Of a DNA stretch of 64,000 nt, positions 1 to 64,000 are shown piece by piece. The translations under genes were made by a program, and so were the position numbers. Location: the NCBI GenBank assembly GCA_016699425.1, contig CP064975.1, forward strand, positions 322,979 to 386,978. The letters run 5' to 3'. This stretch comes from Candidatus Moraniibacteriota bacterium (GTDB lineage: Bacteria > Patescibacteriota > Minisyncoccia > Moranbacterales > UBA1568). A model generated the notes under the pieces. That model saw nothing but the letters and a program-made list of their open reading frames with translations. It had not been told where the DNA came from and searched no databases. The number at the start of each line of letters is the position of its first letter. Position 1 is the first letter of the stretch.

Positions 1-990
1 AAGGGAAGCGGGAAGGCGATCGTGATCGAAGGTGCTACAGAGCATAATCTGAAAAATGTGACTGTCGAGATCCCGCTGGGGAAATTTATCACGGTCTCGG
101 GTGTCTCGGGCTCGGGGAAGTCGACCTTGGTCCACGATATCCTCTCGCGGGCATTGTCTCGGCACTTCTATCAGGCGCGGACTGATCCGGGGGCGCATCG
201 GGCACTCAAGGGCATCGATCAGATCGATAAGGTCATCACGGTGACCCAGGATCCGATTGGCCGGACCCCGCGCTCGAATGCGGCGACCTATACGGGTATC
301 TTTAGCCTCGTCCGCGATGTCTTTGCCGCGACGCCGGAAGCCGTCAAGGATCGATATTCCGCTTCGTATTTCAGTTTCAATATGCGCGGCGGGCGCTGTG
401 AGGTCTGCCAGGGTGGGGGATTGAAGAAAATCGAGATGTATTTGCTCCCCGATATCTATATTCCATGCGAAGTCTGCGGGGGCACTCGGTACAATGCAAA
501 GACGCTCGCGATTCAGTATCGCGGACTGAATATCTCGGATGTCCTCCGCATGACAGTGACCGAAGCGCGGCATTTCTTCTTGGACCAGCCGATGATCGAA
601 GAGAAACTTCGCGTGCTCGAAGAAGTTGGTCTCGGCTATCTCGTCCTGGGCCAAAGTGCCCCCAATCTCTCAGGCGGTGAGGCCCAGCGGATCAAGCTGG
701 CGACAGAACTGGCACGCAAATCAACTGGCAAAACGCTCTATATCCTCGACGAGCCAACCATCGGTCTTCACTTCGAAGACGTCCGCCGGCTGCTCGAGGT
801 CTTGAATGCACTCGTCGACAAAGGGAATACGGTGCTCGTCGTCGAACACAACACCGATGTCATCCGGGCCTCGGATTGGGTCATCGATATGGGGCCGGAG
901 GGCGGGGACCGGGGCGGGGAACTGGTGTTTTGCGGCGTTCCCGAGAAATTAAAGAAATCAAAAGCGGGCTTCACCGGAAAGTATCTGTAA
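1..990 (+). CDS. uvrA: Excinuclease ABC subunit A, C-terminal fragment (5' end lies upstream of window)
   Basis: Frame open from nt 1. Second ABC domain signature LSGGEAQRIKLA plus Walker B ILDEPTIGLH, and the UvrA C-terminal zinc module (CEVCQGGG...CEVCGG). Confidence 0.85.
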   Translation, partial: KGSGKAIVIEGATEHNLKNVTVEIPLGKFITVSGVSGSGKSTLVHDILSRALSRHFYQARTDPGAHRALKGIDQIDKVITVTQDPIGRTPRSNAATYTGIFSLVRDVFAATPEAVKDRYSASYFSFNMRGGRCEVCQGGGLKKIEMYLLPDIYIPCEVCGGTRYNAKTLAIQYRGLNISDVLRMTVTEARHFFLDQPMIEEKLRVLEEVGLGYLVLGQSAPNLSGGEAQRIKLATELARKSTGKTLYILDEPTIGLHFEDVRRLLEVLNALVDKGNTVLVVEHNTDVIRASDWVIDMGPEGGDRGGELVFCGVPEKLKKSKAGFTGKYL

Positions 991-1001
991 TCAATCTCGC
1001 T

Positions 1002-1925
1002 ATGCTCAGGAAGGCGGCTTTGGCGACGATCGCTTACTACGACGCATTGGAGTACCCATTGACGGAATTCGAAGTCTGGAAGCATCTGGTGACGACGCGG
1101 GATGATCCGATGACAGGTTGTCCGATACTTGGCCAAGTCGCGGCCGCACTCGACGGACTCGTTCATGATCGTGTGGTGTCCCGCTGCCAGGGCTTTGTGA
1201 TATTGCCTGGGCGAGAGGCCTTGATACAGGAACGGATCCGGAGCGAGAAATACTCTGTCCCCAAGATCAAGCGCGCCACTCGGTTGGTTCGATTCATCGC
1301 TTGGGTTCCGTTTGTCAGACTCATCGCTTTGACAGGCAGTCTCTCGATGAAGTACGGGGATCGCGACAGTGACTGGGATCTGTTCGTCGTCCTCCGACAG
1401 GGGGCGATCTGGCGCGGCCGGACAGCACTCTCGCTCGTGCTTCAGCTCATGGGGAAGCGCCGCCATGGACAACACATCGAGAACCGGGCTTGCCTGAATC
1501 ATTTTGTGACCGATGGCAGTTTGGAGATCACCATGCAGGATTACTTTTCGGCGAGCGAATACCGTTTCATGTATACGCTCTTCGGCCGTGAAACCGAACG
1601 GCGTTTCGAACTTGCAAACCGTTGGATGGCTCGGATCAAACCGACCTATCAGCCAACCGTCTTGCCGAACCATTGGCTTCGTCCCGTCTCGCGTTTCCAA
1701 AGCCAATGGCAGCAGTGGCTTGAGCGTGCGCTTGACTGGCCAGGCTATGAAGCGTACCTGTCTCGTTGGCAGAGAGGGAAGATCGCGCGCAATCCGAAAA
1801 CACAGACTCCAGGTGCCTTCATCATCGCGACGGACGAGGCGCTCATCTTCCTGCCACATCCCAAGGGACCAGTCGTCTTCGATCGCTTCAAGGAACGGCT
1901 GACCATCCATGGACTCTCGGCCTGA
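1002..1925 (+). CDS. Pol-beta superfamily nucleotidyltransferase-fold protein, function unknown
   Basis: ATG at residue 43 of the ORF-track frame, immediately after the uvrA stop. GS-x9-DSDWDLFVV matches the G[GS]-x(9-13)-D-x-D nucleotidyltransferase motif. No partner effector, HEPN or kinase gene lies adjacent. Confidence 0.5.
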   Translation: MLRKAALATIAYYDALEYPLTEFEVWKHLVTTRDDPMTGCPILGQVAAALDGLVHDRVVSRCQGFVILPGREALIQERIRSEKYSVPKIKRATRLVRFIAWVPFVRLIALTGSLSMKYGDRDSDWDLFVVLRQGAIWRGRTALSLVLQLMGKRRHGQHIENRACLNHFVTDGSLEITMQDYFSASEYRFMYTLFGRETERRFELANRWMARIKPTYQPTVLPNHWLRPVSRFQSQWQQWLERALDWPGYEAYLSRWQRGKIARNPKTQTPGAFIIATDEALIFLPHPKGPVVFDRFKERLTIHGLSA

Positions 1926-1939
1926 TATGGTGGGTCTGC

Positions 1940-1952
1940 GTGGTATACTGAA
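1940..1952 (+). promoter_or_regulatory. Extended -10 promoter element (TGGTATACTGAAA) about 30 nt upstream of pilC
   Basis: TG-n-TATACT motif. The same TGGTATACTGA block recurs before the receiver gene (46114), rnhA (49328) and, in part, secD. Confidence 0.35.
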
Positions 1953-1981
1953 ACAAAAGAAACACCAACCAGAAAACGGCT

Positions 1982-3205
1982 ATGCCGAAGTATTTATATA
2001 CAGCCAAGAATATAGCGTCCGGGGAGACGAAGGGGGGCGAGATCAGTGGCAAGGATGAGAAACAGGTCGCCCAGGAACTCCGGACTCAAGGGTTTCTCGT
2101 CACGTCTATCAAATGCATCGAAGCGGCCTCGGACGGGACGCAGGTCAAGTTTCTTGATCGTTTCCGGACGGTTCCGCTCAAGGAGAAAATGGTCTTCACC
2201 CGAAACCTCGCAGTTATGGTTTCATCGGGCCTGACGGTGTCGCGGGCGATCCATAATCTCTCCGTCCAGACCCGGAATCGGTATTTTCAGAAAATCCTCT
2301 TGAGCGTCTATGACGACGTCCAAGCTGGCAAGCAGCTCTCTGAGGGCCTGGCCAAGTATCCGGCGGTGTTCAACGAGCTCTTCGTCAATATGATTTCGGT
2401 CGGCGAAGTTTCAGGTAATCTCGAGGAAGTCCTCGAGATCCTGGCGCTGCAGCTGGAGAAAGAGAATGACCTTCTGTCCAAGGTCCGGGGTGCGATGATT
2501 TATCCCGCGGTGATCGTCGTCGCGATGATCGGTATCGCGACCCTGATGCTGACCTATATCCTCCCCAAGATCACGGGAGTGTTTATGGATATGGATGTGA
2601 AGCTGCCGGCGACAACCCTTTTCATCATCCACTTGTCTGATCTACTCCGAGCGCATTGGCTCATCGCGATCCTCCTCGTCATCGGAGCCGTCGTCGGTTT
2701 CCGGGCAGCAGCGAAGACCGAGGCTGGCGGGTACGCCATTGATTGGCTTGTCATCCGGCTGCCAATCGTCGGCAATATCATAGTCAAGGTGAATTGTGCC
2801 CGTTTTGCGCGTATCCACAGCTCACTTCTCAAGAGCGGCGTCTCGGTCATCAACGCACTGACCATCGTGTCACGGACACTGGGCAATGTCCACTACAAAG
2901 AAGCCCTCGTTCAGGGTATCGAAGAAGTTCAGAAGGGGACGGAGCTTTCCAAGATCATCGAGCGGTATCCGGTACTGTTTCCCATTCTGGTGCCGCAGAT
3001 CATCCAAGTGGGAGAGGAGACCGGAAAAACGGAGAACGTGTTGCAGCGGTTGGCAGAGTTCTATGAGGAAGAGGTCTCGCAGATCACCAAAAACATGTCA
3101 TCAATCATCGAGCCGATCCTCATGCTCCTCATCGGAGGTATGGTCGGGTTTATGGCGGTGGCGATGCTCCAGCCGATGTACAGCGTTCTCGAAAACATCC
3201 AGTAG
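1982..3205 (+). CDS. pilC: Type IV pilus assembly platform protein PilC (GspF family)
   Basis: 407 aa. Typical T2SS-F/PilC N-terminus and two GspF repeats (VGEVSGNLEEVLE..., VGEETGKTENVLQRLAEFYEEE), polytopic. Confidence 0.85.
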   Translation: MPKYLYTAKNIASGETKGGEISGKDEKQVAQELRTQGFLVTSIKCIEAASDGTQVKFLDRFRTVPLKEKMVFTRNLAVMVSSGLTVSRAIHNLSVQTRNRYFQKILLSVYDDVQAGKQLSEGLAKYPAVFNELFVNMISVGEVSGNLEEVLEILALQLEKENDLLSKVRGAMIYPAVIVVAMIGIATLMLTYILPKITGVFMDMDVKLPATTLFIIHLSDLLRAHWLIAILLVIGAVVGFRAAAKTEAGGYAIDWLVIRLPIVGNIIVKVNCARFARIHSSLLKSGVSVINALTIVSRTLGNVHYKEALVQGIEEVQKGTELSKIIERYPVLFPILVPQIIQVGEETGKTENVLQRLAEFYEEEVSQITKNMSSIIEPILMLLIGGMVGFMAVAMLQPMYSVLENIQ

Positions 3206-3211
3206 TACCCT

Positions 3212-4594
3212 ATGCAATACCTGAGTCAGCGGAGATGGCACCGAAGGGGGTTCACCCTCATTGAAGCGCTGGTGTTTCTTTTCCTTTTTGCATTGATCAC
3301 GACCGTGTTCTTTCAGACCTTCGCCTATGGCACGGCGCTCATCCAGCAGTCGAAGAACCGGCTGGGAGCCATCGCGCTCGCCAATCAGAAGATGGAGATC
3401 GTCCGGAGTCTGGACTATGACAATATCGGGACAATCTCAGGCATCCCCGCTGGCGATATCGCACAGGACGAAACAGTTCAGGTGAACAATATGCACTATG
3501 AGGTGCATACGTTCATCCAATATGTCGATGATGCCTATGACGGCACGCTGGGTGGCAGCCCGAATGATCTCGTTCCCAATGATTCCAAACGGGTGCGCAT
3601 CGAAGTCGTTTGGGGAGACGAAAGCGAAGCGGAAAAGGTGGCGCTCTTTTCGACCTTTGCTCCGCCGGGCATCGAGCAGTCCGTGGGTGGCGGCATCTTG
3701 TCGATCAATATCCTCGACTCAGAGGGCAACGGTCTGTCGGGCGCGACGGTGCATATCACCAATAGTTCGGTCAGCCCATCGATAGACGTGACGACGACGA
3801 CGGATGCGACGGGCAATCTTTTCCTCATTGGCGCCCCGGCGAGTTCTCAGGGGTACCACGTGACCTTTTCGAAGGGGGGTCATTTCGGGAGCGCCACGTA
3901 TGCGCCGTATCCGACGACGGCTTTTATCCCGGTGGATGTCCATGCTTCGGTCGTGAACGCAGTCGTGAATCAAGCTTCCTTCGTGATGGATCAGTCCTCG
4001 ACGCTTGAGCTTCGGACGAAGGATCCGTTCGATGCGGATATCCCAGATATCGATTATCGAATCGATGGCGGTCGCCAGATCGGGACGCAGTCGGGGACGG
4101 GCGTGGCGGTATTAGATTTCGGGATGGATGATTCGACCGATACGGATGGCGAACATGACTACGCCAATCGTAGCTACGGCAGTTATACCTGGACGCTTGA
4201 TCCTGGAGAGACCGGGTACACGTTCATTCGTCTCGAGCCTGAGTCGACCTCGGCCCCAAACCTCATCCCGTTGGCGCCGGGAACGACTCAAGGAGTGGCG
4301 ATGATTCTCGCCGACGAAGCCGTGAATGGAGTCCTCTTCACCGTGACAAATTCCACTGATGCGACGGAGGTTAGCGGTGCGTCGGTCCAGCTCACCAACA
4401 CGACGCTCACGTATGATGAGACGGTCACCACGAGTCAATATGGAAAAGCCTATTTCCCCGAGACGGCGACGCCGGGTATGGTCGCCGCGACCTATGATTA
4501 TGAGATTACGGCTGCGGGGTACGATACTGAAACGGGGACGGTCACGGTCACTGCCGGACTCGAACCGATAACCGTCGATCTGACTCCATCTTGA
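3212..4594 (+). CDS. Large prepilin-type (pseudopilin) protein with carboxypeptidase-regulatory-like beta domains
   Basis: N-terminal prepilin cleavage/methylation motif RRGFTLIEALVFLF. C-terminal Thr/Ser-rich beta-repeat region. Confidence 0.6.
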   Translation: MQYLSQRRWHRRGFTLIEALVFLFLFALITTVFFQTFAYGTALIQQSKNRLGAIALANQKMEIVRSLDYDNIGTISGIPAGDIAQDETVQVNNMHYEVHTFIQYVDDAYDGTLGGSPNDLVPNDSKRVRIEVVWGDESEAEKVALFSTFAPPGIEQSVGGGILSINILDSEGNGLSGATVHITNSSVSPSIDVTTTTDATGNLFLIGAPASSQGYHVTFSKGGHFGSATYAPYPTTAFIPVDVHASVVNAVVNQASFVMDQSSTLELRTKDPFDADIPDIDYRIDGGRQIGTQSGTGVAVLDFGMDDSTDTDGEHDYANRSYGSYTWTLDPGETGYTFIRLEPESTSAPNLIPLAPGTTQGVAMILADEAVNGVLFTVTNSTDATEVSGASVQLTNTTLTYDETVTTSQYGKAYFPETATPGMVAATYDYEITAAGYDTETGTVTVTAGLEPITVDLTPS

Positions 4595-5244
4595 TGACCG
4601 AACAACGTATGTCGCTGTTTCAAAAACACCTCAAAGGGATGACTTTAGTCGAGATGCTCGTGGCGATTTTCATTATGGGTATCGGTACTATTGGCTTTAC
4701 ACTCCTCTTTTCGAGCAGCTGGAAGACGAATAAGTTCATCCTTGAGACCGGGGTGACGGCGGTCCAGGTGAACCGGGCCTCGAGCGACATCATCAACAAC
4801 CTTCGCAAAGTTCGTCAGGCCGATAATGGCGATTATCCCATCGAGTCAGGCGATGATTTCGATATCCAGGTGTATCTCGACATCGATAATGATGGGGTGA
4901 CGGAACGGGTGCACTATTGGCTCGATACAGCCAATGATCAGCTGATGCGTGGCGTGCGCGAGCCATCGGCGGCGACACCACCGACGTATGCGTCAGGGGA
5001 CGGCACGACGAGCATTATCGCGAACTACATCGTCAATGAAGCGGCTCAGCCCGTGTTCTACTACTATAATGAGAACTATCCGGGTGATACCGTGAACAAT
5101 CCGATCGCGACACCGATTGCCATCGAGGATGTGCGGCTCGTCCGGGTGCTCCTCCGGATGAATATCGATCCGATCAAGGCGCCGAATAATATCAATGTGG
5201 AATCCTTCGTGGACCTCCGTAACTTGGAATCCTATGACAACTAG
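4591..5244 (+). CDS. Prepilin-type N-terminal cleavage/methylation domain protein (pseudopilin)
   Basis: KGMTLVEMLVAIFIMGIG N-terminus (G-M-T-L-V-E). 4-nt overlap with the upstream gene. Confidence 0.65.
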   Translation: MMTEQRMSLFQKHLKGMTLVEMLVAIFIMGIGTIGFTLLFSSSWKTNKFILETGVTAVQVNRASSDIINNLRKVRQADNGDYPIESGDDFDIQVYLDIDNDGVTERVHYWLDTANDQLMRGVREPSAATPPTYASGDGTTSIIANYIVNEAAQPVFYYYNENYPGDTVNNPIATPIAIEDVRLVRVLLRMNIDPIKAPNNINVESFVDLRNLESYDN

Positions 5245-5251
5245 CCGACCG

Positions 5252-6688
5252 ATGAGAAGCCAGCGCGGGAGTGCGCTCGTCTACGGTCTCATCATTATGG
5301 CCGTGGTGCAGATCATTCTCGTGTCCATCATCCAATTCGTCACCTCCAACATTAAGTACTCGCTCCAGATCCGCTCGCGTGAGCAGTCGATCCAAATTGC
5401 CGAAGCAGGGATCGATTTCTATCGTTGGTATCTGGCGCACAATGTCGAAGGGAAGACGGCCTCGCAGATCCAGGCGTTCTGGACGAGCGGAACCGCCTAT
5501 GGAGTGGGGACCCCGTACGAACATGATTACTCGGATCCATCGGGCGGAGTGGTTGGACGGTATCGTCTGGAAGTGACGCCGCCGACCACGGGATCGACTA
5601 TTGCGATTGTGAAGTCCACCGCCTGGACTTATCGGTATCCGGATCTGGTCCGCGTCCTCCAAGTCCGGCTCAGGCGGCCGTCTTGGAGTGAGAGTGCTGT
5701 CTTGGCGAATGACTTCATGCGTTTTGGGGCAGGCACCGAAGTATTCGGGAAAATTCACTCGAATGTCGGAATCCGCTTTGATGGTGTTGCCCACAATGTC
5801 ATCACGAGTGCAGTTACCGATTACAATGACCCGGACCATACCGGCGGCAATGAGTTCGGGGTGCATACCCATGATTCACCGACGGATCCCTTGCCCCCGG
5901 CTGCTGTCCCGGCTCGAACGGATGTCTTCGAGGCAGGCCGACAGTTTCCGGTAGCCACGATCGATTTCAACGGCGTCTTGGGCGACCTCAGTCTGATGAA
6001 GACAGCGGCTCAGGGAACAGGGTCGTATTACAATGGTACGGGCGCGAATAATCTCGGGACGCGGATCATTTTGAAATCCAACGGAACATACGATACGTGT
6101 AAAGTGAACACGTATAACACGAGTTATTCGATAACGAGGTATACCCGGAACAGCGGGAGTGGTACGTGTAACTCATGTTCCGGGCTCTGTCTCAGCAATC
6201 ATTCGATACCCGATGATGGAGTGATATTTGTCGAGGACAATGCCTGGGTGGAGGGGACGATCAATGACCGGAAGGTGACGATCGCGGCGGCAGATCTTTT
6301 GGGCGGACCGGCTCCATCGGTCTATATCCTGAACGATATTCGGTATACGAATACTGATGGGCGCGACATCATTGGCATCGTTGGTCAGAACAATATCGAA
6401 ATCGCCTGGGCGAGTGAGAACGACCTCCGGATCGATGCCGCACTCTTGGCGCAACAGGGGCGAGTCGGTCGTGAACACTACGTCGATAAGGGCTACTCGC
6501 CCGACTCGAAATCTGTCATCACTGTGTACGGTGCCATCGCGACCAATCTTCGCTACGGTTTTGCCTGGACCGATGGAACGGGCTATACGACGCGCAACCT
6601 GTACTACGATAACAACCTCTTGTACTACCCGCCACCGTATTTTCCGACAGGGACACAGTACGAGCTCGATCTCTGGGAAGAATTGTAG
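5252..6688 (+). CDS. PilX-like minor-pilin N-terminal domain protein
   Basis: MRSQRGSALVYGLIIMAVV resembles the PilX N-terminus M(K)RQRGAALV. Start chosen at ORF residue 20 to avoid overlapping the upstream stop. The large Gly/Thr/Asn-rich C-terminal region is extracellular-like. Confidence 0.5.
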   Translation: MRSQRGSALVYGLIIMAVVQIILVSIIQFVTSNIKYSLQIRSREQSIQIAEAGIDFYRWYLAHNVEGKTASQIQAFWTSGTAYGVGTPYEHDYSDPSGGVVGRYRLEVTPPTTGSTIAIVKSTAWTYRYPDLVRVLQVRLRRPSWSESAVLANDFMRFGAGTEVFGKIHSNVGIRFDGVAHNVITSAVTDYNDPDHTGGNEFGVHTHDSPTDPLPPAAVPARTDVFEAGRQFPVATIDFNGVLGDLSLMKTAAQGTGSYYNGTGANNLGTRIILKSNGTYDTCKVNTYNTSYSITRYTRNSGSGTCNSCSGLCLSNHSIPDDGVIFVEDNAWVEGTINDRKVTIAAADLLGGPAPSVYILNDIRYTNTDGRDIIGIVGQNNIEIAWASENDLRIDAALLAQQGRVGREHYVDKGYSPDSKSVITVYGAIATNLRYGFAWTDGTGYTTRNLYYDNNLLYYPPPYFPTGTQYELDLWEEL

Positions 6689-6753
6689 CAGTGGCGCATG
6701 GTATGATTGAAAGAAGAGAAATACAGATACGACAGTAAACAAACATATTCGGT

Positions 6754-7848
6754 ATGAGTTTTTTTCGGAAGAAGGTATTCAATCTCTTTCCCCAGCCGTT
6801 CGGTCTGGATTTGTCCGATCTTTCCGTCAAGGCTATTTGGCTGGAGCGTGAGGGGGATGAAGAAATCGTCTCGAGCTTCGGTTCGGTCCCGATTGCTCTC
6901 GGGAGTATCGTCGACGGTGATATCGTCAAAGAGGAAGTCGTGGCGCAGGCGATCCGGGAGCTCTTGGACAAGACGCAGCCTAAGCCGGTGAAGACGAGGA
7001 AAGTCATCTGCTCGCTCCCTGAAACGAAGGCGTTCCTCCGGGTGGTTTCCCTCCCGACGATGGAACCGGAAGAAGTGAAGGAAGCGATCAAATGGGAAAT
7101 CGAAGCGAATATCCCGCTCACACTGGATCAGGTGTACTACGACTATCAAGTTCTCGATCGCAAACTGTCGAAGGAGAAGAACAAGATGAGTGTCCTCGTC
7201 GTCGCGGTGGCCCGCTCCATGGTCGATCAGATCCATGGCCTGCTTGAAAAAGCCGGGCTCGAGGTCGTCGGGCTTGAGACCGAGTCGATCGCTCAGGCGC
7301 GCAGTCTCCTCGTCGACCGTGATGAGGACAAGACTCGGCTCATCGTGGATATCGGCGACCGGCGTACGAGCTTCCTCGTTGCCATTGGCCACACGCCGTG
7401 TTTCACATCGAGTATCCCGCTCTCGTCTCAGATGATCACAGACGCGATTTCAAAAGAGATGCGCATCCCGTTCGAAGAAGCCGAGGCGATGAAGATCAAA
7501 TACGGTCTCGGATCACTCGCGATGAAGAGTCCGCTCTTCAAAGCGGCCCAGCCGATACTCGAAAACCTCGCGGTGGAGATTGAACGTTCGATGAATTTCT
7601 ATCTCACGAATCTCGGTTATTCGGCCGCCATCGATAACGTCGTGCTTTGCGGCGGCGGCTCGAACATGCGTGGTCTCTTGCCCTACCTCACCAAGCGTCT
7701 GAATCTCACCGTGGAGTTTGGCAACCCATGGCTCAATATCAAACTCGGTCGGACACTGCCGCCCATCGATCGAGGTCGCTCCGTTCAGTACTCGACCGCT
7801 ATCGGCCTCGCGCTCCGGGGCTTGGATGAATATGAAGATCTTACTTAA
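6754..7848 (+). CDS. pilM: Type IV pilus assembly ATPase-fold protein PilM
   Basis: Actin-like ATPase fold (FtsA/PilM): ...LVVDIGDRRTSFLV..., ...VLCGGGSNMRGL... Confidence 0.85.
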   Translation: MSFFRKKVFNLFPQPFGLDLSDLSVKAIWLEREGDEEIVSSFGSVPIALGSIVDGDIVKEEVVAQAIRELLDKTQPKPVKTRKVICSLPETKAFLRVVSLPTMEPEEVKEAIKWEIEANIPLTLDQVYYDYQVLDRKLSKEKNKMSVLVVAVARSMVDQIHGLLEKAGLEVVGLETESIAQARSLLVDRDEDKTRLIVDIGDRRTSFLVAIGHTPCFTSSIPLSSQMITDAISKEMRIPFEEAEAMKIKYGLGSLAMKSPLFKAAQPILENLAVEIERSMNFYLTNLGYSAAIDNVVLCGGGSNMRGLLPYLTKRLNLTVEFGNPWLNIKLGRTLPPIDRGRSVQYSTAIGLALRGLDEYEDLT

Positions 7849-8389
7849 CCTCTTGCCTGAAACAAAGAAGGACGAGCTCGTGCGGAAATTCCGTTACCGG
7901 TTTTTCCTGTGGCAGACGACGCTCGTACTCCTCCTCGAGCTGTACTATATCGTCATCCTCGGCGGGATCTATACGATCCTGAATTATCAGGTGAAGGTCG
8001 GTCAGGACACGCTGGCGGCTTTCGAACAGTATAACGAGGAAGCGAAGCAGCTCGTTAATTATCAGGAAGAGTTCAAACGAGTCAATGCGGAGACAGAGAA
8101 TGTCGCCCGGTATCAGCGGTCACACCTGCATTGGAGTACGCTCTTCGCATCGCTTCAGCGGCTCGCCCCCGAAGGCGTCGTCATCATCGAACTCATGACC
8201 AAGGACTATACAGTCTCGATCGCCGGTCAAGCTGGTACGCGCGATCAGTTCCTGCAGTTCGAGGCGGCGCTGAAGGAAGATGAATGCGTGAGTGATGTGC
8301 GGGTTCCTATTTCGAATCTCTTTTCGCAGAAGGAGATCGACTTCCAAATCGACTTCAAGCTCCGGCGAGAGTGCCTGATCCAATCCTGA
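7826..8389 (+). CDS. pilN: PilN-like pilus assembly protein
   Basis: Internal ATG (MNMKILLNLLPETKK) overlapping the pilM 3' end. One TM plus coiled coil, in the PilN position after pilM. Confidence 0.6.
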   Translation: MNMKILLNLLPETKKDELVRKFRYRFFLWQTTLVLLLELYYIVILGGIYTILNYQVKVGQDTLAAFEQYNEEAKQLVNYQEEFKRVNAETENVARYQRSHLHWSTLFASLQRLAPEGVVIIELMTKDYTVSIAGQAGTRDQFLQFEAALKEDECVSDVRVPISNLFSQKEIDFQIDFKLRRECLIQS

Positions 8390-8394
8390 TACCT

Positions 8395-9147
8395 ATGTCG
8401 AATCCAATGTGGGACAAACTGAAGCCGACGGTGATGCAGCTCACCCTCTTTGTGACGATCGGGTTGATCGCCTGGTTCGGTGTTCGTGCGCTCCTTTCCA
8501 CAATTCAGACGAAGATGGATGATATTCAAAAGCATGCGGTGACGCGCGAGCATCGGGAGAAGCAGCTGGATCGTCTGCCAGAGCTCGAAGCGCAGCACGG
8601 GCTCATCACCGAGCACGTCGGAGACCTCGGGATTGTCCTGACCAAGGATCGACTCGTTGAGTTTATCGAGGTGCTGGAGCGATTGGCCGAGGATGAAGCG
8701 GTCGCAATCGAAATCGAATCCCGCGACAATGCGTTCCTCGAAAGCAAGATCACGGCGACGGAAAAGAAATCAGGCACGCCGAAAGTGGCGACTCCAGGCG
8801 CTGGAAAAGACGATGCTGTCGACGAGCCAGTCAAGGCAGGGAATCCGGTGAACAAAGAAACTGGAATTATCACCGACCTCCCCCTCAAGAAATACCTGAA
8901 GCTGACAATCATAGTCACTGGTAAATACGGCGATATCGTCCGTTACTTGCATCGCCTTGAGTCACTGCCCTATGCGCTCGATGTCATCGGGCTGAATATC
9001 AAGGCCAAGTCAAAGGATGACATCGGCCTCGTTCCAGAGTCCGGTACTCTCGATCCTTTCGGTGCAACCCCAATTGAAACCGTGAAGAGACCAGAGACAG
9101 ATACACTCAATGCGGTGTTCGAGACGGTCGTCTATATGAATGATTAA
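8395..9147 (+). CDS. pilO: PilO-like pilus assembly protein
   Basis: Start MSNPMW 5 nt after the pilN stop. One N-terminal TM followed by coiled-coil and beta domains. Assigned by order after pilM/pilN. Confidence 0.5.
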   Translation: MSNPMWDKLKPTVMQLTLFVTIGLIAWFGVRALLSTIQTKMDDIQKHAVTREHREKQLDRLPELEAQHGLITEHVGDLGIVLTKDRLVEFIEVLERLAEDEAVAIEIESRDNAFLESKITATEKKSGTPKVATPGAGKDDAVDEPVKAGNPVNKETGIITDLPLKKYLKLTIIVTGKYGDIVRYLHRLESLPYALDVIGLNIKAKSKDDIGLVPESGTLDPFGATPIETVKRPETDTLNAVFETVVYMND

Positions 9148-9485
9148 TGTGCGTTATGAAGTTTTCACTCAAACACCTCTCATTGGGATCGGTTCGGAAA
9201 CGCGGGCTGTATTTCTGGATCCGGCATTACAAGACGTTGTTCTCGTTTTGCTTCCTCCTCATCTCGGGCTTTGTCGCCTATCAGTGGCACAGAGACCTCT
9301 ATCGCTATCAGTGGACCGACGGGGAGCGTAAGGCGTATCTGGAACAGACCGCGAAAGAAACCGCCTTTCAAGAAAAGAAATTCCTCGAAGTCTTGGAATG
9401 GCTGGATCAGGATCGGACGGCCCATGCGATGAAGCTTGAGACCGGGAGAAACCTCTTCGATGGAGCGAGGGCGAAGAAACCATAA
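9147..9485 (+). CDS. Small membrane-anchored hypothetical protein (possibly pilus-associated)
   Basis: ATG overlaps the pilO stop (TAATG). One TM (LFSFCFLLISGFVAY) and a charged C-terminal tail. Confidence 0.35.
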   Translation: MCVMKFSLKHLSLGSVRKRGLYFWIRHYKTLFSFCFLLISGFVAYQWHRDLYRYQWTDGERKAYLEQTAKETAFQEKKFLEVLEWLDQDRTAHAMKLETGRNLFDGARAKKP

Positions 9486-9487
9486 CC

Positions 9488-9516
9488 TTGACGCTCGCGT
9501 GCTGCTAGGGTAAAAT
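9488..9516 (+). promoter_or_regulatory. Sigma70-like promoter TTGACG-17-TAAAAT upstream of rlmN (very short leader)
   Basis: TTGACGctcgcgtgctgctagggTAAAAT. The rlmN ATG lies about 16 nt after the -10 element. Confidence 0.4.
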
Positions 9517-9532
9517 ATGCGGACGCTCACCT

Positions 9533-10576
9533 ATGGAAACGCGTACCGCAACCCTCACTCGACTCTTCGCCGGCCAACCGGCATTTCGTCTGCGCCAGGC
9601 AGAGGCGGCTTTGTTTCGCTCGGATTGGCATGCCTGGGAAGACGTGACCGTACTCTCCAAAGAATGGCGGCAGAAGTTAGCGGATCAGATCACCTGGTGT
9701 TCACTCTCCCAGATCGCAGTTCTCGAAAGTGTGAAGCACGACACGTTCAAGGCAATCCTCAAGACAGCGGATGACAAACGAATTGAGACGGTCCTCATGC
9801 AGAATGCGCGCGGTTTCTGGACGATCTGTGTTTCGTCCCAAGTCGGCTGTGCGATGGCCTGCACGTTTTGCGCGACCGGCAAGATGGGCTTCACGCGCAG
9901 CCTCATCGCTGACGAAATCATCGACCAGTATCGCTATTGGATGTATTTCCTCGCTGGCCGGCATGATCTCGAGCCGCGGATTTCCAACGTCGTCTACATG
10001 GGGATGGGGGAGCCCTTGGCGAATTATGAGAACGTGAAGGCATCGCTCCAGGCCTTCCTCGCACACACCGACATGGGTCCGACACGTCTCACTGTCTCAA
10101 CCGTCGGACTCGTCCCCATGTTGCGCAAGCTCCTCACTGATGTCACCTGGCCGCCAGTCCGTCTCGCGGTGTCGCTCCATAGCGCTGATGCCAAGACGCG
10201 TACGGCCATCATGCCTTCGTCCTATCCGAAATTCCTTGACGATCTGGCAGAGTGGACAAAAGAATATTTCTTGAAGTTTGAAAGCCGGCGTCGGCATCTG
10301 ACCTTTGAATATGTAATGCTCGCGGGGGTGAATGACACGTCTGCCCATGCCGATAAGCTTATCGCCTTCGCCCGAAAAGTCGGCAAAGTTAAGATCAATC
10401 TGATTCCTTACAATGACACCAAGAGTCGGTATTCGACGAGTGAGAGTTCAGCACTCCTCGATTTCGAGCAGCGACTCAATCAAGCCAAGCTCGATGTCAC
10501 GCGCCGCCGCACCATGGGCGCCGACATCGCTGCCGCCTGCGGTCAGCTCATCGTCGAGAAATCAACTCAGAAATAG
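9533..10576 (+). CDS. rlmN: 23S rRNA (adenine2503-C2)-methyltransferase, radical SAM
   Basis: CAMACTFCATG radical-SAM cluster, typical RlmN/Cfr length and motifs. Confidence 0.9.
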   Translation: METRTATLTRLFAGQPAFRLRQAEAALFRSDWHAWEDVTVLSKEWRQKLADQITWCSLSQIAVLESVKHDTFKAILKTADDKRIETVLMQNARGFWTICVSSQVGCAMACTFCATGKMGFTRSLIADEIIDQYRYWMYFLAGRHDLEPRISNVVYMGMGEPLANYENVKASLQAFLAHTDMGPTRLTVSTVGLVPMLRKLLTDVTWPPVRLAVSLHSADAKTRTAIMPSSYPKFLDDLAEWTKEYFLKFESRRRHLTFEYVMLAGVNDTSAHADKLIAFARKVGKVKINLIPYNDTKSRYSTSESSALLDFEQRLNQAKLDVTRRRTMGADIAAACGQLIVEKSTQK

Positions 10577-10580
10577 CCCC

Positions 10581-11561
10581 ATGCTCCTCCGCTCAAAATT
10601 TCTCCTCATTTTATCCGCTTTCCTAGGATCAGCTACGTGTCTGTGGCTTTTGGCCGAGCGGGTGCCGGTGAATCCGGATACCCCGACCATCTTCTGGACC
10701 ATCCAGCCGTCGACAACCCCGGAGGAAACGCCAAAGCGCGTCGCTGCGACCGTGCTCTTTGGCGGGGATATGCAGTTCGACCGCTGGATTCGCACGGTGT
10801 CCCAAAAGAAGGGGGCGGATTTCATCCTGGCTCCGATGCGGCCGTCACTCGCGAATGCTGATATTGTCGTTGCGAACCTCGAGGGGCCAATAACCGACCA
10901 GCCATCGGTGAGTGAGACGAGTACCGAAGGGGCACACGACAACTATGTCTTCACCTTCTCACCCGAGACAGCAGCGCTCCTGAAACGCGAGAATATCGCG
11001 CTCGTGAATATTGGGAATAATCATATCTTGAATTTCCAAGAAGACGGTGTCCAGCAAACGAAAGTCTGGCTCAATCAGTCTGGTGTTGCCCAGTTCGGCT
11101 CGCCCCTCGCTGGTGACACCCGGTACAGTATCCGCGATATCCGTGGCACGCGGATCGCTTTCGTGAATTACAATCAGTTCGTCTCAAACGGTCGCGCGAA
11201 AGCATTCGAAGATATCACGGCAGTCAAGGAGCGCAGTGATTTCATAGTCATCTATGCTCACTGGGGCGAGGAATACGTCGAGGCTCTGCCCGCTGTAAAA
11301 CAGCTCGCTCATGAATTCGTCGATGTCGGCGCGGATCTCGTCATCGGGTCGCATCCGCATGTGGTCCAGGAACGCGAAGACTATCAGGGGAAACCGATTT
11401 ATTATTCGCTCGGTAATTTCATCTTTGACCAGTATTTCCGTCCCGAAACCCAGTCCGGCCTCCTCGTCCGCGCGACATTTGATTCGGCCAATCATCGCAT
11501 CACCACCGAAAACATCCCGATTCATCTCCGGTCAAACGGTCAAACCGAACGGGCACCATGA
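10581..11561 (+). CDS. capA: CapA-family (poly-gamma-glutamate synthesis-type) metallophosphatase, secreted/anchored
   Basis: Start at ORF residue 57 (MLLRSKFLLILSAF signal/anchor), right after the rlmN stop. Motifs LVNIGNNHILNF, VIYAHWGEEY and GSHPHVVQ. Confidence 0.75.
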   Translation: MLLRSKFLLILSAFLGSATCLWLLAERVPVNPDTPTIFWTIQPSTTPEETPKRVAATVLFGGDMQFDRWIRTVSQKKGADFILAPMRPSLANADIVVANLEGPITDQPSVSETSTEGAHDNYVFTFSPETAALLKRENIALVNIGNNHILNFQEDGVQQTKVWLNQSGVAQFGSPLAGDTRYSIRDIRGTRIAFVNYNQFVSNGRAKAFEDITAVKERSDFIVIYAHWGEEYVEALPAVKQLAHEFVDVGADLVIGSHPHVVQEREDYQGKPIYYSLGNFIFDQYFRPETQSGLLVRATFDSANHRITTENIPIHLRSNGQTERAP

Positions 11562-11684
11562 TAAGGGTGACTGGCTTGAGGTGAGTATCTTGTCAATCGA
11601 GCACGCTATTTCGATACGTACCCCTTACCCTGGACAGAACGCCTAAAAAGGTGTACGCTTTGGTGTTCTTTAAAATTGGCCCGG

Positions 11685-11753
11685 TTGCCAGAGCCCCGTG
11701 GATTTTTTGTTCACACCGTTACGGAAGAGGTGAATTTTACGGGGCTCTGGCAA
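11685..11753 (+). promoter_or_regulatory. Perfect 15-bp inverted repeat (TTGCCAGAGCCCCGT...ACGGGGCTCTGGCAA) with a structured 39-nt loop, upstream of an orphan hypothetical gene
   Basis: Read directly from the sequence. The loop has an inner CACC-GUUACGG-GGUG pairing and no downstream U-tract, so it is not a canonical terminator. Confidence 0.3.
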
Positions 11754-11793
11754 ACTCGAATTGGTCGAGAGCTGTCTACAAGGAGGCAATTAT

Positions 11794-12471
11794 ATGTCAC
11801 AAGATAAGGATTGGTATCAGAGGTTTTTGGACGCGGTAAGTCATAATCTTCCACCGGCGGAAGTCATCGGTGAAGAGATTGCTCTGGGTTGGCTGAATAA
11901 TCAATCTGCACTGAGGCAGTTTCTAGCAGGGCTCTGCCCGTCAGACAAAGACATCAAAGAGCTGAGTCAGTGCAATCCCGGACTCGTCGGAACCGAGCTT
12001 CCAAAATCGGTTCGCTCGGTAACCATCCCGGCGAGGGATGAACCAATCAATCTGGCGGAGTTCTACCAGGATGGCCCGGATCTTGCAGTTGACGGCGTTC
12101 TTACAGATCGTCTCAGTAAGAGCGCTAGGCAGGTGGTAAGTTCGGCCCCGGAGCGCTCCTATGTTGCGGTCTCCCTCAAAGAGATTGGGTCTACGGATAT
12201 TCCGAAGTATTATCCTCAACTGTCAACGTGGGAAGATCTCGCAGCCTTGATCGTCGCACAGCTAGGTGGCCAGCCGGGCTTCTTGTTGAACAACGGGGCC
12301 TCAAACCTCGCCTTCGTCAAGGAGGATAGTGCTGTCACCATTGTGGATATCATCCGGATAGGTTGCGACAACCTGTGGTGGGTCTGCGACGTCGACCCAG
12401 GTGACCTGGGTGATGATAGCGTCTTGGATGCTGACAGCCAGGTGCTCTTGGTATGCAGCCCAGCGTCCTAA
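11794..12471 (+). CDS. Hypothetical soluble protein, own transcription unit
   Basis: Strong SD AAGGAGG 7 nt before the ATG. The ORF is followed by an intrinsic terminator. No recognisable domain. Confidence 0.5.
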   Translation: MSQDKDWYQRFLDAVSHNLPPAEVIGEEIALGWLNNQSALRQFLAGLCPSDKDIKELSQCNPGLVGTELPKSVRSVTIPARDEPINLAEFYQDGPDLAVDGVLTDRLSKSARQVVSSAPERSYVAVSLKEIGSTDIPKYYPQLSTWEDLAALIVAQLGGQPGFLLNNGASNLAFVKEDSAVTIVDIIRIGCDNLWWVCDVDPGDLGDDSVLDADSQVLLVCSPAS

Positions 12472-12528
12472 CTGCTTGTCTCTCAGAGTCCATCGGATGA
12501 AGACCCTCGGACACATTCGTCACTTTGA

Positions 12529-12570
12529 CCCTTGGAAACTACCACGTAGTGACCAAGGGTTTTTGTTTTG
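12529..12570 (+). terminator. Rho-independent terminator (CCCUUGG-17-CCAAGGG + UUUUUGUUUUG)
   Basis: 7-bp GC-rich stem followed by a U-tract directly after the 11794-12471 gene. Confidence 0.6.
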
Positions 12571-12596
12571 ATTCTTTCCTGCTTTCCCGTTACAAT
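12568..12596 (+). promoter_or_regulatory. Sigma70-like promoter TTGATT-17-TACAAT for miaB (near-leaderless)
   Basis: The -10 element ends about 10 nt before the miaB ATG at 12607. Confidence 0.45.
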
Positions 12597-12606
12597 CGGG
12601 AGACGT

Positions 12607-13806
12607 ATGCCCCAGCGTTACTTCATTCAAACCTTCGGCTGCCAGCAGAACACGGCAGACTCGGAGCGGATCGCGAGCCTGTACGAGGCGCGCGGTTTCG
12701 CGCCGGCTGAGACGCTGGAACAGGCGGATACGCTCATCGTGAACACCTGTATCGTCCGCGACCGGGCCGAGGAAAAGGTATATGGTCTGGTCCAAAATCT
12801 TCGGGAAAAAGCAAAGCGCGGGCCCGAGAGCCTGCATATCGTCGTGACCGGTTGCCTCGTCGGGGCGGCGGCGCGTGAACCGTCGGGCAAGCTCATGCGG
12901 CGGATGAAGGCTCGCTTGCCGGATGAAGAATTCCTCCCGATGGAGGATGTCGGATTCGAACATGCACCGAAGCGCGGCAGCGGAAAACTGGCCTCAGTGG
13001 TGATCTCAAATGGCTGCAACAACTACTGCGCGTTTTGTATCGTCCCGTTTTCCCGGGGCAAGGAACGCTCGCGGCCCTTTGGCGAGATCCTTTATGAGGT
13101 GAACGAGTCCGTGAAACAGGGGAAGACGGAAGTCATGCTCCTCGGTCAGAATGTGAATTCGTATGGGGCCGACTTCCTCGCGGAAAACATCAAGGCTGGC
13201 TCGGAGTACGCGCTCCCTGGAGGAAAGACCGTGAGACCAGTGATGGTGAAGCACCTGGGTCGGCACCGGATCCCGACGCTCTTCCCTCATCTCCTCGAGG
13301 CAGTGGCTGAGATCCCGGGCGTCGAAAAAGTCATGTTTCTCTCGGCCAATCCCTGGGACTTCTCGGACGAGCTGATCGACACGATCGCGCGGCATCCGAA
13401 CATCGACCGGCTGCTTCATCTCCCGATCCAGGCGGGGAGCGACAAAATTATCAAGGCGATGAATCGTTGGTACACGCGCGACGAGTACCTGGCACTCGTC
13501 GATCGGATCCGAGCCAAGGTGCCTGATGTTCAATTCACGACCGACATCATCGTTGGCTTTCCCGGCGAAACACGTGAGGATTTTGAGCAGACGCTTGACA
13601 TTGCTCGGCGGGTGAAATATGCCAAGGCGTATATCGCCTGGTATTCGCCACGACATGGCACGACCGCGCTCAAGATGGTGGATGATGTCGATATCCATGA
13701 GAAGAAGCGGCGCTACACTGAGCTCGACCACCTCGTCCTCCGGCTCGCCGGCCGCGAACACTTGATCGGTAAGGTGCCGGCGCGTCCGATGGAAAGCTCG
13801 GAATAG
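12607..13806 (+). CDS. miaB: tRNA methylthiotransferase, MiaB-like radical SAM (MTTase family)
   Basis: N-terminal MTTase motif IQTFGCQQNTADSE, radical-SAM CNNYCAFC, C-terminal TRAM-like region. Confidence 0.75.
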   Translation: MPQRYFIQTFGCQQNTADSERIASLYEARGFAPAETLEQADTLIVNTCIVRDRAEEKVYGLVQNLREKAKRGPESLHIVVTGCLVGAAAREPSGKLMRRMKARLPDEEFLPMEDVGFEHAPKRGSGKLASVVISNGCNNYCAFCIVPFSRGKERSRPFGEILYEVNESVKQGKTEVMLLGQNVNSYGADFLAENIKAGSEYALPGGKTVRPVMVKHLGRHRIPTLFPHLLEAVAEIPGVEKVMFLSANPWDFSDELIDTIARHPNIDRLLHLPIQAGSDKIIKAMNRWYTRDEYLALVDRIRAKVPDVQFTTDIIVGFPGETREDFEQTLDIARRVKYAKAYIAWYSPRHGTTALKMVDDVDIHEKKRRYTELDHLVLRLAGREHLIGKVPARPMESSE

Positions 13807-13855
13807 CCGCTTTTGAAGCTTCTCGGGAAATGCTAGGATAGGGGAAACGATACTT

Positions 13856-14653
13856 ATGCAAGAACGCTATATACTCATTTCCTGGAACGTGAACGGGCTC
13901 CGCTCCGCGGGCAAGAAGGATTTCGTCGCCTGGATGCAGCAAGGCAAATACCCGATTGTTGCTGTTCAGGAAACGAAAATCAGTGATCCCGATCAATTGA
14001 CTGAGGAGCTTCGCAACCCGGATGGTTATACGAGCTACTTCAATTGCTCGACGGAAAAGAAGGGGTACAGTGGTGTCGGCATCTATGTGAAGAAGCAGCC
14101 ATTTGCGGTGAAGACTTATTTCGGAGACAATCTCCTCTCACGCGAGGGGCGTGTCATCGAGATGGAGTTCCGGCACTTCACACTCCTCAACGTCTATTTT
14201 CCCAACGGTGGTTCGGGTGAACTCCGGCTCCAGTACAAGATGCAGTTTTACGACGAATTCCTCCATTATCTCACTCATCTCCGGAAGCAGGGGAAGCGGA
14301 TCGTCGTCTGTGGTGATGTGAACACGGCACACCGGGAAATCGATTTGGCGCGCCCCAAGGAAAACGCCAATACGTCTGGTTTCCTCGAGACGGAACGGGT
14401 CTGGATCGACCAGCTGACGGCGGCTGGGTTCATCGACGCCTATCGTCACCTCCATCCACAGGAAGTCGCCTACACGTGGTGGGATATGAAAACGCGCGCG
14501 CGTGAACGCAATGTCGGCTGGCGTATCGATTACTTTTTCGTCGACCAAAGTCTGGAGAATAATATGAAAGAGGCGCTCATCTTGTCAGACGTGCCGGGAT
14601 CGGATCATTGCCCGGTGGGACTTTCGCTCGTCTTTTCCGACACCGAAAACTAG
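13856..14653 (+). CDS. xth: Exodeoxyribonuclease III (AP endonuclease)
   Basis: LISWNVNGLRS... VQETK... ExoIII/APE1 family motifs (GDVNTAHREIDL, SDHCPV). Confidence 0.85.
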   Translation: MQERYILISWNVNGLRSAGKKDFVAWMQQGKYPIVAVQETKISDPDQLTEELRNPDGYTSYFNCSTEKKGYSGVGIYVKKQPFAVKTYFGDNLLSREGRVIEMEFRHFTLLNVYFPNGGSGELRLQYKMQFYDEFLHYLTHLRKQGKRIVVCGDVNTAHREIDLARPKENANTSGFLETERVWIDQLTAAGFIDAYRHLHPQEVAYTWWDMKTRARERNVGWRIDYFFVDQSLENNMKEALILSDVPGSDHCPVGLSLVFSDTEN

Positions 14654-14660
14654 AGCAAGT

Positions 14661-15872
14661 ATGGAGACTGATGTGCCCGGCCAGCCGCCCCTCGCCGAGC
14701 GAATGCGGCCGAAACAACTCGCTGATTTCATTGGCCAGGAAAAGATCCTGGGCGAGGGATCATTCCTCCGGCATGCGATCACTGAAGACCGGGTCCCATC
14801 ACTGCTCTTTTGGGGGCCGCCGGGGAGTGGTAAGACAACCTTGGCGCGACTGATCGCGCTTGAAACGAAATCACACTTCATCTCACTTTCCGCGGTCGAG
14901 AGTGGTAAAAAGGACCTTCAGAGAATCGTCGAAGGAGCGAAGGCAACGGGTCGACTCGGGGCGCGGACCATCCTCTTCATCGATGAGATCCACCGTTGGA
15001 ACAAATCCCAACAGGATGCGCTCCTCCCACATGTCGAGAATGGGACGCTGACTCTCATCGGCGCGACAACCGAAAATCCGAGTTTCGAAATAAATGCCGC
15101 TTTGCTTTCCCGGGCCCGTGTCCTGGTCTTGGAACAACACACGCCAGAGCATATCGAGTTACTCCTCAAAGCAGCACTGGAGAAAGACGAGTTGCTCAAA
15201 GCGAAGGGGCTCGTGGTGGATACGGCAGCGCTGCATTTCATCGCCGGTGTGTCGGGCGGTGATGCTCGGGCAGCTTACAATATCCTCGAAGCCTGCGCGA
15301 GCCTCGGGCAGCGGGTCACGTCTGAGTTGGTTGAAGAGGTGGTCGAGCGTTCGCATATCCTGTACGACCAGAATGGCGAGGAGCATTACAATATCATCTC
15401 AGCACTCCACAAATCGATGCGTGGGGGCGATGCGGATGCAGCGCTCTATTGGCTCGGCCGGATGCTCGAAGCGGGCGAAGATCCACTCTACATCGCGCGG
15501 CGTCTCGTCCGTTTTGCTTCCGAGGACGTCGGGATGGGGAATTCGTTTGCATTGCCTCAGGCAGTCGCCGCGTATCAGGCCTGTCAATATATCGGGATGC
15601 CGGAGTGCAGCGTGAATCTCGCTCAGGCGGTGGTGTATCTCGCGCAGTCCAAGAAATCCAATGCCCTCTACATAGCCTACGCGAAAGTGAAGGCTGATAT
15701 CGCCGAGTTCCCCAATGAGCCGGTGCCGCTTCATCTGCGGAATGCACCAACGAAGCTCATGAAATCACTCGACTATGGTAAAGACTACAAGTACACACCG
15801 GACTTTGCGGACCCCGAGGCAGCGAAGCAGGACTATCTGCCCGAAAAGCTCCGGGGCAAGCGGTATTTGTAA
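14661..15872 (+). CDS. rarA: Replication-associated recombination protein A (AAA+ ATPase)
   Basis: [19 protein letters not shown]...[19 protein letters not shown], MgsA/RarA C-terminal domain. Confidence 0.85.
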
Positions 15873-15926
15873 TCGGCTACCATCCGCGTGTTACACTGGA
15901 GGACATAATTGTGTTTATTGAGGCAT

Positions 15927-16415
15927 ATGCTGGAAGAGCCATTGATTGGGAAAATGATCGGAAAGAAAGCGCCGCAGTTCTCCTTGCCTGACCAAGCAGG
16001 GAAGATGCGGTCGCTGAAAGAATTCCTCGGGCGCTTTGTAGTCCTGTATTTCTATCCGAAAGACGATACACCGGGTTGCACGATTGAGGCGTGTAGCTTC
16101 CGGGACAACTTTACCGCCTTGAAAAAATCCCGAGCGGTCGTACTCGGTGTCTCTATCGATCCAGTGAAGAAGCATGCAAAGTTTGCCGAGAAATATTCTT
16201 TGCCGTTTACGCTGCTCTCGGATGAAGCGAAGCAAGTCGTTGAGCGTTACGGTGTCTGGGGGAAGAAGAAATTCATGGGTCGCGAATATATGGGCACGCA
16301 TCGCGTTTCGTTCCTCATCGATCCCAAAGGCAAGATCGCAAAGATCTATGATCCCGTGAAGCCCGCCGGTCATGCTGAAGTCGTGCTGTCCGATATTCAA
16401 TCCCTGAAAACCTGA
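15927..16415 (+). CDS. bcp: Peroxiredoxin Bcp (thiol peroxidase)
   Basis: KAPQFSLPDQAGK...YFYPKDDTPGCTIEACSFRD. The ATG has GAGG 5 nt upstream. Confidence 0.8.
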   Translation: MLEEPLIGKMIGKKAPQFSLPDQAGKMRSLKEFLGRFVVLYFYPKDDTPGCTIEACSFRDNFTALKKSRAVVLGVSIDPVKKHAKFAEKYSLPFTLLSDEAKQVVERYGVWGKKKFMGREYMGTHRVSFLIDPKGKIAKIYDPVKPAGHAEVVLSDIQSLKT

Positions 16416-16418
16416 ATT

Positions 16419-17792
16419 ATGCGTATCCTGACTCAGCGCCAGCCACCCAAGGCAGTCACCAGTGTCGTCTTGAAGCTCGGTAGCGAACGGGTTGATTTCC
16501 GGACCGACGCGAGTGGTCATTCATCGATCGAAATCGGTCTGGGAAAGAGAGAGGCCTTGACTAGGCGCCGACTGATAGTGGCGATCCGACAGATCGTTGC
16601 TGTAGCCAAGGAGCGACAGCTCGACACGCTCGCGATTGACTTTCTGGCGCTGCGTTCGCTAGCCGGTGAGATATCCGAGGCCGAACTTGCTGAACTCCTC
16701 GCGGTGAATCTCTTGTTGGCCGACTATGCCTTCGAACACTACAAGACCAAACCGGACAAGGGATTCCCGCATGTGAAAACGGTGTATCTCATGAACGCTG
16801 ATACTTCACGTGTCCGAAATGGACTCCGCCGCGGGAGAATCATCGGTGAAGAGACGAATCAGGCGCGGCACATCGCGACGATGCCGGCTGGTGAGATGAC
16901 GCCTGCCATCTTGGCCAAGCACGCGCGTGGAGCAGTGAAGAAACTTCCAGTCAAGGTCATGGTTTGGAATGATCAAGAAATCGAACGCCGCGGTCTGGCG
17001 GGGATTGTTGCGGTCGGTAAGGGTTCGGTCTCGAAACCACGGTTCATCATCCTCGAATATTGTGGTGGGAAAAAAACTGAGAAGCCAACTATCCTCGTGG
17101 GCAAAGGTGTGACTTTCGACGCTGGGGGAATCAATCTGAAACCGACGACGGCTATCCTTGGCATGAACATGGATATGTCGGGCGGGGCGAGTGTCATTCA
17201 CACCCTGGCCGCTTGTGCACGGCTCAAGGTGAAGCAAAACATCGTCGCGCTCATTCCAGCCGTAGAAAATATGATTTCTGGCGAGAGTTATCGGCCGGGC
17301 GACATTATTCTGACGCTGTCCGGGAAGACAGTGGAGGTGCAGGACACGGATGCAGAGGGAAGAATTATCCTCGCTGATACCCTCACCTGGGCGGCGAAGT
17401 ATCACCCCCGGCTCGTGATCGATGTGGCGACGCTGACGGGCTCAGCGATGGTCGCGCTCGGAGAACGGAGTTCCGCCCTCTTTACCGAAGACGAAACACT
17501 GGAGACCAAACTCCGCCATATCGGTCTGGCGGTGGGGGATCCGGTCTGGCCCTTGCCGCTTTGGGATGAATACCTCGAAGATATCAAGGGGACCTATGCG
17601 GACATCGCCAATGTCGGCAATACGAAATGGGGCGGAGCGATCACGGCAGCTATTTTCTTGAAGCAATTCGTGACCTATCCGTGGGCGCACATCGACATCG
17701 CGCCGCGGATGACCACCATCCAGGGCGAATACTTGGCCAAGGGTTCAGTCGGCGCTGCGGTGCAGCTCCTCGTCCGATTTTTGTCGAAATAG
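16419..17792 (+). CDS. pepA: Leucyl aminopeptidase (M17)
   Basis: VGKGVTFDAGGINLKP and NTKWGGAITAAIFL M17 motifs. Confidence 0.85.
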   Translation: MRILTQRQPPKAVTSVVLKLGSERVDFRTDASGHSSIEIGLGKREALTRRRLIVAIRQIVAVAKERQLDTLAIDFLALRSLAGEISEAELAELLAVNLLLADYAFEHYKTKPDKGFPHVKTVYLMNADTSRVRNGLRRGRIIGEETNQARHIATMPAGEMTPAILAKHARGAVKKLPVKVMVWNDQEIERRGLAGIVAVGKGSVSKPRFIILEYCGGKKTEKPTILVGKGVTFDAGGINLKPTTAILGMNMDMSGGASVIHTLAACARLKVKQNIVALIPAVENMISGESYRPGDIILTLSGKTVEVQDTDAEGRIILADTLTWAAKYHPRLVIDVATLTGSAMVALGERSSALFTEDETLETKLRHIGLAVGDPVWPLPLWDEYLEDIKGTYADIANVGNTKWGGAITAAIFLKQFVTYPWAHIDIAPRMTTIQGEYLAKGSVGAAVQLLVRFLSK

Positions 17793-17852
17793 CGGTCTCG
17801 GTATTACACCACCACGTGACTTGACAAGTACTTGGCAATTCATTTGCTTGTG

Positions 17853-17861
17853 TGGTATATT
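17853..17861 (+). promoter_or_regulatory. Candidate extended -10 promoter TGGTATATT
   Basis: Same TGGTATA(C/T)T theme as other promoters in the window. TTGGCA lies 18 nt upstream as a possible -35. Confidence 0.3.
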
Positions 17862-17867
17862 TGAAGT

Positions 17868-17985
17868 GCCAAATCCTTCCACCCCCAACCACCAACATTG
17901 TCTTTGACGCCCAATCTTGGTCCTGTGGAAGGACCGGCACCTGCAGGATGAGGTTGCACAACGTTGCACCTCTTCTTTCTTTTTA
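17868..17985 (+). ncRNA. Candidate small RNA (~118 nt) between pepA and mraZ
   Basis: Promoter-like element upstream and an intrinsic terminator downstream (GAGGU-UGCA..UGC-ACCUC + UUCUUUCUUUUU). C-rich stretch CCUUCCACCCCCAACCACC, hairpin GGUCCUGUGGAAGGACC, and a long-range CCUUCCAC/GUGGAAGG complement. Confidence 0.3.
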
Positions 17986-18017
17986 GAAGGACTGATCAAG
18001 AAAAGATAGGATATGCA

Positions 18018-18040
18018 GCGCCGTACGAGCGGCGTTTTTG
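18018..18040 (+). terminator. Second Rho-independent terminator-like hairpin (GCGCCG-uacga-CGGCGU + UUUUUGG)
   Basis: Read from the sequence. Lies between the candidate sRNA and the mraZ operator. Confidence 0.4.
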
Positions 18041-18074
18041 GCTATTTATATGGCTATTTGCAGGTTTTTACGAA

Positions 18075-18123
18075 GTGGCGTAAAATGGGTATTAAGAACA
18101 GTGAAGTGGTGAAATGTGGTGAA
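18075..18123 (+). promoter_or_regulatory. MraZ-box repeats (TGG/GTGGTGAA repeats phased at 10 bp) = likely MraZ operator
   Basis: aaGTGGcgta aaaTGGgtat ... gaaGTGGTGAAatGTGGTGAAttt. Repeats with 10-bp periodicity immediately upstream of mraZ, as described for MraZ binding sites. Confidence 0.5.
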
Positions 18124-18208
18124 TTTCACGAAAACACTCCGACTGTTCGATTTTGCCACGCTTCGACAAGCTCAGCACTGAAGCTTGCGGGGACAAGCCT
18201 TCGCGCAT

Positions 18209-18643
18209 ATGTTCATCGGCGAGTACCAACACTCCATCGATCCCAAAAAGCGCCTGGCGCTCCCTTCAAAGTTTCGTGGGGAGCTCGGGACCCGGGTCGT
18301 CGTGACACGCGGACTCGACCGTTCACTCTTCGTCTATCCGATGAAGGTGTGGGAGGAACTCGCGGGAAAGCTCGGAAGTTTGCCGGTCGGTGAGACCGGA
18401 ACACGCAGCTTCATCCGGCTCATGCTCTCGGGCGCGACGGATTGCGAGCTCGATAGTCAGGGTCGCGTTCTCATTCCCGAATACCTCAAGACGGAGGCGG
18501 GACTGAAGAAGGAAGTGACCATCGTTGGACTCTATAATCGGCTCGAGATCTGGGACGTGAAAGAGTGGCAGAAATATAAACACCTGGCAGGAAAGAATAC
18601 CGAAAAGATTGCGAATGAACTCGGCAAGCTCGGTGTCTACTAG
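18209..18643 (+). CDS. mraZ: Transcriptional regulator MraZ
   Basis: MFIGEYQHSIDPKKRLALPSKFR...two MraZ repeats. Confidence 0.9.
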   Translation: MFIGEYQHSIDPKKRLALPSKFRGELGTRVVVTRGLDRSLFVYPMKVWEELAGKLGSLPVGETGTRSFIRLMLSGATDCELDSQGRVLIPEYLKTEAGLKKEVTIVGLYNRLEIWDVKEWQKYKHLAGKNTEKIANELGKLGVY

Positions 18644-18666
18644 TTTCGAAAACGTACCTCAACAAT

Positions 18667-19608
18667 ATGGAACAGGGAAATACGGAGCATACGCCGGTCA
18701 TGCTCGCGCCAGTCCTCGATGTCCTGGCGCTCCGGCCGGGGATGAGAGTGGTGGACGCGACCTTGGGTGGTGGTGGGTATACTCGCGCGCTGCTTGAGGC
18801 AGTCGGACCGGACGGGCGAGTGATTGCTCTCGACTGGGATCAGGCAGCCATCGATCGTTTCCGAGCGGGTGCGCTGCAAGACGATGTTTTGAAGGCAGCA
18901 CTCGACACGGGTCGGCTCGTCCTCAGCCGAACATCGTATGCGACGATCGCTGACACACTCCTCGAAAACGACTGGGGGGGAGCGGATGCGATTGTGGCTG
19001 ATCTCGGTCTCTCGAGTGATCAACTGGCTGATCCAGCGCGTGGCATCAGTTTCCAAGTTGACGGTCCACTCGACATGCGACTCAACACCGCCGAGACGGT
19101 CGAAGCGCGGCATATCCTCAATCAATGGGATGAAGAGGCATTGGCTGATCTCTTTCGAACCTACGGCGATGAGCCAGAGGCAAAACGGATTGCGACAGCT
19201 GTCGTGCAGTCTCGGAAGCGTTCACCGCTCACGACGACGACGGAACTGCGAGAGCTCATCTGGGCGAATGTCGTGCCCGCTCGGCGGCGCGGCAAGCTCC
19301 ATCCCGCCACTCGCGTCTTCCAAGCCCTCCGCATTGCCGTCAACAGTGAACGCGCTCATCTCGAGCGCTTCCTCTCGGCACTCCCGGTTGTGCTCCGACC
19401 AGGCGGCCGGGCAGCGATTGTCTCCTTCCACTCTGGTGAAGACACACTCGTGAAACACCTGTTCCAAGCTGAAATTCAATCGGAAAACCCGCGACTCCTC
19501 TGGGTGACGAAAAAACCACTCGTCCCTATGGCCACGGAGATCCGGTCCAATCCGCGATCTCGGAGCGCCAAGCTCCGGGTCGTCGAACGAAGAAAACAAC
19601 AAAAATAA
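18667..19608 (+). CDS. rsmH: 16S rRNA (cytosine1402-N4)-methyltransferase
   Basis: VVDATLGGGGYTRALLE, DLGLSSDQL, HSGEDTLVK signature motifs. Confidence 0.9.
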   Translation: MEQGNTEHTPVMLAPVLDVLALRPGMRVVDATLGGGGYTRALLEAVGPDGRVIALDWDQAAIDRFRAGALQDDVLKAALDTGRLVLSRTSYATIADTLLENDWGGADAIVADLGLSSDQLADPARGISFQVDGPLDMRLNTAETVEARHILNQWDEEALADLFRTYGDEPEAKRIATAVVQSRKRSPLTTTTELRELIWANVVPARRRGKLHPATRVFQALRIAVNSERAHLERFLSALPVVLRPGGRAAIVSFHSGEDTLVKHLFQAEIQSENPRLLWVTKKPLVPMATEIRSNPRSRSAKLRVVERRKQQK

Positions 19609-19623
19609 AAAAGACAAGTTTGT

Positions 19624-19986
19624 ATGCGACCCACACCTCTCATCTCTCGCCGCACCCTCAACCATGTGTCGCCCGACCGGGTGAAACGCTATGAAGCACA
19701 CGCCGGTGCTGCGCATGTGGCGGTCGTGGTGCTTTTGTCACTCTCGCTCGTTTCGGCCGGCTTATACGTCTATGCCGTCAATCGGAGTGCTGTCCAGGGG
19801 TACGCGATCCGGACGCTTGAGAAAGAGGTGAAAGAACTGAAGAAAGCGAACGCAGAACTCCGTGTGCGTGAGGCTGAGGCGACATCGCTGACGCGTGTCG
19901 AGGCGGGGAGTGCTGACCTCCGGATGGAGAAGGCCGAGAACATTCCCGTTTTGACCACGCATTCCAACGCCGTTGCCATCCGCTGA
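19624..19986 (+). CDS. ftsL: FtsL/DivIC-like cell division protein
   Basis: 120 aa, single TM then coiled coil (EKEVKELKKANAELRVREAEA). Position between rsmH and ftsI. Confidence 0.5.
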   Translation: MRPTPLISRRTLNHVSPDRVKRYEAHAGAAHVAVVVLLSLSLVSAGLYVYAVNRSAVQGYAIRTLEKEVKELKKANAELRVREAEATSLTRVEAGSADLRMEKAENIPVLTTHSNAVAIR

Positions 19987-19998
19987 TACACCTCTCTT

Positions 19999-21765
19999 AT
20001 GTGCGCTGCCAGGCGAGCTTCCCGTCCGAAAACCGCCAGCTCGGCTCGTCCTGCTTCACACTGGAGACTCTATTTTTTTCGAGGAGCATTGTTCTTGGTG
20101 GGGATTGTGATCATCAGTCGGCTCTATGTGCTGCAGGTGGTCGGACGCGAGAAATGGGTCGCGATGGCCGAGGAACAACACCTGATCGCCCAGGCGCTTC
20201 GGGCCGAACGCGGCAGTATCGCGCTCCGGGACGGCGATAAGTCGTATCCGGTGGCCGTGAACCGCGAGTACAAATTAGCCTATGTCATCCCGAAGCTGGT
20301 CGATGATGTGGCCGGAACGGCCGTCGCCCTCTCAGCGGTCCTGGGTGTGGAGGAAGCGATGGTCCGGGAGCGTCTTTCGGATCGCGCTGATCCCTTTGAA
20401 ATAATAAAGAAGAAGATTTCTCCGGAGGAAGAAGCAAAACTTCAAGAACTTCACCTCAAGGGCGTAAATTTCCTCCCAGAGATATACCGGTACTACCCGT
20501 CCGGTGAGCTCGCGTCCAAAGTGATCGGTTTCGTCGGACCGAGTGATCTCGGAGAAATCGGCATCTATGGAGTCGAAGCGGGGTGGAACAGCGAATTACA
20601 TGGCAAGGACGGGGTGCTCTCTCAGGAACGCGACGCGGCGGGACGGTGGATCGCCCTGACTGATCGCGAACATGTCGAGCCAGAAGACGGGGAGAGCCTG
20701 GTCCTGACTATCGATCGAGTTGTACAATATGAAGTCGAGAAGATCTTGTCTGAGGCACGGGAAAAATTCAACGCGGATACCGCCTCGGCAATCGTACTGG
20801 AGCCGAAGACGGGGAAAATATTGGCCATGGCGAGCGTTCCGCAGTTCAATCCGAACGAATACGGCCAGACCGAAGACATCAGCCTCTTCATGAATCCGGT
20901 GATTAGCCTGCCCTATGAAGCGGGGTCGGTGATGAAGCCGAGCACGAGGGCCATCGGTATCGAAGAAGGCAAGGTCAGCCCCAAGACGGAGTTCGTCGAT
21001 ACGGGCGTCGTCCAGGAGGCTGGCTACAGTATCCAAAATGCGGAGGGCAAGGTCTATGGTCGGAGCAGCATGACGAGAGTTCTCGAGCAATCCATCAATA
21101 CGGGGGTCATGTATGTCGAGCGACTCGTCGGACACGCGGGGTTTCGGGATAGCCTCCGACGTTTCGGTTTCGGTGCGAAGACTGGTATCCGGCTGCCGGC
21201 TGAAAATTCAGGCAACTTGCGTAATCTCGACAATCTGAAATCGACGATTCAGTTCATGACAGCCTCGTTCGGACAGGGGATCACCGTGACACCTCTGCAA
21301 CTCGCTATGGCCTATGGTGTCCTCGCCAATGACGGCATCCTGATGAAACCAGAGATTGTTGATCGGACTATCAATCGTGAGGGCCAGGCTCAGGCAATCG
21401 AGCCAGAAGAAGTACGCCGAGTTCTCTCCCAAGACACCGCGCGGCAGATGGGGGAAATGCTCCGGAGTGTGGTCGTCAACGGTCATGGCAAACGGGCGGA
21501 TGTCCCGGGGTACCTCGTCGGTGGCAAGACGGGGACGGCTCAGGTCGCCAAATCGGGATCGAAGGGGTATGACGAAAACATCACCATCGGCTCCTTCGCT
21601 GGCTATGCACCGATCAATGATCCGCGCTTCGTCGTCGTCGTGAAGTTTGACAACCCCAAAGATGTGCAGTGGGCGGAATCGAGCGCTGCGCCGACCTTTG
21701 GTGCGATCATGCAGTTTCTCCTCTCCTATGCTAAAGTACCGACGACTGAAGTGATAAAGCAATGA
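19999..21765 (+). CDS. ftsI: Class B penicillin-binding protein (FtsI-type transpeptidase)
   Basis: N-terminal TM, PBP dimerisation domain, transpeptidase motifs (S-x-x-K region, KTGTA). Sits in the division/cell-wall cluster position. Confidence 0.85.
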   Translation: MCAARRASRPKTASSARPASHWRLYFFRGALFLVGIVIISRLYVLQVVGREKWVAMAEEQHLIAQALRAERGSIALRDGDKSYPVAVNREYKLAYVIPKLVDDVAGTAVALSAVLGVEEAMVRERLSDRADPFEIIKKKISPEEEAKLQELHLKGVNFLPEIYRYYPSGELASKVIGFVGPSDLGEIGIYGVEAGWNSELHGKDGVLSQERDAAGRWIALTDREHVEPEDGESLVLTIDRVVQYEVEKILSEAREKFNADTASAIVLEPKTGKILAMASVPQFNPNEYGQTEDISLFMNPVISLPYEAGSVMKPSTRAIGIEEGKVSPKTEFVDTGVVQEAGYSIQNAEGKVYGRSSMTRVLEQSINTGVMYVERLVGHAGFRDSLRRFGFGAKTGIRLPAENSGNLRNLDNLKSTIQFMTASFGQGITVTPLQLAMAYGVLANDGILMKPEIVDRTINREGQAQAIEPEEVRRVLSQDTARQMGEMLRSVVVNGHGKRADVPGYLVGGKTGTAQVAKSGSKGYDENITIGSFAGYAPINDPRFVVVVKFDNPKDVQWAESSAAPTFGAIMQFLLSYAKVPTTEVIKQ

Positions 21766-23093
21766 CCGTTATGACATACAGTACGCGCCTGAAAATGAAA
21801 CTCGCTGCCGGACTCGGGATGCTCGCCCGGATGGTGCTCCGTGCCCGCAAGCCGATCGTGGTCGGCATCACCGGTTCGGTGGGAAAAAGTTCGGCCAAAG
21901 AGGCGATCGCCCTCGTCCTGGCGAAGAACTACACTGTCCGGTATTCCCCGGGCAACTATAATAATGAGTTCGGACTCCCCGCAGCGATCCTTGGTATCCC
22001 GAGCCCGGGTCGGTCGCTGGCGCTTTGGATCGGATCCGTCCTCCATACCGTGGCGATCACCTGTCATCTCGAGTCTTATCCGGAGGTACTCGTTCTCGAG
22101 ATGGGTGTCGATCACCCCGGGGACATGGACTACCTTCTGGGGATTGTCCAGCCGGATATCGCGGTGCTGACCCGGATCGCGGAAAGCCATCTTGCAAATT
22201 TTGAGAGTCTCGCCCATATCGCCAAAGAAAAAGGCAAACTCATCGCCGCCCTGCCCGACGAAGGCTTTGCGGTGCTCAATGCCGATGATGAACGGGTCAT
22301 GCAGCAGAACGAACGGACCCACGGCAAGATCATTTCCTATGGCTTCAATCCGACGGCGACCCTGGTGGCGGATAATATCCGGCTGCTACAAGAAGGCGGC
22401 CGGATCGAAGGATTGTCTTTCAAGCTCAATTCAGGTGGGAAGAGTATCCCGGTCCGTCTCCCGTCGGTCATCGCGCGGCACCATCTGTCGGCGGTGCTGT
22501 CGGCCGCCGCGGTCGGTATGGCACTCCGGATGAATCTCGTCGATATCGCATCGGCTCTCACCGGATTCAAACCACTGCCGGGGCGAATGAGCCTCCTCTC
22601 GGGTGATGGTGACACCAGTATCATTGACGATACCTACAACGCTTCCCGGGTCTCGACAGAGGCCGCACTCGCGACGGTCCGTGAGATCATCGCACCTCGA
22701 AAGGTCGTCATCCTTGGCGATATGCTGGAAATCGGGCCGGAGTCGGATGAGGCGCATCGAGCACTCCGGGACGCCGTCATTGCGAGCGGTGCCACGGTCT
22801 TTGTCGGTGTTGGACAGCATATGCGTTTTCTTGCGGATGCCCTGCGTGGTACGAACTTCCCCGAAAAGGGCATCTTCCATTTTCCTGATCCCGCTACAGC
22901 TGCGGAACGGATCAGTGGACTGGTGCGGCCAAGCGACCTTATCTTGGTGAAGGGGTCTCAAGGGCTCCGGATGGAGTTCGTGACCACACAGCTCCTCGGG
23001 GAACGAGACCAGCGCGACCAATCTGCACTGCTCTGCCGTCAGTCAGCCGCTTGGCGGTCGACGCCGTTCACTCCTCCCGAGGAATGGCACTAG
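21762..23093 (+). CDS. murF: UDP-MurNAc-tripeptide--D-alanyl-D-alanine ligase
   Basis: GITGSVGKSSAKE P-loop and Mur ligase middle and C-terminal domains. 4-nt overlap with ftsI. Confidence 0.85.
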   Translation: MTVMTYSTRLKMKLAAGLGMLARMVLRARKPIVVGITGSVGKSSAKEAIALVLAKNYTVRYSPGNYNNEFGLPAAILGIPSPGRSLALWIGSVLHTVAITCHLESYPEVLVLEMGVDHPGDMDYLLGIVQPDIAVLTRIAESHLANFESLAHIAKEKGKLIAALPDEGFAVLNADDERVMQQNERTHGKIISYGFNPTATLVADNIRLLQEGGRIEGLSFKLNSGGKSIPVRLPSVIARHHLSAVLSAAAVGMALRMNLVDIASALTGFKPLPGRMSLLSGDGDTSIIDDTYNASRVSTEAALATVREIIAPRKVVILGDMLEIGPESDEAHRALRDAVIASGATVFVGVGQHMRFLADALRGTNFPEKGIFHFPDPATAAERISGLVRPSDLILVKGSQGLRMEFVTTQLLGERDQRDQSALLCRQSAAWRSTPFTPPEEWH

Positions 23094-23128
23094 CGTCTAT
23101 CGAGGGGGCGCTCGCCCTGGACAAGGAA

Positions 23129-23157
23129 TTGAATTTTCAGGATGCTTGGCATAAAAT
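23129..23157 (+). promoter_or_regulatory. Sigma70-like promoter TTGAAT-17-TAAAAT
   Basis: Upstream of the KH-domain gene. Confidence 0.4.
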
Positions 23158-23190
23158 AGAAGCGTAACCTTAACTCACTCTAGGACGTGT

Positions 23191-23580
23191 ATGACAGACG
23201 AAGCACGAGACAAGGAATTCATCGAGTACGTCGTGAAGATGCTGGTTGATAATCCAGACAGCGTGAAGGTGGATCGAAAAGTCGACGAAATGGGCGTGCT
23301 CATCACACTCGATGTCCATGCCGACGACATGGGGATGGTGATCGGGCGTGAGGGCATGACGGCCAAAGCACTCCGGACGCTCCTCCGAGTGATCGGCGCT
23401 CGTAATAGTGCGCGGGTCAATCTGAAGATTAATGAACCGGAAGGCGGTCAGCGGCATGAGCGGAAACGCGAAGAACCCGTCGAGGCACCAGTCAGTCCGA
23501 ACGAGCCGTTTGAGCACGTGGTCCAGCCGACCCCGGCCCCCCGCTCGCTCGAGGACGTGATGAATGACATCAAACTGTAG
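23191..23580 (+). CDS. KH-domain RNA-binding protein (KhpA/YlqC-like)
   Basis: MGMVIGREGMTAKALRTLLRV KH type II signature with an acidic/proline-rich tail. Confidence 0.6.
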   Translation: MTDEARDKEFIEYVVKMLVDNPDSVKVDRKVDEMGVLITLDVHADDMGMVIGREGMTAKALRTLLRVIGARNSARVNLKINEPEGGQRHERKREEPVEAPVSPNEPFEHVVQPTPAPRSLEDVMNDIKL

Positions 23581-23591
23581 GAAATAGAAAG

Positions 23592-23632
23592 GCGCCCGGA
23601 GATGAAACTCGGGTGCTTTTTCGTTTCCTGGA
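23592..23632 (+). terminator. Rho-independent terminator (GCGCCCGG...CUCGGGUGC + UUUUUCGUUU)
   Basis: Hairpin with G-U wobbles followed by a U-tract after the KH-domain gene. Confidence 0.5.
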
Positions 23633-23643
23633 GATAGGGTAGG

Positions 23644-24228
23644 ATGAAGGCAAATGATCTGATTATTCTTATGAATGTGACGAAAGCCGATATTGAAGGA
23701 TTACTTGTTGTTGAACCGGATATTTTTCGCGACGATCGGGGTTATTTCCTCGAATCCTATAATAGTGACCGCTACCGGGAAGCAGGAATCCCGGATGTGT
23801 TTGTTCAGGATAACGTGTCGGTTTCGAAAAAAGGTGTAATTCGTGGGCTACACTACCAGACGCCGCCCTTTGCCCAGGGAAAACTGGTTTCGGTGCTCCG
23901 CGGCCGCGTCTTGGATGTGGTAGTCGATATCCGGACTGGTTCGCCGACCTTTGGCCGGTACGTCGCGGTGGAACTCTCAGCCGAGAATCATCGTCAGTTC
24001 TGGATCCCGGCTGGATTCGCGCATGGCTTCATCGCGCTCGAGGACGATACGATCTTCACCTACAAGGTGACGAACGTCTATGACAAGGAATCCGACCGAG
24101 GTGTGCGTTGGAACGATCCAGCGCTCGGTATCGCGTGGCCAACTGAAGTTCCACCGATCGTTTCAGAGAAAGACACAAAACTCCCACTCCTCAAAGACAT
24201 CGCACAGGAGTTCGTATGGGAAAGCTAA
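23644..24228 (+). CDS. rfbC: dTDP-4-dehydrorhamnose 3,5-epimerase
   Basis: RmlC cupin motifs (RGLHYQ, FWIPAGFAHGF). Confidence 0.9.
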   Translation: MKANDLIILMNVTKADIEGLLVVEPDIFRDDRGYFLESYNSDRYREAGIPDVFVQDNVSVSKKGVIRGLHYQTPPFAQGKLVSVLRGRVLDVVVDIRTGSPTFGRYVAVELSAENHRQFWIPAGFAHGFIALEDDTIFTYKVTNVYDKESDRGVRWNDPALGIAWPTEVPPIVSEKDTKLPLLKDIAQEFVWES

Positions 24229-24250
24229 GAAGCTAACGAAGCTGCAAGCT

Positions 24251-25255
24251 ATGAAGCTATTAGTCACTGGCGGGGCGGGATTTATCGGCTCCAACTTCAT
24301 TCACCATATCCTCGATACCTATCCTGGGGACAGTGTCGTCAATCTCGACCTGCTCACATATGCGGGCAACCTGGAAAACGTCGCGAAGTATACTGATGAC
24401 CCGCGACACAGTTTCGTGAAAGGTGATATCGCGGATGCTTCACTTGTCGATCCGCTCGTGGCGGAGTGCGATGCAATTGTCCACTTCGCCGCTGAGAGTC
24501 ATGTCGATCGCTCTATCCTCGGGCCTGAGGCGTTCGTCCAGACCAATGTGATGGGTACGTTCACGCTCCTTGAAGCCGCTCGGAAATACGGGAAACGCTT
24601 CCATCATGTCTCGACCGATGAGGTGTTCGGCGCGCTTGCTCCGACGGATCCCGCCTTTGACGAATCTACACCATACGATCCGAGGAGTCCCTATAGCGCA
24701 AGCAAGGCGGGGAGTGATCATCTCGTTCGGTCGTACTTCCATACGTTTGGGTTGCCGATCACCATCTCCAACTGTTCGAACAATTATGGGCCGTATCACT
24801 TCCCCGAAAAACTCATCCCGCTTGCGATCACGAACCTGCTCGAAGGGAAATCCGTGCCGGTGTATGGCGACGGCGGCCAAGTGCGCGACTGGCTCTACGT
24901 GGAGGATCACTGCCGGGCGATCGATCTCGTGCTCCGGCGGGGGAAGATCGGCGAGACATACTGTGTGGGAGGAAACGGTGAAAAGGAAAATCTCTGGATC
25001 GTGAAAAAACTGCTGGCACTTCTCGGCAAAGACGAGAGTCTGATCGAGTATGTGAAAGATCGTCCGGGTCATGATCGCCGCTACGCAATCAATTTCAACA
25101 AAATCAATAACGAGCTTGGTTGGGAGCCGACAGTGACCCTCGAAGTTGGTCTCGCTAAAACCGTCGCCTGGTTCCAGGAGAACGAAGTCTGGTGGCAGAA
25201 CGTAAAATCTGGCGAGTATCAGAAATATTATTCTGAGCAATACGAAAAACGATAA
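24251..25255 (+). CDS. rfbB: dTDP-glucose 4,6-dehydratase
   Basis: MKLLVTGGAGFIGSNF Rossmann motif, YSASKAGSDHL catalytic YxxxK. Start at ORF residue 58. Confidence 0.9.
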   Translation: MKLLVTGGAGFIGSNFIHHILDTYPGDSVVNLDLLTYAGNLENVAKYTDDPRHSFVKGDIADASLVDPLVAECDAIVHFAAESHVDRSILGPEAFVQTNVMGTFTLLEAARKYGKRFHHVSTDEVFGALAPTDPAFDESTPYDPRSPYSASKAGSDHLVRSYFHTFGLPITISNCSNNYGPYHFPEKLIPLAITNLLEGKSVPVYGDGGQVRDWLYVEDHCRAIDLVLRRGKIGETYCVGGNGEKENLWIVKKLLALLGKDESLIEYVKDRPGHDRRYAINFNKINNELGWEPTVTLEVGLAKTVAWFQENEVWWQNVKSGEYQKYYSEQYEKR

Positions 25256-25274
25256 TTGATGTTTATTCCCACCT

Positions 25275-25607
25275 ATGACCCTCGAAGATTTTCAAAAATT
25301 CATCGATGAACAGGACGAATTACTCCGAGTGATGAAGGGTGCGGATTACAGTGAGCGCGAGCGAGTTTTCGCTCGGACGATCAAGCTCGGCGAGGAGTAT
25401 GGCGAGTTGTGCGATGCTGTGCTAGCTTCAGTCGGCGATCAGCGGAAGGGCAAGCTCGCGGAGGGGAAAGCGAGCAACCTCGAAGGGGAATTTGCGGATG
25501 TGCTGATCGTTACGTTTCTGTTAGCCAAAGTCATGAATGTCGACGTCATGCCGGCGCTCGACCACAAAGTACAAAAGATCCGTGAGAAACACAACAAAGA
25601 ACTATGA
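25275..25607 (+). CDS. MazG-like nucleoside triphosphate pyrophosphohydrolase domain protein
   Basis: 110 aa all-alpha fold. EEYGELCDAV...EGEFADVLIV matches the MazG EExxE...E/D metal-binding helices. Confidence 0.6.
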   Translation: MTLEDFQKFIDEQDELLRVMKGADYSERERVFARTIKLGEEYGELCDAVLASVGDQRKGKLAEGKASNLEGEFADVLIVTFLLAKVMNVDVMPALDHKVQKIREKHNKEL

Positions 25608-26257
25608 ACATCACGAAATTCGGGCATTGTTGCTTGCTTGTCGAAGTGAAGGGTATGCGGATACTGACCGATCCGGGGAGGTACAACGTGACGCCGGAGG
25701 TAGAGGGAGTGGATGTGATTCTCATTACGCACGAGCACAGGGACCACTGTCATGTCGAGAGTCTTCAGGCGATCCTCGCCAAGAATCCAAACGCGCAAGT
25801 CATCTCGCATGTGGGTGTTGGAAAGATCCTGGATGGGGCAGGCATTGCTTATTCGCTTATCGCTCCTGGCGAAGAACGGGTGATCAAGGGTGTTTCGATC
25901 GAGAGCCTCGGTACCGAACATGCTTGCATCCATCACGATTTGCCGCCGGTGCAGAACACGGGATTTTTGATCGATAAGACACTCTTCTATCCGGGGGATT
26001 CATTCCATAACCCCGGACGGGATATCGCACTTTTGGCCTTACCTGTTTCTGCACCGTGGATGAGGATCGAAGAAGCGATCGAATATGCCAAGGCGATCAA
26101 GCCGAAAGCGGTCTTTCCGGTACACGACGGCATGCTGCGGCAGGGTATAGAGCTTGGTCCGACGCGCCGCGTCCCGATCATGTTTCTCAAGCCGCTCGGG
26201 ATCAAATATGTCGATATGACCGAAGGCTCAGTGCAGGATTTCACTCCTTTCCTGTGA
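25604..26257 (+). CDS. MBL-fold metallo-hydrolase
   Basis: ILITHEHRDHCH (HxHxDH) metallo-beta-lactamase motif. Confidence 0.7.
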   Translation: MNITKFGHCCLLVEVKGMRILTDPGRYNVTPEVEGVDVILITHEHRDHCHVESLQAILAKNPNAQVISHVGVGKILDGAGIAYSLIAPGEERVIKGVSIESLGTEHACIHHDLPPVQNTGFLIDKTLFYPGDSFHNPGRDIALLALPVSAPWMRIEEAIEYAKAIKPKAVFPVHDGMLRQGIELGPTRRVPIMFLKPLGIKYVDMTEGSVQDFTPFL

Positions 26258-26356
26258 GTAAGTAATTGTCCAATATCTTACCCAAGCTCATTCTTTTGTC
26301 TTTATCTGCTATACATCTTTTTACGACCGTTATGAGATGTGTAGGAGCGCAGGGAT

Positions 26357-27028
26357 GTGAAACATATGGGAAAGGACTACAAAATTATTTTCTTCGATTG
26401 GTATAAAACGCTGAGTCATTGTGACTTCTGGGTTCAGCTGAAAGATCCTGTCCATGACAGGCATCATTGGCATGAAAACATAGTGCATTTCTTGTTTGTT
26501 GAGAATAAGGAACTGATTCAACAGTGGATGAGAGGACGGGTAGATGAAGGGGACATGCTCCGGCTCGTTTCAGAAAAATTCAGCTATCCAGTAGAATCGC
26601 TGCGGGAAGATTTGGCCGAAAGCTGCCGTACCATGACACTTCTCTCGGAAGCAATACTCCCACTGGTAAAGGGGCTTCGAGAAAAAGGCGTCAGGTGTGT
26701 TATCGCCACGGACAATATGGATGTTTTCGGAAAATACGTGGTTCCTGCATTGAAGCTCGACGAACACTTTGACGACGTTCTCGTTTCTTTTGATCAGAAG
26801 GCATTGAAATTCGATGTCTCACAAGATGGGGGCTCGATTCCTTTTTTTCACGAATACCTTGAGAAAAACAGACTTACCTACAGGGATGCCCTTCTCCTTG
26901 ATGATCGGGCAGACGAAAGCGGAACGTATGAAAAATTAGGCTTTGATACTTTCCAAGCGGAAGATACTGAAGGTCTCGTAAACAAGTTGAAGGAGTTGGT
27001 GGCGGAAAAACAGATAAGAACAACATGA
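26357..27028 (+). CDS. HAD-superfamily-like protein with degenerate motif I
   Basis: KIIFFDWYKTLS is a HAD motif I in which the second Asp is Tyr. ATDNMD... resembles motif III/IV. Noticeably more AT-rich than its neighbours. Confidence 0.4.
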   Translation: MKHMGKDYKIIFFDWYKTLSHCDFWVQLKDPVHDRHHWHENIVHFLFVENKELIQQWMRGRVDEGDMLRLVSEKFSYPVESLREDLAESCRTMTLLSEAILPLVKGLREKGVRCVIATDNMDVFGKYVVPALKLDEHFDDVLVSFDQKALKFDVSQDGGSIPFFHEYLEKNRLTYRDALLLDDRADESGTYEKLGFDTFQAEDTEGLVNKLKELVAEKQIRTT

Positions 27029-27486
27029 AAAAAGAACCGAAGTTCAGACCGAAGCCGGGGCAGGTGGATTTTACTGGCATACGATACTGTCCAGTGATTA
27101 ACTGCGTGGTGAAATACGGCCGTAAGATTTTGGTCGTACAGCGAAGCAGCGGCATGCGGCTGTATCCGGGATACTGGAACGGTGTCTCCGGGTTCTTGGA
27201 TGACCAGAGGAGTCTGGAGGAAAAAGTGCGAGACGAACTCGGAGAGGAACTGGGAATACGGAAAAAGAATATCCTGGCGATTCGTTTGGGGCAGATCTTT
27301 CATCAGGAGGCACCCAAGTATCAGAAGACATGGATCGTGCACCCGGTCCTGGTGACTGTCGATACCGATGTGGTGACGCTCGATTGGGAAGCACAGAACT
27401 ATCGATGGCTGATGCTCAAAGACGTGAAGCAGCTCAAGCTTCTGCCGGGATTTGATAGAGTGCTTGGTTCATTTTTCAACAAGTAA
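27025..27486 (+). CDS. NUDIX-family hydrolase (divergent Nudix box)
   Basis: GFLDDQRSLEEKVRDELGEELGI Nudix-box-like segment. 4-nt overlap with the upstream gene. AT-richer. Confidence 0.55.
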   Translation: MKKEPKFRPKPGQVDFTGIRYCPVINCVVKYGRKILVVQRSSGMRLYPGYWNGVSGFLDDQRSLEEKVRDELGEELGIRKKNILAIRLGQIFHQEAPKYQKTWIVHPVLVTVDTDVVTLDWEAQNYRWLMLKDVKQLKLLPGFDRVLGSFFNK

Positions 27487-27510
27487 TGTCTATGAGTATA
27501 TACGTACGTC

Positions 27511-28083
27511 TTGATAGGTGTGGTTTCGGGGTTGGTGCAAATAGCTTCGGCCGTACCCTATATTCGCAGTATCTTGCGACGTGAAACGAAACCGAATATC
27601 GTCTCTCAGGCTCTCTGGACAGTGATTCAGACCATCGCGATCATTGCTCAGCTGCAATCCGGTTGGTCTTGGTCAGTCGTTATCCTCGTGGCGACCACCA
27701 TCAATACGCTCACTTTTACGATTCTTTGCCTCAAGGGATATGGGTACAAGGGATATGGTTGGATAGATGGGGTATGTTTGTTCGGGGCGATCGGGGCATT
27801 GCTCGCGTGGAGAGTGACGGGCGAACCAGTGACCGCTCTCGTTATAGCGGTGTGCGTCAATATTTTCGCTTCCCTTCCGACCATCGTGAAAGTGTTCAGG
27901 TATCCTGAAACGGAAAATGCGACAGCCTGGCTCATGATGAGTGTGGCCAGCATCCTGAGTATTTTCTCCGTGACTAGTGTCAGTGTAGCGAATCTGGTTT
28001 TTCCGGTAGAGTTCTTTATCGAGAGCACCCTTATAGGCGGTCTCGCTCTGCTGGGGAGAAAAAAATTATTACAGCAAGGATAA
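27511..28083 (+). CDS. Polytopic membrane protein, unknown function (apparent TTG start)
   Basis: About 6 predicted TM helices. No in-frame ATG near the 5' end, so the ORF-track Met corresponds to a TTG codon. AT-richer. Confidence 0.4.
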   Translation: MIGVVSGLVQIASAVPYIRSILRRETKPNIVSQALWTVIQTIAIIAQLQSGWSWSVVILVATTINTLTFTILCLKGYGYKGYGWIDGVCLFGAIGALLAWRVTGEPVTALVIAVCVNIFASLPTIVKVFRYPETENATAWLMMSVASILSIFSVTSVSVANLVFPVEFFIESTLIGGLALLGRKKLLQQG

Positions 28084-28160
28084 TCCTTTCTCAAGGAAAA
28101 CGATGGAAACAAGGGATGTTCTTTCCTGAGGAGGGTGGTTTGCTATACTAAACATATTCT

Positions 28161-29069
28161 ATGGCAGCTATGATTGAACCAGTCTCTCCCTCTTCAGAAA
28201 AGAAAAAAGTACTCATCCTCGGAGCCAAGGGGATCCTCGGACAGGCGCTCGTCCAGGAGTTCCGTTTCTCGGGCTATCCGCTCACGGCCTGGGATATTGA
28301 TGAGATTGATCTCACCGCGGAGGCGGCCTCTCTCGCGAAGATCGCTGAGTTTTCTCCGAATATCATCATCAACGCGGCGGCGTACAATGCGGTGGATGCC
28401 TGTGAGGAGCATGACGAGGAGTATCGGAAAGCACTGACGCTGAACCGCGACGTCCCGGGATATCTGGCTCGCTATGCTGCGGAACATGGAGTAGTCTTCG
28501 TTCACTATTCGACGGACTATGTCTTTGATGGGACAGTCGAAGCTGGATACTCCGAGGACGCGATACCGAATCCGATCTCGCGGTATGGTACTTCGAAGTA
28601 TGAAGGGGAGAAGGCAGTCCTCGCGGCGGGCGGTATAGCCTACCTCATCCGTCTCTCCAAACTCTTTGGCGAACCAGCACATTCCGCGACCGCAAAGCGA
28701 AGCTTTTTCGAGGTGATGCTCGCCAAGGGCAAGACTGAACCGCGAGTAGAAGTCGTGGATGATGAGACGAGTTGTTTCACCTATGCGCCGGACCTGGCGC
28801 TCGCGACCCGAGAGCTCATCGAGGACGCGCCCGGCCCGGGCATCTATCACTTGCCAAACGAAGGCGGCGTGACCTGGTTCCAGGCAGCCTTAGAACTCTT
28901 TCGGCGAGCAGGGCTAGAGGTTGAAGTCAGTCCGGTGACAAGTGCTGGGTATGTACGACCAGCTCGCCGGCCCCACGCATCGGTGCTCATCAATACGAAA
29001 CGGCCGAAACAACGTCTATACACCGAGGCTCTGTCTGAGTTCCTCGAGACCATACTCTCGCCTCTTTGA
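28161..29069 (+). CDS. rfbD: dTDP-4-dehydrorhamnose reductase
   Basis: VLILGAKGILGQAL Rossmann motif, YSTDYVFDG. RmlD length. Confidence 0.85.
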   Translation: MAAMIEPVSPSSEKKKVLILGAKGILGQALVQEFRFSGYPLTAWDIDEIDLTAEAASLAKIAEFSPNIIINAAAYNAVDACEEHDEEYRKALTLNRDVPGYLARYAAEHGVVFVHYSTDYVFDGTVEAGYSEDAIPNPISRYGTSKYEGEKAVLAAGGIAYLIRLSKLFGEPAHSATAKRSFFEVMLAKGKTEPRVEVVDDETSCFTYAPDLALATRELIEDAPGPGIYHLPNEGGVTWFQAALELFRRAGLEVEVSPVTSAGYVRPARRPHASVLINTKRPKQRLYTEALSEFLETILSPL

Positions 29070-29087
29070 AGTAATAGGAAAAATTTT

Positions 29088-29150
29088 TCGGAAAAAGAAA
29101 ACCGCCCCGATACGTTCGCGATTGTTGCGCGAAGTATCCCTGAGGGCGGT
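29088..29150 (-). terminator. Strong intrinsic terminator for the minus-strand small-gene unit (possibly bidirectional)
   Basis: ACCGCCC-C-GATAC-G-TTCGCG-ATTGTTG-CGCGAA-GTATC-CCTGA-GGGCGGT. An 18-bp interrupted stem that on the minus strand is followed by UUUCUUUUUCC. Confidence 0.6.
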
Positions 29151-29164
29151 AATGCAGTCGGCAG

Positions 29165-29635
29165 TCAATTGACTGGCAGCTGAAAGAAGTCGATGCCGTA
29201 CGTGTAGATTCGCCCGATGGCCTCAAATGTAGCCGGAGGTCTCAGGACGCGTACCTCACAGTGCGAAAGAGCGCTGTAGCCGAGCCATCCGTGCCTAGGC
29301 TCGATAGCATGTTGCCGGATCACAGACCCGGTTATCTGGTCATTGGCGTTCTGGTCGATGATGATGGCATGCACAACTCTCGGAAGCCTTGGAACGCCAC
29401 TACCCTCACCTTCAATGATGCAAATGATGAGATCATTCGGCTGCGCGGTTCTGAGTACTTCCAAGTTCTGCGCCTGGTAGGTCGGTGTTGATACCACGCC
29501 GCTCTGCTGCCACATCTCAATACCTTTGCTAATACCTTTGCTGATGGCAAGTACTGCGATTGTCATCGCGGCAACGACACTCGCCATGATTAAGACCATC
29601 ATGAACGGATCTTTGTCACTAAAGCGTTTGGTCAT
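29165..29635 (-). CDS. Hypothetical protein, N-terminal single TM + ~110-aa extracytoplasmic domain (cassette 3 of tandem unit)
   Basis: GAGGAG 8 nt before the ATG, preceded by the repeated leader element. No recognisable domain. Confidence 0.5.
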   Translation of the reverse strand: MTKRFSDKDPFMMVLIMASVVAAMTIAVLAISKGISKGIEMWQQSGVVSTPTYQAQNLEVLRTAQPNDLIICIIEGEGSGVPRLPRVVHAIIIDQNANDQITGSVIRQHAIEPRHGWLGYSALSHCEVRVLRPPATFEAIGRIYTYGIDFFQLPVN

Positions 29636-29640
29636 GTTCA

Positions 29641-29720
29641 GAACTCCTCATTGGATGCCGGATCAATCCCTCCGGTATGGGTATTCAGTTGTTTAGGTAC
29701 GATTTCTGGATTTCCAGGCT
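29641..29720 (-). repeat. Leader repeat copy 1 (CUGGA-AA-UCCAG hairpin, ACCUAAACAA, CCGGAGGGAUUGAUCCGG hairpin, GAGGAG)
   Basis: Direct repeat shared with 30000-30095 and 30346-30432. Contains the stop codon of the upstream cistron. Confidence 0.6.
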
Positions 29721-29998
29721 ATCTGCTGTTTCAACCGGTACCACCAAAGCTTTGCCCAGTATCCACAACAGAACGCTATAAACGTACCGAATACCACGAA
29801 ACCAAATCGGAGGGTTGTGTTTGTCGTCTCTGGCGCGAGCTCACCGATGATGTTCCAGATCAGTATCACCACTAAGAACCAAGTGTGATGCAGCTTGGAA
29901 GCACCATGGTATATCGGTCGCACGGTGAGGTGCCCACAGACTCCGGAGAGTACCATGGCAATACCAATGGCGACCGCGGGTTGTTGAAGCAAGTCCAT
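29693..29998 (-). CDS. Small membrane protein, ~3 TM (cassette 2, diverged paralogue of cassette 1)
   Basis: AAGGAG 6 nt before the ATG, preceded by the leader repeat. Shares a weak pattern with the 30076-30345 product (M.L..., CG.L, W-F...LIW, AF..G). Confidence 0.5.
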   Translation of the reverse strand: MDLLQQPAVAIGIAMVLSGVCGHLTVRPIYHGASKLHHTWFLVVILIWNIIGELAPETTNTTLRFGFVVFGTFIAFCCGYWAKLWWYRLKQQIAWKSRNRT

Positions 29999-29999
29999 T

Positions 30000-30095
30000 C
30001 GAATCTCCTTGATCTACCGGATCGATCCCTCCGGAATGGGTTGTTCAGGTGTGACTATGTGGTTTCTGTTTGTCCTCAGGTTTTTCTGAGACCAT
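30000..30095 (-). repeat. Leader repeat copy 2 (CUCAG-AAAAAC-CUGAG hairpin, ACCUGAACAA, CCGGAGGGAUCGAUCCGG hairpin, AAGGAG)
   Basis: Same architecture as copies 1 and 3. Hairpin 1 has a different sequence but preserved pairing. Confidence 0.6.
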
Positions 30096-30345
30096 AAAGG
30101 AACGCTAGTGGCCCACCGATTAATATTACCGGAAGCTCGATATTCACATGGCTGATGGGTGACGATGTGGATACGAGGAGAACTTCCCACATCAGAACTG
30201 CCATCATGGGGAACCACCACCAATTCCCTATCTCCAGAGCGGGTCGCTTTCGCAGATTGTGTTCTTGTTGGACTAGACCGCAAAGCATGATGGTGATGAG
30301 GCCGAGGCTATCCATGAGGGTACAGATAATGATATCTGCAAGCAT
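30076..30345 (-). CDS. Small membrane protein, ~3 TM (cassette 1)
   Basis: AAGGAG 7 nt before the ATG. The C-terminal codons (LRKT-stop) run into leader copy 2. Confidence 0.5.
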   Translation of the reverse strand: MLADIIICTLMDSLGLITIMLCGLVQQEHNLRKRPALEIGNWWWFPMMAVLMWEVLLVSTSSPISHVNIELPVILIGGPLAFLYGLRKT

Positions 30346-30432
30346 TTTGTATCTCCTTGTTTCCCCCGGATCGGTCCCTCCGGTATAGGTGTTGAGTTCA
30401 ATTGTTCAGGTACGATTTCTGGGATTCCCAGA
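30346..30432 (-). repeat. Leader repeat copy 3 (CUGGG-AAU-CCCAG hairpin, ACCUGAACAA, CCGGAGGGACCGAUCCGG hairpin, AAGGAG)
   Basis: First leader of the unit, immediately downstream of its promoter. Confidence 0.6.
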
Positions 30433-30438
30433 ATGTGC

Positions 30439-30467
30439 ATACTACGTTTTATGTATTAATCTGTCAA
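30439..30467 (-). promoter_or_regulatory. Sigma70-like promoter on minus strand: TTGACA-17-TAGTAT
   Basis: Perfect -35 with a 17-nt spacer, driving the three-cassette unit. Divergent from the glyA promoter. Confidence 0.5.
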
Positions 30468-30488
30468 GGGTGGGAAAAGGGCGGATTT

Positions 30489-30517
30489 TTGCTATGATGG
30501 ATGTGCTTTGCTATATT
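30489..30517 (+). promoter_or_regulatory. Sigma70-like promoter TTGCTA-17-TATATT for glyA
   Basis: The -10 element ends about 15 nt before the glyA ATG at 30533. Confidence 0.45.
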
Positions 30518-30532
30518 CCTGACGACAGCGCT

Positions 30533-31774
30533 ATGCGACACGCTATCCTGAAAAAGGCCGATCCAGCAGTCTATAAGGCCGTCATGGGTGAAGAACAGCG
30601 CGAGGAAGACGGGCTCGAGATGATCGCGTCCGAGAATTACGTCTCGCCCGCTGTGCTCGAGGCACTGGGGAGTATCTTCACCAACAAGTACTCCGAAGGC
30701 TACCCGGGGCGGCGCTACTATGGCGGACAGGAATTCACCGATGCGGTGGAGACGCTCGCCATCGATCGGGCCAAGAAACTGTTTGGCGCGGAACATGTGA
30801 ACGTCCAGTCACTTTCTGGGGCGCCGGCCAATATCGCGGTTTACTCAGCACTGCTCGAACCAGGCGATACTATCCTCGGGATGGACCTCTCACATGGCGG
30901 ACACCTCACGCATGGCCACCCAGTGACCTTTATGCCCAAGATCTATCGCTTCGTCCGGTACAAGACAGAGCCGGATGGCCACATCGATTACAAGAAACTT
31001 GAAGCGCTGGCCAAGGAAGAAAAGCCGAAACTCATCCTGGCGGGATTTTCTTCATATACGCGCCAGCTCGACTATGCAAAGTTCCAGGCGATTGCAATAA
31101 AGGTGAACGCGTATTCGATGATGGATATGGCGCATATCGCTGGTCTGGTCGCTGCCAAGGTCGTCCCGAATCCTGTCCCGTATTTCGACGTGGTGACAGC
31201 GACGACGCACAAGACACTGCGGGGGCCACGTGGTGGACTGATCCTGTGTCGGCAGGCACTCGCACAGAAAATCGACAAGGCAGTCTTCCCGGGATTGCAG
31301 GGCGGTCCGCATATGCAGGTGATCGCTGCGAAAGCGGTCGCGTTTGGCGAGGCGCTCCGGCCAGAGTTCCGCCGCTATGGCAAACAGGTCCTGAAGAATG
31401 CCAAGGTTCTCGAGCAGGAGTTGCACAAGCTCGGATTCAAGTTGCTCTTTGGCGGGACGGAAAATCATATGGTGCTCGTCGATACGGTCGCCAGTCACGG
31501 GGTGCCGGGGAAAGTCGCACAAGAGCGACTTGATGAAGCCGGGATCACCGTGAACAAAAATGTCATCCCGGATGATCCACGCGGTCCGATGGATCCGTCG
31601 GGGCTCCGGATCGGCGTCCCAGCGCTCACGACACGCGGGATGAAAGAAAAAGAAGTGCGGCAGATCGCCCGCTGGATCGATGCTGCGCTCCGTTCCGAGG
31701 GCGATGTCAAGGTACTGGGGGGCATCCGAAAAGAGGTGAAACAGCTGTGCAAAGAGTTTCCGGTGTATAAATAA
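30533..31774 (+). CDS. glyA: Serine hydroxymethyltransferase
   Basis: MRHAILKKADPAVYKAV...LEMIASENYVS...PLP site HKTLRGPRGG. Start at ORF residue 49. Confidence 0.9.
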   Translation: MRHAILKKADPAVYKAVMGEEQREEDGLEMIASENYVSPAVLEALGSIFTNKYSEGYPGRRYYGGQEFTDAVETLAIDRAKKLFGAEHVNVQSLSGAPANIAVYSALLEPGDTILGMDLSHGGHLTHGHPVTFMPKIYRFVRYKTEPDGHIDYKKLEALAKEEKPKLILAGFSSYTRQLDYAKFQAIAIKVNAYSMMDMAHIAGLVAAKVVPNPVPYFDVVTATTHKTLRGPRGGLILCRQALAQKIDKAVFPGLQGGPHMQVIAAKAVAFGEALRPEFRRYGKQVLKNAKVLEQELHKLGFKLLFGGTENHMVLVDTVASHGVPGKVAQERLDEAGITVNKNVIPDDPRGPMDPSGLRIGVPALTTRGMKEKEVRQIARWIDAALRSEGDVKVLGGIRKEVKQLCKEFPVYK

Positions 31775-31802
31775 CAAACAACCGACAACAAACAACCGAC
31801 AA
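31775..31802. repeat. Tandem direct repeat (CAAACAACCGACAA)x2 immediately after the glyA stop
   Basis: Read from the sequence. Confidence 0.7.
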
Positions 31803-31824
31803 CGAGTAAATCATTTCTTTATCA

Positions 31825-31856
31825 GTTGTAGGTGGTAGGTTGTAGGTGGTAGGTTG
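31825..31856. repeat. Tandem direct repeat (GTTGTAGGTGGTAG)x2 + GTTG. Partially complementary (10 of 12, some G-U) to the upstream CAAACAACCGACAA repeats
   Basis: Read from the sequence. Together the two repeat blocks could form a long imperfect hairpin between glyA and rfbA. Confidence 0.6.
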
Positions 31857-31860
31857 AATT

Positions 31861-32652
31861 ATGAAAGGCATCATCCTCGCAGGCGGCAACGGCACCCGGC
31901 TCCTGCCCCTGACCGCTATCGCTTCCAAACAACTCCTCCCGGTCTATGATCGGCCGATGATATTCTATCCGCTGAATACGCTCATCGCGGCCGGTATCCG
32001 GGATGTGCTCATCATCGTCTCGCCGGAGCATGCCGGCAATTATCTGAATCTTCTCGGTTCGCTCCTCCGGAAACACGGCGTCAACATCTCTTTCATCGTT
32101 CAGAAAGAACCACGTGGTTTGGCGGAAGCCTTCATCCTCGGGGAGGACTTCATCGACAATGGTCCGTGTACAATGATTCTCGGCGATAATCTCTTCGAGG
32201 GGGATTTTTCCGAGGCGATCCAGAGCTTCGAGCGTGGCGGTCGAATATTCGCAAAGGTTGTGCCTGATCCCGAGCGCTTTGGCGTGGTGGAGTTCGACCC
32301 TGCGACCGGGACAGTTCTTTCAATCGTCGAGAAACCGATCGTCCCGAAGAGTCACTATGCGATCCCCGGACTCTATATCTATGACGCTGAAGTTGTGCGG
32401 ATTGCCAAGGGCCTGAAGCCGTCAGCTCGCGGAGAGATCGAGATTACCGACCTCCATAACTATTATCTGGAACAGGGGACGCTGGATGTTCGAGTCATCG
32501 CTGGTGCCTGGTTTGATGTCGGGACCCATGATTCGCTCCTGGATGCCAGTCTCTATGTCCGAGAGAAGGATTTCCGGGCCCACTTCCACCCGATGATCGA
32601 AGAAGCGCTCGCAGAATACAATCAGGAGTTCAAGCGGCTCGTATCTCTATAG
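31861..32652 (+). CDS. rfbA: Glucose-1-phosphate thymidylyltransferase (short form)
   Basis: MKGIILAGGNGTRLLPLT...sugar-nucleotidyltransferase fold. Confidence 0.8.
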   Translation: MKGIILAGGNGTRLLPLTAIASKQLLPVYDRPMIFYPLNTLIAAGIRDVLIIVSPEHAGNYLNLLGSLLRKHGVNISFIVQKEPRGLAEAFILGEDFIDNGPCTMILGDNLFEGDFSEAIQSFERGGRIFAKVVPDPERFGVVEFDPATGTVLSIVEKPIVPKSHYAIPGLYIYDAEVVRIAKGLKPSARGEIEITDLHNYYLEQGTLDVRVIAGAWFDVGTHDSLLDASLYVREKDFRAHFHPMIEEALAEYNQEFKRLVSL

Positions 32653-32677
32653 TGAATAAAGTAATTCCAATCATCTT

Positions 32678-33568
32678 ATGTCAAACGAATCACCCCAGAA
32701 GATCAGGAAAGCCATCATTGCTGTTGCCGGGACCGGTACGCGGCTGCTACCAGCTACCAAAGCGATGCCCAAGGAAATGCTTCCGATCGTCGATAAACCA
32801 GTGATTCAACTGGTGGTTGAAGAATTAGTGGCGGCCGGTATCGAAGATATAATTTTCGTCACTCGCTGGGATAAGAAGCCTCTTGAAGACCACTTCGACT
32901 ACTCGACAGCACTGGAAGACGATCTCCGAAAAAACGGCAAAGAAGATCGCTACGAGCAGGTCCATGCCATAGCTGAAATGGCCAATTTTATTCATGTGCG
33001 TCAAAAAGGCCCGTACGGTAACGGAACCCCGGTATTGTCAGCCGCCACCTTGGTGGATGATGAGCCTTTCGTCTACTGCTTTGGCGACGACTTGGTGAAG
33101 TCTACGACCTCCTTCACGAAACAGATGGTGGATGCCTATGCCGAGCACGGGCAGCCTATGATTGGGGTGCAAGAAGTGCCCATCGAAGAAGTATCAAAAT
33201 ATGGGATTGTGGATGCGGACCCGGAGACGATGCTGGTGCGGGATATTGTTGAGAAGCCGAAACAAGAAGAAGCACCATCACGCTTGGCTGATTTCGGTCG
33301 TATGATTCTGAATCAGGAGATCGTCGATATCCTTCGAGAAACGGCGCCGGGAAAGGGACACGAACTATGGATTATTGATGCGATTCGGAATTATATCCAT
33401 GGTGGTGGAAGGTTCTACGCCAAGACGATTGCAGATGGTCGGTGGATGACGACCGGTGACCCGTTGAATTATATGACGACGATTCTGACGTATGCAGTCG
33501 AGCGCCCAGATATCGGTGAACAGGTCAAGGTATACATGCAACAATTGCTGGATAATTCGAAAAGATAG
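32678..33568 (+). CDS. galU: UTP--glucose-1-phosphate uridylyltransferase
   Basis: KAIIAVAGTGTRLLPATKAMPKEMLPIVDKPVIQ GalU signature. Confidence 0.85.
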   Translation: MSNESPQKIRKAIIAVAGTGTRLLPATKAMPKEMLPIVDKPVIQLVVEELVAAGIEDIIFVTRWDKKPLEDHFDYSTALEDDLRKNGKEDRYEQVHAIAEMANFIHVRQKGPYGNGTPVLSAATLVDDEPFVYCFGDDLVKSTTSFTKQMVDAYAEHGQPMIGVQEVPIEEVSKYGIVDADPETMLVRDIVEKPKQEEAPSRLADFGRMILNQEIVDILRETAPGKGHELWIIDAIRNYIHGGGRFYAKTIADGRWMTTGDPLNYMTTILTYAVERPDIGEQVKVYMQQLLDNSKR

Positions 33569-33592
33569 CCAATCGGTTGATTTCTACGTGTC

Positions 33593-34312
33593 ATGTACTG
33601 GGCGTACCTCCTCCTCTTCATCGGCATGATTGTGACGCCTGAGCTCACGCGTGATGGCTTTCTGTTTTTCAGTGAGGATGATTTCGAGTCGCTGCTCATC
33701 TTTTGTTTCGGGATGCTGGGACTCCTCCTGTACCTCAGCAAGGAGTCAGCCTTTCTCCGGACGGTCCGGGAGAAGCTTTCGCTGCAGCAGGAGACGAACC
33801 AGATTCGGAAAGATCTCTCGCAGTCCTATTCGTACATTGGAGAGATGAATCGGCGCATCGACATCATGAAGCAAATGGTTGTCTCGCTTCCACAGGACGG
33901 AGTGCCCTTGTCGGAACGGAAGGGACGAGAGCGCTATGACCCGATCATCGAAGCGACCCGGCTCTTGGCCCAATCAGAGTGCGTGGCGCTGTATTTCGTG
34001 GCGGTCAAGGAAGGGGCTATCCTCGAGCGCTATGAGGTCGGGGATGGTGAGCATCGTGAAACCGTCCAATCGATAGACGGGAAACACCTCCTTGGTGCCA
34101 AGAAGTATCTGTGGGAAGAGGGACGGTTGTCCTTTGTCCGTTCACCCGAGGAAGCCGGTGGCGTCGCCGCATTCCTCGTCTTCCACAAAGTGAAGAACCG
34201 GTTGGAAGAAACGGGGATTTTCCAGATACTCGCGGCGCAAGCGGTATTCGTCCATTCTCTGAACGGTGCGACAGCAGGCCATTCAGACCAGCCTGACCAA
34301 TCCGCTCGCTGA
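33593..34312 (+). CDS. Hypothetical membrane-anchored protein (2 N-terminal TM + soluble domain)
   Basis: ORF with a hydrophobic N-terminus and no recognisable motif. Confidence 0.4.
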   Translation: MYWAYLLLFIGMIVTPELTRDGFLFFSEDDFESLLIFCFGMLGLLLYLSKESAFLRTVREKLSLQQETNQIRKDLSQSYSYIGEMNRRIDIMKQMVVSLPQDGVPLSERKGRERYDPIIEATRLLAQSECVALYFVAVKEGAILERYEVGDGEHRETVQSIDGKHLLGAKKYLWEEGRLSFVRSPEEAGGVAAFLVFHKVKNRLEETGIFQILAAQAVFVHSLNGATAGHSDQPDQSAR

Positions 34313-34320
34313 CCATCGAT

Positions 34321-35472
34321 ATGAAGATCGGCATCGATGCGCGTTTCTATGGATCGCTTGGCAAGGGGCTGGGACGGTACACCGAAAAACTCATCACGTA
34401 TCTCGAACAGATCCCCGAGGATACAAATACCTATGTGGTGTTTCTCCGGCGCGAAAACTTTGCGGAGTATCAGCCGGCGAACTCGCGCTTCGAAAAGAGA
34501 GTAGCGGACTATTCTTGGTACGGCTGGCAGGAGCAGTTTCGGTTCCCATGGCTTCTCTGGCGCTTTCACTTCGATCTCATCCACTTCCCGCAGTTCAAGG
34601 TTCCGATTTTTGTCCCGGCGCCGTTCGTGGTCACGCTGCATGACCTGATTCTGCTCCATTATCCGACGGTCAAGGCGAGTGAACTCTCTCCATTTCTCTA
34701 TTGGCTGAAGTACCTCATCTATCGTGTGGTCATCGCGCTCGCGGTAAGGCGGGCGCGAGCGATCATTACCGTCTCGCGTTTCACCCGATCCGATATCGAA
34801 TCCGTCTTCCCGCAGGCTCGGAGCAAGACCTTTACGACACTCGAGGCGGCTGATCCCTACTGCGCGTGGATGCATCCGCACGCTGAGCGAGCATTCCTCC
34901 AGTCGCAAGGACTCGTCTCGCTGTCCGATCCGGCGGCGGGGATCACTCCGTATGTGTTGTACGTAGGCAATGCCTACCCGCACAAGAATCTCCCGCTCTT
35001 GCTCCGAGTCGCTCCGAGATTTCCGGATATGCTCTTCCTTTGCGTCGGCCGAGAGGATTACTTCTATCGCACGTTTCGCGAGCAAGTGGCCGCTGCGGGG
35101 ATAGGGAACATTCGCTTCACGGGCTATGTCGATGATCGCTCGCTCGGAGTGCTGTATCGTCGGGCGAGAGCCTATTTCTTCCCATCGCTCTACGAAGGTT
35201 TCGGATTGCCGGGACTGGAGGCGATGAATGTCGGGACGCCGGTGATCGCCGCGCGGGCGGGGTCATTGCCTGAGATCTACGGTGAAGCGGCCCGCTACTT
35301 CGATCCAACCGATCTGACTGCTTGTGAGACGGCCTTGCGGAACGCACTTCAGTCAGAGGAGCGGGACCAGTACCGGGTGGCGGGGTTTGCTCGGGTGGCC
35401 CAGTTCTCTTGGCAGCGCATGGCGCGAGAGACGCTCCAGCTTTACGGAACCATCCCAACAAGGCGATACTAA
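34321..35472 (+). CDS. GT4-family glycosyltransferase
   Basis: C-terminal GT1/GT4 motif EGFGLPGLEAMNVGTPVIA... Confidence 0.8.
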   Translation: MKIGIDARFYGSLGKGLGRYTEKLITYLEQIPEDTNTYVVFLRRENFAEYQPANSRFEKRVADYSWYGWQEQFRFPWLLWRFHFDLIHFPQFKVPIFVPAPFVVTLHDLILLHYPTVKASELSPFLYWLKYLIYRVVIALAVRRARAIITVSRFTRSDIESVFPQARSKTFTTLEAADPYCAWMHPHAERAFLQSQGLVSLSDPAAGITPYVLYVGNAYPHKNLPLLLRVAPRFPDMLFLCVGREDYFYRTFREQVAAAGIGNIRFTGYVDDRSLGVLYRRARAYFFPSLYEGFGLPGLEAMNVGTPVIAARAGSLPEIYGEAARYFDPTDLTACETALRNALQSEERDQYRVAGFARVAQFSWQRMARETLQLYGTIPTRRY

Positions 35473-37571
35473 GGGAAGTCTATGCGAGATATCCGACGCA
35501 ATATCCGTTATCCAAGAGATGCGGCACTCCCGAGGCCAGTTGGATTGAGTTCGCCTCGTCCGATTCATTCGCCACCGGAGCGACCCACCCCCGATCAATT
35601 CGGGGATATCAGCGAAATGGGCGTTATCGACTCCTCATTTATCTTTTGGTTCTCTTGGGAGGATTGGGGATTGCTTCGATCTGGCTTCGGCAGGCGATCG
35701 TCACGCTGGGCACATCCGCCGTCGCCGAAACGAAGCTCGCCGTGATGAGCGCTCGGCAAGGGAATCTCGAGGCCAGCCGGGAAGAACTCAGTCGGGCGGA
35801 ACGGGATTTCTCCCGCGGGGCGCGTTGGCTCCGACCGTTCGCCTGGCTGCCGCATTCATTCGGACGAATTCCGGGATTCGCTCACGGTATATCGGCAGAG
35901 GCGCTCTTCAGTGCGGGTCGCGAGGGGACCCGGGCAGCGTTACCGATTCTTTCGGTGTTCCCTTCTATCCTCGATGTGCCCGATACCCCGAGTGATGTCG
36001 CGTCGCTCATCGATATCCTGGATCATTCGGCTTTGGCCGCGACCGAAGCGCACACTCATCTCCAGATGGTTCAACAGGCATTTGATCGAGTGCAACTCAG
36101 TGCGCTACCGGAAATTTACCGAGACGATTTCTCGCGCGTGCGTGACGTCGTCCCGATTGCGGTCGCTCTATTGGACGGCTATGCAGAACATCAGGCGCTC
36201 TTCCGGGAACTGCTCGGCGCCAACGGGCCACGAGTGTACCTATTCCTTTTCCAGAATAATCAGGAGCTCCGTGCGACGGGCGGATTCATCGGCAGTTATG
36301 CGCTCTTGGATGTGAGTCAGGGCCGCATCCGTCGTTTCTTCGTCGATGGTATTTTCAATCCAGATGGCCAATTGAAGGAGAATATCGTGCCGCCGAAGCC
36401 GATTCAGAAAATCAGTGCCGGTTGGAGCCTGCATGATAGCAACTGGTTTCCCAACTTCCCAACCTCGGCCGAAAAAGCAATCTTTTTCTACGAGAAAACA
36501 GGTGGTCCGACGGTGGACGGCATTATCACGCTGACGCCGGAAGTGTTGGGACGCATCCTCGAGATCGTCGGTCCGGTCACACTCCCGGAATACGGGGTCA
36601 CAGTTGAGACTGAGAACTTTATGCCGATCATTCAGGAAGAAGTCGAAGTGAAGTACGACAAGGAAGAAAATGAACCCAAGCGCATCCTGGGCGACCTCAC
36701 CGAGGCATTACTCCGGCGCTTCCTCTCCTTCGATCATCCGGAAGAAACCTGGGGATTGGGCACGACGCTCGCCACACTTCTGAACGAGAAGCATATTCTC
36801 CTGTATTCTCGGCACCCGGATGTCCAGGCGCTCATCAGCGGTGCTGGCTGGTCGGGAGAGGTACTGGCCACAGCGCATGACTATCTCTCGGTCATCCATA
36901 CCAATATCAATGGGTACAAGACCGATGGCGTCATCAAAGAGACTATCAGCCACGAGGCAAATATCGAAGCAGATGGCACCGTCCGCGACACGGTCTCTAT
37001 CACGCGCCAGCATCAGGGAGGCAACACGGCGTACGAGTGGTGGAACAAGGTGAATGCTGACTATTGTCGAGTCTATGTCCCCAAGGGTTCGACGCTCATC
37101 TCGGCTGAGGGGATGACACGGGAATTTCCTGAAGCGCCACTCGACTATCTCGCCCTCGGTTTTCGCCGGGATCCGGATATCGTGAGTGAAGAGGAAGGGA
37201 CCGTCATTGATGAAACGAGTGGCACCCGGATATCGGAGGATGCGGGTAAGACCGTCTTTGGGAACTGGGTGTATGTGAGCCCAGGCGAATCCGTCACGGT
37301 CCGCTATGTCTATGAATTGCCATTTCGAGTCGCGCTCGAAACGGGCATTGACACTCCGGCGACAGCGTATGCTGCGCTGTATCAGAAGCAATCTGGCACA
37401 GAAGGTACCGCGCTTATGGCGACGATCCGCTATCCGGAGTTGCTCCGGCCGGTTTGGCAGACCCCGGGAAATTTGGTACCGTACCAGCGGGTCTTCGAAA
37501 CGAAACAAATACTCGATAAAGACTTCTATTGGGGGGCTGTTTTCGGTCAAAAGAACTTGAACGGGGAGTGA
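35409..37571 (+). CDS. DUF4012-like membrane-anchored extracytoplasmic protein
   Basis: One TM (YRLLIYLLVLLGGLGIASIW), coiled-coil, then YLFLFQNNQELRATGGFIGSYALLD, which I recall as the DUF4012 core. The only in-frame ATG, at 35409, overlaps the glycosyltransferase by 64 nt, so the true start is uncertain. Confidence 0.55.
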   Translation: MAAHGARDAPALRNHPNKAILREVYARYPTQYPLSKRCGTPEASWIEFASSDSFATGATHPRSIRGYQRNGRYRLLIYLLVLLGGLGIASIWLRQAIVTLGTSAVAETKLAVMSARQGNLEASREELSRAERDFSRGARWLRPFAWLPHSFGRIPGFAHGISAEALFSAGREGTRAALPILSVFPSILDVPDTPSDVASLIDILDHSALAATEAHTHLQMVQQAFDRVQLSALPEIYRDDFSRVRDVVPIAVALLDGYAEHQALFRELLGANGPRVYLFLFQNNQELRATGGFIGSYALLDVSQGRIRRFFVDGIFNPDGQLKENIVPPKPIQKISAGWSLHDSNWFPNFPTSAEKAIFFYEKTGGPTVDGIITLTPEVLGRILEIVGPVTLPEYGVTVETENFMPIIQEEVEVKYDKEENEPKRILGDLTEALLRRFLSFDHPEETWGLGTTLATLLNEKHILLYSRHPDVQALISGAGWSGEVLATAHDYLSVIHTNINGYKTDGVIKETISHEANIEADGTVRDTVSITRQHQGGNTAYEWWNKVNADYCRVYVPKGSTLISAEGMTREFPEAPLDYLALGFRRDPDIVSEEEGTVIDETSGTRISEDAGKTVFGNWVYVSPGESVTVRYVYELPFRVALETGIDTPATAYAALYQKQSGTEGTALMATIRYPELLRPVWQTPGNLVPYQRVFETKQILDKDFYWGAVFGQKNLNGE

Positions 37572-37577
37572 TATTTC

Positions 37578-39239
37578 TTGCACGCGATGCGAATGCTACA
37601 GCGATTTTTTCAGTGGAGCGGGCGGCCAATCGAGACTCTCGGGGGCGCCGCTTTTATCATTGCTTTGGCTGGGGTCGCGAGCCGGGTGCTTGGTTTCATC
37701 CGGGACCGCTTGCTGGCTTCTTCGTTCGGGGCGGGTGATGTCTTGGACGCGTACTATGCCGCCTTTCGGCTACCGGATCTTGTCTATGGTCTCCTGGTGC
37801 TCGGGGCGCTGTCGGCAGCTTTCATCCCGGTCTTCACCGGACTCATGGCGCATGGGGAGAAGGCAAAGGCCTGGCGCTTGGTGCAAGGCGCGCTGCAATG
37901 GCTCACCGTGATCCTCGGCGGAGCCGCGGTTGTGGGCATCCTGTTCGCGGACCAGCTTGCGGCTTGGATCGCGCCCGGATTCTCACCCGAAAAACAAACG
38001 CTCGTCGCCCAGCTGACGCGCATTATGCTTTTTTCGCCTGTTTTCCTCTCGATTTCCGCGGTTGTGGGTGGCGTACTTGTTTCTTGTAAGCAATTTCTGA
38101 CCTACTCGTTCGCGCCGGTCTTCTACAATCTTGGCATCATCTTCGGTATCCTGGTTCTGTATCCAGTCCTGGGCCCGGCTGGTCTTGCGGTGGGGGTCGT
38201 TATCGGATCGCTCCTCCACGCTTTGGTCCAGTTTCCAGCCTTTTGGCGGAGCGGCTATCATTTATCATTTCTTCCGTTTCGGGCGAGCCTGCAAGACCCG
38301 GCACTCCGTCAGGTGGTGCGGCTCATGATCCCTCGCTCGCTCGCCATGGCCGTGAATCAATTCGGCCTCGTGATCGTCACAGTCTTTTCTTCCACGCTTG
38401 CTTCTGGCAGTCTGGCGGCCTTCACACTGGCTATCAATATCCAGAGCGTCCCACTTGGCCTCTTCGGCATCGCGTTCGCCCTCGCGTCGTTTCCGGTTCT
38501 CTCGACGCTTGCTGCCAAGCAGGATCATGAAGAATTCTTCACGGTCCTGGTCAGAACAACCCAACGCATCCTCTACTTCGTGCTCCCGTTGTCATTTCTC
38601 TTCATCATTTTCCGCGCGGAAATCGTCCGCATTGTGCTCGGGACTGGTGCCTTCAACTGGGAAGACACCATTGTGACCTTCACCGTGCTTGGCTGGCTGT
38701 CGATTTCGCTTTTCGCGCAGAGTCTCATCCTGCTGTTCGTGCGGGCCTTCTTCGCGCTTCAGGATACCAAGACCCCGCTCTTTGCCGCTCTGTTTTCCGA
38801 GGTTATTCATCTTGCGCTCATTCCCTTCCTCCTTCCGTATTTTGCTGTGGCCGGGATCGCGATGGCCTTCTCGGTCGGTGCGATTGTCAATGTCATTATC
38901 CTCTATTGGTCACTAAGGCAGCGTGTGTCGGTCTGGCGCGACTGGGAGATGATTTCTGGTATGCTGCGGATTGCAGGTATCGCCCTCGTCGCGGCTGCCG
39001 TGGCGCAGTTTTCCAAGGGCATCTTTGCGCTCACTATCGGCCGCCTCGATACCTTTGTCGAAGTCGCCGTAAAGCTCGGGGTCGGCGTCCTCATCGGTGG
39101 GGCGACCTATATCGCACTGTCGGCCTATTTTGCTCTGCCGGAATACCGGCAAGTGAAACGCTTCATTTGGTGTCGGCTTCTCCGCCGTCCCGAAACTATC
39201 GTCCTCACTGAGGATCACCCGGAACAGGGCGATTGGTAG
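37578..39239 (+). CDS. murJ: Lipid II flippase MurJ
   Basis: MviN/MurJ N-terminus ...VLGFIRDRLLASSFGAGDVLDAYYAAFRLPDL..., about 14 TM. Confidence 0.85.
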   Translation: MHAMRMLQRFFQWSGRPIETLGGAAFIIALAGVASRVLGFIRDRLLASSFGAGDVLDAYYAAFRLPDLVYGLLVLGALSAAFIPVFTGLMAHGEKAKAWRLVQGALQWLTVILGGAAVVGILFADQLAAWIAPGFSPEKQTLVAQLTRIMLFSPVFLSISAVVGGVLVSCKQFLTYSFAPVFYNLGIIFGILVLYPVLGPAGLAVGVVIGSLLHALVQFPAFWRSGYHLSFLPFRASLQDPALRQVVRLMIPRSLAMAVNQFGLVIVTVFSSTLASGSLAAFTLAINIQSVPLGLFGIAFALASFPVLSTLAAKQDHEEFFTVLVRTTQRILYFVLPLSFLFIIFRAEIVRIVLGTGAFNWEDTIVTFTVLGWLSISLFAQSLILLFVRAFFALQDTKTPLFAALFSEVIHLALIPFLLPYFAVAGIAMAFSVGAIVNVIILYWSLRQRVSVWRDWEMISGMLRIAGIALVAAAVAQFSKGIFALTIGRLDTFVEVAVKLGVGVLIGGATYIALSAYFALPEYRQVKRFIWCRLLRRPETIVLTEDHPEQGDW

Positions 39240-39261
39240 GCGGCCGATCCATCAGATAGAA

Positions 39262-39295
39262 GAAAAGCCGTAGCGGGTTCGCGTACGGCTTGGGT
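39262..39295 (-). terminator. Rho-independent terminator on minus strand (GCCGUA-CGCG-AACC-CGC-UACGGC + UUUUCUUCU)
   Basis: Follows the stop of the small zinc-ribbon ORF. Convergent with the murJ 3' end. Confidence 0.55.
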
Positions 39296-39325
39296 GGGGC
39301 GGTGGCCCCGGGGAGGGATCGGGCT

Positions 39326-39571
39326 TCAGTCACCCGCATCCCACAGTTGACCCACTGCGCGTGAGCGAGGGTTTCGGGAGGTGGCCGCCCAACCCCGCTC
39401 GGGTGGTAGAGTGGTAATGATCACTGGTTGCGAAGTCTGGCAGTGAGCGCAGGTATAGTTTCGCCAGAGTGTATTTCCTCCCTCGCCTGGGGGCGCATCA
39501 GCGGGCGGGGAGATGGGGGAGAAGTGCTCGAGGGGTGTCCTACAATTTTTACATAAGAGCAGATCGCTCAT
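39326..39571 (-). CDS. Small zinc-ribbon protein (81 aa), hypothetical
   Basis: Strong SD AAGGAAAGGA 5 nt before the ATG. CxxC...(30)...CxHC cysteine pairs. Own terminator. Proline/Gly-rich middle makes it low-complexity, so it could instead be a non-coding region. Confidence 0.35.
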   Translation of the reverse strand: MSDLLLCKNCRTPLEHFSPISPPADAPPGEGGNTLWRNYTCAHCQTSQPVIITTLPPERGWAATSRNPRSRAVGQLWDAGD

Positions 39572-39605
39572 GATAGTCCTTTCCTTCGGTGGTTGTTAAA
39601 GGGCG

Positions 39606-39640
39606 AAAACAAAAAACCGGCTCGGTGGAGAGTCGGTTCC
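39606..39640 (-). promoter_or_regulatory. Terminator-like hairpin + U-tract in the 5' leader of the zinc-ribbon ORF (candidate attenuator/riboswitch expression platform)
   Basis: Minus-strand AACCGaCUC-uccacc-GAGcCGGUU + UUUUUUGUUUU directly upstream of the RBS. An upstream CCUCGGGG can alternatively pair with the CACCGAGCC right arm. Confidence 0.4.
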
Positions 39641-39748
39641 TGCATTGTAACCCCGAGGCTACAAGACAGAAATCAACCCTTCACCGGCGAACCGGAAAAG
39701 AAACACCAGAAAAAGAAACGGTTGAAGCGTGTCGGTAACATATCCATA

Positions 39749-39778
39749 CCCTACACGCCACGGCACCCTCTGTCAACT
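39749..39778 (-). promoter_or_regulatory. Candidate minus-strand promoter TTGACA-18-TAGGGT feeding the structured leader
   Basis: Perfect -35, weaker -10. Divergent from lepA. Confidence 0.3.
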
Positions 39779-39821
39779 TGCCTCGCTGGCCGATTTCCTC
39801 TACCGTAGACGAACCAAGACT

Positions 39822-41630
39822 ATGCGTCAGGAACACATCCGCAATTTCTGCATCATCGCCCATATTGACCATGGCAAGTCGACCCTGGCCGATCGCCTCT
39901 TGGAGCTGACCAAGACGGTCGAGCAGCGCAAGATGAAGGAACAGCTCCTCGATCAGATGGATCTGGAGCGCGAGCGTGGCATCACCATCAAGCTGCAGCC
40001 GGTCCAGATGAAGTACACCTACGAGGGGAACGAATACCACCTCAACCTCATCGATACGCCGGGCCATGTTGATTTTCATTACGAGGTGTCTCGGTCGCTC
40101 GCGGCGGTCGAGGGCGCGATCCTCCTCGTCGATGCGACCAAGGGTGTGCAGGCTCAAACCTTGGCCAATCTCTATCTCGCGATCGAGCAGGGGCTCGAGA
40201 TCGTCCCAGTCGTGAACAAAATCGATCTGCCGAATGCCGAGGTGGAGAAAGCGAAGAATGAAATCATCCACCTCATCGGTTGTCCCGAAACAGACATCCT
40301 GCTCGCGTCCGGCAAGACGGGCCTTGGCGTCCAAGAGGTGCTCGAGCGTGTCATCGAGCGTGTCCCGGCGCCGGTGGGGGACATCGAGCAGCCGCTCCGG
40401 GCACTCATCTTTGATTCAGTGTATGACACGTACAAGGGCGTCGTAGCCTTTGTCCGCGTCGTCGACGGGACCGTGAAGCGCGACGATGTACTCTCGATGC
40501 TTGGGACATCACAGGTATCCGTCACTGTCGAAGTCGGACATTTTGCGCCAGCACTCACGCCTCAACCAGCGCTTCGAGCGGGTGATATCGGCTATATCGC
40601 GACCGGACTGAAAGATGTCGCCCACTGCCGGGTCGGCGATACGATCACGCTCGAAAATCGGCATCGTGATGCGAGCGCCGTCTCACCACTGCCGGGTTAT
40701 CGCGAGATCAAGCCGGCCGTGTATGCGAGTCTGTATCCGACGGATGGTGAGGATTATGCTTTCATGCGCGATGCGCTCGACAAGCTGAAGTTGAATGACG
40801 CCGCTTTCACGTTCGAGCCCGAGAGCAATCAGGCGCTGGGCCGGGGGTTTCGCTGTGGCTTCCTCGGCCTCCTCCACCTGGAGATCATCCAGGCTAGGCT
40901 GGAACGTGAATTCGAGCTCGTCCCAACCATCACGACCCCCTCGGTCGTCTACGAGCTCCAGCTGTACGGCCAATCCGCGCGCGTGCCACTCTTTTCGCCA
41001 TCGGACATGCCGGATCCGGCGGGGATCGATACTATCTACGAGCCGTATGTCGCGCTCTCCATCATCACGCCGGGCGAATACCTCGGCAATGTGATGCAAC
41101 TCGCTCAGTCGATCCGCTCCGAGTACAAGAACACCGAGTATATCGACGAGGGCCGGGTCATTATTTCGTTCGAGGCGCCGCTTATGGACGTGATTGTGAA
41201 TTTCCACGACGAGCTGAAGAGCGCATCATCAGGGTATGCCTCGATGAACTATGAGCCGATCGGCTATCGGCCGAGCGATGTAGTGAAGCTCGATATCCTC
41301 GTCGCTGGGGACAAGGTCGAGGCATTTTCACGCATGGTGCCAGCCCGGATGGCTCACCTGGAAGGCAAGAAGACTGTCGAACGGCTGAAAGAAGTCTTGC
41401 CGCGGCAGGCCTTTGCGGTCGCACTCCAGGCGGCCATCGGGGCCAAGGTTATCGCCCGTGAGACGATCTCGGCGTTTCGGAAAGACGTGACGGGCTACAT
41501 GTATGGCGGCGACTTCAGTCGTAAGAAGAAATTGCTCGAGAAGCAGAAAGCCGGCAAGAAGCGGATGAAGGAAACCGGCCGCGTCACCATCCCGCCCAAA
41601 GCCTTCCTCGAAATCTTGAAGAACAAATAA
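39822..41630 (+). CDS. lepA: Elongation factor 4 (LepA)
   Basis: IRNFCIIAHIDHGKSTLADRLL G1 motif, DTPGHVDF, NKIDL, LepA C-terminal domain. Confidence 0.9.
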   Translation: MRQEHIRNFCIIAHIDHGKSTLADRLLELTKTVEQRKMKEQLLDQMDLERERGITIKLQPVQMKYTYEGNEYHLNLIDTPGHVDFHYEVSRSLAAVEGAILLVDATKGVQAQTLANLYLAIEQGLEIVPVVNKIDLPNAEVEKAKNEIIHLIGCPETDILLASGKTGLGVQEVLERVIERVPAPVGDIEQPLRALIFDSVYDTYKGVVAFVRVVDGTVKRDDVLSMLGTSQVSVTVEVGHFAPALTPQPALRAGDIGYIATGLKDVAHCRVGDTITLENRHRDASAVSPLPGYREIKPAVYASLYPTDGEDYAFMRDALDKLKLNDAAFTFEPESNQALGRGFRCGFLGLLHLEIIQARLEREFELVPTITTPSVVYELQLYGQSARVPLFSPSDMPDPAGIDTIYEPYVALSIITPGEYLGNVMQLAQSIRSEYKNTEYIDEGRVIISFEAPLMDVIVNFHDELKSASSGYASMNYEPIGYRPSDVVKLDILVAGDKVEAFSRMVPARMAHLEGKKTVERLKEVLPRQAFAVALQAAIGAKVIARETISAFRKDVTGYMYGGDFSRKKKLLEKQKAGKKRMKETGRVTIPPKAFLEILKNK

Positions 41631-41642
41631 TCGTCCTGACTT

Positions 41643-41678
41643 GTGACACTTAACTAGCGATCGCTAGTTAAGTGTCAC
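41643..41678. repeat. Perfect 36-bp palindrome GTGACACTTAACTAGCGATCGCTAGTTAAGTGTCAC
   Basis: Read from the sequence. Centred on GCGATCGC, 13 nt after the lepA stop, with no flanking U-tract. Confidence 0.7.
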
Positions 41679-41725
41679 GATTGAGAAATGGCTTGGGGGT
41701 TTGAATTCGGGCAGGTTTTTTTACT

Positions 41726-41754
41726 TTGACTTTTCTGGTTGTGCCGGGTATGCT
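41726..41754 (+). promoter_or_regulatory. Sigma70-like promoter TTGACT-17-TATGCT
   Basis: Upstream of the small ORF at 41786. Confidence 0.45.
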
Positions 41755-41785
41755 GCGGGCACTGTGTTTTCTGGGGAGTAGGATC

Positions 41786-42001
41786 ATGATTGATCGGTAC
41801 GAGAGATACCAGCGGTTGGAGATTCTTTTGCAACGATTCTCTGCGGCCACAACACTGGAGGAGATGGGCCAGGTGCTGATAGATATCGGAGAGGCGACAG
41901 GTGAGCCAGATTTGAGGAGACTTTCTCTTCGGTATGCCGAACTATTGTCCCGCGTCTCGGACGAAACTATTGAGGTGCAATCCTCCCAATTCGGGACATG
42001 A
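41786..42001 (+). CDS. Small hypothetical protein (71 aa)
   Basis: ATG with GGGGAGTAGGA upstream. Alpha-helical, no motif. Confidence 0.3.
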   Translation: MIDRYERYQRLEILLQRFSAATTLEEMGQVLIDIGEATGEPDLRRLSLRYAELLSRVSDETIEVQSSQFGT

Positions 42002-42077
42002 CGCCGCGCCGTCGTGTCCTTTTGCTTTTTTCGCAGCGAACGCCTAAAATGGAGGAGTAATCGTTGACGCTATCGAT

Positions 42078-42389
42078 ATGGCACTTGAATTTACCAAAGA
42101 TAATTTTGAAACAGAGGTCGTGAAGAGCGAACAGCCCGTACTCGTGGACTTTTGGGCACCCTGGTGTGGCCCGTGTCAGATCATGGGGCCGGTCCTCGAC
42201 ACGCTCGCCGGTGAGATGACGACCGTCAAGATCGGCAAGCTCAACGTCGACGAGCATCCGGATATCGCTCAGGCGTACGGCGTCATGTCCATCCCGACGA
42301 TGAAAGTCTTCAAGGATGGCCAAGTCGTGAGGGAGTTCGTCGGCGTCCAGGATAAAGCTGCGCTCCAAGCGGCTCTGGCAGCGATCTAG
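42078..42389 (+). CDS. trxA: Thioredoxin
   Basis: WAPWCGPCQ active site, 103 aa. Confidence 0.9.
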   Translation: MALEFTKDNFETEVVKSEQPVLVDFWAPWCGPCQIMGPVLDTLAGEMTTVKIGKLNVDEHPDIAQAYGVMSIPTMKVFKDGQVVREFVGVQDKAALQAALAAI

Positions 42390-42427
42390 CAAGCACCGGT
42401 TTATTTTGGGGGAGGTAAAAAACACAT

Positions 42428-42868
42428 ATGAAAATCCATAAGGAGCGGATCGACTTGAAAAGCACGACGCAGATCGAGTTCCTCGATATCACGGACCAGG
42501 TCCAAGAGATCGTGGACCGTTCGGGTATCCGTGAGGGCCAGGTGCTCATCTATGTGCCGCATACGACTATGGGTGTCGCGATCAACCACAACGAGCCGAT
42601 GCTCTTGCAGGACTTCATGCGCATCCTCTACAAAGTCGTCCCAGTGGATGACCAGTATTCACATGATCTCTTTGAACTGCGCCGCGAGACGAAGTCGGAT
42701 GGCCGGTCCAATGGGCATTCCCACTGTAAGGCGATTCTCCTCGGCAATAGCGAGACGGTGCCGGTGGAGAAGGGACTGCTACTTCTCACCGAGCGGCAGA
42801 ACATCTTCGCAGTCGAGTTTGACGGAGCGCGGGAACGCGATGTCGTGATTCAGGTCATTGGCTACTAA
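42428..42868 (+). CDS. YjbQ/UPF0047-family protein (secondary thiamine-phosphate synthase enzyme-like)
   Basis: VPHTTMGV...HSHCKAILLG family motifs. Confidence 0.7.
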   Translation: MKIHKERIDLKSTTQIEFLDITDQVQEIVDRSGIREGQVLIYVPHTTMGVAINHNEPMLLQDFMRILYKVVPVDDQYSHDLFELRRETKSDGRSNGHSHCKAILLGNSETVPVEKGLLLLTERQNIFAVEFDGARERDVVIQVIGY

Positions 42869-42878
42869 TTTTTTTCTC

Positions 42879-43913
42879 ATGCGTCTCATCATCAGCATGG
42901 TGAAGGCGGTAGGGGTAGTGTTCGTCGTGGCTGTGGTGATCGGCGGGGTTTCATATGCGTATCTCTTGAACCGTGCTGATTCGGCGCGGGGGATGCTGTC
43001 AGAAAACCAGCGCTTCACCATCCAGAGTGGGGAAGGGGTGGTGTCGATCGCCGAGCGGCTCGACAAAGCGGGGATCATTGATGGTTCGCTCACCTTCATC
43101 GCGTATGCGGTAAAGACGGGTTTGTACAAGCAGTTCCAAGTCGGTGAATATAGTCTCTCTGGCCAATTGTCAGTACCGGATATCGTCGATCGATTCGTCG
43201 CGGGTAAGGTCGTTCCGGCGGGCGTCCGTATCACGTTTCCTGAGGGGTGGACCATGCATGAGATGGCCGAGCGACTCACTGCCAATGGCTTAGCGGGCGC
43301 TGACTTCCTGGCAATTGCTGCCCGACCGTTTCCGAAGTGGCAGGAACGTTATCCATTTCTGGCGGACTTGCCAGCGGGCGCGAGTCTCGAGGGGTATCTC
43401 TTTCCGGATACCTACATTTTCCCCGCCCAGGCCACGGGTGAACTGATCGTCAATGAATTGCTGAAGAATTTCGGGGAGAAGGCCGAACCGGTCATCACTG
43501 CCGGGCTAACCACGCGGGGATTGTCATTCCATAATGTGATCACCCTCGCTTCCATCATCGAAGAGGAAGGCCGGACTGAGGCTGACCGGAAAAATATCAG
43601 CGATGTGTTCCGGAAGCGCTTGGCGGTCGGTCAGGCCCTGCAGAGCGATGCGACGATCAATTATATCCACGGTACCGCCAAAGACCAGCCGACATTTGAG
43701 GATCTGAAGTCAACCTCGCCCTATAATACGTATGTGCATACTGGGCTACCTCCGGGTCCGATCGGCAATCCGAGCCTGATGTCGATCAATGCAGCGCTTT
43801 ACCCGACGAGCAATCCCTACTTCTACTTCCTGATCGACCCCGAAACGCGTATCACTTACTTCGCTGAGGATTTCGACGGTCACAGCCGAAATCGCGCCGC
43901 GCACGGCCTCTAG
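42879..43913 (+). CDS. mltG: Endolytic murein transglycosylase MltG (YceG-like)
   Basis: N-terminal TM, YceG domain (ASIIEEEG...DRKNISDVF..., TGLPPGPIGNPS). Confidence 0.8.
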   Translation: MRLIISMVKAVGVVFVVAVVIGGVSYAYLLNRADSARGMLSENQRFTIQSGEGVVSIAERLDKAGIIDGSLTFIAYAVKTGLYKQFQVGEYSLSGQLSVPDIVDRFVAGKVVPAGVRITFPEGWTMHEMAERLTANGLAGADFLAIAARPFPKWQERYPFLADLPAGASLEGYLFPDTYIFPAQATGELIVNELLKNFGEKAEPVITAGLTTRGLSFHNVITLASIIEEEGRTEADRKNISDVFRKRLAVGQALQSDATINYIHGTAKDQPTFEDLKSTSPYNTYVHTGLPPGPIGNPSLMSINAALYPTSNPYFYFLIDPETRITYFAEDFDGHSRNRAAHGL

Positions 43914-43917
43914 TCCT

Positions 43918-44889
43918 ATGCTCTCCAATCGCCCGATCATCGCGCTCATTCTCCTGTTTGCGGTTGCTCTTATCGGGTATTTCGGTTTTTCGTCGATCAT
44001 GGATGCGGTGCTTGTCGAGGGTGCGAGTGTCTTTGTCGCTCCGGCTGCGTGGTTTTTCATCATTCTCACCCTGTTCTCTGTCGGTGCGCTCGTCTGGCAC
44101 GAACGCATGTATCAAACTGCAGCCAGCATCGTCCTGGTCATATCGAGCTTTTTCTTCGCCCCGACGCTCGCGCACGCGGGAGTCAGTGTCGTCGCTGGGC
44201 TGTGCGTCTTCGCCGGGCTGCTCCATATCAGACGAGAGTTGACAGCGCGGATCCGGCTTTCGCTGTATCGGAGCGTCGCCGTGGGTGTAGCACCGATCAT
44301 TCTTGCGCTTTCGCTCGTCATTTCGAGCCAGTACTATACCCATGTCAGCACACTGTCCTGGGATCGGTTGGTCCCGAGCTTCGACTTGGCCGAAGGATCG
44401 GGGGCGTGGCTCTTGCGTCTTGCGGGTACGCTGTCGCCTTCTCTCGCGGCACTTCAAGATAGGAATCTTTCGGTGGATGAATTTCTCCGCGATCTCAAGC
44501 CGGCAGTTGAAGTCGGCGGACCAGAAGAAACCATCAGTAATGGAATCGGAGAGGCAGTCCGTCAAGCGGAAGTCATCCGATCGAAGCTGGAGCTCTCGCG
44601 TCTCTTGGGACGGAGCGTCAATGGGGACGAGAGTATGAACGCTCTCCTTTCGGAAGCCTTGCGGAAGAAAACTGTAGCCTTTGTATCGGGCGATGCGGTC
44701 GGGAACACGAAAGCCGTTCCGTTCCTCCCATTCTTCCTTGCTATCCTGCTCTTCTTCACGATTTATCCTATTCTGTCGCTTCTCATCCCGCTGGTCTTGT
44801 CGCTCGCGACTGTGATCTTTGCTACGCTCGTCAGAAGCGGCCTCATTGTCGTGAAGAAAGTACCCGCCGAGCAGGAAGTCATCGTCTGA
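43918..44889 (+). CDS. Polytopic membrane protein, unknown function
   Basis: Multiple TM helices at both ends with a soluble middle. Confidence 0.45.
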   Translation: MLSNRPIIALILLFAVALIGYFGFSSIMDAVLVEGASVFVAPAAWFFIILTLFSVGALVWHERMYQTAASIVLVISSFFFAPTLAHAGVSVVAGLCVFAGLLHIRRELTARIRLSLYRSVAVGVAPIILALSLVISSQYYTHVSTLSWDRLVPSFDLAEGSGAWLLRLAGTLSPSLAALQDRNLSVDEFLRDLKPAVEVGGPEETISNGIGEAVRQAEVIRSKLELSRLLGRSVNGDESMNALLSEALRKKTVAFVSGDAVGNTKAVPFLPFFLAILLFFTIYPILSLLIPLVLSLATVIFATLVRSGLIVVKKVPAEQEVIV

Positions 44890-44927
44890 GTACCTCAGGC
44901 GTTTATCGGTGGGGTTGACAAGGTGTC

Positions 44928-44954
44928 TTTAGCACTCGATAATGACGAGTGCTA
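44928..44954 (+). promoter_or_regulatory. CIRCE operator (TTAGCACTC-N9-GAGTGCTAA), HrcA binding site
   Basis: Exact match to the CIRCE consensus 10 nt upstream of the dnaJ ATG. TTGACA lies upstream and TATAGT right after. Confidence 0.8.
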
Positions 44955-44963
44955 ATATAGTGT

Positions 44964-46052
44964 ATGGCCAAAGACTACTACTCAATTTTGGGCGTCCCGA
45001 AAAGCGCCAGTCAAGACGACATAAAAAAAGCCTACCGCAAGCTCGCACATGCGCATCATCCGGACAAACAGGGTGGTGATGAGGCGAAGTTCAAGGGGAT
45101 CAATGAGGCGTACAGCATCCTCAGTGATCCTGAAAAGCGGCGGCAGTATGACCAGTTCGGTCAAACATTTTCGGGTGCCGGCCAATCCGGCCAGCCGGGG
45201 CAGGGCTTCGGCGGTTTTGACTTCTCAAATTTCGGCAATCAGGGTTTCAATTTCGGTGGGGCGAATATGGAGGATCTTTTCTCGGACCTCTTCACTGGAG
45301 GCGGCCAGCGCTCACGGACTCGGCGCGGTTCAGATATCCAAGTCGATGTCACGATTAGTTTCGAAGAGATGGTCCAGGGCGCCACGCGTACCGTTCGACT
45401 CCGGAAATACACGAGCTGCGACCAGTGTCATGGTACAGGCGGCGCGACCGGAGCAAAGGAAAGTCCTTGTCCGGATTGTCATGGCAAGGGATCGATCATG
45501 AAGACCGTCAATACGATACTCGGTGCCTTTGCGCAATCGATGCCTTGTGGCCGCTGCCACGCGAAAGGACATATCTTCAGCGAGCTCTGTAGCGTCTGCC
45601 ACGGAGAGGGTCGGGTACAGCAGGAAGTTTCACGCGATATCACGATCCCGGCAGGGATCGAAGACGGCCAGGCATTGTCGGTCGCAGGGGAGGGGGCAGC
45701 CGGTGAATACGGGGCGCCTGCGGGGGATTTGTACGTCGTCGTCCATGTCGCACCGCACCCGACGCTCAGTCGTCGGGGCGACGATATCGTCTCGGAGCAG
45801 CGTCTCCGTTTCGATCAATTTGCTTTGGGTGACAAAGTGCCCGTGGCAACAATCGAAGGCGAAGTGACGATGAAGATACCGGCGGGAACACAGCCCGGTG
45901 AAGTCTTTCGGATCCGGAGTAAAGGTATCCCCAAACTCGGCCGTTTCGGTCGGGGTGATCATCTCGTCAAGACGGTCATCGAAGTCCCGCGCCACCTCTC
46001 GAAAGAGGCGAGACAACGCATCGAAGCACTCCGTGATGCAAAACATCGCTAG
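44964..46052 (+). CDS. dnaJ: Chaperone DnaJ
   Basis: J domain (YYSILGV...HPDK), G/F-rich region, four CxxCxGxG zinc-finger repeats. Confidence 0.9.
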
Positions 46053-46063
46053 TCTGAGCGGTG

Positions 46064-46075
46064 AAGTGTGGGGTA
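46064..46075 (+). promoter_or_regulatory. Extended -10 element GGGTATACTGAAA upstream of the receiver gene
   Basis: Recurring TGGTATACTGA-type motif. Confidence 0.3.
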
Positions 46076-46113
46076 TACTGAAAAAACATATAATCCAATT
46101 TGTCTCTACCCGT

Positions 46114-46668
46114 ATGAGTGATGAAGAAACTCGGATCCTGCTCGTTGACGATGATGCGGAGACGCGCGATATTTACTCTCAATTTCTCCAAGAGACCGGT
46201 TTCATCGTCGATGAAGCAGAGAATGGCCTCGACGCGTTGCAGCGGATGGAGTCGGCAAAACCAGACCTCATTATGAGTGGTATCATCATGCCAAAGATGG
46301 ATGGGTTCACCTTGGTTCAGACGTTGAAGCAGAATATCGAGACGTCCAAGATCCCGATCGTTTTTCTGTCCCATCTCGGACGACAGGAAGATGAACATCG
46401 ATCCAAAGAACTTGGCGTGGATGATTTCATTGTTCGGGATACGACACCGCTCAAGGAAGTGGCGGTGCGAATTCGCGCGCTACTCTCGGCGGTGGAGTAC
46501 ATCGTCGCTCTCGACCCAGCGAGCTTCGATGCCAAGCGCTTTGCTGCAGATATGGGATTGCCGGAGAACTTTGTCAGCCCCGATGGCGTCAATGGTCGCT
46601 ACGTGCTGCGTTTGCGGATCACTGACGTGAGCCGCAAGCGTTTCAGTGGAGAAGTCATCAGTGCGTGA
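46114..46668 (+). CDS. Stand-alone response-regulator receiver protein with a ~65-aa C-terminal extension of unknown type
   Basis: ILLVDDDAETRD...PDLIMSGIIMPKMDG...IPIVFLSH CheY-like motifs. No HTH or other known output domain, and no histidine kinase in the window. Confidence 0.7.
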   Translation: MSDEETRILLVDDDAETRDIYSQFLQETGFIVDEAENGLDALQRMESAKPDLIMSGIIMPKMDGFTLVQTLKQNIETSKIPIVFLSHLGRQEDEHRSKELGVDDFIVRDTTPLKEVAVRIRALLSAVEYIVALDPASFDAKRFAADMGLPENFVSPDGVNGRYVLRLRITDVSRKRFSGEVISA

Positions 46669-48371
46669 GTATGAAACGGGCGTGGAAGGAAAAACCAGGT
46701 TTCATCCGCTTCACGGCCCCCGAGGGGCCGTCTTCTATCGCTCATCACTTGCTCCGCCAGCGCGGTGTCACGGAAACGGACTTGAAGCGATTCATTTCTC
46801 CGGACTATGACCGGGATCTCCACGATCCGTTCCTCTTTCGCGATATGGACAAAGTCGTCTCGCGATTGGATGAGGCTCGGACACGAGGTGAACGGGTTGG
46901 GGTGCTTGGTGACTTCGATGCGGATGGTGTGACTTCGTCGGTCATCATCCGGGAAGTACTCGGAGCGCTCGGTATCGAATCCGTCATCCATATCCCACAC
47001 AAGCAGAACGAAGGGCATGGCCTGAGTCGTATCGCCGTCGCTCGTTTTCATACGGCTGGCGTCCGGCTCATCCTCACGCTCGATTGCGGGATGATGAACC
47101 ACGAGGAGATTGCCGAAGCTCTGACGCTGGGGATGGAGACGATCGTCGTCGATCATCATCATGTGCCAGCGGTGCTCCCGCCGGCCTATGCGATCATCAA
47201 CCCGAAGTTGCCTGCGGACACCTATCCGTTTCGTGAGCTGTGCGGTGCCGGGACATCTTTCAAGGTAGCAACTGCGCTGTATCGCCGTCTGTTGCCTGAG
47301 CGAGTCGATGAGTTGAAGTGGCTGCTCGATATCACGGCTATCGGGACGGTCGCCGATGTCATGCCACTCATCGGGGAGAATCGGGTGCTCGTGAAGTATG
47401 GGCTGATCGTGCTCCAGAAGACCCGACGCCCAGGCCTGCGGGAGATGTATGCGGTCGGACGCATCCCCATCGATGACCAGCACGCACCGGATGCGCGGAT
47501 GATCGCGTTTCAGATCGCCCCGCGGATCAATGCAGCTTCCCGGATGGCACATGCCGAGACGGCCCATGAACTGCTCTTCACAGCGGATCAGGTGCAGGCC
47601 CGGATCCTCGCGCTCGAACTGGAGAGCTACAATGTGGCGCGTCAGAAAGTGAGCCAGACAGCGGCCGAAAGTGTCCGAGACATCGCAGACCGTCAATTTC
47701 GCGATGAGAAGTTTGTCGTGGCGATCGGCCCGCAGTTTCCGATCGGAGTCGTGGGTTTGGTCGCTGGCAAAGTCGCCCATGAGATCGGCAAGCCGACAGG
47801 TGTCTTCCAGCAAGGAGAAGTGACGAGTACGGGCTCATTCCGTAGCATCCCAGGCTTCAGCGTCATCGAAGCACTTGAAGCGTGTGCGGACCTCTTTGAA
47901 AAATTCGGCGGGCATGAACAGGCGGCGGGCCTCACTATCCGGAATGATCGGTTCGATGCGTTCCTCGAGCGGTTCGGTGCGATTGTCCGGGAGCGGCTGC
48001 AGGGAGTTGAAACCGTACCAGAGCTCCTGATCGATGCGGAACTACATCCAGGTGATCTTTCTCTCGGGCTCGTGAGGGAGATTCGGGATCTGTCACCGTT
48101 TGGTGAGGGGAATCCGGAGCCAGTCTTCCAACTCTCGGGGCTCGAGATCGAGCAGGCGCGGACGGTCGGCAAGGACGGCAAACACTGGAAGCTCACGCTC
48201 AGTCATCCAGCGCTCACACACTCGTTTGATGCGGTCGGGTGGTCCATGGTGTCGGCCTTTCCGGACCTGGGCCCGGGCAATCAACTCTCTATCGTCTGTC
48301 AGATCGAAGAGAATGCTTGGAACGGACGATCGACATTGCAGCTGAAATTACTCGATATCAAACCGCGGTAG
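46665..48371 (+). CDS. recJ: Single-stranded-DNA-specific exonuclease RecJ
   Basis: DHH motifs (GDFDADGVTS, DHH) and DHHA1 (GGHEQAAG). Confidence 0.85.
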   Translation: MSMKRAWKEKPGFIRFTAPEGPSSIAHHLLRQRGVTETDLKRFISPDYDRDLHDPFLFRDMDKVVSRLDEARTRGERVGVLGDFDADGVTSSVIIREVLGALGIESVIHIPHKQNEGHGLSRIAVARFHTAGVRLILTLDCGMMNHEEIAEALTLGMETIVVDHHHVPAVLPPAYAIINPKLPADTYPFRELCGAGTSFKVATALYRRLLPERVDELKWLLDITAIGTVADVMPLIGENRVLVKYGLIVLQKTRRPGLREMYAVGRIPIDDQHAPDARMIAFQIAPRINAASRMAHAETAHELLFTADQVQARILALELESYNVARQKVSQTAAESVRDIADRQFRDEKFVVAIGPQFPIGVVGLVAGKVAHEIGKPTGVFQQGEVTSTGSFRSIPGFSVIEALEACADLFEKFGGHEQAAGLTIRNDRFDAFLERFGAIVRERLQGVETVPELLIDAELHPGDLSLGLVREIRDLSPFGEGNPEPVFQLSGLEIEQARTVGKDGKHWKLTLSHPALTHSFDAVGWSMVSAFPDLGPGNQLSIVCQIEENAWNGRSTLQLKLLDIKPR

Positions 48372-48455
48372 GTCAGATTGACAGCGCTCCTTATTTTCGA
48401 TACTTTGCGGTCAGTTCTTCCGGGCTTCGGCCCCAACCGATCTGAGGAGTGCGTC

Positions 48456-49229
48456 ATGCAATTCCGCGTCATTAGCAGTGGCAACACAGTCTCCCTCTAT
48501 CCGCTTCCGCTGGACCCAAGGGTTCCGCCTCTTGTTCTTGGCGGTAGTCAAGGGCTGATAGCGCCGTTGTTTCCCGAATTTTCCGGGCAGCTGTTTGCAG
48601 TCACAGACTATGAGGAAGTCTCGTCTCGGCTGGGAAGCGGTGACGGCGGTCCAGAAAAGCGCCATGTCGTTGAATATGAGCGGCCGCCGCAACTCAAGCT
48701 GCTTCTGTTCGGTCGACTCGCGTCTGATTGGACCGGTGTACCGATCGTCGACCAAGTCTTCGTGTGGTTGGATGGCCAGCAGAGTGAACCGTTCACGTGG
48801 ATACCGCTGGATCAGCTGTTCCACAAGGTGGTCGAAAAATTGGGGGCGTTATCGTCAACGACGCTTAGTATTGGGACACCCTGTGCTTTAGAGGTGCTCG
48901 AGGCGACCGTTCGAAACGGAGGGCTCGATGATAGTCATGTAGGGGTTATCGAAGCAGTACTGAGACTCGGCGTGCAGCAAACCAAACTCTCGCAGTATGT
49001 GCCTCGTATCTTGGCACTCATCCCAGAAATCGTCGCGACGAGCGCTCGTCACCGTGAACAATTGGACGAGACAATGCGGAAGATGGCCGCGGAATTGGAC
49101 GCAGCAAAACAAAAATATGACGAAGATTTCGCGGCACTCATGTGCCAACGGACGCGGTCGGAGGCGCTACAGTTTCACTACGAACAGTGGCAAAAGGCAC
49201 AGCTGGCTGCCGAAGCAGACGCTCACTGA
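48456..49229 (+). CDS. Hypothetical protein
   Basis: ATG with GGAG 7 nt upstream. No motif recognised. Followed by an intrinsic terminator. Confidence 0.4.
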   Translation: MQFRVISSGNTVSLYPLPLDPRVPPLVLGGSQGLIAPLFPEFSGQLFAVTDYEEVSSRLGSGDGGPEKRHVVEYERPPQLKLLLFGRLASDWTGVPIVDQVFVWLDGQQSEPFTWIPLDQLFHKVVEKLGALSSTTLSIGTPCALEVLEATVRNGGLDDSHVGVIEAVLRLGVQQTKLSQYVPRILALIPEIVATSARHREQLDETMRKMAAELDAAKQKYDEDFAALMCQRTRSEALQFHYEQWQKAQLAAEADAH

Positions 49230-49260
49230 CAGCCGTGCCGCATCAGCCCTCGTTGAAGGC

Positions 49261-49296
49261 CCCCGACAGGAACATCTAGACGGGGCTTTTTCTTTT
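49261..49296 (+). terminator. Rho-independent terminator (CCCCG-15-CGGGG + CUUUUUCUUUU)
   Basis: Read from the sequence after the 48456-49229 gene. Confidence 0.5.
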
Positions 49297-49312
49297 GGTG
49301 CACCCTATCCTC

Positions 49313-49321
49313 TGGTATACT
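49313..49321 (+). promoter_or_regulatory. Extended -10 TGGTATACT. Predicts a leaderless rnhA mRNA
   Basis: The -10 element ends 7 nt before the rnhA ATG (49328) and there is no SD. Confidence 0.4.
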
Positions 49322-49327
49322 GAGCCT

Positions 49328-49756
49328 ATGCAAAAGATAATCGTGTATACGGACGGCGGCTCACGGGGGAATCCGGGACCGGCGGCTCTCGGTGTGTATC
49401 TCGAGACGCTGGGTAAGCGCTATGGCGAATTCCTCGGTGTCCGGACAAACAATGAAGCGGAATACGCGGCGATCGCATCCGCGCTGAAGAAGACGAGATC
49501 ACTTTTGGGAAAAGCGAAGGCGAAGACGGCGGAGATCGAGTGTCGGATGGATTCGCAACTGGCGTGCCGGCAGCTGAACCACGAGTACAAGATCGAGAAC
49601 GCGAAGCTTCAGCCGTACTTTCTCGAAGTTTGGAATCTGATGCTTGATTTTCATTCGGTCGCCTTCGTCCATGTGCCACGGGAAGAGAACACGATTGCCG
49701 ATGCCGAAGCGAACCTTGCGATGGATGAGGCGGCGGAGAAAAAAGGGATGTTCTAG
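49328..49756 (+). CDS. rnhA: Ribonuclease HI
   Basis: MQKIIVYTDGGSRGNPGPAA...NNEAEYAA RNase H fold motifs. Confidence 0.85.
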   Translation: MQKIIVYTDGGSRGNPGPAALGVYLETLGKRYGEFLGVRTNNEAEYAAIASALKKTRSLLGKAKAKTAEIECRMDSQLACRQLNHEYKIENAKLQPYFLEVWNLMLDFHSVAFVHVPREENTIADAEANLAMDEAAEKKGMF

Positions 49757-49792
49757 GGTATTTCGCTTTATATTTTGAAATGGGTGCATCAA

Positions 49793-50800
49793 ATGACTAT
49801 GTTTACCAAGAAACGAATTTTCCTCGCGCTCATCACTGTGCTCCTCGTCGGGGGAGGATATTATTATTTCAAAGTCCGCGATACGAGCATTCCCGTTCAG
49901 ACGGAAACCGTGAAGCAGGGAGATGTTTCTGAAACGGTGAGCGTCACGGGTGAGCTCATTCCAGAGGAATATGCGGATTTGGCCTTTCTTTCCGCTGGCA
50001 CGATTGACGCTCTGTATGTGAAAACCGGTGACTCGGTAGAGGCTGGGGATCGGATCGCTTCTATCGATCGCGATGTGCTGTATTCTCAGTTGAAAGATGC
50101 ACGCATCACGGCCCGGATTGCCGAACAAGCAGAGCAGCTCATCTTGCGGAAACGTCTCTCACCCGCACCGGAGGAGCGGATGGCCAAAAAGTTGGCATCC
50201 GAACAAGCGCGTGAGCGGGTCCGGACGCTGGAGCTTCAGATGAAAGAGAATGTGTTGACCGCGCCGATGAGCGGGAGTATTTCGAAGTTTGATGCTCGAG
50301 TGGGAGAGGTAGTGACACCGGGGCAGGTAATTGCTCGGGTCATCAAGCCGGAAGCATACGTCCTCGAATCGCGGGTACCGGAATCCGATATCGCTAAAAT
50401 TTCTTTAGGTATGAAGGCAGCGATCACATTTGATTCATTGTCTCCGGATGATATTTTCGAAGGCGAAGTGTTCCATATCGATCCGGCTGCGACGGTCGTG
50501 CAGGATGTGGTTTCCTACAAAGTTCAGTTTCGCTTGGCCCGAAGCGATGAGCATTTGAAAGAGGGGATGACGGGAAATATCGATATTCAAACGGCTATGC
50601 GGACGAATGTGCTCTGGGTGCCGTTTCGGGCGCTGACGAAGGAAGGAACGAAGACTTTTGCACAGGTGAAACAGGCGGATCAAACGTTTAAGAAAGTGGA
50701 AGTAACCACGGGACTTGAGGGTGATGACGGTACGATCGAGGTGAAGACCGGATTGAGGGAAGGGGACGAGGTGACCATCGGTGCCACCCAGACAAAGTAG
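49793..50800 (+). CDS. Efflux transporter periplasmic adaptor (HlyD/MacA family)
   Basis: N-terminal anchor, biotinyl/lipoyl-like hairpin and beta-barrel motifs. Start could be 49775, 49793 or 49799. Confidence 0.7.
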   Translation: MTMFTKKRIFLALITVLLVGGGYYYFKVRDTSIPVQTETVKQGDVSETVSVTGELIPEEYADLAFLSAGTIDALYVKTGDSVEAGDRIASIDRDVLYSQLKDARITARIAEQAEQLILRKRLSPAPEERMAKKLASEQARERVRTLELQMKENVLTAPMSGSISKFDARVGEVVTPGQVIARVIKPEAYVLESRVPESDIAKISLGMKAAITFDSLSPDDIFEGEVFHIDPAATVVQDVVSYKVQFRLARSDEHLKEGMTGNIDIQTAMRTNVLWVPFRALTKEGTKTFAQVKQADQTFKKVEVTTGLEGDDGTIEVKTGLREGDEVTIGATQTK

Positions 50801-50819
50801 CGATAAATTACTTCCTCAC

Positions 50820-51542
50820 ATGGCTCTGATACAAGTTCGCGGTTTGGAAAAGACCTATGAAAGTGATGGCGTTGCAACGCGCGCACTCATCGGGGCGAAT
50901 TTTGCAATCGAAAAAGGCGAGTTCCTCGCGATCATGGGACCATCAGGATCGGGCAAGTCGACCTTGATGCAGGTTTTGGGCTTGCTCGATCGGGCGACGG
51001 GTGGAGAGTATTTCCTGGATGGCAAAGATGTGACGAAGTTTTCCGATGATGAACTGGCGCGACTCAGGAATAAGAAGGTCGGGTTTATTTTCCAGGCGTT
51101 CAATCTGTTGCCCAAGACGACGGTTTCGGAAAATGTTGAGCTTCCGCTCCTGTACGATGATGCCGCTGACGCGTCGAATCACGTGCGGGTCGAGGCGGCG
51201 CTCGAAGCGGTCGATATGACTCGCCGAGCGAATTATCTTTCGAATCAGCTTTCCGGCGGGGAAAAGCAACGGGTTGCTATCGCCCGCGCTTTGGTAAACG
51301 ATCCGGACATTATATTTGCGGATGAGCCAACCGGAAATCTGGATTCCAAAGCTGGACTCCAGGTGATGGCTATCTTGCAGCGACTGAATGAAGGGGGGCG
51401 AACCATCATTCTGGTAACGCATGAGACCGCGACGGCAGAGCATGCGAAGCGCATCCTCCGAATGGTTGACGGGGAAATCATCGCGGATGAAGCGGTCGAG
51501 AAGCGGCGAATCGCGAACAGCGAAACCGAGCTGCTCAAATAG
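50820..51542 (+). CDS. ABC transporter ATP-binding protein (MacB/LolD type)
   Basis: Walker [10 protein letters not shown], signature [15 protein letters not shown], Walker [13 protein letters not shown]. Confidence 0.85.
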
Positions 51543-51587
51543 TACCGGGTGGAAAGATGGATTTCGGTGGCCCGCAATGAAGAGTCT

Positions 51588-52829
51588 ATGAAGATATCAG
51601 ATCCGATAAAGATAACGTATCGATCGTTGACAGCCTCCAAGCTGCGCTTTTTTTTGACCGTGCTTGGAGTCGTGATCGGGGTTGCAGCGGTGATCATGGT
51701 GATGGCGATCGGGGCGAGCGCTCAGAGACTGGTGCTGTCTCAGATCGAGGGTGTCGGATCAAATCTCGTCGCCATCTTGCCTGGGGCGTCCGAAGAAAAA
51801 GGTCCACCCGCTTCAGCGCTCGGTATCGTAACTACGACCTTCAAGAACGAAGATCTGAAAGCACTTCGAGAGCGCCGGAACGTGCCGCATTTGTCAGCTG
51901 TATCTGGATATGTGAGTGGCTCGGCGACTATCGAGTCCGATACTGAATCTTTTGAAGCGAGTTTTCAAGGGGTTTCTCCGGAGATGATCGCCGTCGAGAA
52001 TATCAAGGTGGCCCAGGGGCGCTTTTTCTTTCCGGAAGAAGAAAACGATCTTTCGCGGGTAGTAGTTTTGGGAGCGACGCGAGCGACGGATCTCTTCCCT
52101 GGTCAGGATCCGATCGGTCAGGTTGTGACCATCAAGAAAAATCCTTTTAAGGTAATCGGCGTTTTGGAGGCGCGCGGCTCGGCAGCTTTTTCCAACCCCG
52201 ACGTGTTGGTGTACGTTCCTCTCGGGACCGCCCAGAAGATCTTGCTCGGAATCGATTATCTCAATTTCGGCCGCGGCAAAGTGGATGATCCGGCCAATAT
52301 CGAACGGACGCTTGTTGATATGACCCTTCTCCTGCGCAAGCGGCATCATCTGGAAGATAGCGAAGAGTCGGATTTTTCAGTGCGGAGCACCAAAGCGGCG
52401 ATTGGTATCCTGACAACCATCACTGACGTTCTGAAATATTTCTTGATCGCGATCGCCTCTATCTCGCTTCTGGTAGGCGGTATCGGAATCATGAATTCGA
52501 TGCTGATTTCGGTTTCGCAACGCATACGCGAGATCGGCTTGCGGAAAGCTGTGGGTGCCCGGCCGTCGCACATCATCACGCAGTTCCTCATCGAGTCCTC
52601 GGTGATCACTCTGGTGGGCGGCTGTATCGGCATCATATTTGGCATATGTATAGCATATGTCGCTGCACTCATCATTCCGCGCCTGGGGTATGAGTGGCAG
52701 TTCCTGGTCCCGCTTTCTTCCGTGGCTATCGGCTTTTCGGTTTCATTGGTTATCGGCATTACCTTCGGACTGTATCCTGCCTTCAAGGCGTCCAAGGTGA
52801 GTCCGATGGAAGCGCTTCGCTATGAATAA
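51588..52829 (+). CDS. ABC transporter permease (MacB/FtsX-like) 1
   Basis: MacB-type N-terminal TM, periplasmic domain, C-terminal FtsX 3-TM bundle ([25 protein letters not shown]). Confidence 0.8.
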
Positions 52830-54078
52830 AAGACGCTTCACCCCATTCCTTTTCGCTGTCCGCACCATCCGTACGCATCGAGCACGGACGGCTCTCGCCT
52901 TGCTCGGAGTAGTGATCGGCGTATTTGCCATTGTCGTCGTGACCGCGCTCGGTGACGGTGTGAAGGGGTACATACTGGGGCAGGTCGAAAGTTTCGGTTC
53001 GAATTTGATTCAAGTTGAAGTAAAAATTCCAAACACGACAGCGATGTCAAGTGAGAACTCGACGGGACGGGCGCAAGGGACGCAGATTACCACGCTGACC
53101 GTGAAGGATGGTGAAGCGATACAAAAAATTGCCAATGTCGGAGCAGTTTATGCGGGCACCATCGGTCAAGAACGAGCCACCTATGGTTCGGTCGGGAAAC
53201 GTATTTCTTTGTTTGGTACGGGCCCCGATGTCGCGCTCGTCGATCAGAATCTCAAGCTGGCCAGTGGGAGATTTTTTACAAAAGAGGAAGATGCAAGCCT
53301 CGCGCAGGTGGCTGTATTGGGGAGCGACACCAAGGACACGTTTTTTGGATCGAGTGATGCGGTGGGGCAGTATATCACTTTGAAGGGTGAAAAGTATCGG
53401 GTGATCGGGGTGCTTGAGTCACGCGGGGCTGTGGCATTCCTTAACTTCGATACCTTCACTTATGTACCGGTACAGACGTTGCAGAAAAAACTGCTCGGGG
53501 TGAATTATGTTCAGTTTGTCTCGGTCAAGATGGAAGACGCAGCTCGCGAAGCGGAGACGGTAGCCGATATTGTGGCACTCCTTCGGAAACGGCACGACAT
53601 CACCGATCCAGACCAAGACGATTTTTCAGTGACATCGACCAAGGAAACTCAAAAAACACTCGGGGACGTACTTGGCTCGCTGTCCATTCTCCTCCTCGCT
53701 CTGACGTCTATCTCGCTCGTGGTGGGCGGTGTTGGAATTATGAATGTCATGTACGTGTCTGTTTCGGAGCGGACATCGGAGATCGGTTTGCGGAAGGCGG
53801 TCGGTGCGACGTCAAAAAGCATCCTGCAGCAGTTCCTGTTTGAAGCGCTGATTATTACGCTTCTTGGCGGCATTATTGGCATCCTTTTAGGAATGTTGCT
53901 GACACTGGCACTCGGATCCCTTTTCACCTATTTTGGTTTTCCTTTGCCACTTTCATTTTCTCTTCAGTCGTTTCTCTTGGGAGTAGGGTTTTCGACGGGA
54001 GTCGGAGTCATCTTTGGGCTCGCGCCAGCCTACCGAGCCGCTTCGCTTACGCCAATGGAAGCACTTCGGCGAGATTAG
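52822..54078 (+). CDS. ABC transporter permease (MacB/FtsX-like) 2
   Basis: Paralogue of the preceding permease ([25 protein letters not shown]). ATGAATAA overlap with the upstream gene. Confidence 0.8.
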   Translation: MNKRRFTPFLFAVRTIRTHRARTALALLGVVIGVFAIVVVTALGDGVKGYILGQVESFGSNLIQVEVKIPNTTAMSSENSTGRAQGTQITTLTVKDGEAIQKIANVGAVYAGTIGQERATYGSVGKRISLFGTGPDVALVDQNLKLASGRFFTKEEDASLAQVAVLGSDTKDTFFGSSDAVGQYITLKGEKYRVIGVLESRGAVAFLNFDTFTYVPVQTLQKKLLGVNYVQFVSVKMEDAAREAETVADIVALLRKRHDITDPDQDDFSVTSTKETQKTLGDVLGSLSILLLALTSISLVVGGVGIMNVMYVSVSERTSEIGLRKAVGATSKSILQQFLFEALIITLLGGIIGILLGMLLTLALGSLFTYFGFPLPLSFSLQSFLLGVGFSTGVGVIFGLAPAYRAASLTPMEALRRD

Positions 54079-54145
54079 CCCGTTAGCCCTCTGTGAAATC
54101 AGTACGGCGAGTGCTACACTACCCAAAAACCCACCTCTCAAAAAA

Positions 54146-55989
54146 ATGCCCCGCTCCCTTCTCATCTTCCTCGCTCTCTTCATTCTCGCTACCACGACCC
54201 TCTCCCTCGTCCCCACCACGTCTCTCCACGCAGGCCTCATTCCTTGTGGCCTCTCCACCCCAGACCCCGATATCCTCGCTAGTACGGATCCTACTCAAGG
54301 CACATCCCGTTGCACCCTCTGCCACCTGTTAGTTGGCTTAAGTCGCATCGTCGTCTTCCTCCGAAACATCATGGCCGCAGTCGCGGTCGCCGTCTTGGTC
54401 GCGATGGCCATCATCTACCTCACCTCAGGGGGGAATGAAGGTCGCATGACCTTTGCCAAAGGAGGCATGTTCGCGGCTTTGATTGGACTCGGTGTCGTCC
54501 TCTTAGCCTGGGTCACGGTCAACTTCATCTTGACGCTTCCCATCATCAATACTACAACCGGTCTCATCCGTACCGGTTGGGATACGGTGAGCTGTAGTAC
54601 CACATCCCTCTCGACGGGAGCGGTGGCTACAACCACCCCCACCCCTAGTACGGGCGGAGGTGGAGCGAGTGGCACGGGTGGAGGCCTGGGAGGTGGAGGT
54701 GATCTCGTCACCTTGCCCAGAGATACATCCGGCGCGGTCATTGTTACTCCCATCGCTTCGCCAGCGAGCCTTGGTGTGACGGCTCCGTCTGCTTCGAGTG
54801 CAATCCTCTCATGGGGAGCAGTGCCTGGAGCGACCGGGTATGAGGTGGAACGCTGTACGGGACTGACCTGTACTGTCTTTACCTCCTGGGTACGTCCAAT
54901 ACCACGAGTTTTACCGACACCACCCTCACTCCCGGTACCAGCTATTCCTACCATGTCCGCGCGGTCACCTCAGCTGGAGTCTCAACCTGGTCGAATGTGG
55001 TGGGAGTGACGACACCTGCCAATCCTGGGAGTACGCCCGGGACCGGGGCGATGTGTCCCGATCCGGGGTCTCTCCAATTCCTGTATGGCAAGAGCTGGGT
55101 GAGTGATTTCACCCAAGCCGGCAACAACCTGCCCGTCCGTTGGGAAGTGAGTGTCGATGCCAACAACCAGCTCACCTATCGAGTCACCTGTCGGATGAGT
55201 CTCCTCGGCTGGGGAGCTGATCTGTCCCCTCAGATCACCGTCCCCATTGGGAGTGTCACAGGCAGCTCCTTCCAGGTCTTGAGTCCAGGGACCCAACGCC
55301 TGACGAATGCTCAGGGCAACTACTGTGAAGTGACCCTCAATGCTTCGATCCTTTCCTACACCCCAAGGACGAGTGCCACGATGACCTTCCAGGGGCAGAA
55401 CTTTGTCACGGGGGCGTGTTCGGGAGGGAGTGGGAGTGATGGGGGTGGAGGGACGGGGGGAACCAACTCCTGCTCGGCTGGTGCGCCAGGGGATCCGGGG
55501 TTTGGGAGTGGGACGTGGATCCCGAGTGGGATGACCAATGTGCGCGTCTTTGACCAGTCAGATGGCGGCAGTTACTCTCAAATTCCCGGTTGTGTCAATG
55601 GTGCCTTCGCCGCGGCCACGTGCCCTGCCACCTATAATGGGTATTCATTGAAAGGCGGTTCTGTAGCGGCGATTCGCTATATTGCTACCGGTCCGATTCC
55701 GACGACGGGACAAAATATCACACTGTTCGGTCATACTGGACTCGGTATTCCGGTCTCCACTACGGTTTCACTTTCCACCAAACCAAATGATTTCTCAAAT
55801 CCTCTCTGCACAAAGACCGGGGCAGGCGGAACCACACCGCCACTTACTATCGGTGGGACAGGTTGTCCCGTGGTCCCCGGCAGCCTCTACTACTACAATA
55901 TCAAGCCCAGTGCGGACTGTCTTGGCGGGAGTTGTACCTACAAAATCCAGGAACCAACTTTCCTCCAAGGCACCACGGTTTCCTGCTGA
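54146..55989 (+). pseudogene. TrbC/VirB2-like pilin module fused to Gly/Thr linker, FN3 domain and Cys-rich C-terminal domain. Interrupted by a frameshift at a GGG run near 54888
   Basis: Signal peptide, then PCG...C.LCHL...IYLTSGGN...AW two-helix pilin-like core. The FN3 domain (YEVERCTGLTC...) continues in another frame (TSNTTSFTDTTLTPGTSYSYHVRAVTSAGVSTWSNV). The second frame opens at 54844 and the first closes at 55009. Confidence 0.5.
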
Positions 55990-56093
55990 TGCTCTCATCC
56001 CGCCTGAAGGGCTTATCGAGATAGTCTACAGTCATCGGTTATATATCTATTCGGTAGGACAGAGCGACACGAAAGCAGATATTTCCCAAGAAG

Positions 56094-58247
56094 CTAGCTC
56101 CCATTCGGATAATAGATCTTCAAGAGATCCGCCGCGGTTGTAGGTTTGAAGAGGAGATTGTCGCTCCCTTTCTCTTTTGAATACTTGAAGGTCATACCGC
56201 CATCCACGATTCGGACTTCGACATCACTTTGCTTTTTCTTCTTGGCTTTGGTCTCGGATATTTTCTTGCCGGTCTTCTTGTCATAGTAGACGATTTCCGG
56301 CGTGCCACCGGCGATATCGCTCGGTGCGAGTGTGCCGTCGTCGGCTGACTCACGCGTATACGGGGTAAATGGGCTGGGCGGGTATTTCTCGAGCAGCGTA
56401 TCCATCATACTGCGCCACATCGGTGCGGCCGTATAAATGCCGTCGGATCCAGCTTCCATCGCGGTGTTGTCATTGTTGCCCGTCCAGACCCCGAGGGCGA
56501 CATCGCGCGTATAGCCGACCGTCCAGGCATCGCGGAAATTCTGCGTCGTGCCAGTCTTGGCCGCGACACCGGTCCCAGCAGGGAAGGCGATCGGGCTCGA
56601 TGATCCGAACACGGGCGCCCGAGCGGCATTATCCGAGAGGATGGAGCTAATCTGATTGGTGATATTGGCCCCGATGACCGTATCCGAATTGGTGATCCGC
56701 TTGTGCAAGTTGCGGTCTTCACGGTCGACGACGCGCAGGATGCCATCGGTTGGAACACGCTTGCCTTCCTGGCCAAAGACGCCGAATGCGCTGGTGAGAT
56801 CGACGAGCTTCACTTCCGCTCCGCCGAGGACGAGCGCGAGTCCGTAGCGGCTGGGCTCAGTCAGAGTGGTGATACCCATCGCGGTCGCGAGGGCGATCGT
56901 CTCGGGGATGCCGGCGAGATAGAGTGTGGAGACGGCTGGGATATTGAGCGACTGAGAGAGGGCAGCCCGCATCGTGATAAGTCCTCGGAAATGACCGTCA
57001 TAATTGTTCGGGATGTATTCGGTGCCGGTTCCATCTGCACCGAAGTTGATCGGGACGTCATAGATCCGTGTCTCGGGCGTGAAGCCTTTTGCGAAGGCCG
57101 TCGCATAGGCGAAGGGTTTAAAAGTCGAGCCGGGTTGACGCTTCTCGATAGCGACGTTCACTTGGCCGTCGATGTTCGTATCGAAATAATCCCGGCTGCC
57201 CACCATGGCGAGAATCTCGCCGTCTTTCGGTGTGAGGGCAACGAGCGCTCCGTTCGAAGCGTCACGAGCGAAATTTTTCTTCACCCCTTCGGCAACAATT
57301 TTTTCAGCAGCATGTTGCAGGTCGAGGTCGATCGAGGTGTACACATTAAACCCTTCTGTTTCGAGTACTTCCTGATTGAACTCTTTCTTCAGCTGATCGA
57401 GGATGAAAAAGACAAAATGCGGAGCCTGAATCTTCCGTTCGAGGGGCACCACTTTCTCGAGTGTCTTGACGGCCAAGGCGGTCTCCATATCTGGAGTCGA
57501 GATCGTACCGAGCTCGTGCATTTTGTGGAGGATGGTTTCCTTCCTAGTGATCAGAGCTTTCTGACTCTTGCCATATGGCGAATACAGGGTCGGTGCATTG
57601 GGGAGTGCGGCGAGGAGGGCAGCCTCGTCAGTCGTGAGGTCGCTGGCATGCTTGTCGAAAAATGTCTGAGCTGCCGCCTCGATACCGTACGCATTCGAGC
57701 CGTAGGGGACGGTGTTGAGATAAAGGTCGAGAATCTCTTCTTTGGAAAGCGACTTTTCGATCTTGATTGCGAGGACAATCTCGCGCACCTTGCGGATCCA
57801 GGTTCGCTCGCGGGTGAGAAAGAGGGCTCGGGCAAGTTGTTGCGTGATGGTCGAGGCGCCCTGTGAGATGTCTTGGTGTTGGACATTGACGATGGCAGCG
57901 CGAAGGATGGCGATGAGATCGATCCCTGGATGAGTGAAGAAATGTGCGTCTTCGGCCGCGACGGTCGCCTGGCGGATCGTTTCCGGTATCTCATCGTGTG
58001 TGACGACACGACGGTTCTCTTCGCCGTGGACCGCATAGAGAATTTGTTTCCCGGTCCGATCATAGAGCAGCGTCGTTTCCTTCAGCGGATGTTTGTCGAG
58101 ATTGAGCGTCTCGGCGGCATCGAAATAGTAAATAGAAAAACCGCCGACGACGAGGCCGAGTGAGAGAATGAGAACGACCCAAGTCGTCTGGCGGACCAGC
58201 CATTGGAGGAAAGAAAAGAGGTTGGGCATGGATTCATTATACGGCAT
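56094..58247 (-). CDS. mrcA: Class A penicillin-binding protein (PBP1A, glycosyltransferase + transpeptidase)
   Basis: N-terminal TM, GT51 motifs (EDAHFFTHPGID, RQATITQQL) and transpeptidase motifs (S-x-x-K region, KTGTT). Confidence 0.85.
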   Translation of the reverse strand: MPYNESMPNLFSFLQWLVRQTTWVVLILSLGLVVGGFSIYYFDAAETLNLDKHPLKETTLLYDRTGKQILYAVHGEENRRVVTHDEIPETIRQATVAAEDAHFFTHPGIDLIAILRAAIVNVQHQDISQGASTITQQLARALFLTRERTWIRKVREIVLAIKIEKSLSKEEILDLYLNTVPYGSNAYGIEAAAQTFFDKHASDLTTDEAALLAALPNAPTLYSPYGKSQKALITRKETILHKMHELGTISTPDMETALAVKTLEKVVPLERKIQAPHFVFFILDQLKKEFNQEVLETEGFNVYTSIDLDLQHAAEKIVAEGVKKNFARDASNGALVALTPKDGEILAMVGSRDYFDTNIDGQVNVAIEKRQPGSTFKPFAYATAFAKGFTPETRIYDVPINFGADGTGTEYIPNNYDGHFRGLITMRAALSQSLNIPAVSTLYLAGIPETIALATAMGITTLTEPSRYGLALVLGGAEVKLVDLTSAFGVFGQEGKRVPTDGILRVVDREDRNLHKRITNSDTVIGANITNQISSILSDNAARAPVFGSSSPIAFPAGTGVAAKTGTTQNFRDAWTVGYTRDVALGVWTGNNDNTAMEAGSDGIYTAAPMWRSMMDTLLEKYPPSPFTPYTRESADDGTLAPSDIAGGTPEIVYYDKKTGKKISETKAKKKKQSDVEVRIVDGGMTFKYSKEKGSDNLLFKPTTAADLLKIYYPNGS

Positions 58248-58342
58248 GGCAGGCGCAATGTTGTGTTCCCCGTAGGACGCATCAGTGAACCGCGTTTCAT
58301 CTGCTTTGTCAATGTGTCGCTTTCCCTGTAGTCTAGGGACAT

Positions 58343-58861
58343 ATGCACTTACCAGTGAACAAATTATTGTGTCAGATGCTCGGCTTGTTCGGTTTTCCAG
58401 TGGTCTGGGAGGTTTCGGTTGGGAGCGTGCTGTGCCGGCTGACTCCTGATGGGACGCGGGAATACCTCATTCTCCAGTATCCGAGCGGTCACTTCGACTT
58501 TCCCAAAGGTCACATGGAAGCGGGGGAAACAGAAGAGGACACACTCCGCCGGGAGACGGCGGAAGAGACCGGTATCAGGGACATTCAAGTCTATCCAAAG
58601 CGGGTGAGTATCCGCTATTTCTATGAGGCTCGGGGCAATGAGTATGAGCGACGCAAGCGCGAAGGGCGTGGTACCTGGATTTTCAAAATTGTCCATTTCT
58701 ATCCTGCTCGGGCGCTTACTTCGACCGAAGTGGTGATTTCCCATGAGCATATTGGTTTCCTCTGGCTTCCATTTGAAGCTGCACTTGCCAAAGTTACTTT
58801 TAGTAATGCCAAGCGTGTCCTCCAGTCGACGGAAGAATATCTACAGCGACAAAAGGTATAG
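58343..58861 (+). CDS. NUDIX hydrolase
   Basis: Nudix box GHMEAGETEEDTLRRETAEETGI. Start may be 58376. Confidence 0.7.
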   Translation: MHLPVNKLLCQMLGLFGFPVVWEVSVGSVLCRLTPDGTREYLILQYPSGHFDFPKGHMEAGETEEDTLRRETAEETGIRDIQVYPKRVSIRYFYEARGNEYERRKREGRGTWIFKIVHFYPARALTSTEVVISHEHIGFLWLPFEAALAKVTFSNAKRVLQSTEEYLQRQKV

Positions 58862-58904
58862 CCTTTCCCTTTGGTGGAAATTCTGCTACCGTAGCCAACT
58901 ACCT

Positions 58905-60608
58905 ATGCTCTCCGTCAAACGCATCAGAAAAAGTTTTGGCACGCGCCGTCTCCTCCACGAGGTGTCGTTCAATCTGACTCGTGGGCAGCGGATGGCCTTG
59001 GTCGGCGAAAATGGCACGGGCAAATCAACCTTGCTCAAGATCATTGCTGGGATTGAATCAGCCGACAAGGGTCATGTGGTCCTTGCCAAGGGGGTGCTCG
59101 TCGGCTATCTGGCCCAAGAGACGATCGCGACGGGCGATGAAACTGCCTTGGAATTCCTCTATCAGGCAACCGGTATCAGTGCTCTGGAGACCGAGATGGC
59201 CGAACTCGAACCAGAGATTGATCAACCAACTCGCCTGGCGCAGTATGAGGCACTCCGCGAGCATTTCGAGCGGCTGGGTGGCTATGCCTTCCTTGATCGG
59301 GCCAAGGGCATCCTGGATGGGCTGGCGCTTGATTCACTTGACTTACATCGTTCGTTGGATACTTTTTCGGGCGGTGAGAAACGAAAGCTCGCTTTGGCCG
59401 CGGTGCTCCTCTCAGGCGTCGATCTCCTCCTCCTGGATGAGCCGACGAATAATCTCGACCTGGTAGCACTTCTCTGGCTCGAGGCCTATCTGGTGCGTTC
59501 CGGTGCGACATTATTGGTAGCTTCGCATGACCGGACTTTCCTCGACCATGTCGTTGATCGAGTGCTCGCCATCGATCCGGTGAAGCATGGGGTCGTGCTC
59601 TACAGCGGCAACTGGTCCGTGTATGCCGAGACCAAGGCACATGCCCTCCGCCGGGCCAAGGAACTCTATGGTGCGCAGGAACGTGAGCGAGAACGGGTCG
59701 TGGCTTCGGCGGCCGAGAAGATTCACTGGGCGGATGCGACGAAGAAAAAGCGCGGTCCGGATCGCGACAAGCTCGCGGCCAATTACAAGAAAGAGCGGGC
59801 GATCAAGAAATTCACCGGTTCGGCCAAAGCGCTTGAAGGCAGATTGGTACGGCTTAATGATCACGAGAAGCCCTTTGAACGGCCGCCACTCGAGTTCACG
59901 CTCGTTCCAGGTGCCAAGACGGTCCCGCCGACGATTACACTCTCACGCGTCTCCATCGGGTATGAAAAAAAGCAGCCGGTTGCCAAGGGCATCGTGTTGC
60001 GCCTCCCGTTCCGTTCGCGGACGGTCATCCTCGGAGCCAACGGTTCAGGCAAGTCGACACTCGTGAAGACCATCATGGGACTGATACCACCTTTGGTTGG
60101 CACGGTGCGCATTGGTAAAGGGGCGGTCTTTGGGGACTTGATGCAGGAAGGGGAAAACCTCCCGCTCGCCGAGACAGCCATCACGTATTTTGCGAAACGC
60201 TTCCGACTGTATGAGCGAAGCGATGTGCTTGTTCTCCTCTCTCATTTCGGTTTCGTCCCTGACGATGCGGATGTCAAGATCGGACGGCTTAGCCCTGGCG
60301 AACGCGTCCGACTGGTGCTCGCGTCGCTGGTCCATGCCAATGCCAATATTCTCATCCTGGATGAACCGACGAATCATCTCGACCTGGAAGCGATCGAGGC
60401 CCTGGAAGACGCCCTGACGGCCTATCCCGGGACTGTCATTCTCATCACGCACGATCGAGCTTTCCTCTCGCATGTGCACCTCGACCAGGCCTTCCTCCTC
60501 GCGAATGGTCAGTTGGAATCCATCCCGGACTATGCGGCATTTGCCTTGCGTCTGGAGCGTGAGGCCAAACGCCGTCTGAAGCGTCTCGAAGAGCGGCTGG
60601 GGAAATAA
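58905..60608 (+). CDS. ABC-F family ATPase (tandem ABC domains, no TM)
   Basis: Two Walker A motifs (GENGTGKST, GANGSGKST), two signature motifs (FSGGEKRKLALAA, LSPGERVRLVLAS), linker. Start at ORF residue 55. Confidence 0.85.
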   Translation: MLSVKRIRKSFGTRRLLHEVSFNLTRGQRMALVGENGTGKSTLLKIIAGIESADKGHVVLAKGVLVGYLAQETIATGDETALEFLYQATGISALETEMAELEPEIDQPTRLAQYEALREHFERLGGYAFLDRAKGILDGLALDSLDLHRSLDTFSGGEKRKLALAAVLLSGVDLLLLDEPTNNLDLVALLWLEAYLVRSGATLLVASHDRTFLDHVVDRVLAIDPVKHGVVLYSGNWSVYAETKAHALRRAKELYGAQERERERVVASAAEKIHWADATKKKRGPDRDKLAANYKKERAIKKFTGSAKALEGRLVRLNDHEKPFERPPLEFTLVPGAKTVPPTITLSRVSIGYEKKQPVAKGIVLRLPFRSRTVILGANGSGKSTLVKTIMGLIPPLVGTVRIGKGAVFGDLMQEGENLPLAETAITYFAKRFRLYERSDVLVLLSHFGFVPDDADVKIGRLSPGERVRLVLASLVHANANILILDEPTNHLDLEAIEALEDALTAYPGTVILITHDRAFLSHVHLDQAFLLANGQLESIPDYAAFALRLEREAKRRLKRLEERLGK

Positions 60609-60668
60609 ACAATATGAAATATAACGAGTAGTTTCCTACTTCGTCCCAGAGCCTCAGCAAAATATTTT

Positions 60669-61124
60669 ATGAAACTTTCTGAACATCTTTTGGCAAGTCC
60701 TGTCTTACTTGGTCTCTATCCGATAACGATATCAGAGAATGTTATTATCGCAATTGCCGCCTCTATTTTAATCGATCTCGATCATGTACAACTCATCATA
60801 GAAGAGAAGGCGTACACGCTCGGGGGAATCAAGAGATTAAATGAAAATATTTATAAACCAACGATACAGGGTAGACCCAACAGAATGTATGTCGACATTA
60901 TATATTTGTTTCACACGGTAGAGTTTAATGCCTTACTGCTTTTTTTGTCTGCGTATTATCCATTCCTAAAATACGTCATTGTGGGATTTATATTCCACAT
61001 TACGTGTGACATTCTTCATCATCGGTCACATGGATTACCCGTTGTCCGGTGGCTTTTCCTGACTAGCTGGATAAAGTATACCTTCGTCGACAAGAAGAGA
61101 CTGGCACGGGAACTAACCTCCTAG
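60669..61124 (+). CDS. Membrane-bound metal-dependent hydrolase-like protein (DUF457/YdjM-like, tentative)
   Basis: 4 TM with ILIDLDH and CDILHH D/H-rich motifs. Gene and flanks are much more AT-rich than their surroundings. Confidence 0.35.
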   Translation: MKLSEHLLASPVLLGLYPITISENVIIAIAASILIDLDHVQLIIEEKAYTLGGIKRLNENIYKPTIQGRPNRMYVDIIYLFHTVEFNALLLFLSAYYPFLKYVIVGFIFHITCDILHHRSHGLPVVRWLFLTSWIKYTFVDKKRLARELTS

Positions 61125-61232
61125 AATGAATATTGGGGACTATGTATTTCTCAGTAAGGTAGCCTCACTTTGTCCCGGAGTCATAGTCAAAAAACGGTTG
61201 TTTTTCAGCGAAAATTGATGGAATCCACTGGC

Positions 61233-61261
61233 TTGCCTAAGCCATTTTCTTCCGATATACT
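61233..61261 (+). promoter_or_regulatory. Sigma70-like promoter TTGCCT-17-TATACT. Predicts near-leaderless secD
   Basis: The -10 element ends 9 nt before the secD ATG at 61271. TATACTGAAG matches the recurring -10 theme. Confidence 0.45.
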
Positions 61262-61270
61262 GAAGACCAT

Positions 61271-62977
61271 ATGAACGCTATCAAGAAAATCCGCTTTCAA
61301 TTCGCGGGGGTCGTTCTCCTCGCACTGGTTTCCGGTCTTATTGCCTATCCGAAACTCGTTTCCTTTGCCCCGCCGGTCGAGCGCTTTTTCTCGCAGGCAA
61401 AAGTCAATCTCGGTCTGGATCTGCAAGGAGGCATTCACTTGGAATATGCAGCGGATACAACGGATCTCGACACGAGCAAGCGAGATGATGCGTTGCAGGC
61501 GGCCGTCGATGTCATTGAACGACGAGTCAATGCGTTCGGCGTGGGCGAACCAGTCGTGCAGCTTTCGCGGTCGGGCAGTGAGAGTCGGATCATCGTGGAA
61601 CTTCCTGGTGTGAAGGACGTCGAAGAAGCGAAGTCGATGATCAAGGAGACGCCATTCCTTGAATTCCGCGAACTGGCTGGTCCGGAAGCGGAGGCACAAA
61701 TTGATGCAGCGAATGCACAGTCACAGGAAACCGCGGGCAAGATCCTCGAGAACGCGCTGGCGGGCAGTGATTTCACCGAACTCGCCAAGACCTGGAGCCG
61801 GGATCCGGGCGCCAAGGAGAATGGGGGCGAACTCGGCTTTGCCAAGTCAGGGAGCTATGTACCCGAATTTGATGCCGTTGCCTTTGACCCGAACTTTGCA
61901 ACAGGATCCGTGCATCCTGCGCTTGTGGAGACGACGTTCGGCTGGCATATCCTGAAGAAACTCGATGAGCGATCTACCTCGGCGGCAGACGGGGGTGAAG
62001 GAGAAGAACGTGAAGTGAACATCGCCCACATTTTGTTCCCGAAGTATGCGATCGAAGACTTTCCTCAGCTCCGCTACAAAGCGACGGGTTTGTCGGGGAA
62101 AAATCTGAAAGACGTGTACGTCGATTATCAGTCACAGGGCGTCGGGTCGCCGCAGATTGCACTCCGTTTTGACGAGGAGGGGACGAGGCTCTTCGCTGAT
62201 ATCACTTCGCGTAATGTCGGCAAGCCCGTGGCGATCTTCATTGATGGCGAAGTGGTGAGTCAGCCGACGGTACAGGCGGAAATTCGCGATGGTCAGGCGG
62301 TTATCACGAGCAATTTCACCCTGGCCCAAGCCAATGCAGAGGTGAAGCGGTTCAATGAAGGGGCGCTGCCGGTGCCGATCACACTCGTCTCGCAGCAGTC
62401 GATCGATGCATCACTTGGTCGCTCTGCCCTCGACCAGAGTGTCCGGGCGGGGATATATGGCCTCGCGGCGGTTTCTGTTTTCATGCTGCTTTTCTACCGC
62501 TTCCTCGGGTTCATCGCGGTCTTGGCCCTCCTCCTCTACTCGGCGATGCTTCTCGCGCTCTTCAAACTGTCGATCTTCACGCCGTTCCCCATCACCCTGA
62601 CCCTCTCTGGGATCGCGGGCTTCGTCTTGTCGATCGGTATCGCGGTCGATGCCAACGTGCTCATCTTTGAACGTACCCGCGAAGAGCTTTCATTTGGTAA
62701 ATCGATGCGCAAGGCTTTGCACGAAGGTTTCCGTCGGGCCTGGCCATCAATTCGGGACGGCCACTTCTCGACACTCATCACGACGATCATCCTCATCGGT
62801 ATGGGCACGGGCTTTGTGAAGGGCTTCGCGATCATCCTCGCCTTGGGCGTGCTCCTCTCTCTCTTCACCGCGGTCGTCCTCGTCCGGATCATGGTGAACT
62901 TCCTCTTTGCGGATTGGATGGAGAAACGTCCGTGGATACTTGTGACACCGAAAAAACTTGATACCCCGAAAAACTAA
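61271..62977 (+). CDS. secD: Protein translocase subunit SecD with an inserted PpiC/parvulin-type PPIase domain in the periplasmic P1 head
   Basis: SecD signatures LGLDLQGGIHLEY and RIIVELPGVKDVEEAKSMIKETPFLEFR. Between them and the rest of P1 lies DFTELAKTWSRDPGAKENGGELGFAKSGSYVPEFDAVAF...TTFGWHILKK, a clear parvulin signature (about nt 61700-61970). RND-type 6-TM C-terminal half. Confidence 0.8.
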   Translation: MNAIKKIRFQFAGVVLLALVSGLIAYPKLVSFAPPVERFFSQAKVNLGLDLQGGIHLEYAADTTDLDTSKRDDALQAAVDVIERRVNAFGVGEPVVQLSRSGSESRIIVELPGVKDVEEAKSMIKETPFLEFRELAGPEAEAQIDAANAQSQETAGKILENALAGSDFTELAKTWSRDPGAKENGGELGFAKSGSYVPEFDAVAFDPNFATGSVHPALVETTFGWHILKKLDERSTSAADGGEGEEREVNIAHILFPKYAIEDFPQLRYKATGLSGKNLKDVYVDYQSQGVGSPQIALRFDEEGTRLFADITSRNVGKPVAIFIDGEVVSQPTVQAEIRDGQAVITSNFTLAQANAEVKRFNEGALPVPITLVSQQSIDASLGRSALDQSVRAGIYGLAAVSVFMLLFYRFLGFIAVLALLLYSAMLLALFKLSIFTPFPITLTLSGIAGFVLSIGIAVDANVLIFERTREELSFGKSMRKALHEGFRRAWPSIRDGHFSTLITTIILIGMGTGFVKGFAIILALGVLLSLFTAVVLVRIMVNFLFADWMEKRPWILVTPKKLDTPKN

Positions 62978-62981
62978 GCCT

Positions 62982-63899
62982 ATGCAGCTCCCCATCATCC
63001 AGCAGCGCAAATACGCTTACGTCTTCTCAGGTCTTTTGACCCTGGCGAGTATCATCTGTATTGCCGGGTGGGGGTTGCGCCTGGGTATTGATTTCAAAGG
63101 TGGAACACTGATGGAAGTGCGTTTCACCGAGACAGCCGTGCCGACGGCGGATGTCGTCAGGGAGAAGCTGGGGGCGATGGAACTCCAAAGCCTCACGGTG
63201 CAACCGACGGCCGAGCGGGGGATGCTCTTGCGCTATCTGGCATCGGATGAAACGACGAATAGCCAGGTTTTGACGACCTTGAAAGGCATCGATCCGGCCG
63301 TCGAGCAGTTGCGCGTGGACTTCATCGGCGCTTCGGTTTCGAATCAGATGCAGTCACAGGCTTTCACGGGCACAGCGCTGGCGCTCCTCGGTATCGCGCT
63401 CTATGTCGCGTGGGCGTTCCGGCGGGTTTCGTATCCGGTGACGAGCTGGGAATACGGGGCGGGTGCTATCATCGCTCTGGCGCACGATATCATTATCACG
63501 ACCGGTGTTTTCAGTCTCCTGGGGCACTTCTCTGGTGTCGAAGTCGGGGTGCCGTTCATCGCGGCACTTCTCACCATCCTCGGCTACTCGGTCAATGACA
63601 CGATCGTCGTCTATGACCGGGTCCGAGAGAATCTCTTGCGCGCGCGAACCGGGACGGATTTCGAGGGAATCGTGAATCGCTCGCTGAACGAGACGCTCGT
63701 CCGTTCGGTGAACACCTCGCTCACGGTCATCATCGTCCTCATCGCGGTGGCGGTCTGGGGCGGGGAGAGCGTGCGCTGGTTCGCCGTCGCGCTCTTGGTC
63801 GGCGTCGGCTTCGGCACATACTCGTCGATCTTCGTCGCCTCGGCCCTCCTCGTCTCGCGTTTCAAGATGAAGTTTCCAAAATCAGTAACTAGTGTATAG
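62982..63899 (+). CDS. secF: Protein translocase subunit SecF
   Basis: GIDFKGGTLMEV..., 6 TM, GYSVNDTIVVYDRVREN conserved SecF motif. Start 5 nt after the secD stop. Confidence 0.85.
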   Translation: MQLPIIQQRKYAYVFSGLLTLASIICIAGWGLRLGIDFKGGTLMEVRFTETAVPTADVVREKLGAMELQSLTVQPTAERGMLLRYLASDETTNSQVLTTLKGIDPAVEQLRVDFIGASVSNQMQSQAFTGTALALLGIALYVAWAFRRVSYPVTSWEYGAGAIIALAHDIIITTGVFSLLGHFSGVEVGVPFIAALLTILGYSVNDTIVVYDRVRENLLRARTGTDFEGIVNRSLNETLVRSVNTSLTVIIVLIAVAVWGGESVRWFAVALLVGVGFGTYSSIFVASALLVSRFKMKFPKSVTSV

Positions 63900-64000
63900 T
63901 TTCTAGTTTTTAGGGAGAGACTGCCAAACAAGAGAAAGTCTCACACTAGTCACTAAGATTCTAATCACTAACAACTAATATTTTATGAAGTGGAACCCAT

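Follow-up and report, generated by a model that had tools for sequence, protein, structure and literature searches.

The window, by which we mean the whole 64 kb stretch of Candidatus Moraniibacteriota DNA analysed here, carries 46 long open reading frames on the plus strand versus 4 on the minus strand. The three cistrons of the operon described below lie on the minus strand, as do all features whose coordinates follow. Their neighbours encode a HAD protein, a NUDIX protein, a membrane protein, rmlD, glyA and two nucleotidyltransferases; neither a recombinase nor a regulator gene adjoins the operon among the window neighbours inspected. Transcription is predicted to start from a sigma-70-type promoter (30439-30467) composed of TTGACA (30467-30462), a 17-nt spacer and TAGTAT (30444-30439), with 10 of 12 positions matching. 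The opposite end is marked by an intrinsic terminator (29091-29150), in which an interrupted, GC-rich stem of ~19 bp (29150-29101) is followed by a U-tract (29100-29091); its predicted fold reaches -28.2 kcal/mol (z = -2.85). A simple terminator scanner overlooked this element because of the internal loop in the stem. Equivalent terminators are found in L117, L005 and L028 (here and below, L and P numbers are our own handles). The first-pass annotation had described a self-contained unit of three minus-strand cistrons with its own TTGACA-17-TAGTAT promoter and terminator, and every one of these elements was recovered where it had been placed.

Leader 1 opens with hairpin 1 (UUCUGGG-AAU-CCCAGAA, 30417-30433), located 5 nt past the -10 box, and continues with a ACCUGAACAA block found by motif search (30402-30411) and the first copy of the core motif (30366-30389), CCUAUA plus CCGGA-GGGACCGA-UCCGG, of which hairpin 2 occupies 30383-30366. 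The Shine-Dalgarno (SD) sequence AAGGAG (30353-30358) precedes by 7 nt the ATG of ORF1 (30076-30345), an accessory cistron that encodes an 89-aa ORFan with three predicted transmembrane (TM) segments. The core of leader 2 (30017-30050, 43 bits) comprises ACCUGAACAA (30050-30041), CCCAUU and the hairpin 2 sequence CCGGA-GGGAUCGA-UCCGG (30034-30017), followed by an AAGGAG read from the sequence (30005-30010) and by ORF2 (29693-29998), a second accessory cistron of 101 aa with three predicted TM segments that has so far been seen in close relatives only. Leader 3 overlaps this gene: a copy of hairpin 1 (CUGGA-AA-UCCAG, 29706-29717) lies within the 3' end of ORF2, and the ACCUAAACAA block (29698-29689) includes the ORF2 stop codon. 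The leader 3 core (29658-29698, 104 bits) continues with CCCAUA and CCGGA-GGGAUUGA-UCCGG (hairpin 2, 29675-29658), after which a GAGGAG, likewise read from the sequence (29644-29649), serves as the predicted SD of ORF3 (29165-29635). ORF3 forms the conserved core of the locus; its product has 156 aa, with one TM helix and a C-terminal domain.

The proteins had been reported to match no recognised family, and broader searches bear this out. ORF1 to ORF3, the 209-aa ORF of L029 and the L109 protein returned nothing above noise from Pfam, NCBIfam, PHROGs, PADLOC or PDB sequences. Among 1.84 billion representatives, the only matches to ORF1 were ORF1 itself and P0012, and the latter was rejected as a compositional artefact, since its 986 aa are translated from a unit repeated 18 times in tandem. 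L001 carries a diverged partial homologue of ORF1, and L002 lacks ORF1 despite a glyA flank that is 97.6% identical. Homologues of ORF2 form a single cluster at 88% identity. ORF1 and ORF2, both with three predicted TM segments, were initially viewed as diverged paralogues, but no homology between them is detectable (BLASTP E = 0.09). They share a holin-like size, the three TM segments and a basic C-terminus; a class I holin-like identity was rejected, with no holin match in PHROG or Pfam. The earlier toxin/immunity or bacteriocin-immunity reading likewise finds no family match to sustain it.

The ORF3 family comprises 9 members among 5.8 billion proteins searched and retains two invariant cysteines, C72 and C126. 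Its domain is predicted to be a small SH3/Tudor-like beta-barrel (predicted structure pLDDT 75), and the predicted structure yielded no specific fold match. Strains that agree at 97.6% in the flanks share only 47% identity in this C-terminal domain. A diversity-generating retroelement (DGR) was considered as the source of this variability and judged unlikely: 47% amino acid identity over the whole domain goes far beyond adenine-specific mutagenesis, and no reverse transcriptase gene lies nearby.

The leaders are united by a 24-nt core module, with the consensus 5'-CCYAYW-CCGGA-GGGAYYNA-UCCGG-3'. Across all 16 distinct leaders, 16 of the 18 positions of hairpin 2 are invariant; what varies is Y (two bases, always a pyrimidine) and one G, which is A once in the 16 leaders. 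In the 5' flank, three further positions (two C and one A) never change. The five stem pairs are identical in 16/16 leaders with zero covariation, and the hairpin 2 conservation is therefore one of sequence, not demonstrably of structure. Identity outside the core averages ~50% across leaders, and the glyA DNA of the same loci is 71-75% identical. Spacing is constrained as well, with 6-9 nt from the end of hairpin 2 to the SD, 17-22 nt to the start codon, and a fixed orientation. For the three window leaders, predicted folding is no more stable than that of shuffled controls (z = -0.8, +0.8 and -0.05). Pairing of the loop YY with downstream sequence was considered and rejected, its register being inconsistent between leaders.

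Within the window, the CCGGAGGGAYYGATCCGG 18-mer occurs in exactly 3 copies with 3 mismatches permitted (expected 0.41), and ACCTRAACAA in exactly 3 (expected 0.18). A covariance model built from the leaders and run with filters off matched the same three copies only (104, 75 and 43 bits), the next best match scoring 12. The three window leaders have a mean column identity of 75%, with considerable divergence beyond the core. The upstream frame (...RNRT*) terminates within the ACCT(G/A)AACAA block in leaders 1 and 3. A conserved leader peptide, in which hairpin 2 would read P-E-G-x-I-R, was rejected, as the upstream block and hairpin 2 do not stay in one frame; spacer lengths differ, and the stretch between the two is not coding. 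No leader matched Rfam at E <= 10, nor did the window contain any relevant match at gathering thresholds, in line with the initial failure to assign a class. Rfam 15, which includes preQ1, guanidine-I/II/III, fluoride and ZTP, returned weak matches only, snoRNA-like, inside ORFs and on the other strand.

Hairpin 1 behaves differently from hairpin 2. Across orthologous loci it shows compensatory changes in 6 of 6 pairs, G-U pairs included, and pairing is retained in 90% of cells versus 16-60% in slid controls, in an alignment that was fitted to the model. Covariation had first been claimed from the three window leaders, and there the evidence shrinks: the leader 2 "hairpin 1" (CUCAG...CUGAG, 30090-30075) overlaps the ORF1 stop and sits ~23 nt further from the ACCTGAACAA block. 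Because that hairpin is not at the homologous position, the covariation within the window comes down to a single compensatory pair, that of leader 1 versus leader 3. The claim stands for the orthologous loci and falls for leader 2.

A TTGAC(A/T)-17-TATAAT-like promoter occupies the same place at 10 orthologous loci, and in 9 of 10 promoter-proximal leaders hairpin 1 begins 4-6 nt past the predicted -10 box, so that the transcript is predicted to have it at its 5' terminus. Most promoter-proximal leaders also retain (G/U)AACAA. Strain L002, with its single cistron, has a promoter-proximal hairpin of the same sequence as the hairpin 1 copy in leader 3. As judged by sequence comparison, hairpin 1 belongs to the promoter-proximal leader and not to each cassette, so that its supposed repetition before every cistron is not upheld. 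It is a covarying stem-loop whose position, given a predicted start site, fits a 5'-terminal mRNA stabiliser.

We also scanned 185,579 species genomes. True matches were confined to Moraniibacteriota MAGs and L005, with one locus per genome, at the glyA/rmlD spot; the L005 MAG is labelled Bdellovibrionales yet has the same glyA-rmlD locus. The leader model scores true copies at >= 34 bits and chance 18-mer matches elsewhere at <= 25 bits, and about 140 of about 150 pattern matches in genomes and metagenomes are chance 18-mers in GC-rich genomes. A phage origin was rejected, all 6 matches in a scan of viral contigs being due to chance. The leader is accordingly specific, as first suggested, and not a generic dispersed repeat, being confined to this one locus both in the window and in related genomes.

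Every related genome recovered has a promoter, a leader, one to three cistrons and a terminator, divergent from glyA and convergent with rmlD/rfbD, and the final cistron always encodes a homologue of the 156-aa protein. L002, with glyA DNA 97.6% identical, has one cistron versus three in the window. The locus had been characterised as an accessory module in a housekeeping context. This holds for ORF1 and ORF2, which the compared loci identify as lineage-specific, accessory additions, but not for the one-gene version, which is syntenic across Moraniibacteriota. The ancestral state would have been one gene for a membrane-anchored SH3-like protein homologous to ORF3, and the window lineage would have gained two small three-TM genes (ORF1 and ORF2), each with its own module copy. 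The module stands before cistrons of unrelated sequence, namely ORF1, ORF2, ORF3 and the 209-aa cytosolic ORFan of L029, and in L109 it precedes a stand-alone gene for a 90-aa three-TM protein at a different locus. Collectively, these alignments reveal a previously undescribed 24-base leader signal, whose sequence is frozen across related species while the cistrons behind it vary. The independent lineages known number only ~11, and recombination among them at the locus may inflate the apparent conservation.

We propose that, in this Moraniibacteriota-specific operon, the translation initiation region of each cistron contains a cis-acting RNA module restricted to the clade, a reading to which we attach about an even chance of being correct. 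Within it, both the notion that the module works as RNA and the choice of partner are our inferences. Hairpin 1, at the extreme 5' end of the transcript, would shield the mRNA from 5'-end-dependent decay. The invariant hairpin 2 module would put all cistrons under shared post-transcriptional control, because it would be recognised by an invariant trans-acting partner. The favoured candidate is the 3' tail of 16S rRNA, in which case the module would work as a start-less SD placed just ahead of the true one, where ribosomes would load or stand by or where the mRNA would gain STAB-SD-like protection. Alternatively, the partner could be a small RNA or a dedicated RNA-binding protein.

Several features of the module are consistent with a ribosomal partner. 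Its GGAGG and (U)GAUCC, 3 nt apart, together form an extended SD, half of which is locked in the stem. The predicted duplex between hairpin 2 and the 16S 3' tail reaches -16 to -18 kcal/mol for a generic tail that may not be this organism's, compared with -7.1 kcal/mol for the fold of hairpin 2 itself and -7 to -10 kcal/mol for the true SD regions with the same generic tail. Measured against that tail, the duplex ranks in about the top 0.1-0.2% of window 18-mers. The anti-SD model presupposes GGAUCACCUCC at the 16S 3' end. A frozen hairpin 2 stem beside a freely covarying hairpin 1 is the pattern expected of pairing to an invariant trans RNA. The GGAGG has no start codon at 5-12 nt, as a start-less SD implies; the sole start-like triplet nearby, a UUG 2 nt downstream in leaders with YY=UU, is too close for initiation. 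Against this, the predicted stem engages the GGA of GGAGG, which counts against the accessible state of a STAB-SD, and occurrence at one operon would count against a general ribosome-loading element, which would be expected at many genes.

The boundaries of homology between loci raise the question of whether the module acts as DNA. The segment shared by the window and L029 (window 30041-29658, 90% identity) starts ~7 nt 5' of one hairpin 2 and extends as far as the next one does on its 3' side, and the L001 homology likewise begins ~7 nt 5' of hairpin 2 (window 29682). Together with the variation in cistron number between strains, one in L002 and three in the window, these boundaries favour a DNA-level element, CCGGA-N8-TCCGG bound by a dimeric protein, which would be an operator/roadblock or the core site of a site-specific recombinase acting on cistron cassettes. 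The inverted repeat varies only within its spacer, its two arms being fixed, which is the look of a DNA-binding protein site. We nevertheless consider this explanation unlikely, since invariance also extends to GGGA in the spacer and to the asymmetric flank CCYA, the orientation and the distance to the SD are fixed, and no recombinase or regulator gene is present among the immediate neighbours. Typical tyrosine-recombinase sites have 9-13 bp arms, and the symmetry here extends over at most 5 bp. The junction between the window and L002, moreover, falls in hairpin 1, not hairpin 2, and so fits ordinary homologous recombination within repeated leaders. Such recombination figures in a dual-function reading that we rate as rather improbable, in which the module is both a hairpin-locked, start-less extended SD and an identity stretch for swapping whole cistrons and surface-protein halves. 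The locus would then be an integrase-free, integron-like cassette system and a hypervariable CPR envelope locus, where cistrons and the N- and C-terminal halves of the surface protein would be swapped between strains and species by homologous recombination after DNA uptake. Highly improbable, by our estimate, is that the repeats are simply a by-product of tandem duplication and gene conversion of a gene with its upstream region, amounting to an ordinary ribosome-binding site only. Duplication has left its traces: leader 3 keeps a hairpin 1 copy whose sequence equals that in the single leader of L002, and in leader 1 the frame in which ORF2 ends can still be read as ...RNRT-stop, which shows that the leaders arose by duplication. 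The core, however, is identical across species with glyA DNA merely 71-75% identical, and gene conversion is not homogenising the leaders, because the three copies in one genome differ outside the core.

Other explanations keep the module at the RNA level and assign it a different partner. A CsrA-like or other sequence-specific RNA-binding protein, or an sRNA with a small regulon, could use it as an operator or target. The geometry of a GGA loop plus a GGA in the SD resembles known CsrA-repressed leaders, and here A(G)GGA lies at the 5' side of the loop with a second GGA in the SD 15-20 nt downstream; occurrence at no fewer than two kinds of locus, glyA-linked and L109, further suggests a regulon. 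CsrA sites, in turn, accept variable stems where this one is frozen, and no candidate regulator is encoded beside the locus in most genomes, which makes this reading unlikely in our view. The riboswitch-like control advanced in the first-pass annotation fares less well, as the helix of hairpin 2 is invariant and the SD has no alternative pairing. Its most specific form, a very small ligand-binding riboswitch, would be a ~24-nt H-type pseudoknot in which CCY pairs with the loop GGG on the 5-bp stem and gates the SD. The 3-bp pseudoknot is pairable in 16/16 leaders, the sole change (C -> U) giving a G-U pair, and a 3-nt linker with a 5-nt loop would be sterically compatible with an H-type fold. 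Strong conservation by the SD before small membrane proteins also recalls the smallest riboswitch classes. We still regard it as quite improbable, given that riboswitch stems normally covary whereas this one is frozen, that the pseudoknot change is one-sided, and that the SD lies outside any conserved alternative pairing, no SD-sequestering fold having been found in the leaders. Rfam gave no match even at E <= 10, and none of the downstream proteins can be recognised as a transporter or an enzyme.

CPR/Patescibacteria are uncultivated, and their post-transcriptional control is almost unexplored. The module is a tractable candidate in this setting: short, conserved, clade-specific, reused at each cistron, strongly complementary to the anti-SD of a generic tail, and suited to heterologous reporters or purified 30S subunits. 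Membrane/surface proteins at the locus also diversify between strains, both in cistron number and in a C-terminal domain 47% identical, which is the behaviour expected of envelope proteins in the host/phage interactions of episymbionts. Should the module prove to be merely a strong local ribosome-binding context, the finding would be a well-documented lineage-specific ORFan operon.

Comparison with known systems places the operon near several of them. It resembles integron cassette arrays in its co-oriented cistrons, single promoter, cassettes that vary between close strains and a repeat at each junction. In integrons, unlike here, the repeat is not 5' of each ORF with the ribosome-binding site included, and the operon has at most three cistrons. 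No integron integrase (intI) is among the neighbours, in the window or at orthologous loci, where the flanking genes are unchanged, and the leaders lack attC features, having no RYYYAAC/GTTRRRY and only the 5-7 bp palindromes of the hairpins. An attC/integron identity was thus rejected, with no adjacent integrase, no R''/R' core sites and no long imperfect palindrome. The short element by the SD before small membrane proteins, with a hairpin and an A-rich stretch in leader 1, recalls preQ1-I and guanidine-II (mini-ykkC) riboswitches, from which it departs in a hairpin 1 loop of 2-4 nt, absent ACGR loops, a non-covarying hairpin 2 stem and the missing Rfam match. A preQ1-I-like hairpin 1 with an A-rich tail was rejected on the same short loop of just 2-4 nt and absence from Rfam. 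As in CsrA/RsmA leaders, two GGA motifs are present, in the loop GGGA and in the SD AGGAG, 15-20 nt apart; unlike in those leaders, the stem is frozen and the loop is 8 nt versus 5-6.

Further parallels are with elements that protect mRNA. Stem-loops at the 5' terminus and STAB-SD elements are both well known to stabilise mRNA, as set out in the review PMC7509114 (citing Emory et al. 1992 and Agaisse & Lereclus 1996). The copy of hairpin 1 in leader 3 is internal, a duplication relic without counterpart in ompA-type and B. subtilis 5' stabilisers; the promoter-proximal hairpin 1 resembles these in lying at the predicted 5' end, with its pairing kept while its sequence drifts. The module differs from a STAB-SD in several ways: a 5-bp stem buries half of the SD-like sequence, the real SD follows after only 6-9 nt, and the element recurs before each cistron within an invariant 24-nt motif longer than an SD. 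It nonetheless shares with the cryIIIA STAB-SD (Agaisse & Lereclus 1996, cited in PMC7509114) and with standby sites a GGAGG in the 5' UTR that lacks a start codon at initiation distance and a strong predicted pairing with the 16S tail.

The operon is a minus-strand island: of the long ORFs in the window, 46 lie on the plus and four on the minus strand. It comprises ORF1 (30345-30076, minus, 89 aa), ORF2 (29998-29693, minus, 101 aa) and ORF3 (29635-29165, minus, 156 aa), flanked by a promoter (TTGACA-17-TAGTAT, 30467-30439, minus) and a terminator with a long interrupted stem and U-tract (29150-29091, minus; -28 kcal/mol, z = -2.9). The first-pass annotation had described just such a self-contained unit. 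On the plus strand, the mechanically called glyA ORF has a GTG start at 30389 and would on that reading run across both leader 1 and the promoter of the minus-strand unit; glyA orthologues begin MRHAILKK or MKHDILKK, placing the true start near 30530. Within the plus-strand region 30389-30560, a promoter-like TTGCTA-17-TATATT (30489-30517) lies beside the operon promoter, indicating that the two are divergent promoters placed back to back.

All three ORFs follow a leader that carries the 18-mer CCGGAGGGAYYGATCCGG, present in three exact copies in the 64 kb with no further copy when up to three mismatches are allowed (0.41 expected), and the block ACCTRAACAA (three copies in the window; 0.18 expected). 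Identity between leaders 1 and 3 is 85-88% across ~65 nt; leader 2 has the block and the 3′-terminal ~45 nt in common with them. Because the block in leaders 1 and 3 includes the stop codon of a ...RNRT* frame, the leaders arose when the end of a gene was duplicated along with its intergenic region. Folding of the three leaders was no better than that of shuffled sequence. Searches against Rfam, which the first-pass annotation had proposed, matched the leaders to no family, either locally at E ≤ 10 or window-wide at gathering thresholds.

To follow the element beyond the window, we trained a covariance model on six leaders and counted pairs in an alignment of 20 matches, 16 of them distinct. 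True copies scored 34-109 bits and chance matches at most 25 bits; most of what the DNA-pattern scans brought up in species genomes and metagenomes was chance matches in GC-rich organisms. The true copies occupy roughly a dozen loci of Moraniibacteriota type (L001, L002, L003, L005, L025, L028, L029/L155, L080, L088, L117/L156, L152/L153 and L154), all with the same order: divergent glyA, promoter, leader, one to three cistrons, long-stem terminator and convergent rmlD/rfbD. An ORF3 homologue is the last or sole cistron at every recovered locus. The finding is real and more general than was visible to the first-pass annotation, and the constant architecture shows the unit to be a conserved resident of the clade at the glyA/rmlD site rather than an insertion. 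The earlier proposal of an inserted toxin/immunity module is not supported. The leader itself is a previously undescribed cis element restricted to this clade; its broader kind, 5′-UTR or translation-initiation-region regulatory elements, is known.

The two hairpins of the leader differ sharply in their evolution. In hairpin 2 (CCGGA-N8-UCCGG), all five pairs are identical in 16/16 leaders, the loop GGGA and last A are likewise invariant, and so are two C and one A of the 5′ flank (consensus CCYAYW); the rest of the leader is ~50% identical, and glyA DNA 71-75% identical, between loci. Its orientation is constant, and its end lies 6-9 nt ahead of the SD and 17-22 nt ahead of the start codon of cistrons unrelated in sequence. 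A 3-bp pseudoknot (CCY:GGG) can form in every leader, its sole supporting change being a one-sided C to U. We rejected a coding role, since the reading frame from block to hairpin 2 is not kept. In hairpin 1, by contrast, 6/6 pairs show compensatory changes, G-U pairs among them (for example UUCUGG/CCAGAA, UUCCAG/CUGGAA, UUCAGAAU/AUUCUGAA, UUGGG/UCCAA), with paired cells at 90% versus 16-60% in slid controls.

The covariation noted earlier for hairpin 1 therefore stands across related leaders; it does not extend to every window copy, the supposed hairpin 1 of leader 2 overlapping the ORF1 stop at a non-homologous position. Hairpin 1 begins 4-6 nt past the -10 hexamer in nine of ten promoter-proximal leaders, placing it at the predicted mRNA 5′ end, and is absent from most intercistronic leaders. 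The copy in leader 3 is a relic, with exactly the sequence that L002, a single-cistron locus, has in its promoter-proximal hairpin.

Two further occurrences resemble the core module (hairpin 2 plus its 5′ flank). At L109 (1546-1900, minus; L147 is identical), a stand-alone unit consists of a promoter, CCCAATT-CCGGAGGGATTTATCCGG with the variant loop GGGAUUUA, an SD, a gene for a 90-aa protein with 3 TM segments and weak similarity to both ORF1 and ORF2, and a terminator. It lies between, upstream, a divergent gene whose translation we take to be a PolB-type 3′-5′ exonuclease domain and, downstream, an ORF presumably resembling orotate phosphoribosyltransferase. The module is thus not strictly bound to the glyA-rmlD site, and loop position 7 can vary. 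In a Puniceicoccaceae MAG (L043, CAYYQG010000023.1, 6588-6660), intergenic CACCTGAACGTAACCCATGCCGGAGGGATGGATCCGG resembles leader 2 over ~36 nt, including block and 5′ flank, and is followed, beside a tRNA gene, by a second GGAGGGATTCAAAGGATCC with no ORF behind it. The leader model gives this stretch 25 bits, and the tRNA is the only Rfam match; the resemblance may reflect chance, contamination or a distant relative.

The cistrons vary far more than their frame. ORF1, ORF2 and a 209-aa cytosolic ORFan that is first cistron in L029 (2636-3265) and L155 (1614-2243) are variable additions: two lineages sampled in >40 contigs have one cistron every time, as does L002, although its glyA DNA is 97.6% identical to the window's. 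The C-terminal domain of the L002 ORF3 homologue is 47% identical to that of the window, and P0002, L029 and L117 pair N-terminal TM modules and C-terminal domains differently, marking the locus as a recombination mosaic. In L117 (6283-6535), the leader 3′ half and first ~190 nt of the ORF3 gene are ~80-90% similar to L001/L002, versus 73% for glyA, which suggests recent exchange of leader and N-terminal module between species. The locus is a modular operon varying among strains.

No protein matched in Pfam, NCBIfam, PHROG, PADLOC or PDB-sequence searches, consistent with the first reading, which had recognised no family. In both ORF1 and ORF2, three segments are hydrophobic and the C-terminus is basic; homology between these proposed paralogues is undetectable (E = 0.09). 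ORF1 had no homologue in the representative protein library except P0012 (986 aa), almost certainly an artefact: it translates an 18-fold, 52-aa tandem repeat, and its E-value of 1e-18 adds up 18 matches, each weak, to one segment rich in W and F. ORF2 has a single close homologue cluster; 5 synonymous against 13 non-synonymous codon differences from its L029 homologue, the latter mostly in the C-terminal third, leave purifying selection not evident. The C-terminus of the 209-aa ORFan (…QVVNQWCRRGHLERRGPKGSRTYRMS…) looks like a winged-helix domain; Pfam and PHROG gave no match and PADLOC JetA was at noise level (E = 0.049).

ORF3 is 100% identical to IPJ68_01755, a hypothetical protein of a Candidatus Moraniibacteriota MAG, and its homologue profile found 9 proteins among 5.8 billion. 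The public annotation (P0001, 145 aa) starts at Met12 (window 29603-29635); the conserved SD GAGGAG 8 nt 5′ of the first ATG (29635) and the orthologues' conserved N-termini support the 156-aa form. A perfect 12-nt tandem duplication (29519-29542, minus; AATACCTTTGCT twice, SKGISKGI) adds an in-frame SKGI just past the TM helix, where orthologues P0002, P0003 and L117 have one each. The AlphaFold model (mean pLDDT 75, domain 80-93) orders an N-terminal TM helix, linker, helix, small SH3/Tudor-like beta-barrel and C-terminal helix. A plausible guess is that ORF3 is anchored in the membrane and carries, outside the cytoplasm, a binding domain subject to diversifying pressure. Its genomic neighbourhood is that of dTDP-rhamnose biosynthesis.

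What keeps the core module constant? Invariance across species contradicts a pure duplication by-product. An operator or recombination site in DNA would account for the invariant inverted repeat and for breakpoints at the motif (window 30041-29658 is common to L029, and L001 homology begins at 29682), but such breakpoints are also expected of RecA-type recombination because the motif is the sole ~24-nt stretch of perfect identity. Moreover, the symmetry spans just 5 bp, the asymmetric spacer and flank are conserved, the distance to the SD is fixed, and no recombinase or regulator gene adjoins the locus. A riboswitch sits poorly with the Rfam result and with the lack of a covarying helix or of an alternative pairing that takes in the SD. 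A CsrA-type or sRNA operator is a candidate with compatible geometry.

An invariant stem beside a freely covarying one implies that every base of hairpin 2 is read, perhaps by a protein, perhaps by an invariant RNA pairing in trans. The core motif holds GGAGG and (U)GAUCC, an extended SD (GGAGGUGAUCC) with a 3-nt interruption, and has no start codon at initiation distance. Against a generic 16S 3′ tail, assumed in place of this genome's own, hairpin 2 gives duplexes of -16 to -18 kcal/mol, in the top 0.1-0.2% among window 18-mers, compared with -7 to -10 kcal/mol for true SD regions; its self-fold is -7.1 kcal/mol. On the strength of invariant bases, SD-like content and duplex energy, our preferred reading is an RNA module that acts in cis at the translation initiation region.

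The most plausible form of such a module would be a start-less SD, locked in a hairpin and serving as a standby or protective site, with hairpin 1 as 5′ stabiliser. Against this reading stand the missing covariation in hairpin 2, the burial of half the SD-like sequence in its stem and the confinement of the module to one operon. As a standby or protective site, the module compares with STAB-SD. Hairpin 1, by its covarying pairs and predicted 5′-end position, fits the 5′-terminal stabiliser stem-loops, an established class (PMC7509114).

Follow-up and report, generated by a model that had tools for sequence, protein, structure and literature searches.

What occupies the long interval between murJ and lepA in a Candidatus Moraniibacteriota genome whose genes are otherwise tightly packed? 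In the window, as we call the whole 64,000-nucleotide stretch of contig CP064975.1 that was analyzed, a gap of 582 bp separates the end of murJ (39239) from the start of lepA (39822), both on the plus strand. The other plus-strand neighbors are spaced by ~5 to 95 bp or overlap. An earlier reading made from the letters alone (the sequence-only reading) had rightly singled out the interval for its length. On the minus strand it had described a promoter, an attenuator-like leader, a small zinc-ribbon open reading frame (ORF), and a terminator, and it had offered a choice between a regulated tiny protein and a ~350-nt noncoding RNA (ncRNA) with an incidental ORF. Comparison across related lineages indicates that the cassette is a self-contained mini-gene and not an intergenic leader of lepA (Table 1).

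Table 1. Features in and around the murJ-lepA interval, in window coordinates
Feature	Position	Strand	Remarks
Recombination tract common to L001/L010	39123..39810		~97% identity
Whole cassette	39240..39821	-	between murJ and lepA, antisense to both
Predicted intrinsic terminator	39258..39291	-	stem 39291-39265, tail UUCUUCU
81-aa zinc-ribbon protein gene	39326..39571	-	C7xxC10, C41xxC44, C-terminal LWDAGD
Shine-Dalgarno AAGGAAAGGA	39577..39586	-	AGGA core 5 nt before AUG
U-tract U6GU4	39606..39616	-	directly after hairpin
Long imperfect leader hairpin, 79 nt	39617..39695	-	from fold, conservation, and covariation
Pyrimidine-rich 5' leader part	39696..39741	-	poorly conserved
Predicted sigma-70-type promoter	39748..39776	-	-35 TTGACA 39776-39771, 17-nt spacer, -10 TAGGGT 39753-39748
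Invariant 17-mer GTCTACGGTAGAGGAAA with palindrome TCTACGGTAGA	39794..39810	-	between cassette promoter and lepA start

A clade-specific antisense insertion

In the sister lineages L004, L005, L007, and L011, the murJ-lepA gap measures 46 to 88 bp. A gap of 582 to 635 bp with homologous content occurs only in four lineages, those of the window with L002 and L003, of L001 and L010, of L012, and of L013 and L014, and these cassette-bearing Moraniibacteriota are monophyletic on MurJ (182 of 200 bootstraps). The 582-bp region is an antisense insertion, gained by the common ancestor of a single small Candidatus Moraniibacteriota (CPR) clade. The phylogeny fits a single ancient gain and vertical descent rather than mobility, and since close relatives do without the region, it is not housekeeping. 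The sequence-only reading had proposed an alignment with relatives as a means of weighing the ORF against the RNA structure; when this was done, both the ORF and a leader hairpin proved to be conserved in the four lineages, with the region itself absent from the sister lineages. Searches for the cassette in viral contigs, phage records, and plasmids returned no match, and neither did scans of JGI metagenomes with window-specific patterns that were too narrow to catch copies of the L013 type.

The murJ-lepA junction is itself variable, with L008 carrying a larger and different insert. We rejected the idea that the cassette is a remnant of that insert, as the two share no DNA or protein similarity. 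That the region is a clade-specific insertion rather than a housekeeping element of the locus is a point that the sequence-only reading had missed.

Recombination has homogenized the cassette between lineages

The flanking genes of the window are 70 to 88% identical to those of the L001/L010 lineage, and positions 39200 to 39700 are 95 to 100% identical. Within murJ, synonymous divergence falls from 0.62 to 0.07 in the last 39 codons, and L002 is a mosaic. Because the tract covers synonymous sites at the murJ end and L002 is mosaic, we attribute the 97% identity to recombination and reject nucleotide-level selection as the cause of the similarity to L001. The near-identity of the cassette between lineages that are ~80% identical elsewhere is a recent homologous-recombination tract. 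There is a lesson in this, as 97% nucleotide identity mimicked an RNA gene, and only more distant copies revealed the real ORF.

A small protein gene under purifying selection

The ORF has dN/dS values of 0.32, 0.28, and 0.19 (Fisher p 9e-5 to 3e-6) in comparisons of the window, L012, and L013. The diverged copies have intact reading frames, with pS of 0.61 to 0.73 versus pN of 0.28 to 0.38, and neither of the other frames has pS above pN. The ORF, its Shine-Dalgarno (SD) sequence, and both CxxC knuckles are conserved across lineages that are only 40 to 55% identical in protein. Protein length ranges from 81 to 86 aa, the five distinct protein sequences all have C7, C10, C41, and C44, and the conserved motifs comprise the two CxxC pairs, HFSP, LWRxYTC, NP, and LW(D/E)xGD. 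The SD core AGGA stands 5 to 6 nt before each lineage's own start codon, including that of L012, where the start lies 5 codons further upstream. At the level of sequence comparison, these patterns demonstrate a real protein gene under purifying selection, and the strong SD and the 81-aa frame with its cysteine pairs hold as originally described.

The same comparison bears on the proposal of a ~350-nt ncRNA with an incidental ORF, or of a divergent housekeeping RNA. Taken alone, the ~97% identity of window and L001 throughout, together with a dN/dS of ~1 among the near-identical copies, looks like nucleotide-level constraint. However, that identity belongs to a recombination tract reaching into the end of murJ, the diverged copies show pS above pN only in the ORF's own frame and conserve the cysteines and the SD, Rfam is empty for the region, and close relatives lack it. 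Codon-level selection (dN/dS 0.19 to 0.32) refutes the incidental ORF, and we give this explanation next to no weight.

Of 1.84 billion representatives, only P0001 and P0122 are homologous to the protein, and exact-sequence look-ups of the window ORF and of LepA found neither on record. Searches of Pfam, NCBIfam, PHROGs, and PADLOC with the protein gave no significant family, the best scores being 14.2 and 14.5 bits in Pfam (cutoffs ~27) and 13 bits in NCBIfam (cutoff 15.5). AlphaFold models reach a pLDDT of 57 and 65.6, with residues 1 to 55 at 67 to 84, and suggest with moderate confidence a three-stranded beta sheet (strands 13-19, 34-41, and 47-53). The best Foldseek match in the PDB, to the Mis18 yippee domain, is not significant (E = 1.4). 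No hydrophobic stretch is present in the protein, which is predicted to be soluble and neutral to acidic. The two conserved CxxC knuckles point to a zinc ribbon, for which zinc binding is predicted. They lie ~30 residues apart, as in the stand-alone zinc ribbons DZR (Pfam PF12773) and Zn_ribbon_PaaD (PF23451). Unlike members of these families, the protein scores far under the Pfam cutoffs (14 versus 27 bits), and it has a conserved C-terminal tail (GWAA...NP...LWDAGD) without a counterpart in them.

Conserved promoter and terminator signals

The hexamers and spacing of the predicted promoter are kept in all four lineages (TTGACA-16/17-TAnnnT, with TTGACA-17-TATGTT in L012 and TTGACA-16-TATCCT in L013), and the spacer sequence varies freely. 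The promoter first described here is thus present and conserved, with the correction that its spacer is 17 nt rather than 18 and that its coordinates were off by ~2. A consensus scanner did not list it because TAGGGT matches only three of six positions. Transcription is predicted to start near A39741. An internal promoter for the ORF (TTAACA-18-TATCAT, 39599-39570) was rejected, as its -10 overlaps the start codon, so that its transcript would lack the AUG, and it is not kept in L012.

At the other end of the cassette, the 91-nt stretch 39240-39330 folds at -37.2 kcal/mol (z -5.1), in agreement with the intrinsic terminator that had been noted 3' of the ORF. L012 and L013 retain its stem and a U-rich tail, with changed positions that still pair. 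On the plus strand no U-tract follows the stem, and therefore read-through from murJ to lepA would not be blocked.

One long hairpin in the leader

The ~170-nt leader proposed for the minus strand is confirmed, and leader length is 150 to 170 nt across lineages. Between the -10 and the hairpin core, divergent lineages are 52 to 55% identical. The hairpin folds at -44.6 kcal/mol (z -4.86) in the minimum-energy fold, with helices of 7, 4, 7, 7, and 8 bp separated by 1x1 mismatches. The base helix H1 (39695-39689/39623-39617) carries a conserved core, H2 to H5 (39685-39624), with the loop UCGG (39656-39653), and the mismatches A39681.C39628, A39673.C39636, and C39665.U39644 are conserved. The sequence-only reading had seen here a separate UUCG hairpin (CCGG-UUCG-CCGG, 39695-39684) and a terminator hairpin (39636-39617) followed by a U7-tract. 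In the minimum-energy fold, both are the base of one 79-nt hairpin, and the actual tail is U6GU4.

The hairpin core is the best conserved segment of the cassette, with 84, 74, and 67% identity between divergent lineages versus 64, 63, and 57% for the ORF. Across the four sequences, 94% of cells are paired, versus 34 to 53% in slid controls, and 6 of 104 cells are unpaired; the three compensatory pairs all come from one of the four sequences, and the observed pairing values were reached by 15 to 18 of 500 shuffles. The stem is G.U-rich, and in three of the four lineages it is more stable as minus-strand RNA than as its plus-strand counterpart, L012 having a slightly more stable plus-strand fold. 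BLASTN and covariance model R1 found the hairpin as a single copy in the 64-kb window, with none in cassette-free loci.

Whether the hairpin reads as a terminator depends on the lineage. In the window, the minus strand carries a stable GC-rich stem that ends in CCGG and is followed by a U-rich tract, the configuration of a terminator, and the hairpin abuts U6GU4 there and in L001. The base helix touching the U-tract differs per lineage. The lineages do not support the terminator reading uniformly: L013 has no convincing U-tract, its counterpart being degenerate (UCUGUUCAUUC), and L012, which keeps a U-tract (U4CGU4C), lacks the base helix, with only a local alternative hairpin reaching the tract. 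Stem sequence is not usually so well conserved in a plain terminator, which hints at some other role. The scanner listed neither this stem nor that of the 3' terminator because both exceed its loop and bulge limits.

No attenuator, leader peptide, or known RNA family

Promoter-proximal terminators and attenuators occur in 5' leaders, examples being trp, pyrBI, and the conditional terminators found by Term-seq. Like these, the cassette places a GC-rich hairpin and then a U-tract between promoter and SD, inside a leader of 150 to 170 nt. Unlike these, it has no mutually exclusive antiterminator, conserved leader peptide, or known sensor domain; its stem of ~34 bp is 4 to 6 times the usual length and conserved in sequence, and its U-tract is lost in one lineage.

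The sequence-only reading had proposed a classic attenuator arrangement in which the right arm of the terminator pairs alternatively with an upstream segment. This 5-bp pairing (CUCGG with CCGAG) exists but is not competitive, as the leader goes from -62.1 to -44.7 kcal/mol when it is imposed, a cost of 17.4 kcal/mol over the minimum-energy fold, and we rejected it as an antiterminator. The nearest alternative leader fold (-55.3 kcal/mol, a cost of 6.8) contains the UUCG mini-hairpin and a local hairpin, CCGACUC/GAGCCGG. Because this fold still puts a hairpin against the U-tract, the attenuator or antiterminator is not borne out, and a mutually exclusive antiterminator of comparable stability was not found among the leader folds. 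Attenuation by a leader peptide, in the manner of pyrBI, was rejected as well. The candidate mini-ORF (AUG 39747 or 39741; 22 to 24 codons, possibly leaderless, with its stop inside the hairpin arm) is Phe-rich because the tract is U-rich, and its AUGs and frame are absent in L012 and L013. For the window, L001, and L013, folding predicts base pairing between the 5' leader segment and the SD, which would be 68 to 90% paired, but shuffling the 5' leader gives nearly the same occlusion (0.17, 0.60, and 0.06 of shuffles were at or below the native value).

Rfam gave no match at gathering score in six loci or in the 64-kb window; over 39150-39900 at E<10 it returned only sub-threshold, hairpin-shaped microRNA models. 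Two of these, mir-5985 and MIR162_2, share with the leader an unbranched hairpin of ~60 to 80 nt with small internal mismatches; unlike true members, it scores 24.8 and 13.9 bits against gathering scores of 100 and 103, and as the families are eukaryotic, the match is one of shape only. No T-box, PyrR, RAT, or similar family was found in the leader with Rfam, and ARAGORN found nothing. For the housekeeping ncRNAs (RNase P RNA, tmRNA, SRP RNA, and 6S RNA) there was no Rfam or ARAGORN match, and L004, L005, L007, and L011 lack the region; the Rfam scan suggested at the outset thus identified no known housekeeping ncRNA. An aptamer, sought by Rfam and by folding, was not found, the structure being one unbranched hairpin with a leader upstream that is 52 to 55% identical. 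The literature on CPR structured RNAs yielded nothing specific.

We conclude that the cassette RNA is not a housekeeping RNA and very probably not a riboswitch. In the absence of an antiterminator, leader peptide, or aptamer, nothing explains expression of the ORF in the window. The regulated tiny zinc-ribbon protein of the sequence-only reading therefore survives in part: the protein is upheld by its in-frame dN/dS, SD, and CxxC pairs, whereas ligand control or a terminator/antiterminator switch is not, as no aptamer, competitive fold, or conserved leader peptide accompanies it.

A probable mini-gene with a hairpin leader, and its alternatives

The reading that we favor, with a probability of about 0.55, is that of an antisense mini-gene with its own promoter, a hairpin leader acting in cis, a zinc-ribbon ORF, and a terminator. 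Transcripts from the sigma-70-type promoter would comprise the 150- to 170-nt leader, the SD, and the ORF of 81 to 86 aa and would finish at the intrinsic terminator, with the hairpin holding down the level of the small protein in cis. Termination at the hairpin and U-tract would cut most transcripts short, those reading through would carry a partly occluded SD, and a trans-acting factor that recognizes the conserved hairpin sequence and mismatches could modulate expression. The leader hairpin probably limits expression of the zinc-ribbon gene by premature termination. A bolder form of this idea, which we consider unlikely, makes hairpin and protein a self-contained and previously undescribed RNA-protein module. 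A factor, perhaps the protein itself or a host enzyme (RNase III, for example), would recognize the hairpin and its three mismatches and so create an autoregulatory or addiction/defense-like switch. The module would be maintained at a variable junction, and homologous recombination would carry it from one CPR lineage to another.

Other explanations assign the main role to the RNA or to the DNA. The chief product may be a ~130-nt promoter-proximal transcript (39741-39606) that works in trans as a small or protein-binding RNA, with the zinc-ribbon gene expressed only by read-through or having a separate role. The hairpin sequence is more conserved than the ORF and keeps its mismatches, in the window the hairpin has strong-terminator geometry, and no read-through mechanism is visible. 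We nevertheless doubt this possibility, as there is essentially no constraint (52 to 55% identity) on the single-stranded 5' part, the expected place for a seed, L013 is without a good U-tract, and the downstream ORF and SD are under selection while having no conserved promoter of their own. It is very improbable that the palindrome acts as DNA, as a recombination or insertion site or a repeat resembling a miniature inverted-repeat transposable element (MITE). It is imperfect, with conserved unpaired bases, lies inside an inserted segment, and has the slightly more stable plus-strand fold of L012 to recommend it, but six G.U pairs in the window make the other-strand stem 12 kcal/mol weaker, and no recombinase gene is nearby. 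Dispersed palindromic repeats such as MITEs are recognized by multiple copies, terminal inverted repeats, and target duplications; here there is one copy within the 64-kb window and a single copy in all fetched loci, and terminal repeats or target duplications are not definable because the gaps of relatives cannot be aligned.

Two further explanations concern the leader and its product together. Type I toxin-antitoxin systems such as hok/sok have structured toxin mRNA leaders, and the cassette resembles them in its small, lineage-restricted ORF, its long stable 5' untranslated region (UTR), its predicted SD occlusion, and the possibility of antisense transcription. A selfish two-part module could pair the protein with the structured RNA in type I or III style, or oppose it by antisense read-through from murJ to lepA, and be both maintained and spread by recombination. 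An insertion restricted to certain lineages at a variable junction that holds different cargo elsewhere, recent transfer between lineages by recombination, and a long structured 5' UTR with an SD predicted to be occluded are consistent with this, and antisense placement between codirectional genes would guarantee potential antisense RNA. Yet the product is a soluble, neutral-to-acidic zinc-ribbon protein and not a hydrophobic peptide, it has no PADLOC, PHROG, or Pfam match, a dedicated gene for an antisense RNA was not identified, and the tandem repeats of type III antitoxins are lacking. With a phylogeny that fits one ancient gain and vertical descent, and no copies in viral, plasmid, or phage collections, we regard such a module as quite improbable. 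Slightly less probable still is a riboswitch or other ligand- or temperature-sensing element with the hairpin as expression platform. The conserved structured leader ending in a terminator-like hairpin is compatible with it, and the U-rich anti-SD pairing, in which G.U pairs are frequent, is similar to that of fourU-type thermometers. Against such an element stand the empty Rfam search, even at E<10, an unbranched hairpin with no junction or pocket, the lack of a competitive alternative fold, an upstream region that is not conserved, and an SD pairing no better than that in shuffles.

If the mini-gene reading is right, the cassette offers a compact example of a CPR bacterium acquiring and keeping an orphan small-protein gene, complete with its own promoter, structured leader, and terminator, which was set antisense between two essential genes and then homogenized by recombination among diverged lineages. 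The hairpin may be a new cis-regulatory RNA motif, the protein would represent a new tiny zinc-ribbon family, and both occur in organisms in which almost no regulation has been studied. Its very narrow distribution (four lineages in one clade) and the lack of a link to a known pathway limit its general importance, and we view the cassette as a modest, lineage-restricted novelty.

A minor observation concerns the DNA upstream of the cassette promoter. The 17-mer listed in Table 1 is identical in the window, L001, L002, and L012, and in its place L013 has TCTA-N7-TAGA adjoining its -35. From its position and sequence, the 17-mer may serve as an operator or belong to a lepA promoter (plus strand, TTGCCT-17-TACCGT, 39778-39806).

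Distribution and history of the murJ-lepA cassette

The cassette between murJ and lepA, read on the minus strand and antisense to both genes, pairs a new small-protein family of very narrow distribution with a leader that is a candidate for a new RNA motif. Neither is new in kind, and general interest is moderate to low, with some interest for gene regulation and genome dynamics in CPR bacteria. The source genome is a Candidatus Moraniibacteriota (CPR), and the nearest contig found among public ones is JBATNG010000014.1, from a MAG. As the sequence-only reading had noted, the 582-bp gap stands out clearly, since other + strand neighbours overlap or lie ~5-95 bp apart.

Features of the murJ-lepA region, in window positions
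Feature	Position	Strand	Detail
DUF4012 gene	35409-37571		
High-identity block	39123-39810		
murJ end	39239	+	
3' terminator	39291-39265	minus	stem, then UUCUUCU; surrounding region folds at z = -5.1
ORF	39571-39326	minus	81 aa, C7xxC10 and C41xxC44
SD	39586-39577	minus	AAGGAAAGGA
Leader hairpin	39695-39617	minus	predicted
Hairpin core	39685-39624	minus	within leader hairpin
Promoter	39776-39771, 39753-39748	minus	TTGACA, 17-nt spacer, TAGGGT; predicted
Candidate lepA promoter	39778-39806	+	TTGCCT-17-TACCGT
17-mer	39794-39810	minus	GTCTACGGTAGAGGAAA, with palindrome TCTACGGTAGA
lepA start	39822	+	

Relatives' murJ neighbourhoods were retrieved via MurJ homologues. The murJ-lepA gap is 79 bp in L004 (MurJ 80% identical to that of the window), 46 bp in L005 (78%), 88 bp in L007 (74%) and 76 bp in L011 (82%), and these short gaps align neither to the window nor to one another. 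Among the fetched loci, a homologous cassette is confined to four lineages (window/L002/L003, L001/L010, L012 and L013/L014) that are monophyletic in the MurJ tree (182 of 200 bootstraps). Judged from these sequences, the simplest history would be that the cassette was inserted once, in the ancestor shared by all four, at a junction that varies across the phylum.

L008 and L009, from a Moraniibacteriota lineage further away (MurJ 70%), carry a different ~1-kb insert at this junction (L008:5160-6155, also L009:5160-5303). The L008 insert has a strong, near-consensus promoter of its own (TTGACA-17-TATAAT) and a + strand 252-aa ORF (5263-6021) that is unrelated to the cassette and without a match in Pfam, PHROGs, PADLOC or NCBIfam; in the source annotation, an antisense 263-aa ORF takes its place. 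The murJ-lepA junction appears to be a hotspot of orphan cargo. Gene order around it is conserved (glycosyltransferase, DUF4012, murJ, lepA, small ORF, thioredoxin, YjbQ, YceG), with a DUF4012 protein gene of 560-720 aa and variable N-terminal region directly upstream of murJ in all relatives, including equivalents in L004-L011.

Conservation of the 81-aa gene

Evidence on constraint depends on which copies are compared. Between the window and L001, the high-identity block is ~97% identical, while flanking genes are 70-88% identical (DNA elsewhere, ~80%). Among such near-identical copies the ORF has a dN/dS of 0.44-2.3, on 7-9 changes, and taken alone they give the picture of an RNA gene whose ORF is incidental. 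The block is a recent recombination tract, uninformative on constraint, because low synonymous divergence reaches into the end of murJ (0.07 in the last 39 codons versus 0.62 in codons 1-514) and because L002 is a visible mosaic, with a window-like lepA, an L001-like promoter spacer and, at the murJ end, a cluster of changes peculiar to L002. Recombination mosaics were seen among the co-occurring lineages (window, L001 and L002).

Pairwise comparison of diverged cassette lineages
Measure	window-L012	window-L013	L012-L013
Hairpin core identity (%)	84	74	67
ORF identity (%)	64	63	57
Rest of 5' leader identity (%)	55	52	52
3' UTR identity (%)	59	64	59
ORF pS	0.645	0.614	0.731
ORF pN	0.351	0.282	0.383
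ORF dN/dS	0.32	0.28	0.19
Fisher p	9.3e-5	6.3e-6	2.8e-6

In diverged lineages the ORF is conserved at the codon level and the hairpin at the sequence level. The two shifted frames of the ORF do not show pS above pN, and the codon pattern indicates that the 81-aa ORF is a real gene. The proposal of an ncRNA with an incidental ORF is refuted by a dN/dS of 0.19-0.32 in the ORF's own frame only. AGGA lies 5-6 nt ahead of the start codon in each lineage, the L012 start being five codons further upstream. The product retains its two CxxC knuckles, the motifs HFSP, LWRxYTC and NP, and LW(D/E)xGD at the C-terminus.

In an exhaustive HMMER search over 1.84 billion representatives, the sole diverged homologue was P0122 (47% identity, E 6e-17), whose gene, in L012, also sits between murJ and lepA; L013 encodes an uncalled 81-aa homologue (55% identity). 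Public protein data contain the family as just two clusters at 50% identity. The ORF was called in L002, L003 and L012 and, though intact, missed by the source gene callers in L010 (region 3200-3829) and L013 (region 2286-2920); protein-database searches therefore under-count the family. Zinc-ribbon matches in Pfam and NCBIfam are sub-threshold only, and PHROGs and PADLOC gave none. An AlphaFold model shows a three-stranded sheet (residues 1-55, moderate confidence) with a disordered tail; Foldseek found no significant neighbour. The product is neutral to acidic, a charge that would speak against nucleic-acid binding.

The leader hairpin and its probable mode of action

The leader is predicted to form one 79-nt imperfect hairpin (-44.6 kcal/mol; z = -4.86 versus dinucleotide shuffles), in which a 3-nt bulge and three 1x1 mismatches (A.C, A.C and C.U) lie between helices of 7, 4, 7, 7 and 8 bp, with a UCGG cap and U6GU4 directly after the stem. 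The UUCG-capped and terminator hairpins of the sequence-only reading are present as sequences but, rather than separate elements, are the two base sides of this structure. The nearest alternative fold (-55.3 kcal/mol), a UUCG mini-hairpin plus a local hairpin CCGACUC/GAGCCGG, still sets a hairpin on the U-tract, so termination is predicted in every low-energy state of the window leader. The proposed antiterminator pairing of CUCGG with CCGAG, when forced, leaves the leader at -44.7 kcal/mol, against -62.1 kcal/mol unforced, and by these folds the window leader is predicted to lack a classical switch. The suggested regulated tiny zinc-ribbon protein was half right, as to the gene but not the switch; the observation as a whole is largely real.

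In a hand-registered alignment, 94% of cells in the hairpin are standard pairs (slid controls, 34-53%), and RNAalifold yields the same hairpin. Compensatory double changes at three pairs all derive from L013 alone, the observed values being reached by 15-18 of 500 shuffles. The three mismatches stay mismatched across lineages, C.U becoming G.A in L013. The base helix touching the U-tract varies between lineages; L012 lacks it, and there only the local hairpin (86% paired, one compensatory pair) reaches the U-tract; L013 is without a convincing U-tract.

The evidence best supports an autonomous gene for a small protein, with a leader hairpin that acts in cis to keep its expression low. Premature intrinsic termination would be the main route in the window. 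The conserved stem sequence and mismatches exceed what a plain terminator explains, and this conservation at the sequence level suggests that a factor (protein, RNase III or another RNA) may recognise the hairpin. The SD is predicted to be mostly paired with a pyrimidine tract 5' of the hairpin; shuffled leaders do almost equally well, and such pairing is therefore no evidence of selection. A leader-peptide model, made attractive in the window by a mini-ORF with its stop inside the hairpin arm and a U-rich tract ahead, was rejected because the mini-ORF is not conserved across lineages.

Other readings are less likely. These are an independent ~130-nt sRNA, a riboswitch or thermometer, a toxin-antitoxin-like module and a DNA-level palindrome. 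At gathering score, Rfam gave no match in the 64-kb window or six related loci, and at E<10 the region drew just far-sub-threshold microRNA-precursor models, owing to hairpin shape. The window also lacks tRNA and tmRNA genes, and a covariance model of the hairpin found no further copy there or in any fetched locus. The stem is G.U-rich and, in three of four lineages, gains 7-12 kcal/mol in stability as RNA of the minus strand.

Transcription signals

The SD, the cysteine-bearing ORF and the 3' terminator are all present on the minus strand as first described, as are the promoter hexamers, spaced by 17 nt and not 18. A simple consensus scanner listed neither this promoter, because TAGGGT matches just 3 of 6 positions, nor either terminator, because their stems lie beyond its loop and bulge limits. 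In all four cassette lineages a spacer of 16-17 nt, unrelated from one to the next, lies between TTGACA and a TAnnnT hexamer. All four also have a stem-loop and U-rich tail at the 3' end, with stem positions that vary yet still pair. On the + strand no U-tract follows the leader or 3' hairpin, so read-through from murJ to lepA should survive the insertion.

An invariant 17-mer, conserved even in L012, lies in the stretch from the cassette promoter to the lepA start; L013 has TCTA-N7-TAGA beside its -35. The 17-mer could be an operator common to divergent promoters or part of a candidate lepA promoter. An extended -10-like TGCTACAAT, ~50 nt upstream of lepA, is common to the cassette-free sister lineages L004 (5180-5195) and L011 (4680-4700), which suggests that lepA has its own promoter even where it adjoins murJ.

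Follow-up and report, generated by a model that had tools for sequence, protein, structure and literature searches.

A pilin-domain surface-protein gene of a Moranbacterales bacterium, probably split by a Nanopore consensus artefact

Two overlapping reading frames annotated as separate genes in the genome of an ultra-small Moranbacterales bacterium (Patescibacteria/CPR) are one gene that encodes a single envelope protein of 614 aa. Taken as a whole, the evidence makes it fairly likely that this is a surface-protein gene comprising a pilin core and an adhesin-like extension, and that it was split by a Nanopore consensus or polishing artefact rather than by a biological event. The gene lies in a 64-kb stretch of contig CP064975 (hereafter, the window), and its features, numbered from the first base of the window, are as follows.

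54146..55009, + strand: frame-A ORF as deposited (IPJ68_01865, QQR78998.1, 287 aa)
54844..55989, + strand: frame-B open stretch, the remainder of the protein (ORF listing, translation)
54146..54232, + strand: Sec-type signal peptide, residues 1-29, with predicted cleavage between ...TSLHA and GLIPCG (homologue alignment; helix 3-21 in the model)
54233..54340, + strand: extracytoplasmic N-terminal segment with three invariant Cys (PCG ... C-T-L-C-H-L; alignment)
54341..54529, + strand: match to PF18895 (T4SS_pilin), consisting of helix 1, a short basic loop (TSGGNEGRMTFAKGG) and helix 2 (Pfam, AF2)
54560..54607, + strand: conserved post-helix motif GLIRTGWDTVSCSTTS with a fourth conserved Cys (alignment, locus survey)
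54608..54757, + strand: Gly/Thr-rich linker, containing a CCTGGG motif at 54685 that carries one additional C in the paralogue IPJ68_05070
54758..55002, + strand: fibronectin type III (FN3) domain, broken by the frameshift (PF00041)
54885..54886, + strand: frameshift site, one base short in the C-run of TC(C/T)CTGGG, within a CCTGG(G) motif (alignment, simulation)
55054..55419, + strand: module X (CPDPG...TGAC, about 122 aa), bounded by Cys (Pfam, homologue comparison)
55420..55467, + strand: Gly/Ser-rich linker, where homology to the relative L001 and to the paralogue P0030 stops
55468..55986, + strand: C-terminal module Y, 173 aa with 8 Cys, followed by the stop codon at 55987-55989

Frame A starts with ATG at 54146 and reads ...YEVERCTGLTCTVFTSW, after which about 40 out-of-frame residues precede the stop codon at 55007-55009; the genuine protein sequence in this frame ends at residue 247. 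Frame B opens at 54844, immediately after a TGA at 54841-54843, reads ...LGTSNTTSFTDTTLTPGTSYSYHVRAVTSAGVSTWSNV... and runs to the stop codon at 55987-55989, so that the two frames overlap over 54844-55009. In the deposited annotation, the frame-B ORF begins at a GTG at 54997 and encodes a product of 330 aa (IPJ68_01870, QQR78999.1) that has no signal peptide. When one base was added at 54885-54886, an uninterrupted ORF of 614 codons was obtained. The repaired protein matched PF00041 (fn3) with 38.5 bits (cut-off, 25 bits) at residues 205-286, corresponding to positions 2-81 of the 84 in the profile; because this match covers almost the full profile on both sides of the junction, the FN3 domain spans the break. 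The features described in the original prediction, including the opening of frame B at 54844 and a 1-nt frameshift inside the FN3 domain, were thus all present, and the Pfam searches and the repair test supported its view of one gene that encodes a secreted pilin-like core with two helices, followed by a Gly/Thr linker, FN3 and a C-terminus rich in Cys.

The exact position of the frame switch differed from that prediction, which had placed it at the GGG run at 54888-54890. The relative L001 aligned to the window with 95% identity over 1096 nt and with a single gap, located in TC-CTGGG (ACT TCT CTG GGT in L001 versus ACC TC- CTG GGT in the window). The GGG run is of equal length in both sequences; the missing base therefore belongs to the CC at 54885-54886. 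L001 is not split into two independent genes, and neither are the homologues of similar layout that consist of a single ORF (P0001-P0004, L022 and L026).

The gene is surrounded by housekeeping and efflux genes, and its GC content is 0.57-0.61, compared with approximately 0.53 in the flanks. A recently acquired island was considered and rejected, because this GC content falls within the range found elsewhere in the window. Homology to another near-identical copy, L006, begins only 35 nt upstream of the ATG, which would fit a gene-sized duplication or conversion. A scan for promoters and terminators yielded counts at the level of shuffled sequences.

The genome contains at least four paralogues that share a nearly identical 5' part of approximately 1.3 kb, extending from the leader to module X. 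Judging from their locus-tag numbers, they appear to be scattered around the genome. On the 1,217,328-bp contig, QQR78749.1 is intact (746 aa), and IPJ68_03950 and IPJ68_05070 are frameshifted; together with the gene in the window, one of the four copies is thus intact and the other three carry +/-1 indels. The junctions of the paralogues were deduced from their deposited protein sequences; as a check, simulated insertions gave back the deposited protein tails. P0030, the only paralogue that could be read past the shared part, has a 3' module of its own (W) instead of Y. These near-identical copies, of which three are shifted at motifs of one kind, had been missed previously, and they are the key to the interpretation of the break.

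Each of the three indels found among the four paralogues affects the C-run of a CCTGGG motif: a loss and a gain of one base at the 54885 site and a gain of one base at 54685. At the former site, the run is CC in the window and is inferred to be three bases long in the intact copies and four in IPJ68_03950. The shared 1346 nt contain only 4 motifs of the CCTGGG type, and none of the 20 homopolymers with a length of at least four bases is affected, although a G6 and an A7 are among them. CP064975 is a circular MAG (EsbW_18-Q3-R4-48_MAXAC.278_cln) assembled by CANU from Nanopore reads and polished with Racon, medaka 0.6.5 and Illumina-Racon; its coverage was 18.4x for Nanopore and 9.8x for Illumina, and its polymorphic rate was 0.0043. 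Errors at CCAGG/CCTGG have been documented as one of the major classes in Nanopore consensus sequences (Wick, Judd and Holt 2019, PMC6591954), and the present indels resemble such Dcm-type errors in that all three lie in CCTGG(G) in a 2018-era Nanopore assembly. There are also differences: that study dealt with Enterobacteriaceae with known Dcm methylation, and the present assembly had received additional Illumina polishing. Nevertheless, the 1-nt gap most probably arose during consensus calling or polishing of the Nanopore data, as a motif-specific error at CCTGGG in a multi-copy gene of a low-coverage assembly.

Several observations argue against this explanation. Illumina polishing should in principle mend repeats too where the copies agree at a site, and indels of opposite sign at one site do not fit the tendency of Nanopore homopolymer errors to be deletions. 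In addition, the window contains 160 CCWGG sites without any other evident frameshift, so that the error model requires a failure of polishing specifically in the paralogous repeat. In favour of an artefact, no further frame switch was detected in the approximately 25 kb of the window that have syntenic homologues (tblastn of loci L017 and L022). Ten overlapping same-strand ORF pairs in the window, examined as candidates for other frameshifts, proved to be pairs of distinct genes.

If the deposited sequence is taken at face value, one alternative is a real and very recent inactivating mutation; the gene would then be a fresh pseudogene, or a truncated product of 247 aa (the core and half of the FN3 domain) would be made alongside redundant paralogues. 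The frameshift is indeed present in the deposited sequence and in two other paralogues, the loss would be tolerable in redundant multi-copy surface-protein genes, and the truncated product would retain the whole PF18895 core. However, three independent +/-1 events, each in the C-run of CCTGGG, are not what random pseudogenisation would produce, as it would lack motif specificity. Nor are there nonsense substitutions, larger lesions or any decay downstream of the break: the frame-B part differs from L001 by 12 synonymous and 4 non-synonymous substitutions (dN/dS 0.11), which shows that this frame is still under purifying selection, and up to the end of X no difference separates it from the intact paralogue. 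Furthermore, every near-identical copy derived from short reads is intact at the indel sites, namely L001 and L006 (Illumina/MEGAHIT) and P0028, a contig from ENA that ends in an adapter tail. We therefore regard a recent mutation as unlikely.

A second biological alternative is phase variation, in which the C-run 5' of TGGG would act as a hypermutable switch and one adhesin module would be displayed at a time; in the present consensus, a single copy would be on and three would be off. The presence of four or more paralogues that do not differ in their 5' part, the different 3' modules of the two that were read past X, the shifts of both signs at the 54885 site with one more at a second identical motif, and the relatively high polymorphic rate and strain heterogeneity of the MAG would all suit such a system, and an episymbiont might well profit from variable adhesins. 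The differences in frame state among paralogues at one short sequence also recall phase-variable surface-protein families, such as the opa genes of Neisseria (CTCTT repeats) and the homopolymer-controlled genes of Helicobacter and Campylobacter. Known slippage switches rely on long homopolymers or multi-unit repeats. In contrast, the present tract consists of just 2-4 C, and the G6, C5 and G5 runs of this gene are stable despite their greater length. Heterogeneity in tract length found no support in any independent data set; in the JGI metagenomes, an exact pattern across the junction gave no match, and a protein-guided scan retrieved only relatives at 56% and 69% identity and no near-identical copy. 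Moreover, the source was assembled from Nanopore reads at low coverage, and CCTGG is known to attract errors in such data. Phase variation thus seems improbable. The same low expectation applies to a more specific form of this idea, a switchable repertoire in which real, recurrent +/-1 changes of the C-run, possibly connected with DNA modification or repair at this motif, would toggle pilin-anchored adhesin paralogues of an episymbiont so that one host-binding module (Y, W, ...) at a time is presented on a VirB2-like pilus or on the cell surface. If true, it would represent a new type of short-tract phase variation, as well as the first adhesin system to be connected with Patescibacterial T4SS pilins.

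Programmed ribosomal frameshifting or transcriptional slippage might also join the two frames, which overlap and jointly encode one domain. Neither a slippery heptamer of the X XXY YYZ type nor an A/T run is present at 54878-54890, and one paralogue, like the orthologues, is encoded without a change of frame. The indels of opposite sign at the 54885 site exclude a programmed frameshift, and we give this explanation practically no weight. Among the three causes originally offered for the break, a sequencing or assembly error is the best supported.

The N-terminal part of the repaired protein has the organisation of a secreted pilin. Cleavage of the signal peptide would be expected at the A-x-A|G motif in which the hydrophobic N-terminus ends and which is kept in the homologues. 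The mature N-terminus contains the invariant Cys columns C34, C56 and C59, and their motif is present in 17 of 19 related loci. The joined protein matched PF18895 with 30.7 bits (cut-off, 26.6 bits) at residues 66-128, covering positions 10-71 of the 71 in the profile, and close homologues have a precomputed match to the same family. In the AF2 model (pLDDT 61), helices at residues 49-93 and 98-130 form a helical hairpin in the core, and the loop contains R100 and K105, which do not vary across the homologue alignment. The core is 55-60% identical to stand-alone PF18895 pilins of approximately 150 aa from related Moranbacterales MAGs.

The core had initially been assigned to the TrbC/VirB2 type, and this assignment holds for the two-helix pilin-like layout but not for the canonical family, in place of which PF18895 was found. 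Similar to TrbC/VirB2 pilins (PF04956; F TraA and Agrobacterium VirB2), it combines a signal peptide with two hydrophobic helices and a short basic loop. However, no sequence relationship to them was detectable: PF04956 gave no match at E<=1 in the Pfam search of the joined protein, hhalign of the core against a manually entered VirB2 sequence of A. tumefaciens gave a non-significant probability of 0.35%, and the core profile had no matches at E<=10 among PDB sequences. A Foldseek search of the core against the PDB also returned no meaningful match, in a comparison based on a low-confidence model of a fold type, the helical hairpin, that is poorly discriminated. Canonical pilins further differ in being 70-120 aa long and in having neither a folded extension nor the PCG...CxLCH Cys motif.

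The Cys-rich C-terminal part, previously described as one domain of approximately 300 aa, is Cys-rich as stated but consists of two separate modules, X and Y. Module X has no Pfam match and is common to P0001, P0002, P0003, P0030, L022 and L026. Module Y is predicted to be a beta-sandwich, as its model is all-beta (pLDDT 74.9, pTM 0.78); its fold matches are weak (best E about 0.01, TM 0.3-0.4). Judging from profile searches, Y is a member of a widespread, unnamed family of C-terminal domains that is not specific to pilins and has no Pfam model. The family comprises 249 representatives at E<=1e-3 and is characterized by the pattern D..G.GTW.P...PGC.N...R...LS..P.DF...C...YY.N...C..C...E, with conserved Cys, Trp and Tyr residues; in nearly all of the members, the domain is located at the extreme C-terminus. 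The protein from the window (P0031) scores E=3.4e-69 against the profile, and its Y module retains every family-invariant residue. One homologue of module Y has a TraN domain.

An architecture survey of 19 family loci, identified by a scan of GTDB representative genomes, placed this protein among its relatives. Short members terminate directly 3' of the motif GLIRTGWDTVSCSTTS, as had been expected of such proteins in general, but long forms of 257 to 1229 aa occur at approximately 9 of the 19 related Moranbacterales loci (three of them end at a contig edge). The architecture of a long pilin with an extension is therefore real and constitutes a modestly novel variant of Patescibacterial VirB2-like pilins; no description of it was found in the literature searched.

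Patescibacterial VirB2-like pilins (PF18895) were described by Quinonero-Coronel et al. 2025 (PMC12102498) as small proteins that are about 25% identical to one another and whose genes form tandem arrays, often near virB4. The present protein shares with them a PF18895 match above the cut-off, a signal peptide, the two-helix hairpin and the occurrence of several paralogues in the genome. However, the repaired protein is 614 aa long and carries an FN3 domain and two Cys-rich modules, compared with about 100-160 aa for the small pilins, and its copies are nearly identical over the 5' ~1.3 kb and apparently dispersed rather than arranged in diverged tandem arrays. Unlike the virB4-linked pilins, it has no T4SS gene nearby, as no VirB4, VirB6, VirB8, VirD4 or PrgI domain was detected in the ORFs scanned in the 64-kb window.

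Both termini of TraA and VirB2 lie outside the membrane. If the present protein behaved likewise, Sec export and signal-peptide cleavage would leave the hairpin in the membrane in an N-out/C-out orientation, and the 460-aa extension would be extracellular. Modules X and Y may then bind to the surface of a host or partner, with FN3 serving as a spacer. The protein might remain a membrane-anchored adhesin, or it might co-assemble with the short 150-aa paralogues via the shared core, in which case it would be an adhesin-bearing minor subunit of a T4SS-associated pilus.

The PF18895 hairpin may instead be a membrane anchor only, belonging to a non-polymerising surface adhesin that is unrelated to T4SS, and we consider this quite conceivable, although we lean away from it. 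T4SS genes are absent from the 64-kb window, the neighbours are housekeeping and efflux genes, the core matches no solved pilin, and an extension of 460 aa on each subunit would probably crowd a helical filament. On the other hand, a core identity of 55-60% to stand-alone pilins, including R100 and K105, goes beyond what a mere anchor would need. Among the 1,948 Patescibacterial assemblies that have both VirB4 and a VirB2-like pilin, 1,135 place the pilin near virB4, and the epibiotic life of one cultivated species, the only genetically tractable one, depends on an essential pilin array (PMC12102498, PMC12857230); this is the six-gene array of Ca. Southlakia epibionticum, attributed to Wang et al. 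2023 (PMC12102498, PMC12857230). Assembly of a pilus by the Patescibacterial pilin family is itself still hypothetical (PMC12857230).

The extension invites comparison with the adhesins of other T4SSs, such as PrgB of pCF10 in monoderms and TraN and VirB5 in diderms, with which it would share contact with a partner cell through extracellular binding domains. Those adhesins are, however, separate proteins (LPXTG-anchored, located in the outer membrane or at the pilus tip), whereas the modules described here are fused to a pilin core and showed no homology to PrgB or VirB5. For Patescibacterial T4SS loci, the survey of Quinonero-Coronel et al. reports that no adhesins were found (PMC12102498).

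These results bear first on the reading of genomes of this kind, since multi-copy surface-protein genes in low-coverage Nanopore MAGs can acquire motif-specific indels, which yield split 'hypothetical proteins' that mimic pseudogenes or phase variation. The VirB2-like pilins of Patescibacteria attract interest at present, and current questions include whether the monoderm T4SS builds a pilus and how hosts are recognised (PMC12857230, PMC12102498). A pilin core fused to an FN3 domain and to exchangeable Cys-rich modules provides concrete candidates for host-recognition molecules, and it suggests a testable model in which short major pilins would be accompanied by long, adhesin-bearing minor pilins.

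The pilin-like gene is read in two frames, and exact look-ups showed that its parts were deposited as separate genes:

54146-55009, + strand: frame A, opening at ATG 54146 and running from the signal peptide through the first half of the FN3 domain, ...YEVERCTGLTCTVFTS; deposited as IPJ68_01865 (QQR78998.1)
54844-55989, + strand: frame B, opening directly past the TGA at 54841-54843 and carrying the second half of the FN3 domain, LGTSNTTSFTDTTLTPGTSYSYHVRAVTSAGVSTWSNV
ORF starting at GTG 54997: deposited as IPJ68_01870 (QQR78999.1)

Frame A encodes, in order, a hydrophobic signal peptide, PCG...CTLCHL, two long hydrophobic stretches, a Gly/Thr linker and the first FN3 half; after YEVERCTGLTCTVFTS, it continues as 40 nonsense residues to the stop at 55007-55009. 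Past LGTSNTTSFTDTTLTPGTSYSYHVRAVTSAGVSTWSNV, frame B adds 300 residues and stops at 55987-55989. On the joined protein, fn3 scored 38.5 bits (Pfam cut-off, 25) over profile positions 2-81 of 84, straddling the junction, and PF18895 (T4SS_pilin) scored 30.7 bits (cut-off, 26.6) at residues 66-128. Because both matches exceed their cut-offs, the split is real in the sequence and the halves belong together, which bears out the original prediction of one gene split by a frameshift inside FN3. A 179-aa antisense ORF (54415-54954, - strand) overlies the pilin gene, and the ORF at 768-1910 (- strand) and others likewise overlie real genes; these long antisense ORFs have no family matches, and the best interpretation is that they are compositional shadows.

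Among relatives whose DNA could be retrieved, L001 is the closest; it occupies the beginning of contig JBATNG010000034.1, which belongs to a Moraniibacteriota MAG assembled with MEGAHIT from Illumina data. The nucleotide alignment of L001 to 54362-55456 of the window shows 95% identity and one gap. The junction codons are ACT TCT CTG GGT in L001 and ACC TC- CTG GGT in the window, which puts the missing base within the CC at 54885-54886, directly 5' of TGGG. In both sequences, the GGG run, where the shift had been predicted, is of equal length, and that location was therefore slightly off. In a simulation, adding one base at 54885-54886 yielded an unbroken 614-codon ORF.

The 1,217,328-bp contig of this Candidatus Moraniibacteriota MAG carries three further copies of the gene:

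QQR78749.1 (P0030): 746 aa, intact
IPJ68_03950 (P0023): 270 aa, ...CTVFTS followed by PGYVQYHEF..., which is the window's third frame
IPJ68_05070 (P0048): 180 aa, C-terminal end ...GTGGGPGRWR and stop

P0030 differs from the repaired window protein by three substitutions from residue 1 through module X (55054-55419) and then continues into a different module of ~300 aa (W). The P0023 junction was recreated by two extra bases at TC^CTGGG in the window DNA (+1 relative to the intact gene), and the P0048 tail was recreated exactly by one extra C at GGC^CTGGGA (window 54685). An indel of +/-1 is present in three of the four paralogues, each time within the run of Cs of a CCTGGG motif; two of the three indels share one site but have opposite signs. 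Only four CCTGGG motifs occur in the shared 1346 nt (54111-55456), whereas none of the 20 homopolymers of at least four bases there (G6, A7, C5 and two G5 among them) is affected. P0023 is annotated from Met76 only and has a post-FN3 linker unlike that of the window copy in length; there may be further disruption upstream. As to whether relatives are single ORFs, L001 and P0028 are intact at the 54885 site; of the paralogues, P0030 is intact and P0023 and P0048 are frameshifted.

Nucleotide identity to relatives (93-95%) is confined to the gene: it begins 35 nt ahead of the ATG and stops where module X ends, with homology edges at 54111 on the left (versus the relative L006) and 55456 on the right (versus L001). 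The gene neighbours differ (MacB-like in the window, PilM in L006 and FtsK in L001), and L006 PilM and PilC share only 26-32% identity with their counterparts in the window. Gene-confined identity with differing neighbours suggests a gene-sized duplication, conversion or transfer of a cassette. Contigs of four short-read MAGs of close relatives begin or end inside the gene (L001:1-2337, L006:7141-7774, the end of L015, and the partial proteins P0047, P0049 and P0050), with two copies breaking at residue 211; this fits a multi-copy repeat that short reads fail to span.

CP064975 is the circular MAG EsbW_18-Q3-R4-48_MAXAC.278_cln (Moranbacterales, UBA1568), with coverages of 9.8x (Illumina) and 18.4x (Nanopore) and a polymorphic rate of 0.0043 (Singleton et al. 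2021, Supplementary Data 3). The pipeline ran CANU on Nanopore reads, followed by Racon, medaka 0.6.5 twice and one Illumina Racon round. With the basecallers of that period, CCAGG/CCTGG motifs formed the largest class of Nanopore consensus errors (PMC6591954). Short-read polishing is least reliable where reads of four near-identical, but non-identical, copies pile up, and the variant bases C/T at 54883 and the gap position sit exactly at the junction. The 54885 site is intact in the short-read copies L001 and P0028 (an ENA contig), and the 54685 site in L001, L006 and P0028. The end of the P0028 contig (1102 bp) looks like an artefact itself, since its protein end, ...SLIHISEPTRPY, is presumably a translated sequencing adapter. 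Elsewhere in the window, neither ten overlapping ORF pairs nor the ~25 kb that have syntenic homologues showed a further frame switch. Because the indels are motif-specific, run in both directions and occur only in a multi-copy gene of an 18x Nanopore/10x Illumina assembly from a polymorphic population, a motif-specific consensus or polishing artefact is, judged from the assembled sequences, the likely cause.

Downstream of the junction, frame B differs from L001 by 12 synonymous and 4 non-synonymous substitutions (dN/dS 0.11, versus 0.27 upstream), and module Y of the window retains all family-invariant residues, including every Cys. The lesion must therefore be very recent, if it is real at all. 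A real recent mutation is improbable, since random pseudogenisation would leave the motif specificity of the indels unexplained. Phase variation is more improbable still; slipped-strand events would be unexpected at a 2-4-nt tract while longer tracts of the same gene are stable. Three observations rule out programmed frameshifting: one paralogue is shifted with the opposite sign, orthologues are intact, and there is no slippery site. The frameshift is thus probably not genuine.

The core (residues 1-154) shares 55-60% identity with stand-alone PF18895 proteins of ~150 aa from related MAGs, one of which is annotated as 'pilin' by NCBI. Three Cys before helix 1 (PCG, C-T-L-C-H) are invariant in the core alignment, as are R100 and K105 in the loop and Gly and Ala positions in both helices, and a fourth Cys past helix 2 (W-D-x-x-x-C) is nearly so. 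The AF2 model of the core places helices at 49-93 and 98-130 with modest confidence (pLDDT 61). By sequence similarity, the core is a member of the Patescibacterial VirB2-like family, which has been surveyed with the same Pfam model (Quinonero-Coronel et al. 2025; PMC12102498). The canonical TrbC/VirB2 family PF04956 had no match on the joined protein, and neither a PDB sequence search with the core nor a fold search with its low-confidence model gave a match; hhalign against an Agrobacterium VirB2 sequence entered by hand gave a probability of 0.35%. The predicted two-helix pilin-like core is thus upheld, but its TrbC/VirB2 label is not, and we call it a PF18895 pilin-like core because these searches showed no tie to canonical TrbC/VirB2.

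The survey of the family covered 19 loci, taken from GTDB genomes and JGI metagenomes and almost all carrying the label Moraniibacteriota/Moranbacteria; short and long forms are about equally common among them. The short forms (150-160 aa) end directly past a ...F(S/T)C.TTS motif, in agreement with the expectation that such proteins normally end after the second helix, but about half of the loci encode long forms of 257 to 1229 aa (three are truncated by a contig end), in which a linker leads to one or two FN3 domains and to Cys-rich modules of various kinds. This even split makes the extension a recurrent architecture of the order rather than a one-off fusion. Other long PF18895 proteins carry different passenger domains (P0005; P0008, with ASH and Calx-beta), and comparison of homologues shows that modules are shuffled between proteins:

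P0002, P0003 and L014: end after X
P0004: two FN3, two Y and a 45-aa terminal segment, Z
L001: X, an extra module, Y and Z
Window copy: X and Y, ending in ...TVSC

The unrelated homologue P0053 also ends naturally in ...TVSC. In P0001, P0004, L022 and L026, the last module is followed by a conserved terminal segment of ~45 aa (FPWTIxGxxYxSLSAxQAAFxPxCVNVNG...GFGPCxxGTAP), which the window copy lacks.

Module Y (55468-55986; 173 aa, 8 Cys) belongs to a family without a Pfam model. When 1.84 billion representatives were searched with a profile of the module, it matched 249 proteins at E<=1e-3 (representatives at 50% clustering, P0054-P0200 among them) and 103 at E<=1e-10, almost always at the extreme C-terminus. 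PF18895 was present in only 1 of the 93 members scanned; others carry InlB-B-repeat-like, Ig-like, cadherin-like, Calx-beta, SLH, peptidoglycan-binding or TraN domains. The family extends across CPR, Proteobacteria and Oligoflexia, with named members from Rhodocyclaceae, Deltaproteobacteria and Oligoflexia MAGs. Its AF2 model is all-beta (pLDDT 74.9, pTM 0.78). Foldseek against the PDB found nothing significant, and the best weak matches (E about 0.01, TM 0.3-0.4) were beta-sandwich receptor- or sugar-binding domains (botulinum HA70/HA3, the C. perfringens enterotoxin C-terminal domain and CBM36). Module Y may be a generic extracellular binding-type module, and this sizeable, Cys-rich, C-terminal family could be curated as a new one.

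The gene is preceded by RecJ, RNase H, HlyD, an ABC ATPase and two MacB/FtsX permeases (the upstream permease is deposited as QQR78997.1, by exact look-up) and followed by a convergent PBP1A gene and then by NUDIX, ABC-F and SecDF. A domain scan of ORFs found no T4SS machinery genes in the 64-kb window. A type IV pilus cluster, as distinct from a T4SS, lies 45 kb upstream (1982-9147) and comprises, with further unassigned ORFs:

1982-3205: PilC/T2SSF
3212-4594: CarboxypepD_reg-domain protein
6754-7848: PilM
7718-8389: PilN

Public data place the exact PilM protein on 13 contigs and count 36 members in its 90% cluster. In L022, a Moranbacterales-like MAG whose record is labelled Bdellovibrionales, a 737-aa homologue (L022:9415-11655) lies ~2.4 kb from the same RecJ/RNase H/HlyD/ABC/MacB block (L022:14014-19153), on the opposite side relative to the window; the family may be recurrently linked with this efflux-type cluster. 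The SecD homologue at 61271-62977 has a parvulin-type PPIase (Rotamase, PF00639/PF13616) at residues 143-233, between SecD_1st and P1-head, and looks like an unusual SecD-PPIase fusion. The envelope sugar cluster at 23644-39239 (RmlC, RmlB, RmlD, two nucleotidyl transferases, a GT4 glycosyltransferase, a 720-aa DUF4012 protein and MurJ) looks ordinary for CPR genomes.

Patescibacterial VirB2-like pilins have been described as small proteins in divergent tandem arrays, in a survey that explicitly reports no adhesins (PMC12102498), and a 2025 review treats the pilus as an open possibility (PMC12857230). Long pilin-FN3-adhesin fusions and dispersed near-identical paralogues with exchangeable 3' modules are absent from both publications. 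Unlike those small tandem pilins, the gene described here, on computational evidence, encodes a long fusion and has near-identical, apparently dispersed paralogues. Surface proteins commonly have domain fusions of this kind.

The data show a signal peptide, a hairpin core, extracellular-type domains and a multi-copy family with a common 5' part; the only paralogue that could be followed beyond this part has a different 3' module. The protein would be exported by Sec and cut by signal peptidase past an A-x-A motif. By analogy with VirB2 and TraA, the hairpin would insert N-out/C-out, with its basic loop inside and the four Cys in extracytoplasmic disulfides, and FN3-X-Y would be displayed outside the cell. 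Almost as likely as pilus co-assembly is the alternative that the hairpin serves only as the anchor of a cell-surface adhesin. The strong conservation of the core relative to the short pilins of related MAGs suggests that the long forms can co-assemble with short ones, in which case they would be adhesin-bearing minor subunits of a T4SS-associated pilus.
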